Source of the DNA: Thelocarpon superellum
Lineage: Eukaryota
Direction of reading: 5' to 3'
DNA length: 48,853 nucleotides
NCBI GenBank assembly: GCA_026025795.1
Contig: JAPEUG010000098.1
Coordinates: 1 to 48,853 of the forward strand
In this document: positions 1 through 48,853 of the stretch, in pieces
Numbering within the stretch: position 1 is the stretch's first letter
Layout of the letters: each line of letters starts with the position of its first letter
The notes under the pieces: model-generated
The model's database searches: none
What the model saw: the letters and a program-made list of their open reading frames with translations, nothing else
Told to the model about the DNA's origin: nothing
Translations under genes and position numbers: made by a program

Positions 1-142
1 CGGAGCTCTGGCATCGCCGGAAGCCGTCGGCGGTGGCGTAGAATTGCTGCAACACTTGGAGCACGGTGGTGAGGAGGGCAACCATGGCAATGGCCAGCGC
101 GGCCGCGGCCAGGTTGGTCTGGACGTCCTCCGAGTCCGACAT
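1..142 (-). CDS. 5' end of a modin (Mod-A)-like protein, running off the window edge
   Basis: Not in the ORF track. ATG at 142 reads MSDSEDVQTNLAAAALAIAMVALLTTVLQVLQQFYATADGFRRCQSS. The hydrophobic segment followed by Q-x-LQQ-(F/Y)-x-ATADG-(F/Y)-RRC matches my recollection of the N-terminus of fungal proteins annotated as modin. Only 47 codons are visible. Confidence 0.55.
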   Translation of the reverse strand, partial: MSDSEDVQTNLAAAALAIAMVALLTTVLQVLQQFYATADGFRRCQSS

Positions 143-1831
143 GACTGCTGCCGCTGTTACGGGCGTCGCTACCTCGAGCGATTTGACACGCGCGTTGCAT
201 GGACTTGAACACTGACGGAGTCAGGGTTGGTCGTGTGAGACCAGCCCAGTTATAAGAATCGGGAGCCGGCCCACTTGGCGAAGGGTGAGGCTGCGGCTGC
301 CATCGGAGAGGAGGACTCCTGTCACGCGTCAGCGTTGTGTTGCTACTCCTCGTCCAGATAACTTGTGGCGTAATGCTGGACGGATCTAGTGGCTCGGTCG
401 CCATGGGGGCCGTCGACTAGTCCAGGCTTCCAGCGGGCAGCTGTCGGAAGCGATTGAGCACCTCGTTCTGCGGTTCGATCCATGGGTCGAGCCGTCTTTT
501 CATTCGCCAAAGGGTCGCCAAGCTGTTGGACGACCGTTTATCCGTCCGCAGTCTGGGATACGGTGCCCGAGCGCCACGGGCCCAAGCTCTGGTCCGCCCT
601 ACGCCATTATTTGAACATTACCATGAGCTCGCATGCCGTTTCGCTTGTCTTCACCCCATGTCTCTGAGATACCGTCGAGGCCAAACGGGCAGACATCTCC
701 AATAGGCCCATGGGTCCATTTTTGGCAAGATTATTGATTTGATCACCGTTGATGCTCAATGGTCTACTCTCCGCTTGACCTTTGGTCTCAAAGTGCCCTC
801 TCTTTGAATAGGCGAAGATAGTCAAGAGGACTGCGTAGAGATACATTGAAAGTCGGCCAGGGTGCTGGCACAGCAAAAGGATGTGGAGCACAGAGGTGCG
901 GAAGAAGAAAGAGCTAGCGCTGGCCCTGACGGACAAAGAAGAGAGTCCGAGTCTGTGTGGAATGGAACTGGGTGGGCTCAATGAAATACCTCGGCAATAA
1001 TTATCCCAGGATCTGGTGCTTATTCTTCTCTCTATTCGCCAGATAGCGATCGCTTGCTACTTAGCATTGGCGTATCCTCTCGTCTACCTGCTCAAACGCA
1101 AGAAGTTCTAGTTATTACTTTGGGGATCCTACGCGTGTTGATTTGTGGGTGTACGAATAAAGCGTCCGGAAGAGAATAGCCAAGGTCCTCCAGACAGATC
1201 TACGCGAAATTGTAGGCGTAGTGTGATAGGATGGCACGCTCATGTTTGAGCACTGATTGAACAGATCGAGGAGAACGATTGGAATACTGAACTCATTAAC
1301 TCAAAAGATCTCCTGATGGAGATTCTGCCTGCATGAGTTGCAACGTGGCGTGATCACCGGAGCATGCCAGCTAGCCGAAGCTGTCCAATGGCACTCTCGG
1401 AATCGGATACTTGATAAGCTTTGCCTGACTTCCAGCCTTGTTCACTCTGACATCATTACCGGACGAGCATGACGGCACTTGAACATCGACAGACGCTTGC
1501 AAGAGCACATGGTATGTTCTCGTCGACCTAGCACAGTAGACTTGGGCCTGGATGCGAGGAGAGCCTAGCCACCACCTAATCTGGTAGTAACAGATTCTCC
1601 ACAACATCAATGACTGTCCCGCAGCAGAATTGGGACGGGTATGGATGCTGGTACTTGTAATTCGAGAGGTTGGGAACTTACCGCCTTCTTCCGCCCGGTC
1701 GGGTCCGTTGGGAGGGCGATAAATGGTGCCATTGGCCGTGCGTCAGCAGGAGCTCATCGCGTCAGATCCAATTAGTATGCCGACCTCCGTCCGTGTCCTT
1801 CCCACCGCCCCACGCACCCCTCTCTGAGGTC

Positions 1832-2450
1832 ATGTCCACGGCAAAGCAGGGATGGGTCACGGGCGGGATTTAGGATCGAGATTCTGCACCGCCATATCTC
1901 TTGCACCAAAACACTACACCACACTACCACCACCAGTTCATTGAGGACGACGCACCACGAAACAGCCAACATGGCCATGCCCGGGTGGAAGAAGTTGAGC
2001 GTCTCTCAGATCGAGCGCGACATGCCGTGCGTGAGCTGCACCGACTCAAGCATTGGTACCGGTATGCCTTTGGGATCTTAGATACCCTAATGCCAAAGCT
2101 ACTTCTGGAAGTACACCACACTAATTGATCCAGGAATCGAGGAAGCGCAAGTGCATCAGCAAGAACACGAGCAAGAGGCATGTCTGTTCTGCTTCGAGCC
2201 CAGTCAGCGGTCGACACAATACCGACGTTTGCCATGCCGGCATGCCTTCCACCGCCAATGCATCGACGAGTGGCTTTCGCAGCGGGACGCGAGCTGTCCG
2301 GTCTGCAGGGTGGATTTCTATCACTTGCTCGCCGTCGCGCTTCCCGCACCGCATCCGTCGCCTGCGCCATCTGCACCGCGCGGGAGGTCGGCGAACCGCT
2401 CGAAACAGCCCCTCTTGCTGCACATGTTTTCGTGGATGGGCAAACTGTGA
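1832..2450 (+). pseudogene. Disrupted RING-H2 (C3H2C3) E3-ligase-like gene
   Basis: An intact RING-H2 motif CLFC..LPCRHAFHRQCIDEWL..SCPVCR lies at about 2180-2310, but its frame has no ATG and is closed upstream by TAA near 2088. The plausible N-terminal frame (ATG 1832) has TAG at 1871-1873 and is offset by one base from the RING frame near 2115-2128. I found no usable intron that repairs either lesion. Confidence 0.6.
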
Positions 2451-2831
2451 GCGTGTTGTCGGTGTATCTTTTGCAGCCGGGCGGTGTTACGGGCATGGGG
2501 CGCGAGGACCGGATGGGAAACGGAGATCTGCGGTACGCTCTACTGGATTCCTCTACTACATCCAAGCAGGAGTCTGGCGTGGCGTGGGATGGTAGGGAAG
2601 ACATCGCAAGGTATGGCGGCGTGCGTTGTCGGGCAGGGTCGTAAAGCTTGGCAGGGCGCATGACGTCAATTTTGGCGCTAAGGTTCGGCGTCCAGTATTG
2701 AGCTCTATTCGTGGCTATCGGGTATCGGCCGGTGCCATAACTACTCGCATCGCATGCAAGACGGGCCAATGGAATTTCGAAGAGTTTTGGCATCGGTGAC
2801 ATACTATGCCATAGACTAGTATTCTATGCGG

Positions 2832-5800
2832 TCAAAGACCAAGCTGGGCATTATCAACGAAATGAGTCCCACCCGCACAGCGATATCCATTCTGCTGCTT
2901 GATCCATTGGAAGCCAAAAGGACACAAGCCCAGGTCACGCAGTTTCGCCTGAATCTTGGCCTCCTCGCGTCTGCGATTCTCCTCTTCTTCCCGCGCGCGT
3001 TCCAGTGCAGCGAGTGCCTCTTCTCGGGCCCGTCGTGCGACCTGCTCGCGAAGCCGCGCCTCTTCGTGTAGTCGCTTGGCCTCTTGAACTTTCGCGTCGT
3101 TGGCCGCTTCTGCCTGTTTCTGTGCGAGGTCGCTCACGCGTGCCGCTTCCGCTCGTTGGTTGTCTTGCGCTTGTTGGAGAGCGCGTTGGTGCGCCGTGAG
3201 CACTGCCTGGACCCGTTGCGCGGCCGTTGTCGCTGCCATCTGGTCGGCCTGCAGCTGTGTCCAGGTCGCGTCCGAGACGCCGGCATCGCGTGTGTCGGGG
3301 TCTGCTCCGGGAAAGAGGGGTTGTTTATCTTCGTCTGGTGGTGGAGTCTCCGTATTCTGCGCAGTGCTCGTTTGTATGTGGTGTGTGGGTCGAGGTGCCG
3401 CGTCCAGTCGCTGGAGCATTTTTTCCACAGACGGCCGACGCGCTGGATCTGGTCGGCGCCCGCACCGTGCTCGTCGTCCGGCCACCATGGTCTTGATGCA
3501 GTGCAGAGCATCATCGAAGGTGAGTGCTACGTGGGAGGAAGATGATGGAGAGGCCGAGGTAGACGTGGCGTTGATTGGGGCTCGAAAGGCCGCGCGCACC
3601 ATGTCTTTGGCCAGCGTCTGTATGTCTCGTGCATTTCCCCAGAACCCAAGACTCGCAAGCTCTCCCACGAGTCTTTCCATCTCCTGCTTTTCCTGGGATT
3701 CGCCGTTGTGGAGTGCCGTCACTCGAATCTGCTGCTTCTCGAGCGTGCGGTCCAGTAGTTGCAGGCATTGTGCTGGACTCATGTCTCGAAAGATGATCTC
3801 TTCTGCAAACCGACTGGATAATCCCGTGTTCACGGCCATGAGCTTGTTTATGTCCGCGTCGTAGCCCGCCAGGATGACGATCAACTTGCCGAAGAATTTG
3901 GGCTTGGTCGTCGCGTCGACCAGCTCGTCGATGGCCTCAGATGCAAAATGTCCTTCTGACAACCGGTATGCCTCGTCCAGGAACAGCACTTTGCCCAGCG
4001 CTTTCTCCAGCAGATTTCGCGTTTTCGGCCCCGTCTGCCCCACGAACTGTCCCACCAAATCGGACGCAGATGCCTCGATCACATCTGTGGAGGAAAGGAA
4101 GCCCATGTCGTAAAAGACCTTGCCCATCTTCCGTGCTGTCGTCGTTTTCCCCGTGCCTAAGCTATGTTAGTGGGGTAAAACGCTGAGATAGACCAGGCAG
4201 GCACGTACCTGGAGGCCCTTTGAAGACAAAATTCGTGGGGATCTGATCTCGAGGATTTAGGTCTCGTGCCTTCATCGCGCGCGCAATTTGCTGATATCCC
4301 TGGAGCTTAGCTACCACGTCATCGCAGCCAACGACGTCGGCAAAGAGCTTTTGAAGGTTGGTCGCGGCGCCAGCCTCACGGTCGAAATCGGGGTCAAAGT
4401 CCTCGGGGCCGAAGATGACGTCCAAGACGCGCTCCGGCAATGGCTTCAAGAGTTGCCGCGATTGGAAACTGCTCTTAGCTCGACTCAGGAGGTTCTCCAC
4501 CTCGCCGGCATTGCCAAAGTTTGGTCGCGCACGTGCCCGACCAAGTACATCCAGCGCCACCGCTTTGGCCTTCTCTGTGGCCTCCAGGTCTTGGTCCTTG
4601 AGCTTGAGCTCTAAAATCTGTCCGAGCTCGGCCTTAGAAAAGTCGTGGAAGTAAAAGGCCCCGTCCACAGGGAATCGTCGGGCTAGGCCGGGGTTGGAGT
4701 TCTGCAGCATCTCGAGCATTTGGTCCTCGTATCCTAGTAGGAGCACGCATCGATCGTCGCCTGGTATACTCTGGACTTCAGCGACGATGGTATCGATCAC
4801 GGCGGTTTTATACGGGTCCCCTTGATTCACTGTGCCCCCGGCCCCGCTGCTGGAAAGCATATACGCCTCGTCGATGATCAACACTTTCCCCACGGTATTG
4901 GCCAGGATGGCTTTGGTCTGGCTCTCCGACTGACCCAATGCACTCCCGATGAAATCGGCCGGATTCTTGACCACCACTGTGGAGCACCATTAAGTCTGAC
5001 GACATTTGCATGGAAAAACCCAAGAACGCACCTTCGCCGTTGCTGAGCAAGCCCAAGTCCGCCAAGATTTGGCCGTACAACTTAGCCACCGACGTCTTGC
5101 CCGTGCCCGGCGGACCGAGGAAGAACTTGTTTAACGACGTTTCCATTGGTTTTTGTTCTTTCAACTCACGCCGATAGTTGGTTTCGATGGTAGCAATCAT
5201 GGCGCGGAGGGACTCCTTGACAGCTTCGAGTCCGACGAGCTTCTGCAGCTTCTCCCACGCCTTGCTGCAGAGGATGGCAGTAGAGGGATTGGGACCAATG
5301 AGATCTTCTTTGGTCAGCTGAAAGTCATCCGGCTTCCGTCCGTCTCTGCGTTCCCGATTGAGTCGGTCGGCTTGGCGTTCGGTAATCTTGGCAAACATAT
5401 TCTGCAGAGCCCCCGCATTACCAAAGCCCGGCCGCCCTCGGCCCCGGCCGAGACGGCTTATGGCGATGCGTGCGTATAGCCCATCCATTTCGTCGGCTAC
5501 CTTCATCTTCCCGTTGTATTTTTGGAGGACGAGCTTGCCCAGCATCGTCAGGAGCTCCGTATCTTCATAGTCGGCAAACTGCAGGGTGTAAGGGATACGG
5601 CGTGGGATTCCAGGGTTGTGTTCGAAGAATGTCTCCATCTCGCGATTGTACCCGGCGAAAATGAAGACCATTTGACCCATCCTATTCTCCATCTCGGCCA
5701 GCAAGAAATCGAGAACTGACTTCCCGCCGAGATTGTGGGGCGCCGTCATTTGATAGGTCTCATCGACAAACAGCGCCCCTCCTCCTGCTTTCTCAATCTC

Positions 5801-8800
5801 CTGCAAATGTTTCATCAATTCTGGGACGCCGCCATTGGCGAGACGAGAACCCGTAGTCTCGATGAAGGCATTTCCAGGCAAAACATCGACCAGGCTCAGG
5901 AACTTGGCGTAGAGACGCGCCACGGTGGTTTTGCCGGTCCCCGGATTGCCTAGCAAGGCCGCATTGAATCGCTCCTTGCTGAGACTGGTACTTTGGCGCG
6001 TGGTGGCATCGACTTTCGCCTTGATGCGTAGGACCTGCGATTTGACCTTTTCAAGACCGATCATGTCCATGATCGAGTCGATGGCGGCGTTGCGGACGTT
6101 TTCCACCTCCTTTTGGCGGCGCCATTCTCGTTCGGCGGCTGATTTCTGCGGAGTCAGTTGAGTACGACGTGCCTCACGCGGTGGCGGTGGTTGCGGCGTC
6201 GCGGGTGCAAGTAATCCCCCCTCTGCTTCGTCGTCTTTGTCTGGTGATGTCTGGCCCTCGGTGGACGCCGAGTCTTCCGTAGACGTCGAGGATGACATGG
6301 GGATCTTTTGAGCCCTGGCTACCGCAAGGTCTGCTTCTTTCTGCTTGATAGCATCCGCACGCTCTTTGATCAGCCGGCCGTCCTTCTGGGCCTGCACTTG
6401 GGCGTCTAATTGCTCATCCAAATGCTGCATCTGTTTTGCGTGCTCGGCGCGCGCGGCATCTTCTTTCTGCTGCCGCTGAAACGCTTGTTCTTGCTTCCGC
6501 TTGAAATTAGCAGCCTCACGGTCGCAAATACGACACGACAACGGACGCTTTCGGTGGCACCGCCATTGTTCTGGGTGACCATTCGGACAATTTCCGTACA
6601 ACACAGATTCGCAGGGTATCTTGGAATGGTCACGCAGCGGATGACATCGTTTTGGGCAGGCGTGCAGGCCGCAACTGAGCATCGTACCACTGGACAGCAT
6701 CATCAGCGTCATGCTCATGGGTAACGGAAAGGCGAAGTGGGGGGACCGGGGAACACACCAGGGTTCCTTGCAGCCGCCATCGGGACACTCCTCATCAAAA
6801 TCCTCCGGGCGGCGTAACAGTGCCGTGCGATCGTGGTGTTGTTCACATCTGACCGGAAGTCCTTCATAGATGCCTCCTCGTTGACGAAGAAGATCAAAGA
6901 AGCGAGTCCAAGCCTCCTTTCCTTTCCGGGCGTGCAAGAAGGTCTCGGCGTGTCCGATCATGATGAGAGCGTTTCGTGCGCGTGAGAGGAGCACATTCAA
7001 TCGCTCGGGTTCTGCCATGAAGCCGATGTTACAAGATGGGTTGCTTCGGGTCAGAGTGGCGATGACAATGTCGCTCTCTTCTCCTTGATAATTGTCTGCG
7101 GTGGAGCACAGGATCATGCCAGCGTCAGCGGAATGGCACAGATGATCTAACATTAGCCATGCGGTAGTTACTTACCAATGGTGGCGATCCGGATGGATCG
7201 CTCGGTTAGATCCGCTTTCATGGGCGAGCGCAGGCCCGCCCCTACGAGATCGGATGAATCTCGGTCATTGAGTACAGGGTCATTGTCTTTACTCAGCAAG
7301 TTTCGGAGAAGACTGAGTTGGCCTAGGTAGGGAGTAAGCACGACCATCTTGTCCTGGCCATAGCCTTGCTGCGCCAGATAGCGCAGGCATTTCAACACCA
7401 TGGATCCCTCAAAGCTATTCTGCTTGGACGAGCCTCGGCCTTCTTGATCCTTGATCTGCGGCTCATCGTTTTCCGGGGAGGAGTGGTTGACAAAGACGAC
7501 GTTGGCGTGTACGCCGCGGAGATCCGGTCGTCCGAGGGTCCCGGGCGCGTCTAAGAGCCCCGGGTAGGTCATGTGGCGCACAAGGGAGGAGATCTCGGGA
7601 CGCATGCGGTGCTGTTTGGACAAGGTATGGTGGGGAAAGCCCTTCAATATCAGTCGCTCGAACAAGGAGCGATTCAGATCGAAGCCTTCCCCTCTCTCCA
7701 CGCTAAGACGGTGATTGTTGATCTTCGGCCGCAGCTGCTTGTGGTCCCCGATGAGGATCATCTGCGATGTCTTCCATCCGAGCGCCGTGAGAACGTGGCT
7801 CTCGAGGATCTCACCGGCTTCCTCCACTAGCAGGACATCGGGACACGCAATTTGTAAATCATTGACATACATTGCGGCCGCGGTCGTGGTGCATCCGATG
7901 ATGCGTTTGTTCCGCAAGACGCAGGGGACTTTTTGGCCAAAGCATTCCTTCAGCTGATCGACATGATTGTTGTAGTCGCCGATCATCCGGCTCAGGTCCT
8001 TCACACGCTCCTTCCGGATCGCGAGAATCCACTGGTCGCGCACGACGAGCCTCGCGGCGTGGTCCATGTCCCAGATCCGGCGGGAGGTGGGGGCGATTTG
8101 CTCAGCGAAGATGCCGGGGTTCAGCCCCTGACTCCATCGATCGAATAAGTAGAAACGATCGACCACTTTACCCTTTCGCCCTATCTGGGTCATCCCCACG
8201 GCCGCCCCGGGGACAGTCAAGCCGTCGTAGAAGAGGCAGTCCTCAAACTCCAAGTAGTGCATCAAAGCCAGCTTTTGCACGGCCGATGATTGATATCGTG
8301 TAAGTGACGTGATCAGCTGCCTCCTTAGAAAGTCCAGCCTGGATTTGAGGATATCAAGTTCTCGCCGCGACTGTTTACTGCCTCTGAAGGTGAATGACTG
8401 CGCGGCCATGCCCAGTGGCTCTGTCCGTGTCGTAGACTTGCTACCTAGGCGCACTAAGCTCTCGGGTGGAATGCCGATGTCAAGTAGATCCTCGAGAAAT
8501 TGATCGAGCGCGTGGTTGGTGTAGCAGACGACCAAGATACGCTTATCGGTGGTATCATGCAGAATCTTGGCCAGGAGGGCGCCGATGAAGGACTTGCCAG
8601 TACCTAGAAAAGGGTAGAATGAGCCCAAGCGTCCTCGTCTTTGCTCCGACATTACTTACCTGGCGGCCCTTGGATCAGGCTCACGCCATCGGCCAGTCCG
8701 GCGACGAGCGAGTCGGTCTGTGACTCGTCTAGCTGCACTGATATCGTCGTCTTGAAGACCTTTTGCAGCTCCACCGACGGCGGGGCTGCGCGAATGCGGT

Positions 8801-10151
8801 CGATAATGGGGCCCGGCGCGTCCGGGGATGTTCGCATGGGACGTGTCGGATGCCAGGCGAGCAGCTGCTCAAGCAGTGGGAGGTGGGTTATCTCCTGTAA
8901 ACGGGTCAAGACCGGGGCATAGGCAAAAACTGCGGTGTCGATCTGCACCAGCCGTATCTGCTGGGCCGTCGGCAGCTTGAGGAGGAGGTGGGCGACGGTG
9001 GCCAGGACGTTGAATTCTAAGACGATGATGGGTGGCTCGAGGGCGAGGAGATCCAGTTTGCGATTCACGGTCGCGAAGGTGACGACCACGCCATCGACGA
9101 CCAGGCAAGCCAAGGATTTGTGTCGGAACAGACTAGGATTTTTGTCAAGGTGGGCCTTGCGTGACTTAATACTGCCCTTTCTTAGGCCGGGAAAATCGGC
9201 AGCGCACTGGAATTGCAGGGCCCAGGGATAATATTTGTCCGGCTCGCTGTCCATGCCGCGTAGCCTCAGGCCAGATACCTGGAGTCCTCTGTGTCTCTCC
9301 TGCTTCTCGCTCAGGACGCCTAAAAGCTCTTCGCGGAGCTGACTGAGCATGTCCTCCCGGAACAGCCGAAATTGATTCTCCAGGTGCAGAGCCAGACGTG
9401 AACCGGTGTGGGCCGGGTCATCGAGGGCGTCGGCCAGGCGGAGGAAGGGAGGCTCCGTTGAGGCGAGCTCGTCGGCAGTGGGGAGGATGGCGACGCATCT
9501 AAAATCGACGTGATCGTTGTCGTGTCGTCCCCCTGGCCCTGCTTCACCCTCAAGCGAGGCTGGGGTATCCAAGGTGGCGAGGCGATTTTTGATTCTCTGA
9601 CCGAACACCCGGATCTCGAGGTGTGGGGAGCCCAGGAGCATTTCGCGGTTGGTAAGGTCTTGAGCCAGACCATGGTACTGTTCGGACTGCTCGGCTGGCA
9701 GCGAGAGCAGCTCGTAGAGCAGCCAGGCAAAAGCTTCGGTCCCACGTTGGTGCAGGCGGCCTTCCCAATACGCCTGGACGAAGGCGTCCCAGAAAATAGG
9801 TGGCTGCACGATGGGCACGATGATCTGCCGTAGTATTTGCCCCCCACTGATGGCTTTGAGCGATGGCGGCCGGAGATATTGGAGCAGATCAGTGGCGGGA
9901 CCATTGAGGAAGACGGGGGTGAGATCGAAACGCATGCACGCTTGCACTGCGGCCAGCCCAGCCTTGCTCGACACCAGGCCATAGATGGACGAGGACGGGT
10001 CGGGCTGGGCGCAGATGGCCTCGATGAAAAGTTTGCCTCTCTGGGCGGCTTGCACCACTTGATTTCCCGAGAGCACGGCTTTGAAGAAGGCTGTCAGTCG
10101 CGTCACGCGGAGATCGGCATCAGGCTGCGGGGTGGCCATGGGGGCGGACAT
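2832..10151 (-). CDS. ZNFX1-like SF1 (Upf1-like) helicase with NF-X1 zinc fingers fused to three CbbX/SpoVK-type AAA+ ATPase domains, 2335 aa, 6 exons
   Basis: Exons 10151-8660, 8603-7176, 7095-6759, 6689-5032, 4976-4209 and 4156-2832 are joined by GT-AG introns and give 7008 nt in frame. Helicase motifs: GRHDND..FR..ILPTADEL, QFRLFREDM, GPPGTGKS, YTNHALDQ, VEEAGE, IGDHKQL, SLFERL, QHRMRPEI, TIDNYQGEE, RLNVLLSRAR. A Cys/His cluster lies at about 6530-6845. Three further P-loops (GNPGTGKT, GPPGTGKT, GPPGTGKT) each have a DE(T/A)Y Walker B and GNA motif. Alternative start at 10139. Confidence 0.9.
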
Positions 10152-10601
10152 GATATTCAGCGGAGGCAATTGGGCTCGACAGCAGCTTCACGGCGTGATG
10201 GAGCAGACGAGAGTGTCAAGTGGAATCAGGTCTCTCGACCGATGGCGAGGGACGGGAAACGGGGCGTATCAGGTACAAGTAGTAGGTACAGTACTTGTGC
10301 GGCTCATCCTCCACCATGCCCCGTGCCCCATGCCCCACTCCATCCATGGGTCGGCATGCAGCCCCTGCACGTCAGTCGTGGCGGCTCGTGGTTCGGTGAG
10401 ATTCCTTCTCCTCATCTGCACCCGCCCGATCTCGTCCTGGGGAGGGCTCTTTCCCCCTCCAGCGGTCAATGCCTAGGACGGGCGGGGGTTTCTGTCACGC
10501 CCCATATCCTCGTCGCCCCCCGCTGTGTTGAGCCTGATCGCTCAAACGGTCTCGCTACCACTTCACATCGGGCACCTGTCCTATTTAAAATCAACGGATT
10601 C
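10152..10601. promoter_or_regulatory. Probable bidirectional promoter of the helicase-AAA and nuclease-fold genes
   Basis: 450 bp separate the two divergent ATGs, with an AT-rich TATTTAAAA at 10582-10590. Function is inferred from geometry only. Confidence 0.5.
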
Positions 10602-12138
10602 ATGGCCAATCGCGGCGTTGGTTCTTTTCGGTCCCGGGGTGGACGGGGTGGGACACTCTGGGGCCGCAGGGGTCTGGACGCTGTAGGCGACCGTGAGGGC
10701 GAGCCCGGGACCGCGACCGGTGGGTTTGCATTGCCGACCGGTCAACTGGTGCTGGAACTCCAGGCGTCGGCGATCCGGCCGAGAGATGAGAAGGCCCAGA
10801 TGTCCAAGTTCGAATGTCTAGCCTCCTACAACTGGCTCAGTCGTGATGAAGCTACGATTGTGGTTCCAGGTACGATCCTGTCACGCCCGTGCCGCTGTCA
10901 GCGCCGTCGCCGTCGATCGCGTGGTTGGGCGGGGGCCATTCCGGTTCTGATGTTAAACTTCCGGGCCAGGATCCCCGGCAAAGTGGGCTCCTCCCACGCC
11001 TCCGCGTAAACTGCCGCCGGACGCCGGACGCGTCTTTATCGACCAGAATGCCGCGCGTTCGCCCGCGTCGCCCATGGCGCCCATGTTCCTTGCCTTGTAC
11101 GAACAGCGTCCGGATTTGGTCCTGGACGAGGTCGATGTGGTCATCTGCCGCAATAGCATGAGCAAGCTGCTGGACTTTGTCTCCGGACGCGTCAAGGCGT
11201 GGGAGATGGAGGTCGAGATGGTCGGCGACAAGGCCGTCTTCGTCCGGAAGGAAGCTAGAGCGACGGAGATGATCGACGGCTTTCGCGGCTTCGGGCACAC
11301 CTTTCCGGAGGAGTATACCACGTGGGACCGTGACGTGCGAGGCTCTAGCTCCCACCACCGCGTCGCCCGATATGAGCTGGCAGGGTGGACCTACCTCGTC
11401 CGCTTTGAGTGCGCCGCGTATCTGCCAGAGAAGCTAGGTACGACCCGGCGTGCCTCGTTCCGCTCATCCCCCAACGCGGGTGGCGATGACCCGGCCGTGG
11501 CGTTGCGAGGCGCTGCGGATCTCATGACCATCGGAGAGCAAGAGCCGGGGACGGGCGGTGGTCTAGCGCTCCGGCGCTGTGGCCGCGCCATCGACCAAGG
11601 TGCGACGGTGGAGATCAAGACCCGCGCGGCCCATAAGCGGCTGGAGCTGAGCAGTGTGCTACCTCGTTTGTGGATCTCGCAGATCCCCAATCTCATCGTC
11701 GCCTATCACAAGGCGGGCCGATTTGATGAGGTACAAGTGTCGGAAATTCGCGCCGAGCTGGACGCGTGGGAAGCGGCGAATGGGGTGAATTTGAGCAAAC
11801 TCGATACGCTCATCCGGCGGATTGTCGAGACCATTGGGAATACGGTGGCAATGAAAGGGCGGATCTGCGTCACGCCGAATGGTACCTTACAGATCTACGC
11901 GCTGGACGTCGGTCATCCCAGCGTTCTCCCGGATGATCTCGCGCGCAAGCTGAGAGAGGATGGGGATGTCGGGTATGAGCGTGGGGAGCACTTGCGGGAT
12001 GCCTACGACGACGACGACGATCATTTTGATCGTGATGATTTTGGCGATGAGGAGGGGTCGCCCAAGGATTTCACCGCCTGCAGCTCCTCGGGCTGTGGCT
12101 TTTGCGGACACTGTGACTATGAGGACGACGACGACTAG
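10602..12138 (+). CDS. RAI1/DXO-like PD-(D/E)xK nuclease-fold protein, 478 aa, 2 exons (a family I recall being mislabelled 'geranylgeranyl pyrophosphate synthetase')
   Basis: Exons 10602-10869 and 10970-12138 join as LASYNWL..IVVPG|SPAKW..FIDQNAAR. Downstream motifs DVVICRNSMSKLL, GFGHTFPE, SHHRVARY, VRFECAAY, VEIKT and LWISQ follow RAI1/DXO motif order. RGG-rich N-terminus and C-terminal CSSSGCGFCGHC in an acidic tail. The gene model is firm; the fold assignment is by motif recognition. Confidence 0.75.
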
Positions 12139-12654
12139 TGGATGGCCGGATGCTCCACACCAGCGCCAGAGAATGTTATGGTTGTAGCACAGTTGACGGG
12201 CCCTTGCAGCGATCTTGCACATTCGTCCACTGTAACAGCATGTTGACGACCTATGGACTGGAGGAGACACACGCAGCCGACCGAGAACCTCAAGCGGTGG
12301 CATCACCGACTGGAAAGGCGAAAGCGCCGCCAGATGCTATCGATAAGTCGACAGATGATCCGCTAGACTGTATGGGGTTAGCTCGCACTAGGCCCAATCG
12401 ATCATGCTCCACCGTTCCTCCAGGCATCCTCGTTCGATGCTCGTGCGGTGTCGGTGCACGAGGACAGCAGTCACCATTATCACCAAGCTTGAGGCGTCGA
12501 TCCTATCGATCCTATCGTCCGTCATTTCTGTCAGTCGCTATTTGCATTCACTTATCCGCCCCCTCGATCGGCCACACCGCCCGCACCGTCGCTGCTGGTG
12601 AAGGCACATCGGTCCTCAACGAGCTGCTGCGACCGCAACGCTCGCCGTGTCACC

Positions 12655-15097
12655 ATGCAGTTCGCCCCATTTGCCTCGGATATTGAGCTCCCCTTTTACA
12701 CCTCGCTCGCGTCGCATAAGATTAACCATGACAAGCTCGACGACTCCGCCCGGCGGCTGCTCGGTCTCTACGAGGTTCGACCCAACGACGTACCGGAGGC
12801 AAGCTGTCGCATGCAGATCTTGGGCAACGCCTTGACCAGCGACGAGTACGTGCGCCGCATTCCCGTCCCATCTCCTCAAGCTCCGGAGCAAGTATGCTGA
12901 TCTCCAGTTGGATAGAGTCCTGGCCGGATGCTGTCGTGCGGAAGGGATCATCAAGAATGTCAATACCGTCGAGGAATACCGTAACATGGACAAGGCAGCC
13001 GTGCTGCAGCAAGCCGGACGGACGGTAAACCGCCGATACCATATCTCACCGATACGGCGAGACTGACACATATCACGCGTGGTAGATTTGGGATGCCATC
13101 ACCGACGGCACCATCTTCTCGTGCCCCTCGCTCCTCGCCTCCTTCTCGGTCATCTCGTACGCGGACCTCAAAAAATATCGATTCACCTACTGGTTTGCCT
13201 TCCCCGCCTTACATTCCGATCCCCCCTGGAAGCCCGATGCCCTGCCCGAGGGGGAACCGCCGGCACGCTTGTCAAACCAGGAGACCGCGAGCCTAGTGGA
13301 GAAGGTGCAGACGTGGCGCTACAGCGTTGATGCACGTCAGCATGGCTTTTTTCTGGCCAAGAAGGTTCGCGCATCCAAGGAGGCCTCGCGCGAGCTAGGT
13401 GCGTCTCCGCCGGGATCCGACGAGGCCCGAGACAAGACGACGCCGACGACGCCAAGCACGCCGGGCCAAGCGCTCAGCTTCACGTGGAACGTGTCCACAT
13501 TGGCGGCATTTGAGCAGGGCTTCGCCGAGGGCGTCGACCCCCAAGACTTCTTTGTGGCCTTTGCCGATCCGTCCACCTACCCGCAGCACCCAGGATGGAT
13601 GTTGCGCAATCTGCTGGTCCTGATCCGACAGCGCTGGGGACTGGATCGGGTCCAGGTCTTGTGCTACCGCGATGTGCAATCCCGACGCGACGAGGCGCGC
13701 AGCATCATTCTCAGCTTCTCGTCGGATCCGCCCGCGTCCGCGTCCACGGCCAGCTCGACGCCACCCCCCATGCCCAAGGTCACGGGCTGGGAGCGGAACA
13801 AGGATCGGAAGTTGGGCAGCAAAACGGCCAATCTGGCGGAGTATCTGGATCCACAACGGTACGCGGGATGTGTTCTATCGGATCACATTCGTGATGTGCT
13901 GACCGCGTCATCAGATTGGCCGATCAATCGGTCGACCTCAACCTCAAACTCATGAGATGGCGGATCGCGCCAGATCTGGATCTTGACAAGATCAAGAACA
14001 CCAGGTGTTTATTACTCGGCGCCGGCACGCTCGGCAGCTATGTGGCGCGGAATCTACTGGTGAGGAATCGGCGCACAGAATGACGTCGAGAAGGAGTGCT
14101 GATGACACAGGGCTGGGGCGTACGAAAAATCACCTTTGTCGACAACGCGACGGTCTCCTTTTCCAACCCGGTACGACAGCCGCTGTTCGACTTCAAGGAC
14201 TGCTTGGCGGGCGGCGCCAAGAAGGCCTTTCGGGCCGCCGAGGCCCTGACGGAGATTTACCCGGGAGTGGACTCGGCGGGGCACGTCCTGTCGGTGCCGA
14301 TGGCCGGGCACCCGATCACGGACGAAGCCAAGACCAAGGCGGAGTTTGAGACGCTCCAGCAACTGGTCGCGGATCACGACGTCATCTTCCTGCTCATGGA
14401 CACGCGCGAGAGTCGCTGGCTACCAACGGTCATGGGCAAAGCGGCGGGCAAAATCGTGATGAATGCCGCGCTGGGCTTCGACAGCTACGTGGTGATGCGG
14501 CACGGGGTGAAGAACACCGCGGCGCCGGAGGAGGAACTGGGCTGTTATTTCTGCAACGACGTCGTGGCACCTGCCGACGTACGTTGAGCCTCCCTCCCTG
14601 AATTCGCCCACATGGTCGCTGACGTGTCCTCCCAGTCCATCAAAGACCAGACGCTGGACCAGCAGTGCACCGTAACGCGACCCGGCATCGCGGCCATCGC
14701 ATCCGCATTACTCGTGGAACTCTTCGTCTCCATCCTGCAGCACCGGCTCGGCCCGCTCGCACCGGCCCCCACGTCGCCGCATGAGGACCGCGGCAGGCAC
14801 CCACTGGGAATCATACCACATCAGATCCGGGGCTTCCTCGCCTCCTTCCAGAACATGCTCATCCAAGGCCGCAGCTACGACTGCTGCAGTGCCTGCTCTG
14901 ACCGGATCGTGGATGCCTATCGGACCGACGGATGGGCGTTTGTGAAACGCGCGCTTAACGAGAAGGGCTATGTTGAGGAACTGTCGGGCCTGGCGGAGGT
15001 GCAGAAGGCAGCGGAAAAGGCGGCGGCCGATGTCGAGTGGGATGATGAAGGCGGGATTTTGGCGGGCGAAGACGAGGGCGAGGGGGAGTTGATCTAG
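12655..15097 (+). CDS. ATG7: Autophagy E1-like enzyme Atg7
   Basis: Exons 12655-12845, 12916-13024, 13086-13858, 13915-14059, 14111-14578 and 14636-15097. Motifs: [55 protein letters not shown], and the catalytic [12 protein letters not shown]. Confidence 0.97.
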
Positions 15098-16249
15098 ACG
15101 GACCACGCAATAAGTTACGCTATCTACACTGTCTTGTTGTTGGCGATAATCTTCACGGTGGATATTGGAGATGGATCTGAAGCTGCATATCTTGGCCTAT
15201 GCGACGTGCTTTTCTCCCCTTTTTCCTTTCTCGGAATCCACGATAGCTCGATCCTCATACACATGTATGTCACATGCTCGGTCACCTGACGATGTAACGG
15301 CCGTCCAGGTCCAAGATCGCTACTGTGGAGGCTCTATACAGGAGCTCGAAACTTCTGACTAAGCTGTCGCACGTGACCCACTGTAGCTGTATATTAGAAC
15401 GACGAATAGCTTCCGTAGAGTAGACCATCCATCTCCAGTCTACCAGTGGTTTTCGGGGTGCGTCACTACCATACTTAGTTCAGCCTCTTTTACCAGAGGC
15501 ATGTCCTCTGCGTTCCTCACCAGCCCACGCCTCGGCGCGGTAAAGGGCAACTAATTCGCAGGTGGGAGCCTGTGGATAACCCTCTGCCATAATCGGCTGC
15601 CCCATTTATGCTCGCGGCAAAGTGCATCGCGGAGCATACCATGCACGGTATTGCTCTCGTTCAAATAGCACTCGTGCTATCATATACCCCAGTTACCCGG
15701 TATATAGAGTCTGTCTGTTTCCTCAGGCAGTCAAGCCCCACTGGACTCCCCGCCATGTCCCCACCCTTTGGCCAATCATGCTATCCTCGCGATGAGCCGC
15801 ACCGCTCAATCGCTGCATCGTGACACCGCCGCCGCCGACGCCGCCTTCCAGATGAAGTACGGACAGCGGTAGATGGCAAGCCTCCAATTGGAGGTTTTAA
15901 TGAGCGGTGAAACCCTGGTGGTGCCCCCTGTGGGGGTTATCCTCCCCCACACATCTGTCGTTCGCGTCCTAGCTTGCCTCACATGAGATGGCGCACGCAC
16001 GCACGCGCTTGGATATGTGACGAAAGCCGGAAGGGAGGTGGTAGATCGAAGGTGGGATTGGATCAGCCATGGCGAAAGGGGAGAAACAGAGGAGAGAAGG
16101 GCGAGGTTCGGCGGTTATCTAGGTACATATGCAGCTGGTCTGGCCCTTCTCACTCTCTTTCTCTACGATCTCTGCTACATCCGTCACAATCCCAGCGTCT
16201 GTCTATTCTCACCCCACACCAAACGTCCCGTTCACGTCAACGATTCAGC

Positions 16250-16718
16250 ATGAAGCTGTCAACCATCTCCTTCCAAGGTAAAGCACCCCCCACACATCAA
16301 ATCCCACAGCTATCCAACCACCCCTCCACTCCTCACCTCCGACCCGGTGGACCAGGAGAGGAGAGGCGAGAGAGGGAGAAAAGTCCGAAGGACGCGAATC
16401 TGCATGTTGCTCCCATTTGCCCATGATTCCCATCATTATACTGGTCCAACTAACTCGTCTCTCTCCATAGGCCCCCTCATTGTCGTGACGATTCCAGGCC
16501 TCATGGCCATGCCCACGTCGCCGGCCGACCCCAGCGACACGGTCGGACTGCAGAGACTGTTCAACAACGGCAAGTTCCTGGCCTGCATCGCCGACCTCGA
16601 GTACACCCCCGAGTGCATCCTGGCCATCTCGTATAACGCCGATGGCACGTGGCAGTTCCGGAACAGCTTGGCTTCCGCCCTCGTGGGCGAGAAGTGCAAC
16701 CAGTGCCAGTGCCTATGA
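16250..16718 (+). CDS. Small Cys-containing, possibly secreted protein (91 aa, 2 exons)
   Basis: Exon 16250-16277, intron 16278-16470 (GTAAAG...CTAAC...TAG), exon 16471-16718. Product: MKLSTISFQGPLIVVTIPGLMAMPTSPADPSDTVGLQRLFNNGKFLACIADLEYTPECILAISYNADGTWQFRNSLASALVGEKCNQCQCL. Exon 2 codons are strongly C/G-ending, like the neighbouring genes. Confidence 0.55.
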
Positions 16719-16991
16719 GTAGCTGCGCGACACTAGGCAGTGAATGATGAGGTGAGGTGGGGAGAAAGCAAGGAGACTGGACGACGGAGGAGGTGGTGGT
16801 AGTGCGATGTGGACTATCTGGCTCATGCATTTGGTGTGGAGCAGATCATTGGATGAAATGAATGACGATTTATACCCCTTCTACCACGTCAAGACCGCGA
16901 ATGCATCCGCCAAGCTGTCTTCGAAGGATACGGCTCTCTGCTTCTCTCCAATCGTGTCCAAGAAGCGAGGCACAGGGCGGCCGCTCGCTAA

Positions 16992-18096
16992 TCAAGACAA
17001 AGACGTGACCCCTGGCCGGATAGCATCCAGCTTCTGCTTCAGCTCCACCCAAAACCGATTCTGCAGCTCCGCCCCCGTCTCACCCTTGGTGAGTCCCGCA
17101 GTGGGCGTGATCTTGCAATCCGGTAGGTATTGGCCATGGGACTCCGGTCCGACGCTGGCGCCGTGCACGAGCGTGCGCGCACCAACCTCCGTTGGGCGGG
17201 CCAGGATCTTGATCGCGAGACGCGCGGCGCTGCTATTGTGTTCGCGGTGGAGTTCGCTATGGCAGAAGCTAGAAGCGGTAAAGGCTCAGCATTGAATTCA
17301 AAGGCTGCTGCCCACGTGCAGCTTGGATGTCCGCGCGGGGAAGTGGCAGATTGGGTTCCCTTCCTCACTAGGGCAGGCGTTCTTACCCGGGGGCCACACA
17401 GTTGACGATGACCCCGAACCCGCTGGAATCGAGAGGGGACAGGCCGGCGAGTTGCTTCGTGACAAAGAGCGCGAGCAGCTTCGAGACGTTGTAGCGGTCG
17501 AACATGTTGGACTTGCTTTTGTCGTTAAGGGTCGCAAAGAGTTGGCCGGTCGGCGCTTTGCGTTCCTTGAACTTGGCCACCTCGTAGAGCTCCGAGCCGG
17601 TGACGGTGAGGTGAGTTTGCGTGTTGTATCTCTCTGCCGTCTCGCGGAGCCTCGGGATGAGGAGAAAGGCGAGCAGGGACATGGAGACAACATTGGTGGT
17701 GATGGTCTCTTCGTTGTCTTCGGTCTGTCGGAACTTTGTCGTCCCAACCCCAGCATTGGCGATGAGCACGTCGACGCGGGGCAGTGCAGCCTTGACTCGG
17801 TCGGCAAAGGAGTGGACCGAAGCGTAGGAGCTCATGTCGAGCTCCCACACCTCGAGGGTGCCGGATGAGCATGCAGTCGTTGCTTGGATGTCCGCGGCCG
17901 CCACCTTGGCCTTCTCCACATTGCGACAAGCTAGAATGACCTGCGATGCTCCGAGACGCACCAGCCAGCGGCAGGCTTCCAGACCTAGCCCTGAGCTGGC
18001 ACCTGTGACGATGACCGTTTGGCCCTGGAAGGAGGCCTTCGGGACAGGCGGTTCGTAGATGAATTGACGGTGGATGAAAGCCGCGAAGAAAGACAT
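16992..18096 (-). CDS. Short-chain dehydrogenase/reductase (retinol dehydrogenase-like)
   Basis: Exons 18096-17387 and 17268-16992. TGASSGLG Rossmann motif, NAG, catalytic YNVSK, and VNCVAPG|FCHSELHR across the splice. Confidence 0.93.
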
Positions 18097-18621
18097 GTTG
18101 GGCAGCACCGCTCCTCAGCAAAATAACTCAGATTTGTTTTTGATGTTCCCGGATGGTCTGTGGCGTGCTTGTCTCGTTAGAGAGCAGAAGGAGAGGAGAC
18201 GTGTGCCACCAGCCATGACTCGACGATTTATATACATCTGCCGGAGCGCCCCTCGAAAGAGCGCCCCTTGAAATGCACTCACGCCGTTGTGAGACTACCA
18301 GGAGAGCTCCCGGTAGACCTGGACAGGTAAACGAGCAGAGGCGAGGCGAGTCCCAAAGAGGTAAACGAGCCCGTGAACATAGCGCCACGAGGTGGGGCAC
18401 CAGGGCGATGACAGCCGCACTCGGGATTGGTTGGCACTGGGACAAGCCGTCGCTCCAATTGCCGGCGTCAACGCCATGCATTAGGCCCGTCGGAAGCATT
18501 CCTCAAGTCGGGCCACTTCCACCCCGAGCTATGGCCATCACCCGCCGTCGAGGGCCTCTTTTGATTAGGAGGGCGACCCGGATCCTGGACACGCGATGGA
18601 CGAGACGATGCCAGGACCGCG

Positions 18622-19995
18622 ATGACCGCGATGATGGACGGCAAGGCCGCGTTTCGAGTCCTGTCGCTCAATGACGCTGATCCGAGGGTCCGCGAGTACA
18701 AGAAGCGCAAGGTGCACGAAAAGACAAAGTCCGGCTGCCTCCCATGCAAGGCGAAGAGAGTCAAGGTCTGTCGGTAGCTTGCAGGAAGCCTCATGCTCTC
18801 CCACAGCAAAGCTGACATCTGACAGTGCGACGAGTCGAGACCGGTCTGTGTTCGGTGTCGACGAAATAGCAGGCAGTGTGCGTATGGCCGGCCGAGCAAC
18901 GATGGGCAGCAATTGGGTCCATCGATCCCGGTCGCTGATCTGAGCAGCGCTGGTAGCCCCTCAGTCCTCAGTGCCGTCACCGTCGTCCCTTTCTCCTCGC
19001 CCAGCGCCAAGAATGGCACGTCCAGCATGATTCTCATGCAGCATTTCCAGAGACACTGGACCGAGATATTCCACATGCCCCGCATCGACGAGATCGTCTC
19101 GCTGTCCAAGTCCCACCCGCTCGTGCGCAACACCATCCTGGCCATCACGGCATGCCACCTCCGGCACGTCTCGCCGGGGATGGTGCAGCATCGAATCGCC
19201 GAGCATTTCCAGCAGTCCCTCGTGCTCCAGGACTTTCAGAGGGCCCTGGACACGCCCCTGCAGAAGCTGGGCCAGTCCGGCGTGGACGCCCTGCTGCTCA
19301 GCGCGGCGCTGCTGAACATTCTCGCCTTTGCCCTCCCAAATGCCGAGACTGCCGGCGGCGGAGACGAACTGGACACGAACGCGTCGTGGGTCTTCAGCCC
19401 ACGCGAGGACCGGCTGGGCTGGCTGGCGCTGCAGACGGGCCTCAAGTATCTGCTCAAATCCACCGCGGCATATCTCGACAAGACCCTGAACTTCCTGGGC
19501 CCGATCTTCCTCGGCGCCGAGAGGGGCAGCTGGGCGTTTGGCGGGACGAGCCCGGGTCTGGAAGGGGTACCAGAGAGGTGGATCAAGATCTTCGAGCTCG
19601 ACGACGCCGGCGGCGTGTGTGACTGCGAGACAGCGGGCTCAGCCGATGTGTTCCGCCCGCCCGTCACGGTCCTGGCAATGCTTCGAGAGCTCGAGCCTGT
19701 CCACGCAAATATCTTTAAGAACCTCCAATTCCTGGGGAAAGTGCAGCGGGACTTTCGCGCCTTGCTCTACGACCGAGACGAGAGGGCATTGTGGCTGTTC
19801 GGGTACTGGCTTGGGCTCATGTGTCGCTTCGAGGGCATGTGGTGGTCTGACCAGCGCGTGCGGAGAGATCACAAGGCCATTGGCATCTGGCTTGAGCAGC
19901 TCCATCTTCCTAAACGGCCTGGGATCGAGGGTGACATGTGGAGGGAGATGATGAAGGAGCTTGAGTCGGCGCCGGTCTTTGATCGTCGCATTTGA
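18622..19995 (+). CDS. Zn(II)2Cys6 transcription factor (Upc2/Ecm22-like architecture)
   Basis: Exons 18622-18765 and 18826-19995 join the cluster SGCLPCKAKRVK|CDESRPVCVRCRRNSRQCAY. The C-terminal domain has ILAITACHL, DALL and LWLFGYW..WW. Divergent from the SDR. Start could be 18622, 18631 or 18634. Confidence 0.9.
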
Positions 19996-20051
19996 AGGAG
20001 GAACCCTCGAAGATAGGCTTCGGATATGATCTACACCTGTCATCGACCTCC

Positions 20052-21418
20052 CTACCACCCCACCCATACATGTTCCTTGATGACCCCCGCGCGTCGACGA
20101 AGAGCCACTAGATATGCTTCTTTGGAGTCCTGTGTCCAGTTACCGTCAGTCCCGGCTCGACCCACCCAGTCTCTTTCCCGCCTCTCCCCCACTCGTCAAC
20201 GGAACGGGGAAGAGGAACGGAGAAAGGAACCACACACCTGATACGACACCGTCCCCTTGAAGCGATGGACGGCATGGAACAGCAACCGTAGTCGGTCTTC
20301 CAACACGCGATCTTCCGTCCCCGGGTAGAACTTACATACGAAATGACCGCCGCTGAGCAGGCTGTCGTAGGCAAATTGGAGCGCCGCGTCGCATAGGTCC
20401 TGTGTTTCTTTCCTCAGCACGGATTCTCTACTGGAGGTGGGCACGGGAACGGAACATGAGTGGTAGTGAGAAAAGGGAGAGAAATGACCCACCATGCTCC
20501 CCGCGTGATCCCGAAACTTCATCCCGCTCGTATTCATCATCCTAAAGTATGGCTCTCTCAGACTTCTGTGCCAGAACCCGGACGTCTGAGGCCAGGGCGC
20601 GCACATATCGCTGAGGACCACATCCACCGTCTTGCCTTCCTTGCCTTCGCGCACGCGGCGCCTGTGCTCGCGCTCGTGCTCTTCTTCGGACCGTGTGCGC
20701 GAGGGAGCGGAGCCCAGTTGCCCGGGTTCGTCCTCGCCCAAGACCTCTTCGTCACTCAGGCCGTCCTCGTCCGACACCACCGGGGATCTCTTCGGCCGGC
20801 CATTGTCAGGGTCGTGGAGGAATCGCTTCACTTCTTCCCGGATGCCAGGCGACAGGAAGTTGCCCTGGATAGTGGAGACACCGGCCGGAGGTTGGGCGGG
20901 GATGATGTCGATCCCCAGTACTCGTCCGTGGGGCTTGACGCGGTCGATGGCCACCTGTGACCACGATCCAGGTGCGTATCCCTATATGACGCCTGCACTC
21001 AGCAACATCTCCTCGGAGCTCGGAGAGATACATTCCATACCAAGTCCACCACCGTCTGGCCCTTGCGGAAGATCTTGTACTTGTCGTCCATCTACACATG
21101 AGCCGGTCAGCCAGTCTGACGCACGCGTCCACGCCCGATCGTAGATGGCTATCCTACCTCCAACAGCTTGAAGGCCGCCCGACTCCTCAATCCCATGACC
21201 TTGGCCGCACGCGAATATTGGTCTCGTCGTTTGCGAGACGTCCATTGCTGCGAGGAGGACGAGGACGACCGTCGTGTTGGGGAGGTGATTGAGGGTGTGG
21301 ATGGAGCCTTTCGCGGTCTGGCCCGGCTGAGATGTAGGCACTGACCACGCCCGACCACAGCCGCACTGTCCCAGAGAGGAGCCCAGGCTAGAGTGCGCAA
21401 TTGGGCGGCGGTGAGCAT
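20052..21418 (-). CDS. MRM2: Mitochondrial rRNA 2'-O-methyltransferase (FtsJ/RlmE family)
   Basis: RSRAAFKLLE, VVDLGYAPGSWSQVA, VLGIDI, IQGNFL, DVVLSDM, FVCKFY, and a last exon DSKEAYLVALRR. Arg/Ser-rich presequence-like N-terminus; several introns. Confidence 0.9.
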
Positions 21419-21648
21419 GTTGATGACCAGGACATGAAGCTCGAGCAGAATCGCGTCGCGAGCTGGGACGTGATGGCGTCGTCAGTCACGAGTTGCGAGC
21501 CGGCAAATCGCCGCCCACGTACGATGTACCACGTCCGTGCCTCGACCTCCTACACTCCACCATGACTGGCTGCCTGCTGACGTCCCACTCTAGATGCCGG
21601 ACGGCTGCTTAGATGCACGAGATAAGCGACTTGATCATTGTATGAAGC

Positions 21649-23404
21649 CTACGCCGCCCCAGCTCTCTTGTCCCTTTTCAATGGAGAAAAGACGCCAAAA
21701 CCCGAGGAACCGCCCAACGCCACCGAACTACTTCCTTTGGACCGAGCCGGACCTCCCTTGACCCATGACGGAAAGGCCTTGGAGGCGCCTGATGAAACCT
21801 TGGCCGGTTTGGCCGCCTCGCCGTCGTCATCATCAAACAGCGTCTTCCCCGCGCCGCCGCTGAGCATCTTCCGCTTCTTCTTCTTGGGTTCCGTCTCTTC
21901 CACCAGGGACGGGAGGAAGGTCAACCGCTTCTTGGTCGGCTTGGTCGGGTCCTCGGACGAGCTCACGGATGTGGTGGTCACCTCCTTGGGTGCCTCGTTC
22001 TCTTCGTTCTCTTCATTCCCCTCTTCGACCACATTCTCGAGCGTGGATCGCGCTCGCTTGCGTGTCTCGGATGGCCGTGCGTTCGGTTTGATGGCCGTCA
22101 GGGCCGTGGCATCTTGATCTTTCCCGCCCGACGTGACACTCTTCACCGGTTTCGTCGCGCGAGATGCACTTGCGCCGGTCGAGGTCGCGGTGGCCGGTCG
22201 GTCTACTCGGGCGGGCCCGGACGGGGACGGCCCAGGCAAGTCCTGGGTCTCCGGCGCTTGGGGCGATTCCGGGGCAAGGCTGGTCCGACTCAAAAAGGGC
22301 GTGATGGAAAAGGCGGACTTCTCGCCAGGCATGGCCGACGCTCGTCGCTCGCGCACCGTGGATCCGCGTCGGCCGGCCAGACCGTCGGGGGTGCCGATGG
22401 TCTGGTAGTGCTCCACGTGAGAGGCGGTGCGCTTGCGAGGATTCTTGGTCAACTCGGGCCGGGTGGCGGCCTCGGCGGCCGTGGCTGCGGCAGCTTGCGC
22501 CTGCTCCAGCTGCTCCCGCGTCTCCTTGAGCTCCTCCTTGGTGGAGCGAAGCTTGGTCCGCATGGCGTCCAGCTTGCTCTCCAGCACCGCCTTGCGAGGC
22601 TCCCACTCGGCCACGCCCTTCTTCGCCTCGCGTTCCACCCGTTCTCGCTCGCGTCTCTCCTTGGCGAGCTCTTTCCGGAGGCTCTCCAGCTGCTTCTCCG
22701 CCTCGTGGTCCTGCGAGGCCGTGTCTTTCCCCTTCTTCTGCGCCCGCTGAGCCGCGCGCTTCTCCGTCTCGACCTCCACTTGCAGCGTGCTGACTTGTCG
22801 CTGGAGCGCCAGCTTGTCCGACAGCGCCGCCTGATGTGCGACGGCCTGGGCGCGAAGATGCTCCAGCTCGGGCTTGAGACTGGCCAGTTCGTGCGACAGC
22901 GCATACTTCTCCGTCATCAGCTTGGCCGAGGCCGCGGACGACTCGTGCAGCGCGTTGAGCTCCGCCTAGATCCTGTCAGCTGCCGCCGTGCCGTGACCGC
23001 GGAGGCGTCTCCACCTTTAAGATGTCCGTCTCGCGAGCCTTCGCGCGTAGAGACCCCAAGGTCTGAATGTGTGTGCTCTCCGTCTCCTCCAGGCGCTCGC
23101 GGGTCTCCAACATCTCTCGCTCCAGTCGATCCATGCGATCCTCCTCCTCCATCAGCTGCCCATGCAGGTCGTCGTTGTCGTGCGCGAGCAGCAAGTTCTC
23201 CACCCGTAAGCGACGAGTAGCTTCTGCATGGGTGGTCGTCTCCATGGCGCGCAGGCTCTGTTCGTATGCCCTCTCCAGCGACTCCAACACGGTCGTCTGC
23301 CCGTGGTCAGCGGGCTACATGGCACGGGAGGGTGGACCGACCTCTTCTTTATCGTGCACATCATAGCCATGGAGGGTCAATGGCATGATTCTCATGGCTG
23401 TCAT
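21649..23404 (-). CDS. Coiled-coil protein with a basic, S/T-P-rich disordered C-terminus (tentatively Mde4/Lrs4-like)
   Basis: Long heptad-rich frames 21649-22967 and about 23017-23298 are joined by introns. C-terminal motifs AFSITPFL, KKKKRKML..KTLFDDDD and FSPLKRDKR. The start codon is uncertain. Confidence 0.7.
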
Positions 23405-23777
23405 GGTGTCGGGGTGGAGCGCCCTCGATGGATCGAGTGACTGGAGATAACGGTGTACGATTCCAAGAACGGAAGAGGGTCTGCTCGGTGCTGCGAGTGT
23501 TGACAAACACCTCGAATGGGTTTAGCGGGCTAAGACGCCGATGACATAAGCGAGAGGGTGAATGAAATCACTGGGTAAGCGAGGGTGCGGTGACAGGTGA
23601 GGACAGATTATGGATTCGCGTGACAGCAAGGACGAAAGTTAAGAGCCAAGTTGCAGGTCAAGCAGTGCGGGTTCCAGCCGGAGTAGCAGGACGGCAGAGC
23701 TTCCATTTCTTCCACGTGGTGCCCAGGACACCGGCAGGCCTCCTCGAAGGCCTCATCGAACCCCCCGCTCCCTCACC

Positions 23778-24890
23778 ATGAAGTTGGTGCAGACTCTGGT
23801 CCTGGGCCTGCTGCCGTGGACGGCTTTGGCAGCGAAGAAGTCGACGGTGACGACCGACGACCGGTTCGCGCAGTATCACAGCCAATCCCTCTCCGCCGGA
23901 CCATTGAAGCTCGACGAGGCCAGCTTTGATGACCTGACCGCCGCACCGCGCAACTTCTCCGCCGCCGTCTTGCTCACGGCCCGCGGCGACCGCTTTGGCT
24001 GTGTGCTCTGCCGCGAGTTCCAGCCGGAGTGGGACTTGCTGGGCAAGAGCTGGGCCAAGGGGGACAAAGCCGGCGACTCCAACGTCATCTTTGGCACCCT
24101 GGACTTTAACGACGGCAAGGGTCCCTTTCAGAAACTGCAATTGCAGACCGTCCCCATCCTCGTCGTCTATCTCCCGACCGTGGGAGCCCATGCGGCGGCC
24201 AGCCCGGATCCCGTGCGATATTCCTTTAGCGACGGGTAGGTCACGTCTGGACCACGCGACGTTCCAAGGAGACGGACTGATGACGAGATGTGCAGGCAAG
24301 GTAGTATCGACAAGGTGCATGGCTGGATCTCGCGCCAGCTGCCCGAGGGTCCTCGACCACCCATCGTACGCCCCATCAACTACCTCCGCATCGTCGTCGT
24401 AACGACGGCGGTGCTGGGCGTCATCACCTTCGTCAGCGTCGCCGCCCCATACATCCTCCCCGTCGTGCAGAATAAGAACCTATGGGCCGCCACGACCCTG
24501 ATCGCCGTCCTGTTGTTCACCAGCGGTCATATGTTCAACCACATCCGCAAGGTTCCCTACGTCGCGGGCGACGGAAAGAACGGAATCAGCTATTTCGCCG
24601 GGGGCTTCCAGAGTCAGTATGGCCTAGAGACGCAAATCGTCGCCGCCATGTGTGAGTGTCCCGGAAAGTCCCCGAGGCCGTCTTGCATGCTCACGCTGAC
24701 GATCGCAGACGGCGTGCTTGCCTTTGCCACCATTTCCCTCGCCATGAAAGTCCCTCGCATGTCAGATCCGCGCGCACAGCAGGTGGCCGTTTTTGCCTGG
24801 TCCGCCGTTATGCTCGGCATGTATAGCTTCTTGATGAGTGTCTTCCGGATCAAGAACGGAGGATATCCCTTTTACCTACCGCCTTTCTGA
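23778..24890 (+). CDS. OST3: Oligosaccharyltransferase gamma subunit (Ost3/Ost6 family)
   Basis: Signal peptide, thioredoxin-like CVLC, SGHMFNHIRKVPY, QYGLETQI, and C-terminal FRIKNGGYPF. Introns 24236-24295 and 24652-24708. Confidence 0.93.
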
Positions 24891-24913
24891 ACGGAGGCTG
24901 CTGAAGGGGATGG

Positions 24914-25017
24914 GACGGAGGAGAGACGGAGGAGAGACGGAGGAGAGACGGAGGAGAGACGGAGGAGAGACGGAGGAGAGACGGAGGAGAGACGGAGGAG
25001 AGACGGAGGAGAGACGG
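24914..25017 (+). repeat. 11-bp minisatellite (GACGGAGGAGA) x9 plus a partial unit
   Basis: Nine perfect units at 24914-25012 plus GACGG, starting 23 bp after the OST3 stop. Confidence 0.97.
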
Positions 25018-25255
25018 TTGAAAGCGACGAGCGGAGAGAGGGGCCGTCACCGGTGGAGCACAATGTAATCTAGAGCGTTGGTCGCACTGATTACTCGACT
25101 GGGAGTCTGATACGTTAGCGTTAGGAGGGCGATGGAGAGACGTAGGCATTCTGGCAGGACTTGAGATTGGTGTGATCGTGGCGTGACGGGAGCTCTTCCC
25201 GAGCCAACCGCAGTGTCCAGTCCTCGTACCACGTCGTCTTCACCAACATGGCGAG

Positions 25256-27194
25256 ATGGCCAACACGGCAGACACGACGGAGTCTGTCACGGAGGCTGCC
25301 GCGTCGGCCGATTCCCCATCCTTGCTGTCGTCCTCGGCCCAAGGCGCCTCCTACTTGATCCTGCTGCAGATTCTCTCCCGCTTCCTCACCTTCACCGTCA
25401 ACCTCCTCCTGCTGCGATATATCCACCCCGAGCTCCTCGGCATCACCGCCCAACTGGAAATCTACCAGACCTCCGTCCTCTATTTTGCCCGCGAGAGCTT
25501 GCGCATCGCCATTCAGCGGCAGAGCGATGAGGCCGAGGAAACCACGGAGATCGGGCGAGCCAAGAAGGGCTCTCACGTAGGGCACAAGGATGGTGGTGGC
25601 GTGGTTGGCAACACCCCGGCCGGACGGTCACAGGCCGTGGTCAACCTGGCCTATGTGTCCATCGGTCTCGGCGTCCCCTTCGCCGTCGCCTTGGCTGCCC
25701 TCTACCTACGCTCGCAGGCTGGAGAGCCCGTCGTGCTCGCCCGAGCATGGCTCCACGAGTCCGTCTACGTCTACGGCCTGGCCGCCCTGGTGGAGCTGCT
25801 GACGGAGCCGTGCTTCGTCATTGTGCAGCAGAAGATGCTCTACCGCATCCGTGCGGCGGCAGAGGCCACCGCGACGATCCTCCGAGGCCTCATTACCTGC
25901 GGCCTGACCATCCTCGCGGCCAGGGAGGGCACGGAATTCGGGGCACTGCCCTTTGCCGTGGGCCACCTGAGCTATGCTCTCATCCTGGGCGTCATCTACT
26001 ACTGGCAGGTGTCTGGGGTGTCACGAAGCAGCGGTTTCTCCTTGTGGTGCCGACAGATTGCGTCGAGGTAGGCCAACACCCACGATTAAGGGCGTCCACT
26101 GATCCGGGAGACAGTGACCCTGCTCAATACGTACTCTCGTCCTTCTCCCGGCCCTTGCTCTCCGTCGGTGCTAGTCTCTTCGCCCAGTCCGCCATCAAAC
26201 ATGTCCTGACCCAAGGCGACGCGCTCCTCATCGGCACGCTCTCGACCATCCACGACTCAGGCATCTACGGCATGGCGTCCAACTACGGCGGCCTGATCGC
26301 ACGGGTGATTCTCCAACCAATCGAAGAAAGCTGCCGGAACCTGTTCTCCAAGCTCCTCTCGACGAACGGCCCCTCGGAGAAGCCCCATTCCGCGGCCCTC
26401 CATGCCGCGCGAAGCATCCTGCAGGACATCATCCGGGTTTACCTGACGCTCTCCATCATCGTGGCGACCTTTGGGCCCATCGTCGCACCCTTGCTGCTCC
26501 GGCTGGTGGTGGGGCCGCGCTGGATCGAATCCGGCGCGGGCGCGGCCCTGTCCACATACTGCTACTACATCCCCGTGCTAGCGCTCAATGGCGTGACGGA
26601 AGCCTTCATCGCCAGCGTCGCCACGCCCGCCGATCTGCAGGAGCAATCGCTATGGATGCTGGCCTTTTCTGCGGGCTTTGCCGTCTCGGGCTATGTCTTC
26701 CTCCGGGTGCTTCAGTGGGGCGCCCAGGGGCTGGTGTGGGCTAATGTCGCCAACATGCTGCTACGGGTGATCTGGAGCGGGCGATTCATCGCGCGCTATC
26801 TGTCATCGTCATCTCCGCCATCGACGTGCTCATCGTCAGAAGGGCGCAGCTCAAACGGTGCACCAATCCAATGGGCACAGATCCTGCCCAGCGGGACCAG
26901 CATCGCGTCAGGTGTCGCCACGTCTGCGATACTGGCACGCATGAATCAGGGCGGGTATTTGAGCAGAGGGGCGATTATGGATCTTGTGACGGTCGCGCAG
27001 GTCGCGGTGCCGTTTCTTCTGCTCTTGTACGTCTCCTCTCCTCTCGTCGCTCCCGCTCCTCCTATCTACAAGGCCGTTGAGAGCTAACGACGCACAGGGC
27101 CTTCTTGGAGCGCAACTTCCTCCGACATTGCTACCACCGCATGCGACCACAGGAGAAAACTCAGGAAAAGGAAAAGGAGAAGAAGGAGATATAG
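25256..27194 (+). CDS. RFT1: Rft1 lipid-linked oligosaccharide translocation protein
   Basis: Exons 25256-26067, 26115-27026 and 27098-27194. Motifs: GASYLILLQILSRFLTF, YFARESLR, KHVLTQGD, SNYGGLIAR..QPIEES, LALNGVTEAF, GLVWANVANM. Confidence 0.95.
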
Positions 27195-27248
27195 ACAGAT
27201 GTACGAGCGATGAGCAATCATCAATTGTCAATCATCAATCATCTAACA

Positions 27249-29120
27249 TCAGTCGTCAAACTTGATCTTAACAGCAGCCTTGACCTCGCCGGCCTCCGGC
27301 GCCTTGTAGAAATTCCCGTACGCCTCGTGCGTCCTCTTCTTGACGGCGCCACCAAACTTCAGCAAGTCAGGCGGGACGGGCTGGTTCGCGGCGCGGAGGA
27401 CATTGATCAGGGCACCGGACAGCGCCTTGTCGTGCTCCGTGAACAGCGTGATGGCCGTGCCGGGCTGGCCTGCGCGCCCTGTGCGCCCGATGCGATGCAC
27501 GTAGTCCTCCACCGTCAGCGGGAACGTGAGGTTCAGAACGAGCTTGACGGCGGGTATGTCCAGGCCGCGCGCCGCGACGTCCGTGGCCACCAGGACGGTG
27601 GCCGCGCCGGACTTGAACGCGCCCAGGCTCGCGGTCCGCTGTGCCTGCGAGAGGTCGCCGTGGATGGAGGCCACGCGCAGCGCGGTCCGCGCGCGCAGAA
27701 GCGCCTCGATCCGCGTCGCTTCTTTCTTGTACAGGCAGAAGACGAGGATGCGGTCGTTGCGGAGTGGCCCGGCTTGGTACGTCTTGAGGAGGGCGAGGAG
27801 CCGGGCCTGCTTCGCTTGTGGGTCCAGCACTTCGACGCTTTGCGTGATTCGCCCGTTCGCGCGTAGGTCGCCGCTGGGGTTGTTGTCGCCGATGGCGATC
27901 TTGATCGGTGAGATCATGAATGTCCCGGCGAGGTCCCGAACCGAAGGCGGCCACGTCGCGGTGAACATGAGGGTTTGTCGCTTGCTCGGCCCAGGTGTCG
28001 TGCTGATGATTTTGCGGATCTCGTCTTCGAAGCCTGTGCTTGTGGCGTTAGATTTGACACGAAGGGAGGGGGGAGAAGAGGGAGAGGAGGATGGATGGGG
28101 GAGGCGGTGCGGACCTTTGTCTAGCATGCGGTCCGCTTCGTCAAGGACCACGTAGCCTACTTTGCTGAGATCCGCCACGCCCTCGTTGATGAGGTCGTTC
28201 AAGCGTCCCGGGGTGGCGATAACGATGCTCGCCGTTCGGAGCGCCGTGCGTTGCTCGTCTTTGGACACACCGCCGTACACGCACACGGCCCCGAGCCCAG
28301 CGGGCGTAGCGAGCTTGACGACTTGCTCGTGGATCTGCATCGCCAGTTCTCGCGTCGGAGAGACGATCAAGGCTCGAACTCCTCGTGCTCTCTTTCCTGG
28401 CTGGTCGCCTCCAAGGGACTGTATATATCGGATGCACGGCACGGCAAAGGCCAGCGTTTTTCCTGACCCTGTCTCCGCTACTCCAACCACGTCTCGTCCA
28501 GAGAGTAGGAACGGCCATGCTGCCGCTTGGATGGGTGTCGGAGATGAGAATCCCTGGAATGGGTTGCCCGGGATTGTGTTCTTGTTTGGGAGGTGGGCAA
28601 AGGCGGTGATGGGGCGAAGTGGGGCGAAGGCCGATTTGGGATCGCTGATGGTGATGAAGTGTTCGGAGAGGTAGGCGTCGATATCGCTCTGAGGGAGGTG
28701 TGCGAGGGCGGGCTCTTCGACGTAGCCCGACGCGGAAACATGGCCGTTGCTCGGGGGCTTCTGCTGAGACTCCTTGTCCGTGGGCGTGACTGGTGCTGGG
28801 ACTGACGTATGATCCTTCTTGGCCATTTTCTTCTTCGGCCTCACCTCCATGGCCTTGATCTCCTCAACCTCCATCGCGTGCCGATTAGTCTCGACCGCAA
28901 TATGCTTGGCGGATATCTCCAAGTCTGTGGCAGCCTTGCGCAATTTCCTGAGCCTCTTCCCTTCTCTGCGTTGCTTCTTCAATGCCTTTTCGTCCGTCTT
29001 GACATCTGACCTGCCGCTCTTCCGTTCCTCTTTGCGACTCTTCTTGCTCGCGCGAGACTCGCTCACCGAGCCAGTCTTCTCCACTCCATTTGATACGTCG
29101 TCCAGAGTGCGTTTGCCCAT
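27249..29120 (-). CDS. DBP3: DEAD-box RNA helicase Dbp3 (ribosome biogenesis)
   Basis: Lys-rich N-terminus, [46 protein letters not shown], and C-terminal [20 protein letters not shown]. An 81-nt in-frame intron lies at 28034-28114. Confidence 0.95.
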
Positions 29121-29237
29121 TTTATGTTGGTAACTGGGTCCTCGATGAATTATCTCCTCTACAGCTCAGCAAGAAAATCAATCCGCCCGTAGTGGGACAT
29201 GCGGATTAATGTTTTACCGAACGCCGTGCCGTACCGA

Positions 29238-29317
29238 GTACGACGGACTATAACGCCGAGTGCGACACATTCGCGAATTCGCGGATGTGTCGCACTCGGC
29301 GTTATAGTCCGTCGTAC
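29238..29317. repeat. 80-bp loopless palindrome (40-bp arms, 39/40 complementary)
   Basis: GTACGACGGACTATAACGCCGAGTGCGACACATTCGCGAA is immediately followed by its reverse complement, centred on GAATTC at 29275-29280. The single mismatch is T29271/G29284. Confidence 0.97.
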
Positions 29318-29564
29318 CCGAGCTACTCGCCCAGGTACGGGATACGAGACCTGGAACAATAATCGTGAGGGGCAGTACGTCACTTGCCTTGTATGGTGAA
29401 GAAAGTACTTCGTACCTCATTCGAGTATCAAACGCTCGTGGCTCGTAGAGGAAACGATTCGCCATCAATTTGGTGTGCAGACTTGATCCTCATGCTCATT
29501 CTGCCACCAGAACATTGACCGACTCGTCTTGACCCGCCAACCTCCTCACCTCGGCCTCGTCAAC

Positions 29565-30749
29565 ATGACGAACAAAATGAAAGCAGTTGGTAAGTAACAC
29601 GCAACCCCTCTTTTCTGATCGGCCCTGGCTGATCTTCATTCGATAGCCATCCGCAACGGAAAAGGACCCTCAGATGCACTGTTCGTGGACAACGACACCC
29701 CAAAGCCCACGCCCAAGGCCTCCGACGCCTTGGTCAAGATCAAAGCATTCGGCTTGAACCGCATGGACCTCCTGGAGCGAGAGGGCAAATACCCCAAACC
29801 GCCTCAAGCCCCCGAGACCATGGGGGTGGAATTCTCCGGCGTCATCGAGGCCTTTGGATCGAATCCCGAGCGGGGGTTCAAGGTGGGAGACGAGGTATTC
29901 GGGTTAGCCTATGGAGGTACGGGGAAACAGTGCACATTGACCGCGGGATCTCGACAACTGCCGTGCTGATCCAACCACAGGGGCATATGCCGAATACATT
30001 GCCGTGTCCACGCACATGCTGATCCACAAGCCCAAAGAGCTCTCATGGGAGCAAGCGGCCGGAGTGCCCGAAGTACGGCCCTCATCCCTGTTGCTCGCTC
30101 CACCCTTTACTCACACCACCAGACCTGGATCACCGCCACGCAAGCCCTGTACCTCGTCGGCGAGTTCGAACCCGGCAAGACGGTACTCTGGCACGCTGGT
30201 GCATCCTCCGTCTCCATCGCGGGCGTGCAACTCAGCCGGCGCGACGGCGCCGCAGCAGTCTACGTGACGGCCGGGTCGGACGACAAGATCGATTTCTGCG
30301 TCAAGGAGCTCGGCGCCACGGCAGGCTTCAATTATCACACGCAGGACTGGGCGGAGGAAATCCTGAATGCAACTGGCGGCAAGGGGGTCGACATCATCAT
30401 CGACTTCATCGGAGCCAATTACTTCAGCGACAACCTCAAGGCAGCGGCGCGCGATGCGCGTATTGTCAACCTGGCCTGTCTCGGCGGCGCGGTTCTCCCG
30501 GCCGGTGTGAACATCTGGCATTTCGTCATGAAGCGGCTGCGCTTCGAGGGGAGCAGTCTGCGCAGTCGCGACCTGGAGTATCAGGGTAAACTGCGGGATT
30601 CGCTGCTCGAGCATGCGTTGCCGAAGTTCGTGGACGGCACGTTCAAGATCTTCGTCGAGCGCGTCTTTCCCATGTCGCACATCGTCGACGCCCATAAGCT
30701 CATGGAGTCCAATCAGACCAAGGGCAAGATTATTTGTATCGTGGACTAG
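29565..30749 (+). CDS. NAD(P)H quinone oxidoreductase, PIG3/zeta-crystallin (MDR) family
   Basis: MKAV, VKIKAFGLNRMDL, MGVEFSG, GLAYGG|AYAEY, HAGASSVSIA, GSSLRSRD, MESNQTKGKI; three short introns. Confidence 0.92.
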
Positions 30750-31034
30750 GCTCTCCATGCTCACCTTCACCATCACCTTTATCATCTTCACCGTCACCTT
30801 CGCTTCACATGGGCAGGACGACTCCCTGTAGGGCAGGTCTAATGCAAAAGCGTGTGCTTGATCCATGCTCGGTCATGACAGACAGAAAGGCAGACAATTC
30901 GGCCGACCGACAGGATGCGACTAGGTACGAATTCCAGTAGATTCCCAGTGCCCGCAGGTGCCTTGTTCCCTGTTCTCCTCGTAGACGCCAAAACCACCCT
31001 CGGATTCCCGCCACCATGTCCCGCCACACTCCAC

Positions 31035-33097
31035 CTACTCGATGGAATACAACTGGAGCGTCTCGGCGAGCTTGGCGCATTCGGCGGGGTAGTTGATGGC
31101 ATTGGCGGACGAAACTTGGTAGCGGACACTAGGGGACGGTCATCAACAAGCGCAACTTTGTGGGGGCGGGGGGTGGAGAGAGGGAGGGAGGACGGGAGGG
31201 AGACAAACCGTTGCTGGTCCTGGTAATTATCCATCTTGGCCCGACATCGGAAGATCCACGTCTTGCACGTGGCCTTCTGGAAGAGCTCCCCGGCCGCCTT
31301 CTCGTCGCTCTCGCGCAGCTCGTTCAGCTGGTCGGCGCTGACGCCCATGAGCAGGCGGCCCGTGTCGTCGAAGCAGCTGAGCCAGATCTGGCCCGTGTGG
31401 TCGCTGACGTTGATCGACATGATGTAGCGGTACTCCGGCCGCGGATGCGTCTTGTCGCACTTCTCGCACCGCCATTGCCCCGGGTCAAGCTCCACCACCT
31501 TCTTGTTGCAGCCTTCGGAGAGGCAGGCCGGGTACGACACGTTCTCCTGCCGGATGTAGATGACCGTCGCCTTGGTGGTGAAGTAGTCCACCTCGTCCGA
31601 CATGCCGAGGTTCTCGTCTTTGACCTGCGCAATCGTCTTGGTCACGTCCTTGCGTCCGCCGGCGGCACCAGCGGCGGCACCCATGGAGGCGTGGGTGGCA
31701 AAGGTGTCCGACCGGCCCTGCGCGTCGTACCATCCCTTGAGCTTGTGCGCCTCGTCGATGTCCGGGTCCACGGTCATGGAGCCCGAGGACAGCAGGCTCA
31801 GACTGCGTCCGCCAAAGTCCGAGACCTTCAGGCCCTTGAAGGCGATGACCGAGTCCTCGGGCGTGTCAAAGGTGTTGGCCGTCGCGCCCCACACCGTCAG
31901 GCGCACGGAGAAGCCGGAGCTGTCGACCAGGGTCAGCTCGCGTTTGTCGTAGGGCTTGCTTGTCGTCTTGGACGTGATCTGCGACACCTCGCCGACCTCC
32001 TTGAGCACGCCGATGACGTCGATTGTCGTGTCCTTCTCCACGTTCTGCAGCTCGCCGATGTTGGTGAAGTTGAAGCGCACCTGCGGCACGTCGGCCTGGT
32101 CCTCGGCCTTCTCCACCATCGTGTCGCGCTCGAACGTCAGCTCGTAGTCGTTGTTGAGGTTGGTGAACTGCTTCTTGGCCAGCTGCGTCTTGCACGGCGT
32201 CGAGATGTAGTAGACCCCGCCCTCTTGGAAGAGCTCGTACAACGCGTCGCATTGCTCATTGAACCCTGTCGCCCGAATCTCGCCGCTGTCGTCCAGCAGG
32301 TTGACGCTGAACAGTTTGCCCTCGCCATTCTTGTTGTGCCAGTGCTTGATCTCGCCCTTGCTCGTACACCGCGCCTTGATCGTCCACTTGTGCGTGTAGG
32401 GCGAGATGCTCTCGATTGGGTAGATGTTGGCATGGGCCGAGGAGCCGCCGGCATGGCGTGACGGGAGCGACGGCGCCCCGCCCAGACCCGAGCCGGCGGC
32501 CGCTTTGTTGCCGTAGAAGCCGTTGCTCGAGATGGTCGTCGGCTGCGCCTTGCTCTCCTCCTCCTCCGACTTGACCTCGAGCGCCTTGGGATCGCCAATC
32601 TTCTCCACCTCGCCAAATTCCTCGAGCACGTCGAGGTCGAGCACGATGAGAATGCGCTTGCCCTTGACGATGTTGGGCGAATATCCCTTGAGACGCACCA
32701 GACAACCCTTCTTCAGCTTGCCGTCATGGATGACCCAGTTGATCTCTGTCAGACGTTAGTGCTTTCCCGTCATCGGCTTGGTTCAGGCTGGGCAAGTGGG
32801 GCCAAGACTCACGCGTGGCGAGCATGCTCTGGGCAAAGTTGTTGACATCGCTGAAGACGACCCGAAAGCGTTCGGGACCGTTCTGCTGTTGACTGGCCAA
32901 GGGTTTGATCTGCAAGCATTGGAGCACTGGCTGCAGCGCGTTCGCATCGGTCTCGGTGCCAGCATTGAAGATGGTGCTACCGTTACATCTCCGGTCAGTC
33001 TGGCGCTCGCAACATCATGCTGGCCCGCGGGGACGATGTGGGGGCGCACATACGTCAATGATCCTTTCGAGATGTGGGACTCTGCGTCGGACGCCAT
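31035..33097 (-). CDS. RFA1: Replication protein A large subunit (RPA70)
   Basis: N-terminal OB fold (PVLQCLQIK..RFRVVFSD), IESISPY..WTIKARCTSK, GEGKLFSVNLLD, zinc motif C..CNKK..CEKC, and last exon VRYQV..LYSIE with the stop at 31035-31037. Confidence 0.96.
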
Positions 33098-33294
33098 GTT
33101 GATGTTACAGAAGGCTCGAGGTCCGCCAGACGGGTGGGATCGAGCGAGTGGCGATGGGAGGGTAGGTATTGTTGTTACACAGCTCCTCGGGACGCCTCAT
33201 CAAGGGGATTTCTCTCCTCGCCACGATCTCGCTCAGAGCGAGACGCTGCTACTACTAGTACTACTAGTACTATGAGTAGTAGCTGCGGTAACGA

Positions 33295-33428
33295 ACGCGT
33301 TGGTGTTCTGGGAGCCACAGGCGTGGTACTCGTACCTGCACTGGAATTGCGCCTAAGCGGGGCAGCAACGCGTCACGCCACCACGCCGCCACGCGTGTAA
33401 AGTGCCGGCTATGTTGATTGATTTCGCG
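33295..33428 (-). promoter_or_regulatory. Cluster of MCB (ACGCGT) boxes and one SCB-like CGCGAAA upstream of RFA1
   Basis: ACGCGT at 33295-33300, 33368-33373 and 33391-33396; TTTCGCG at 33422-33428. These lie 200-330 bp upstream of the RFA1 ATG. RFA1 is a known MBF/G1-S target in yeasts. Confidence 0.65.
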
Positions 33429-33878
33429 TATCCAGGCTGCCCGGTTCTCGGGTGACATGAGTCATCAGGCTACGCCAATCACATTGCCTTACGTCTGCTC
33501 TATGTTTTCCTCCAGGTTGCCCTGCAACCAAAGCTGCTCTGAATGAGAATGATGGGTGATACATGGTGGGAAGTCATCTCTTCCAGGAACGTCAAAGTCA
33601 TGGAGGAAACTCACAGAAGAGAGAAAATTGAATCATGGGCATCCGTCTCCCGGCCGCTATTCATCACGTGCAGCGTGTCGATCGTTCGGTGCCGCCAGTA
33701 GTGGGGGCGGGGTGAAGCGGTACCAAGACGTCTGCCTTCGGTTGTGCTCCCGTGGGAGGGTGGAACGGGAGGGTCAGCTAGCTATCCGACCGTACAGTGC
33801 ACCCCCTGGCCATCTCGATCTCCATTTATCCCCTTAGGCTACGCACATTCTTCGTCGTACTGCCTCTTACACGACATC

Positions 33879-35331
33879 ATGACCGACGACGAAGTTGCCA
33901 CCAAGGCCCCAGAGAGTGACGCGGCGCAAGAGAGCATCATCCCAGGCGATACCCCTGCGCAACAAGGAGCGAGCATGGGCGTAAGCGTGAACCAGGACTG
34001 CCCGTGGTCCTGGGCCGGCCGCTGATGATGGTGCTGTAGGATCATTGCGTGACCGATCGACCTGCACGTATGTCCCTACGTCGCCATGCTTGCGCACCCA
34101 GGATACGGGTCTAACGAGCACCGCAGCGGCCGGCGCCCAACCAACAGGAGTAGGTGCCCCTACTATCCAGTCCTGCACCCGCTCACCCGCTCACCCGCTC
34201 CAGGAGATTCGAAAGCTGGCCGATGTCGATGTGAGTCCTCATCTGCATTGGACCCCGGAGTAGGGCCTCCCCGGAGTGGAGGTTGACCGAAACGCGCTCC
34301 TGCAGGTGTACATTACCAAACCAAGCGACTACCCCCATGCTCCTTCGCGTCTGCTGCTCTTCCTCACCAACGGCACCGGCATCCACTCCATCAACAACCA
34401 GCTGCAAGCCGATCAGTATGCTCGCGAAGGATACCTGGTCGTCATGCCGGATTTGTCAGTGGTCAAGCCAATGCTGCGGCCAGTGTTCCATCGCTGACCG
34501 TGCATGAAGATTTCGAGGCGACGCCGCGCCCAATTCCACCCACACCGCCACCACCGACGAGAGTGATCCCTCCCTGATCGAGCAGGTCAAGCTCCGCGCG
34601 GCCGAGACAGCCAAGTCATTCATGCTCGACATGTGGCTGGCCCGCCACACCCCGACAAGCGTCATGCCCGTCTTGCACAAGGTCATCGAAGGGACCCAAG
34701 ACGAGTTCGCCGACGCCATCGCCAATGGTGGGGGAATCTACGCCGTCGGCTACTGCTTCGGCGGGAAGTACGTCTTGCTCTTGGCCGGAGAACATCCTGC
34801 GACCGTCATGTGGGGACAAAAGCCGACGGACGAAGAAGCGGGAATGGTCACCAAGGGTCCGATCATCAAGGTTGGGGCGGTGGCACACGGTATGCCATCA
34901 CTCGGATGGGCCACCCGGGTCACCTCATCTAGGGAAATCCTGACATGAACTAGGGACCCTAGTCACGGCCCACGACCTCGCCCTGGTGCAGGTGCCCGTG
35001 TCCTTGGTCTGCGTCGGTACGTCCTCTGGCGAGTCGCTCTCGTGGAGAGCTTGGTGACCTGATCTACGATGCAGAGAACGACCAGCTGTTCCCGGATGAG
35101 GTCCTCCAGGAAGGCCGAAAGGAACTCGAGAGTAAAAAGGTCGAACATGAAGTGCACGTCTACTCCGGAGTGCCGCACGGTTCGTCGTCCATACTGTCGC
35201 ATCCTTCGGTCGTCCATGCTGACCACCGGTGGGTAGGCTTCGCGGTGACCGGGGAGTATGCCGATGCGAAGATTGCGCAGTCGCAGAAGGAGGCCTACGA
35301 TCAAATGCTGGCCTGGCTGCAAAGTCATTGA
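33879..35331 (+). CDS. Dienelactone hydrolase family protein
   Basis: Nucleophile GYCFGG, QLQADQYAREGYLVVMPDL, ENDQLF, and YSGVPH|GFA. About 8 introns, including three exons under 30 nt at the 5' end. Confidence 0.88.
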
Positions 35332-35701
35332 CGCGACCCACGGCCAACCAGCCAGGGGGGTTCCTTGTAATCGGCCATGTCGTATCGGCAGTGGAATGAG
35401 TAGCGAAGGCGCGGGCGTACCTTTCTGTAGTGACACCATCAGTGACACATAACTGGTGGGGTGTCTGGTATGAACGGGTGTTTGGTATGGCGGGGTGGTG
35501 CAGTTGGCACCGGTGCCCGCCGGTGCCCGCCGGTGCAGCTCGCGTGGGCAAAGCCTGGACATGGATGTCAACCCACAATGCCGGAATCGCGGCGGCGAGT
35601 AAGTGGCAGAGGAAACAATATTTCCTGTGCCCGCCACGTCGAGACCCACGACCTTGACATAGTTCTTTTCCGGTCCAAGCAGGACCGGAAGCTCGCCAGA
35701 C

Positions 35702-38359
35702 ATGGCCTGTCCTCACGTTGATGTTCAAGGCAAGGACCAAAGTCGCTAGGTGTTGGTGCTGGCTGACCGCCGTCGTAGAGCTTCGCCCTCCACGACCGGA
35801 CCAATCGGTCCATCGAGAAGACTGTACCCAGTGTTTTGACTCAGCGGTACGTCTACTCCACGGTCGAGTGCGGGGCATGTTGCGCAAGCTAGATCGCCCG
35901 GCTCCGCCACCCTCGCTGACCCGACTGGGAGGTAGGATGATCCGACCGGGTTGGATGTCTGTCTCTACTGCTTCAACGGCGGCTGTACCGGTGACCGGAA
36001 GCACGGTCGCCTCCACTACGAGACCTCTCTCCACCCGCTCGCTCTCAACATCCGACGGACCCGGAAGAAGGTGCAGGTGGGTCGAGCGCGCCCTGCAGCC
36101 GACCCCTTACCCACGGCTAATCCGCCGTGACACGCAGCGAGACGAGCCTCCTCAGAAGATCTCCAAGCTAGCCATCACCGCCGAGAGCGACGCCGACCGA
36201 TATGAGACCCAGATCCAGGTCAAGTGCTATGAATGCGGGGTGGACGAGGTGGACCGGACGCAGGGCCAGGTGGCAAACCCTTCTCCGAGTCGCAGACGCG
36301 GCTAACCTCGTGCCCGCAGCTCCCCGCCGTGGTCGACGGGATCACGACCGCCCTGACGTACGCGCGACAGCAAGAAGTGAAGGCATGGGAACAAGAGATC
36401 ACGCCGTGCGAGCATACGCTATGCTTGCAGCAGACGGCCGCGAGGCGCATCGAGCCCCAGGCCCTCGGACACTGTTCGATGTGCGAGCTCAAGGAGAACC
36501 TGTGGCTCTGCCTTGAATGTGGCAACCTCGGGTGTGGCCGTCAGCAGATGGGCGGCATCGCCGGAAACTCCCATGGCTTGGCCCACGCCACCGAGTCGAG
36601 CCATTCCGTCGCCGTCAAGCTAGGCTCCCTGACCCCCGAAGGCACGGCTGATTTGTACTGCTACGCGTGTAACGAAGAGCGGACGGACCCGGAATTGGTC
36701 GCACATCTGGCCCATTGGGGCATCAACCTCGCAGAGCGAGAAAAGACGGAGAAGAGCTTGACCGAGCTGCAGATTGAGCAAAATCTCCGCTGGGAGTTTT
36801 CCATGACGACCGAGGACGGCACAGAACTGACGCCGCTGTTCGGCCCGGGTTTCACGGGGCTTAAGAACCTGGGAAACAGCTGCTATCTGGCCAGCATTCT
36901 TCAATGTCTCTTCTCCTTGGACATCTTCGCCCAGCGCTACTTTCACCCCAACAGCCCGCCACCCGCCGCTCCGCAGCCGGCGGAAGATCTGGAGACGCAG
37001 TTGCGGAAGATGGCGGATGGGCTGCTGTCGGGTCGCTACGCCGTACCTGACGGCGACGTCACGGTATCTGAGAATTCGCCCGAGGTGCCTCACCAGAAAG
37101 GCCTCGCGCCGGCGATGTTGAAACACCTCATTGGCCGGGGTCATGAGGAGTTTTCCACGATGCGGCAGCAGGATGCCTTTGAATTGCTACTCCATCTCTT
37201 CAAGCTCATTACTCGCTCGCGTCATGACGCGCCACTGCACGACCCCACCACCGCCTTCCGCTTCGTGCTTGAGCAACGGCTGCAATGCCTGCGTTGTAAG
37301 CGCGTGAGCTATCGGAGCGACGAGCAAGACAATCTCGCTGTGGCAGTGCCGGCCCGACGAGTGGCGAAAGATGGAGTGTCACCGGGTCAAGAGGATGAAT
37401 TTACGCCCATTTCGCTCAAGGAATGCCTGGACATCTTCACGGGCAAGGAGGTGGTGGAGCTTTCATGCGCCGTCTGTGGCAGCAAGGATGGCTTCTCCAA
37501 GCAGTCCCTCTTCAAGACCTTTCCTGAGGTGCTGGCCATCAACGCGCGTCGCTTTGAGATTGTCAACTGGGTGCCGACGAAGCTCAACGTGCCGGTCGTG
37601 GTTGGGGACGCGCCGTTTGACCTCGATGCGTACAAATCCCCCGGCTTGCAACCCAGTGAGGAATTACTGCCCGAAGAGGCCACCACGGTCCGCGCCAAGG
37701 TGACATTCGCGCCGGATGCCGCAGCCATGGCGCAGCTGGAAGGGATGGGATTTCCCAAGGCGCGCGCGGAGAAGGCGCTGCTCGCGACGGGCAACGTGGA
37801 CGCCGAGGCCGCGATGAACTGGCTCTTTGCGCATATGGAGGATCCAGATATCGATGAGCCGATTGATCTGGCGACCGGCACCTTGGGAGGGACCGCGGCA
37901 GATCCTGAGAAGATTGAGATGCTGGGGGCCATGGGCTTTGGTCCCGGCCCAGCTCAGAAGGCGCTCAAGGAGACTAGTGGAGATGTGGAACGGGCGGTGG
38001 AGTGGCTCTTCAGTCACCCGGACGATCAGGGAGACAACTCGACGGACGCGGATCCCAACAATGGCTCCACGGCCAAGGAGCTACCGGGGAGCACATCCCT
38101 CCCAGCGCGCTTCCAGCTTCATGCCATTGTCTGTCACAAGGGCGGGTCCATCCACGCGGGGTAGGTCCCTTTATCTGCTGTATCGAAGATTCCTGCTGAC
38201 GCGGGCTGACATAGGCACTACGTGGCATTCATTCGAAAGATTCTCGACGGCGGAAATGACAAGGCCTGGGTTTTGTTCAACGACGAAAAGGTCGTTCGCG
38301 CGGCGGATGCCGAGGAAATGAAGAAATTCGCCTACGTCTACTTCTTCCGACGATTGTGA
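35702..38359 (+). CDS. UBP14: Ubiquitin-specific protease Ubp14 (USP5/13 family)
   Basis: MACPH..REDCTQCFDS N-terminal zinc finger, zf-UBP (LWLCLECGNLGCGR), Cys box GLKNLGNSCY, QQDAFE, two UBA domains, and His box CHKG..AG|HYVAF..FNDEKV. Confidence 0.96.
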
Positions 38360-39154
38360 TGGCACATGGCATGGGTCGGTGGCATTCGTACAATCAGCAT
38401 AGCATGGACGAGATTGTGATGACAGTAGGAAACGATGATGAAGCCGCAGCGAATACCAAGGCAGGGAGGCATTCTCCACCGAGATGAAATGCTGGAGGGT
38501 AGAAAACATCAGTTGCTCAAGGGAAGAAGCTCAAGAGGCTGCAGTGACCTTTTCAAATCGGTATCATAGGTACAGAGTCAGTATAGGCACGCTAAGTTGA
38601 TCGTCGAATGTCGCGGCTCCCTAGCCCCCGTCTCTATCTCCAGCTTGTTACTATATTCTCGAGATCATCTATCCTGAGAGGGAGAGTTGCGGGGCCTGGG
38701 AGCCACGACGTTCGGCGACAGACTTAGCTCCTGCCATACGAATACGAGTGGACACACTAACTTAATCGTCGACCGTAGCAGCGCCCAGGCGTCCGTCTTT
38801 ACCATCCCTTCACTTACACATCTTTGATATCGTCTCTCGAGGCGCCCCGCGTCATATCAGTGCTCGAACTATCTCGGCAGTCTATGACGTCAAACTCACG
38901 TGACCTTCATACGCAATCTTTCGGCACTGGCCATCGCTGATTGGCCGGTACGATTTAGCGTGCATCGACAATTCCAGAGGAACCGAACGACCTCATCGAT
39001 CAAGTAGACCTTTGTTAGGGCTCCTGTCCTCTCATCTACCCGCATCAACATCCGCCACACCATCTCCATCACGCCCATCAATCCACCGCGGTGCACATCG
39101 ACGTCGAATCCATCCTCCATATCCAACTTCACACCCGCAATCGCCCCCATCACC

Positions 39155-39862
39155 ATGATGCGAAGAGTCGCCACGACGGCGCCGCGAACCGTCGGCCGAC
39201 TGATGTCGCCTTCTTCCCCCGCCATTCGCAGCCCCACCATCCTCCGCTCCTCCAACCCATCTGCCGCGACCGGCGGTGCCACGCTCAGCATCTCCGCCCG
39301 ACGATCCTACCACGAAAAAGTCCTCGACCACTACAACTCCCCCCGCAACGTCGGGTCGATGGCGAAGACGGACATGGACGTGGGCACGGGTCTCGTGGGC
39401 GCCCCGGCCTGCGGCGACGTCATGAAGCTCCAGATCCGCGTCGACGCCGACAGCAACACCATCAGCGACGTCAAGTTCAAGACGTTCGGCTGTGGCTCCG
39501 CCATCGCGAGCAGCTCATACCTCACCGAGTTGGTGCGCGGGATGACGCTTGAAGATGCGGGCAAGATCCGAAATACGGAAATTGCAAAGGAGTTGTGTCT
39601 TCCGCCGGTCAAACGTGAGTTGTCTTCTTGCTCTGCTCTGCTCTCCTCTCCTCTCATCGCAACTTGGATGGAAAAACTAACGTCGTCCTGGACAGTACAT
39701 TGTTCGATGCTGGCCGAAGACGCAATCAAGTCCGCTATCTCGAATTACTACACGAAGAACCCGCAGGCGAAGAGTACGAATCTCACGGGCACCGAGTCGT
39801 CCCTGTCGGCCCTGCAGGGCGAGTCTGCTACTGCTCCTGCAGCGGCTGCGTCTTCTGCTTGA
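39155..39862 (+). CDS. ISU1: Mitochondrial Fe-S scaffold protein IscU/Isu1
   Basis: YHEKVLDHY, GAPACGDVMKLQI, FKTFGCGSAIASSS, LPPVK|LHCSMLAEDAI. An 81-nt in-frame intron lies at 39615-39695. Confidence 0.97.
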   Translation: MMRRVATTAPRTVGRLMSPSSPAIRSPTILRSSNPSAATGGATLSISARRSYHEKVLDHYNSPRNVGSMAKTDMDVGTGLVGAPACGDVMKLQIRVDADSNTISDVKFKTFGCGSAIASSSYLTELVRGMTLEDAGKIRNTEIAKELCLPPVKRELSSCSALLSSPLIATWMEKLTSSWTVHCSMLAEDAIKSAISNYYTKNPQAKSTNLTGTESSLSALQGESATAPAAAASSA

Positions 39863-40134
39863 GTTCATCCGTCCAAGTGTGCTTGAGGGACGAAGGACGG
39901 GGATGACGGTCGGCGTCGGCGGCCAGACCAAGTGACGCGCAGGGGAGGGGAAGAGAGAAAGGAAAGAAGGAGCCAAGGATGGGTGGAGTTTACCAGGCGT
40001 CTGGCTTCTTTCTTTCCGTCTTTCCGTCTTTTTGTGGGTCGTATTTGGCACTATCGCGAACCGTGAGCTTTGAACAACGGGGATACAAGTTGAGATATTG
40101 CGACCCTGTGTCGTATCTCGTGATACAATTCGTG

Positions 40135-42039
40135 CTAAAAACCAGCCATCATATCCTCATCCACGTCGTTCTCGCCGTCTCCACTCCCACCTCCTGCCCA
40201 TGTATGCGCATATGCGGAGACCATCTCGTCCTTGTCGTCCCAATCCACGTCCATGGCATCCGCCCCTGCCCCTCCCCCTCCCAATCCTGCTCCAACCCCG
40301 CTTCCGCCTCCACCTCCGTCCGCGCCTTTTGACCCAGCACCACCGGCGGCAGCAGCAGCAGCAAATCGCTTCTGGCGCTGCAAGTGGGCGATGTAATCGC
40401 GACTGAGTCCGATTTTGCGGTCCATATGCCGCGTCTGTGTGGTGAGGGCTATGGTGCGTGCGATTTGGCCTTCGATCTCGGCCATTTGTCGCGCTTCGTC
40501 TTGCACACTGGCATTGCTGCTGCTCTCGGGGTGGAAGTGAATCGTGCTTGATTGGGTGTCTGGAGTTGCTGTGTTGGTGGTGAGCGGGAGGTGGGAAATG
40601 CTCGCGTCTAGCTCGCCCCGCGCGATCATCCCAAGTATCTGATCTTCGGTCGTGGCCTCTGTCTCGGGTGTGATGGAGATGTTGTGGCCTTGACCCTGTG
40701 ACGACAGCTGCCGGCGACATATCTCCCTCGTCGATAGAGTAGTGTACGTGTTCTCCAAGTTGCGGATGCGGAATCTCTCGTTGGCTTGTAGCACCAACAA
40801 TAACAAGCCCGTGTTGTTATCCTGCAACCCATTAATTGTGCGTACCGCCAGAGGCGTCATGCGCCATCACTCACAATCCGCCATATGTCTCGTCCAACCT
40901 CAAATTCCTCTCGTAATGACTCTGCTGTGCCAGTCCGGAAGATTCCCGCGATGCTATCGTATGGCTTCGCCAGGATGTGGCACACTCTTCCCGCATGGAT
41001 ATTGGTCGGTCGTGGTAAGGGTCCCACCTATCTCACTCATTAGATCCAGAACCCGACCAGACCGTCATGACTCACATGTCCCTGGTGGATCAACGAGACT
41101 AACACCCATTTCTTGTACGCCTCCACCATGATCGTGCTCGCCGTGTTGTTGGTCGGCGTCGAGATGACGAGCTCTAGAAATTCCAATGCACGCTCATACT
41201 TTTTGAGCCCCATGTACACCATGGCGCCGAGTAGGTGGTATTCGAGGTGATCGGTGTAGTGAAGAGTGGCCGATAGACCCGATGATACGGTGATGAAGGA
41301 CGAGCTCACTTGATCCGGACCGGACGCTGATGCATTGTGCTGGGTGGAGGGAAAGTCGAGGATGTCTCGGTCAAGTACCGGGAGGGCCGCACGGTAGGTT
41401 TTGGCCTCCAAACAGAGTCGAACGAAAAGGAGGTGATTGGAGGTGAGGGTGGCCGAGGTTGGGTCCAGACGCAGGATGGCATGGCGGATGGGGTGCACCG
41501 CCAGGAGAGGCTACCCAGGTCAGTCCATCCCTTGTGCATCGTCCATCGTGCATCGGGTCCAACGCCTACCTTCCCAGCGGATCGCGCCGCGCTGGCTACC
41601 AGCTCCACCAATCTCCTCCACTCCGTCCCCGCGTACCGAACCTGGCGAGAGTCGAAGCGCTGGAGAAAGTCGACCACCTTTTCCCAATAAGGCGCGATAG
41701 GATCATTCCACAACAGCTTGCTTGACCCATGATTACCTTTTCCCTGTTTGTCGATGGCGGCTTGGATGTGTGCCAGCAAGGAGTACAAGTAAGGAAGGGA
41801 GTTGACGGAGGGATCCAAGATCTATGGGCATCAATGAGATTCTCCTTTACTGGAGACAGGTCACGCACTTCCAGAAGATCATCACCCCCCTGCACTTCTC
41901 TGACCAACAGATTCGCAGGAGTCCTGTTCAGGGTTTGCAGCAGACTTCGAACTTGAGTGTCGTACTGTCCATCCGAGAGTGGCTGTGCCGGTGGGGGATG
42001 CGGAGGAAAGGAGAGGAGTTGAGGCAGAAGATTGTCCAT
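40135..42039 (-). CDS. CSN3: COP9 signalosome subunit 3
   Basis: DPSVNSLPYL, FDSRQVRYAG, AILRLDP..LTSNH, GAMVYMGLKKYERAL, IMVEAYKKWVLVSLI, DNNTGL, and PCI-like IRNLENTYTTLS..MIARGELDASI; four introns. Confidence 0.9.
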
Positions 42040-42667
42040 GGTGTCAGAGGTTCACCCTGTCATCAAACACGTCGCTTAACGTCGGATTGTGCAGGTGGAC
42101 CAGATGACCTGGATCACCTCTACGAGATCCGCACGACACCGGTTCGGTGAATGATGGAATTCATGCCGGGGATCAGGATCCGATGGGAGCAGGTGCTCAT
42201 CTAGTGCGCGAGAATTGCCCTAGCGTATTGGGGGATGTCGCGGTGGTGGTGGACGTGGAAATAGCAGCGGTGTTGGACAAACCAAGATATATTCCAGTAG
42301 CTGCACATCCAGCCGTCTACCAGGTGGACACTGGGATAGCGAGATGATGCATTAGTTACGTCTTGGAAGCGAAGACGCGCAGAGGCGAGGAGTGGCGTGG
42401 GTAACTGGAGCTCCAACATCAGATAAGATGCAAAAGATAACTGCAGGCCGCTCACCGAGTCGCTAAGTCGCTTTGCACTAGTCCTCCTTGTGTGCGTCTT
42501 AGGTTAAGGGTGGGGGGAATCAAGCTGTACGAGTACGACGCAGAAAGCACATTCCTCATCCCGTCTATCTCTTGGTTTCCTAATGAGCGTTGCGTGCGAA
42601 ATCTGCACAAGGCTTTTCGTTGATTCGACCATGTCATACAGGCTTCGAGCCGAAAACCCTTCTTGAA

Positions 42668-44152
42668 ATGGCCTTGACCGGTTCCGCTCCCTTCATCATT
42701 GCTCAGACTGCTTCGGCCGCTGCGCGCATCATCTCCGTGCTCTCAACGGAAGAGCGGAATGATGCGCTGACTGCGATTCATGCAGCATTGGCAGCGTCGA
42801 AAGATGTTATCCTACGAGCAAATACGCAAGACCTTGAGGCAGCAGGGGCGGCGGCAGAGAGAGGGGAGCTGAGTCAGAGCTTATTGAAAAGGTTGGATCT
42901 TGGGCGAAAGGGGAAATGGGAAGACATGCTCAAGGGAATCTTGGATGTACGAGAACTCAAGGACCCAGGTGAGACCCATACGTGACCAGGCACCAAACGT
43001 CTCTGACCGATGTAGTGGGCCAAGTCACGCTGCGGACTCAGCTGGATGATGGTCTCGAACTGGAGCGAGTCACCTGCCCGATTGGTGTTTTGCTGGTCAT
43101 CTTCGAGGCACGCCCCGAGGTCATTGCCAACATCACCTCGCTGGCAATCAAGTCGGGGAACGCGGCGATCTTAAAGGGTGGGTGCCACGAGCACAGTTAT
43201 TGTCATTCTCGACGCTAAGCGGGGTACCATGATAGGGGGGAGAGAATCCACGGAAACCTTCCATGCCATAGCAACGGTCATATCCAAAGCTCTTGACGAG
43301 TCCCGTGTCCCAAATGCATCGATTCAACTGGTCACCACACGGGACGACGTGTCGGAGCTCCTCAGCCTGGATAAATACATCGACCTTGTCATCCCCCGAG
43401 GCTCGAACCAACTCGTGCAATCGATCAAGAACCACACGCGCATCCCCGTGCTCGGGCACGCCGACGGCATCTGCTCCATCTACCTCCACGAGTCCGCGGA
43501 TCCCGCCACGGCCGCCAGAGTCATCATCGACGCCAAGACCGGCTACCCGGCGGCCTGCAACAGCATCGAGACGCTGCTGGTGGACGAAGCCATCCTCGCC
43601 ACCACCCTCGTTCCTGTCGCCGGCGCCCTCCTCGCCAGGGGTGTCCGCCTTCGCTGCGACGCGCCCAGCAAGAAACAGCTCTCGTCCGCCTTGGCGCCAA
43701 GCCAGAGTGTCCTCTTGCAAGACGCCACGGACGAAGACTACGCGACGGAATTTCTCGACCTGATCCTGGCCCTCAAAACCATCCCTGCTGCTTCCTCCCC
43801 CTCTAGCTCACCATCCGGCGTCGATGCAGCCATAGAGCACATCAACACCCACTCGTCGCACCACACCGACGCCATCGTCACGACGTCCGCGCCAACGGCG
43901 CGCCGGTTCCTCGCGGGTGTCGACAGCGCCGGCGTCTTCTGGAACACGAGCACGCGCATGGCGGACGGGATGCGCTTTGGTTTCGGCACGGAAGTCGGCA
44001 TCAGCACGAATAAAATCCACGCTCGTGGCCCCGTCGGTCTCGAGGGCCTCGTCATCTACAAGTATCTCGTTCGTGGCACGGGGCACGTCGCGGGAGATTA
44101 TTCCGAGGGAGAGGGTGGGAAGGCGTTTTTACACCGGCCGTTACCGCTTTAG
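42668..44152 (+). CDS. PRO2: Gamma-glutamyl phosphate reductase
   Basis: [88 protein letters not shown]. Confidence 0.96.
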
Positions 44153-44391
44153 ATAGGAGTTGATTCAGGCGACATTGTGGGTGTGTTGAATTCTTTGATT
44201 GGTTCGTAGCCCTAGCTATCATGGTTCCCGCCCCGGCCCTTCCCCGTGCAGTGAATCTTGCATTGACGCTGTAGCCTGGCACAATGGAACGGAGCGGAAC
44301 GGATGTGACTCTGCTTCCCAGCCTTTCTTCCGCCCACCAACCACCAACCCGACACGCACCACCTCTTCATCCACGGCTGCCTTGGCCCACA

Positions 44392-45178
44392 TCAGACCTT
44401 GAACCCTCGGCTCCGTCTACGTCCACGCGCGCGCTCGAACTTGCGTCCTTTGCTCTCGACGTAGGGTTTCTGTAATGACGGACGTCAGCATCAGTCTTGT
44501 TCTCTCCTCACCTCACCGGACATGTTTCACAACAGCCGTCGTACCTTGTGCTTATGGGGCCCCATGCCGAAATGCTTTACGGCCTCACGCGCGTTCTTCG
44601 GTCCTCGCAACAGGAGGGTGTTGGTGCCTGTTGGCGCACGCAACGCCAGCTGGTCCAGTGTCAGGCACTCTCCGCCGGCGGCCTCGATCCGGGCCCGGGC
44701 CGTGGCGGTGAAGCGCAATGCCGCAACGCTCAGCTTCGGCACCGTGAGGAGGCGGTTGTCATCCGTCACCGCGCCAATGATCACCACCGTCTTGCCGGCG
44801 TGGTGCTCGGCGCTCTGCTTGCTGGCGGACACGGAGACGATGCGGGAGAGCGATAGCGGCGGTCGGTTGATCCGCGACATGAACAGTCGGCGGAGAACGG
44901 TCTTGTTGAAGGCGGAGTCCGTGCGGCCTGGATAAAATGCTTTCCGTCAGTACTCGGCCTTCTTTGGAAGATGAACAAAGAGAAAGGGAGGGATGAATCC
45001 CGGGAGTAAGACGTACGGGCGAGAAACCGGTACAGCTTCACCAAGAGCTTGAGGTACACATTGTCGCTCTTGGGCGCCTTGCGGTGCGAGTTCTTCACAT
45101 GGTGGTGATCGAGATCGATACCTACACCGTCTCAATTAGACTCCATGAATCGTCGGGGATTCGCGCATACGTACCCAT
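44392..45178 (-). CDS. RPL18: 60S ribosomal protein L18 (eL18)
   Basis: [69 protein letters not shown]; three introns. Confidence 0.97.
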
Positions 45179-45671
45179 CTTGGCGGATGGTGGAGGAGAT
45201 GGATGTGCCGACGTCCCACACGAGGTCAACTACGAATTCAATCGTCTAGGAAATTCTTGGTTGACGTGATGGTGCGTGCTGACATAATCGCCGATAGGGT
45301 TGCGCCCGAAGCGACATCCCTAATCCCTGATCCCTCGACCCTCCGGACGCCGGGGCTGCTCCTCAGGTGTCGATTGTCGGTTGGTGACTCAAGAATTCCC
45401 AAAACATACGTAGTGACGATGATATGCACGGAAGAATCCTTGATTAGTCGCCGGATGATGGTTATTCCATCGTATGGTCATTCATCTATCATGCATCTGG
45501 GCGCCGGATACGCCCGCTCCGAAAGATGCCCGACTCCCATGTCGCACGGTTCCGAGTATATTACAAGAAGCGCCCTGAGACGCCACCCCAAGCCCGTTCC
45601 ACGCAGCGCCCCATGAAGAGTTGTGCAAGGGATGACGCGGCCGCCGCAAGGAGCGCGTCGATGCCGGCAAT

Positions 45672-46971
45672 CTAGTTGTCCACCTCCCCCAGGCCCAAGA
45701 TGAGATCCCTGGTGATCTCAAAGCTCAACCAGCTGCTGGCCATGCTGGGCGCCACTTTCAGGAGGTTAGGTACGATGCCCTTGTAGAGACCACGATAGCC
45801 CTCCTGCGTGACGATGCTCCGGATGGCGTCCCACAAGGACTTGTACTGGTAGCCCATGCCCGACATGGTGTTGATCTGAAATCGACGGCGCAGCACGTCA
45901 CTGGACGGGTCAGTCAACGAGCGCAGGTCTTGGGTCCGAGGCGCCTCACAATGGATACGTGCAGGTTTGTGCGACCGCACCCGAGATCGCTCCCGCCGCG
46001 AGCTTGCGCACGGCACTGGGATTCTTCTCGCCGTCTGGGGTCAAGTACTTGCGGATCGCTTCGTAGGTCATAAAGTTCATGCCGACCTATCGCGCGGTCA
46101 GCAAATCCTTCTGCACCGTCATGCCGTCGATGCGCAGGCTCACGTAAGGTGCCACGCCAGCCACGGTTGGGACGATGCCCCGATACAGTGCGCGGAAGCC
46201 GCCTTCGTTCAGATACATGGTTTTCATGGTCGACCACATGCCGGGAAGGTTTCGCCGCTGCGCCTCGCCCAGGGCGGCAAAGGAGGCCGATTGAATGGAC
46301 AAGCGCGTCCGCACGATATCGAGCGGGTAGGTGCAAACGACCGAGGTGATGCCCGCAGCACCACCGCAGAGCAGCCTTCGAACCGGCGTCATCTCTCCAG
46401 GGCTGATCTCGACAAACTAACGAGGCCGGTCAGTGTCCGGGGTACGGTCGCCATGTACCGCGCGGATCTCGTGACTTACGCGCTTGTAAAAGTTGTAGCT
46501 CCCAAACTGCACGGCAGAGTATGGGACGATGCGAACGCAGTTGGTGCCATTGCCCCGCATGAAGCCCCGCCAGCCCTCCTCACGCCACATCTTCATCAAG
46601 CCCTTGCCCACGGACAGCTTGTATTCTTCGCGACCGGCGCTTTGCACCTGAAACAAGATCTTCAGGCGTTCCAGTGGCGACACGACGGTGCGGGACACGG
46701 CGCCTGCCACCCCACCAGCGAGGAAGGCGGCAAAGACGGGTTGCGAGACCGTTTGCCGGACACGATGGACAAAGGTCGGAGGTGGCGGTTCGAGAGGCTT
46801 TGCCTGCGTTAGCTGAACGTCTCGTCATCGAAGCATGCCACCGCCACTCACCTGCGACGTGTATGCCTCAGCACCGGTGGCAAGTGGTGGAACGCGCGGG
46901 AGGGAGGTGGTGGGTTCCGCCGCTGCGGCAGGCTGTGCGGACGCCGACGGCGGTTTTCCTTGGAGACTCAT
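45672..46971 (-). CDS. Mitochondrial carrier (SLC25), YPR011C/SLC25A42-like
   Basis: Three PX(D/E)XX(K/R) repeats (SPLERLK, YPLDIVR, YP.DVLRRR), [18 protein letters not shown], and [15 protein letters not shown]; several introns. Confidence 0.92.

Positions 46972-48853: not shown

What the first reader, a model, noticed from the sequence alone, without database searches (positions are those of the whole stretch)
2832..10151. Four P-loop domains in one chain: SF1 helicase, NF-X1 fingers, coiled coil, three CbbX-type AAA+ modules, coiled coil and a Cys/His cap
Seen: the domain order and all four Walker A/B sets. Established: metazoan ZNFX1 ends in an RZ-finger E3 module; CbbX/SpoVK/EccA AAA+ proteins are mainly bacterial or plastid hexameric remodellers; the immune giant RNF213 couples tandem AAA+ modules to an RZ finger. 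Inference: the ZNFX1 C-terminus has been replaced here by three AAA+ units, so two chains could build a six-module ring switched on by helicase binding to RNA.
Basis: partly seen in the sequence, partly recalled or inferred. Interest (0 to 1): 0.72.

Follow-up and report, generated by a model that had tools for sequence, protein, structure and literature searches.

The report
Fungal ZNFX1-like helicase, triple AAA+ fusion
One 2,335-residue fungal gene joins an RNA helicase, of the kind animals use to sense viral RNA, to three protein-remodelling ATPase units; the family is widespread in fungi, but I found no study of what it does.

Summary

- **Domain order:** ZNFX1-like N-terminal region, SF1 helicase, short NFX1-type Cys/His stalk, long helix, three CbbX/SpoVK/EccA-type AAA+ modules, helical hairpin, C-terminal Cys/Cys/His cap.
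- **Not a mis-join:** one uninterrupted 787-codon frame links the end of the helicase to AAA1. 108 of the 120 listed homologues are 2,200-2,450 aa, by their names from Ascomycota and Basidiomycota. All four Walker A lysines and Walker B acidic pairs are kept in 107-109 of 109 sequences.
- **Closest relatives:** the helicase is nearest to human ZNFX1 (E 1.3e-45; next is Aquarius, 1.2e-16). The AAA modules are nearest to CbbX, EccA1 and SpoVK.
- **Age:** each AAA position forms its own clade, so the trio predates the Ascomycota-Basidiomycota split.
- **Interpretation partly supported:** no RZ or other E3 module was detected. The "two chains, one six-module ring" idea gets no support. In a structure prediction of a homologue, AAA2-AAA3 sit like the stacked D1-D2 pair of Hsp104/Rix7/p97. 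Only AAA3 keeps the pore-loop aromatic.

Function is untested, and seven literature searches listed no description of the family. It is a new variant of a known kind, of moderate interest.

The parts
2832..10151 (-). Whole CDS: 6 exons, 5 GT-AG introns (8604-8659, 7096-7175, 6690-6758, 4977-5031, 4157-4208), 2,335 aa plus stop
   Evidence: Junctions restore conserved motifs. The same intron positions are seen in L001 and in truncated ORF fragments of relatives.
8742..10151 (-). N-terminal region, aa 1-470, with no Pfam family. Aa 212-423 (window 8883-9518) match ZNFX1 residues 414-614. Holds the invariant GGRHDND motif at aa 207-214.
   Evidence: 0 families; 9q9z_A E 8.9e-6
6881..8744 (-). SF1 (Upf1-like, ZNFX1-type) helicase core, aa ~470-1045. 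Walker A GPPGTGKS at aa 495-502 is split by intron 1. Motif II VEEAGE is at aa 757-762.
   Evidence: ZNFX1 E 1.3e-45; Aquarius 1.2e-16; MkoA 8.3e-36
6518..6841 (-). Cys/His cluster, aa 1059-1143, interrupted by in-frame intron 3. Contains one canonical NFX1-type finger (CGLHACPKRCHPLRDHSKIPC) flanked by two further Cys/His knuckles.
   Evidence: Pfam zf-NF-X1 only E 0.083. The AF2 model of the equivalent part of P0001 matches the ZNFX1 structure: Foldseek E 4.2e-4, 94 columns, 29% id; VIA Z 3.7, 98 aligned, chain residues 1248-1364.
6302..6520 (-).
   Evidence: Equivalent to helix 30-108 of the P0116 model, pLDDT about 70-83. That it forms a coiled coil is inferred.
6122..6301 (-). Poorly conserved, probably disordered linker, aa 1216-1275
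   Evidence: Mean identity 0.20 over aa 1201-1250, rising to 0.42 over 1251-1300. pLDDT is below 50 at residues 109-150 of the P0116 model.
5261..6085 (-). AAA1, aa 1288-1562. Walker A GNPGTGKT at 1333-1340, Walker B DE at 1395-1396, Arg finger R1450. No pore-loop aromatic. The sensor-2 position is Gly here, where 107 of 109 sequences have Arg.
   Evidence: (CbbX 1.5e-28, aligned over chain residues 22-260 of 289)
4357..5251 (-). AAA2, aa 1566-1845, interrupted by intron 4. Walker A at 1611-1618, Walker B DE at 1674-1675, Arg pair R1738/R1739, AAA_lid_6. The sensor-2 position is Gly in 109 of 109. No conserved pore-loop aromatic.
   Evidence: VIA gives CbbX Z 21.9, rmsd 2.9 A, 267 aligned, mostly over this module of the P0116 model.
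3555..4350 (-). AAA3, aa 1848-2095. Walker A at 1892-1899 is split by intron 5. Walker B DE at 1955-1956. Pore loop DLVGQFVGQT (aromatic in 109 of 109). Arg finger R2010 and sensor-2 R2071 are each kept in 109 of 109.
   Evidence: (EccA1 3.5e-23, CbbX 5.8e-22)
3300..3554 (-). Poorly conserved Ser/Pro-rich linker, aa 2096-2180
   Evidence: pLDDT below 50 at residues 1007-1060 of the P0116 model
3246..3293 (-). Conserved motif RD.GVSD..W.QLQ.D, aa 2183-2198; role unknown
   Evidence: R, D, G, V, W and L invariant in 12 of 12
2940..3245 (-).
   Evidence: Helices 1069-1117 and 1124-1167 of the P0116 model
2835..2930 (-). C-terminal cap, aa 2304-2335: G.C..G..W.....GYRC.GG.H, lying 8-17 residues from the C-terminus. 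Predicted as three short strands plus a helical turn. Only three Cys/His ligands are conserved.
   Evidence: strict pattern in 101 of 120, with 9 more carrying an RC.AGGH variant. No Pfam or PDB sequence match at E<=10.

Best explanation
Shown: window 2832-10151 (minus strand) is one intron-containing fungal gene. It belongs to an old, conserved family of about 2,300-aa proteins whose named members, read by genus name, are all Ascomycota or Basidiomycota. The N-terminal 1,140 residues are a ZNFX1-type unit: a ZNFX1-like pre-helicase region, an Upf1-like SF1 helicase with all motifs intact, and a short NFX1-type zinc stalk. The C-terminal 1,050 residues are three complete CbbX/SpoVK/EccA-type AAA+ modules, all with intact Walker A, Walker B and arginine fingers. 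These are followed by a helical hairpin and a family-specific Cys/Cys/His cap. No ubiquitin-ligase module was detected.

Inferred: the protein is an RNA-binding machine whose output is ATP-driven protein or RNP remodelling, where metazoan ZNFX1's output is ubiquitylation. The helicase engages RNA and brings chains together. The AAA+ part then assembles into rings of like modules stacked in tiers, as in type II AAA+ proteins, with AAA3 as the substrate-gripping tier and AAA1 and AAA2 as assembly or regulatory ATPase tiers. By analogy with ZNFX1 in animals, ZNFX-1 in C. elegans and Hrr1 in fission yeast, the likely field of action is RNA surveillance, silencing or defence.
For: One gene:
- The frame 4808-7171 (787 codons) runs uninterrupted from the last helicase motif into AAA1.
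- 108 of the 120 listed homologues are 2,200-2,450 aa. Four that I checked have the same Pfam order.
- Intron positions recur in L001.
- Of 148 representatives found with exon 1, the best BLAST match ends at model residue 495-519 in 94, at 970-984 in 14 and at 1080-1089 in 3.

ZNFX1 type:
- The best solved relative of the helicase is 9q9z_A at E 1.3e-45; the next is 1.2e-16.
- Aa 212-423 match ZNFX1 414-614 at E 8.9e-6.
- The zinc region matches ZNFX1 1248-1364.

CbbX type:
- NCBIfam and PDB searches.
- VIA gives Z 21.9, rmsd 2.9 A, 267 of 290 residues aligned.

All four ATP sites are conserved in 107-109 of 109 sequences. The arginine fingers are kept in 109 of 109.

Age: AAA1, AAA2 and AAA3 each form a clade with 100 SH-aLRT support. 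The tree used 23 of the 109 aligned proteins, picked by me: the window, 12 Ascomycota and 10 Basidiomycota.

Stacking:
- In the P0116 model (pLDDT 82.2, pTM 0.62), residues 450-1006 (AAA2+AAA3) align as a pair to Hsp104 (Z 18.2, rmsd 4.7 A, 465 aligned), ClpC (5.1 A, 454), Drg1 (Z 19.1, 6.1 A, 478), Rix7 and Sec18.
- Division of labour: the pore-loop aromatic is present in AAA3 in 109 of 109 (Y103, F5, W1). In AAA2 it is V57/H24/A16/Y10, and it is absent in AAA1.
Against: - No transcript or protein data exist for this gene, and no member of the family has been studied, so every functional statement is analogy.
- The stacking argument rests on one AlphaFold2 monomer model of a homologue about 52% identical to the window protein, not of the window protein itself.
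- That argument concerns only the AAA2-AAA3 pair.
- The two-module matches have rmsd 4.7-6.8 A and Z values below the single-module CbbX match.
- AlphaFold2 may simply reproduce the commonest tandem arrangement in its training set.
- The window's AAA1 lacks the sensor-2 arginine that 107 of 109 relatives keep.
- The neighbouring genes are housekeeping and give no functional hint.
- The three AAA positions are as far from each other (21-28% identity) as from eight bacterial single-module proteins (27-35%), so their origin is unresolved.
Confidence: 0.5

Rival explanations
1. One reading: two chains place their 3+3 AAA+ modules side by side in one planar pseudo-hexameric ring, as dynein or RNF213 do within a single chain. 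Helicase binding to RNA switches the ring on.
For: - Three modules per chain is half of six.
- The modules follow each other without flexible linkers (pLDDT about 90 throughout residues 160-1000 of the P0116 model).
- Every module keeps an arginine finger that could act on its neighbour.
- ZNFX1 dimerises through its N-terminal domain, according to passages of bioRxiv 2025.10.14.682297.
Against: - The predicted AAA2-AAA3 geometry matches stacked D1-D2 pairs.
- A planar ring would hold only two aromatic pore loops out of six.
- I recall no solved precedent for a 3+3 planar AAA+ ring.
Confidence: 0.12
2. The AAA+ modules do not thread substrates. They act as nucleotide-dependent assembly switches that drive or dissolve higher-order polymers or condensates of the helicase on RNA, comparable to the polymers reported for ZNFX1.
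For: - ZNFX1 forms filaments and polymers (abstract and passages of bioRxiv 2025.10.14.682297; figure legend of PMC13710534).
- Two of the three modules lack a pore-loop aromatic.
- Long helices and disordered linkers flank the AAA block.
Against: - AAA3 keeps the complete CbbX-like motif set: DLVGQ[YF]VGQT loop, Walker A and B, arginine finger and sensor-2 Arg, the last two in 109 of 109.
- All three modules keep hydrolysis residues under strong constraint.
Confidence: 0.2
3. Annotation artefact: two adjacent genes, a ZNFX1-like helicase and a triple AAA+ protein, wrongly joined by the exon model.
For: No RNA evidence could be obtained. Atlas clusters show stand-alone Ascomycota AAA + AAA_lid_6 proteins of 895 and 1,049 aa.
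Against: - The helicase end (DNYQGEESDIV, NVLLSRAR), the zinc stalk, the long helix and AAA1 lie in one open frame with no stop (4808-7171).
- 108 of the 120 listed homologues are full length.
- No stop and no start context separates the halves.
Confidence: 0.02

Closest known systems
Metazoan ZNFX1 (PDB 9q9z; human innate-immune RNA helicase and E3 ligase), and its relatives C. elegans ZNFX-1 and S. pombe Hrr1
   Same: - Upf1-like SF1 helicase that is by far the best solved match (E 1.3e-45).
- Homologous pre-helicase segment.
- NFX1-type zinc stalk directly after the helicase.
- A large insertion between Walker A and motif II.
   Different: - The zinc stalk is short: about 85 residues with one canonical NFX1 finger.
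- No RZ finger or Miz-like E3 domain was detected.
- About 1,050 residues of AAA+ modules, a helical hairpin and a cap stand in their place.
- The N-terminal 200 residues have no detected match to the ZNFX1 armadillo domain.
CbbX (red-type Rubisco activase, PDB 3syk/3syl/3zuh), EccA1 (PDB 9lur), SpoVK (TIGR02881)
   Same: - Each of the three modules is a full unit of this clade: N-terminal helix with the (I/V)GL..VK motif, AAA core and AAA_lid_6-type lid.
- The best NCBIfam and PDB matches are these families.
- VIA gives Z 21.9, rmsd 2.9 A, 29% identity.
- The AAA3 pore loop DLVGQFVGQT aligns with CbbX DLVGQYIGHT.
   Different: - Scores are far below the equivalog cut-offs (182.9 bits against 422.95 for SpoVK), so none is an orthologue.
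- There are three modules in tandem in a eukaryotic chain fused to a helicase, whereas the eight bacterial relatives fetched are single-module.
- AAA1 and AAA2 lack the pore-loop aromatic, and AAA2 lacks the sensor-2 arginine.
Type II AAA+ unfoldases with stacked rings (Hsp104/ClpB, ClpA/ClpC, p97/Cdc48, Rix7/NVL, Drg1, NSF/Sec18)
   Same: The predicted relative placement of AAA2 and AAA3 superposes on their D1-D2 pairs (450-480 residues aligned, rmsd 4.7-6.8 A, Z 13-19). One tier is specialised for substrate contact.
   Different: - Sequence relation is remote (p97 E 4e-6 against CbbX 1.5e-28).
- There are three tiers rather than two.
- No solved chain aligned over all three modules in the top 50 of either list.
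RNF213 (giant immune E3 with a six-module AAA ring and an RZ finger)
   Same: Only the general theme: a giant multi-ATPase protein that shares a module type with ZNFX1.
   Different: - Its AAA modules are dynein-like, six in one planar ring, with only some active (recalled).
- Here there are three CbbX-type modules, all with intact sites.
- No RZ finger was detected, and RNF213 did not appear among the fold or sequence matches listed.

Membership tests
ZNFX1-type SF1 helicases | Upf1-like SF1 helicase core (AAA_11 + AAA_12) with intact motifs I, II, III, IV, V and VI | tested here: met
   Pfam. GPPGTGKS, VEEAGE, GDHKQLRP, QHRMRP, TIDNYQGEE and NVLLSRAR are conserved. Counts for motifs I and II are 107-109 of 109.
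ZNFX1-type SF1 helicases | Closer to ZNFX1 than to other Upf1-like helicases | tested here: met
   9q9z_A E 1.3e-45, against Aquarius 1.2e-16 and Upf1/Nam7 about 1e-10 to 3e-11. The pre-helicase segment also matches ZNFX1 only.
ZNFX1-type SF1 helicases | NFX1-type zinc fingers following the helicase | tested here: met
   - Pfam zf-NF-X1 is below its cut-off (E 0.083).
- The C-x-H-x-C-x3-CH-x5-H-x4-C pattern is present and conserved.
- The fold model's only significant Foldseek match is ZNFX1 (E 4.2e-4, 29% id over 94 columns); the second is FAP-80S chain 7zw0_sh at E 0.17.
- VIA support is weak (Z 3.7).
ZNFX1 proper (metazoan orthologues) | C-terminal E3 module: RZ finger plus Miz-like domain | tested here: not met
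   No Pfam family other than AAA and its lid lies C-terminal of the zinc stalk. No PDB sequence match for the Cys region or the cap at E<=10. The spacing of CPNGH-x5-C-x7-C-x2-C recalls my memory of the RZ pattern, but no tool supports it.
CbbX/SpoVK/EccA clade of AAA+ | AAA core plus AAA_lid_6-type lid, with these families as best matches | tested here: met
   - AAA1: AAA 2.5e-13, lid_6 9.1e-7.
- AAA2: lid_6 8e-10.
- AAA3: AAA 9e-10. Its lid is not reported by Pfam, but the SpoVK profile is covered to position 237 of 261.
- PDB sequence searches.
- Structure: Z 21.9.
CbbX, SpoVK or EccA as orthologues (NCBIfam equivalogs) | Score above the curated equivalog cut-off | tested here: not met
   Best score is 182.9 bits against cut-offs of 422.95 (SpoVK), 466.65 (EccA) and 459.25 (CbbX).
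Active AAA+ ATPase modules | Walker A Lys, Walker B Asp-Glu and arginine finger in each module | tested here: met
   K1339, K1617 and K1898 in 109 of 109. D1395/E1396 and D1955/E1956 in 109 of 109, D1674/E1675 in 107 of 109. R1450, R1738/R1739 and R2010 in 109 of 109. Actual hydrolysis is not testable with these tools.
Type II (stacked-ring) AAA+ architecture | Tandem modules placed one above the other, with rings formed by like modules of six chains | tested here: inconclusive
   The AAA2-AAA3 pair of the monomer model superposes on D1-D2 pairs. The AAA1-AAA2 geometry and the oligomeric state could not be read out.
RNF213/dynein-like single-chain planar AAA ring | Consecutive modules side by side in one ring | tested here: inconclusive
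   No such chain is among the 50 rows. Chains over 3,000 residues were not aligned, and a family that is not listed is not excluded.

The most novel reading that the evidence does not exclude
Fungi carry a counterpart of the animal RNA sensor ZNFX1 in which recognition of foreign or aberrant RNA (mycovirus, transposon or failed RNP) is coupled to a three-tier AAA+ unfoldase rather than to ubiquitylation. That would be an RNA-triggered protein-unfolding immune or surveillance effector of a kind not yet described. The invariant Cys/Cys/His cap behind the helical hairpin would be a new metal-binding or catalytic end module that closes or targets the assembly.
Probability: 0.15. Interest if true: 0.8.

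Novelty: new variant of a known kind. Interest (0 to 1): 0.5.

Why it matters
ZNFX1 is a human disease gene, and its mechanism is only now being worked out: a helicase joined to an unusual E3 module. The fungal family keeps the ZNFX1 sensor half but carries a quite different, fully conserved ATP-driven output half. That makes it a natural experiment on what the sensor half does and how it is coupled to an effector.

It would also be, as far as I recall, the first three-in-a-row CbbX-type AAA+ assembly. It shows that this supposedly bacterial or plastid AAA+ clade has an old, conserved eukaryotic use.

The family is large: 2,382 scored hits and 1,115 50%-identity clusters for the N-terminal exon alone. 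By genus names it occurs in fungal pathogens, lichen fungi and wood decayers. Seven literature searches listed no study of it.

Tried and rejected
- **Expression:** The look-up of sequencing runs for window 2700-10300, kind rna. No RNA holder was listed, so read laying was not used and splice sites rest on comparison only.
- **Whole genome:** none is held for this window.
- **Earlier findings of this scan:** nothing by sequence, words or place.
- **Complex prediction:** three copies of the AAA3 module of P0116 with ATP gave 'no answer', score 0.00 against a mark of 0.42, and controls were not run. This is neither for nor against self-association.
- **C-terminal cap, by sequence:** no Pfam family and no PDB sequence match at E<=10. 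The atlas gave no usable hit.
- **C-terminal cap, other contexts:** a word-based search among 242-770-aa proteins found 11 hits, all last-exon fragments of the same family. Among 771-2,200-aa proteins it found none. In 185,579 prokaryote genomes the cap pattern was confirmed only in L001, which is itself a fungal-type contig. So I could not place the cap in any other protein context, but the searches need shared exact words and are weak evidence.
- **RZ lead:** the third Cys/His knuckle (CPNGH-x5-C-x7-C-x2-C, aa 1120-1141) resembles my recollection of the RZ-finger spacing. Nothing supports this: no Pfam or PDB sequence hit, and RNF213 is not among the fold matches listed. The RNF213 preprint passages I read gave no spacing to check against. 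Dropped to a lead.
- **Origin of the three modules:** the tree with eight bacterial sequences is a star. It cannot say whether the trio arose by internal duplication or by separate acquisition. The tool also warned of long-branch attraction between the AAA1 and AAA2 groups.
- **No three-module match:** no solved chain aligned over all three modules in the 50 rows.
- **PADLOC:** the helicase matches Mokosh MkoA (8.3e-36). I read this as general Upf1-like similarity, not membership of a defence system.
- **Literature:** searches. 'ZNFX1'+'CbbX' and 'CbxX'+'fungal' each returned 0 papers. The others listed nothing that describes the fusion, judged from titles and abstract starts only. bioRxiv supplements are closed, and I did not open the PMC paper's supplements; ZNFX1 alignments there might include fungal sequences.

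Full report
**1. What is in the sequence**

Between window 2832 and 10187 the minus strand carries five long open frames in series: 511, 495, 787, 275 and 444 codons. They join through five short GT..AG introns of 56, 80, 69, 55 and 52 nt into one 7,008-nt coding sequence of 2,335 codons. The ATG lies at 10151 and the stop at 2832-2834.

Each junction restores a motif that is conserved in an alignment of the product with 108 full-length homologues: GPPG|TGKS, IATI|DNYQGEE, CKEP|CG, NGE|VVVKNP and GPPG|TGKT.

The plus-strand ORFs in the region have no Pfam match (0 of 8). The window has no N and 55-64% G+C. No prokaryote genome is held for it. Its other genes are ordinary fungal housekeeping genes: ATG7, a short-chain dehydrogenase, an FtsJ methyltransferase, OST3/6, Rft1, a DEAD-box helicase, RPA1, a UBP-type deubiquitinase, an Isu/NifU scaffold, CSN3, RPL18 and a mitochondrial carrier.

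**2. Is it one gene?**

The frame 4808-7171 is 787 codons without a stop. It contains the last helicase motifs (DNYQGEESDIV, NVLLSRAR), the Cys/His cluster, the long helix, AAA1 and the start of AAA2. The link between the two halves therefore does not depend on any splice. Intron 3 lies in this frame, is 69 nt long and has no stop.

A search with exon 4 among longer proteins scored 2,382 hits at E<=0.001 among 7,999 candidates. Of the 120 listed, 108 are 2,200-2,450 aa long; the other 12 are shorter or longer models that align to parts of the product. By my reading of the source names, about 34 are Ascomycota (lichen-forming classes, Onygenales, Chaetothyriales, Leotiomycetes, Dothideomycetes, Pezizomycetes, Geoglossomycetes), about 81 are Agaricomycetes, and 5 are unnamed.

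The best hit is only 60% identical. It comes from Chaenotheca gracillima, class Coniocybomycetes. Four homologues that I scanned have the same Pfam order: AAA_11, AAA_12, three AAA stretches, AAA_lid_6.

Intron positions are shared:
- Locus L001 breaks at model residues 1085/1087, 1638/1639 and 1890/1902.
- Of 148 representatives found with exon 1, the best BLAST match to the product ends at residue 495-519 in 94, at 970-984 in 14, at 1080-1089 in 3, and at 2330-2335 in 9. These are ORF calls that stop at introns 1, 2 and 3.

No RNA data could be had (see Tried and rejected).

**3. The helicase half**

- Pfam finds AAA_11 (2.1e-14) and AAA_12 (2.5e-17 and 3.8e-14).
- The best solved relative is human ZNFX1, 9q9z_A, at E 1.3e-45. 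Aquarius follows at 1.2e-16 and Upf1/Nam7 at about 1e-10 to 3e-11.
- The 497-aa first exon has no Pfam or NCBIfam family. Its residues 212-423 nevertheless align to ZNFX1 414-614 (E 8.9e-6, the only hit at E<=1). This stretch includes the invariant GGRHDND motif.
- Motifs I and II are kept in 107-109 of 109 sequences. The other helicase motifs are marked conserved.
- PADLOC matches the Mokosh helicase MkoA (8.3e-36). I take that as general Upf1-like likeness.

Behind the helicase lies an 85-residue Cys/His cluster with 16-17 conserved Cys/His. Pfam's zf-NF-X1 model reaches only E 0.083, and no PDB chain matches by sequence. I folded the equivalent part of P0001 (residues 1040-1165) with 34 homologues (pLDDT 85.6).
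- Foldseek's only match at E<=0.001 is the ZNFX1 structure (E 4.2e-4, 94 columns, 29% identity, rmsd 4.3 A).
- The second match is chain 7zw0_sh of a FAP-80S complex at E 0.17.
- VIA aligns model residues 2-102 to ZNFX1 1248-1364, right behind its helicase core, but weakly (Z 3.7, rmsd 4.6 A, 98 residues).

**4. The AAA+ half**

- All three modules hit SpoVK, EccA and CbbX as their best three NCBIfam families. Exon 4 gives 5.8e-54, 1.4e-45 and 7.9e-44, with the next family at 1.5e-6. Exon 5 gives 2.8e-20 to 1.6e-16. Exon 6 gives 3.7e-38 to 1.1e-32. All scores lie far below the equivalog cut-offs.
- In the PDB, AAA1 matches CbbX at 1.5e-28 over residues 22-260 of 289, and EccA1 at 7.9e-21. p97 reaches only 4e-6. 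AAA3 matches EccA1 at 3.5e-23 and CbbX at 5.8e-22.
- Walker A Lys, Walker B Asp-Glu and the arginine fingers are kept in 107-109 of 109 sequences in every module.

The modules differ in two ways:
- The pore-loop aromatic that aligns with CbbX's DLVGQYIGHT is kept only in AAA3 (Y103, F5, W1). AAA2 has V57/H24/A16/Y10 and AAA1 has none.
- The sensor-2 arginine is kept in AAA3 (109 of 109) and AAA1 (107 of 109), but is glycine in AAA2 (109 of 109). The window and its nearest relative P0001 are the two sequences with glycine in AAA1.

The modules of the window protein are 21-28% identical to each other and 27-35% identical to eight bacterial single-module proteins.

I built a tree of 77 rows: three modules from each of 23 proteins that I picked out of 109, plus the eight bacterial rows. 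Each position is one clade at 100 SH-aLRT. Relations among the three clades and the bacteria are unresolved, and the tool warns of long-branch attraction. The trio therefore predates the Ascomycota-Basidiomycota split, and its origin is open.

**5. Architecture of the AAA block**

P0116 is a 1,199-aa database fragment that equals product residues 1112-2335 at 52% identity. I folded it with 44 further rows: relatives and the three window exon pieces (pLDDT 82.2, pTM 0.62). The three modules are confident and continuous. The model also shows:
- a 79-residue helix before AAA1
- disordered linkers before AAA1 and after AAA3
- a helical hairpin
- a small three-stranded cap

The best structural match is CbbX (Z 21.9, rmsd 2.9 A, 267 aligned). 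The next-best matches align AAA2 and AAA3 together onto the D1-D2 pairs of type II AAA+ proteins:

| Protein | Z | rmsd (A) | Residues aligned |
|---|---|---|---|
| Drg1 | 19.1 | 6.1 | 478 |
| Hsp104 | 18.2 | 4.7 | 465 |
| ClpA | 17.4 | 6.0 | 457 |
| ClpC | 16.1 | 5.1 | 454 |
| Rix7 | 16.2 | 6.2 | 465 |
| Sec18 | 12.9 | 5.7 | 450 |

No chain in either list of 50 aligns over three modules, and none is a planar single-chain ring. That type II proteins form stacked hexameric rings, and that CbbX and EccA form hexamers, is recalled textbook knowledge rather than a tool result.

But it rests on one predicted monomer of a homologue, and on one pair of modules.

**6. The C-terminal cap**

The last 32 residues read G.C..G..W.....GYRC.GG.H. 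The strict pattern occurs in 101 of the 120 listed homologues. Nine more carry an RC.AGGH variant, and the rest are truncated or altered. The pattern always ends 8-17 residues before the C-terminus. Only three Cys/His positions are conserved, which is one short of a usual zinc site; a fourth ligand may come from elsewhere or from a second chain (inference). No family, solved structure or other protein context could be found for it. A second conserved motif, RD.GVSD..W.QLQ.D, precedes the hairpin.

**7. How it probably works**

Shown: domain identities, intact catalytic motifs, age and breadth of the family.

Inferred from ZNFX1:
- Passages of bioRxiv 2025.10.14.682297 and PMC13710534 describe an auto-inhibited helicase opened by RNA, a rigid zinc stalk, polymerisation, and an E3 output. 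The preprint also mentions Hrr1 and C. elegans ZNFX-1 in RNAi.
- By analogy, the fungal helicase half binds RNA and brings chains together.

Inferred from the CbbX clade and the model: the AAA block forms rings, with AAA3 gripping a polypeptide and AAA1 and AAA2 acting as assembly or regulatory ATPases. The output would be remodelling of a protein or RNP rather than ubiquitylation.

I put 0.5 on this reading as a whole: near certainty on what the gene is, about even odds on remodelling as the output, and less on stacking.

Rivals:
- planar 3+3 ring (0.12)
- assembly switch without threading (0.2)
- mis-joined genes (0.02)

**8. Novelty**

The proteins sit in public databases under generic names: 'P-loop containing nucleoside triphosphate hydrolase protein', 'NFX1-type zinc finger-containing protein 1', 'CbxX/CfxQ family protein'. 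The architecture can therefore be seen by anyone who runs a domain scan.

Seven full-text searches listed no paper describing it. I judged the listed papers by title and abstract start only. The two ZNFX1 structure papers contain no word starting with 'fung' and no 'AAA+'.

I rate it a new variant of a known kind. Interest is moderate (0.5): a conserved, unstudied four-ATPase giant that offers a comparative handle on ZNFX1, but with no functional evidence yet.

Noticed in passing
L001:1-4332 (contig NYXK01000109.1, 122 kb, titled 'MAG: Deltaproteobacteria bacterium isolate CPC1'): This locus carries an intron-containing orthologue of the window gene. Identity is 44-67% per exon, it includes the C-terminal cap, and its exon breaks fall at the same three positions as window introns 3-5. 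The contig therefore looks like a fungal contig binned into a bacterial genome.
   Followed up: partly
window 8604-8659 and 4157-4208: Introns 1 and 5 both split a Walker A motif at the same place and phase (GPPG|TGK, after the first base of the Gly codon, CCAG|GT). They do so in two unrelated P-loop folds: the SF1 helicase and AAA3. The AAA2 Walker A has no intron. The shared CCAGGT reads like a proto-splice site, suggesting two independent intron gains.
   Followed up: no
window about 5411-5413 (aa 1512): The sensor-2 position of AAA1 is Gly (codon GGG) in the window and in its nearest relative P0001 (Chaenotheca gracillima). The other 107 of 109 aligned sequences have Arg. This is a lineage-specific change at an otherwise nearly invariant ATPase residue.
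   Followed up: partly
window 6690-6758: Intron 3 is 69 nt long, in frame and free of stops. If it were retained, 23 residues would be inserted in the middle of the NFX1-type finger.
   Followed up: no
homologues listed: Several Agaricomycetes carry two or more copies, some apparently on the same contig because the contig lengths are equal. Marasmius crinis-equi has adjacent locus tags V5O48_011177/011178; Mycena, Hysterangium, Gautieria and Favolaschia species also have pairs. This hints at local duplication.
   Followed up: no
P0144 (1,044 aa), P0244 (1,370 aa), P0246 (1,928 aa): These shorter database forms keep the N-terminal/helicase part and the cap but lack some or all of the zinc stalk, AAA1 and AAA2. 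I could not tell whether they are real reduced paralogues or exon-skipping gene models.
   Followed up: partly
protein atlas: Ascomycota clusters of stand-alone AAA + AAA_lid_6 proteins of 301, 895 and 1,049 aa exist. CbbX-type modules, some probably in tandem, are therefore common in fungi outside this fusion.
   Followed up: no
module tree: P0092 (Clarireedia, Leotiomycetes) and P0115 (Microsporum, Onygenales) pair at 99-100 SH-aLRT in all three module clades, against the expected class relationships. This could reflect paralogy, transfer or mislabelling.
   Followed up: no
window 12493-15094, 23643-27084, 27252-29165, 30842-32755, 36233-38161: The neighbours are core housekeeping genes: ATG7, OST3/6, Rft1, a DEAD-box helicase, RPA1 and a UBP14-like deubiquitinase. 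The gene therefore sits in an ordinary chromosomal region with no cluster of related functions.
   Followed up: partly
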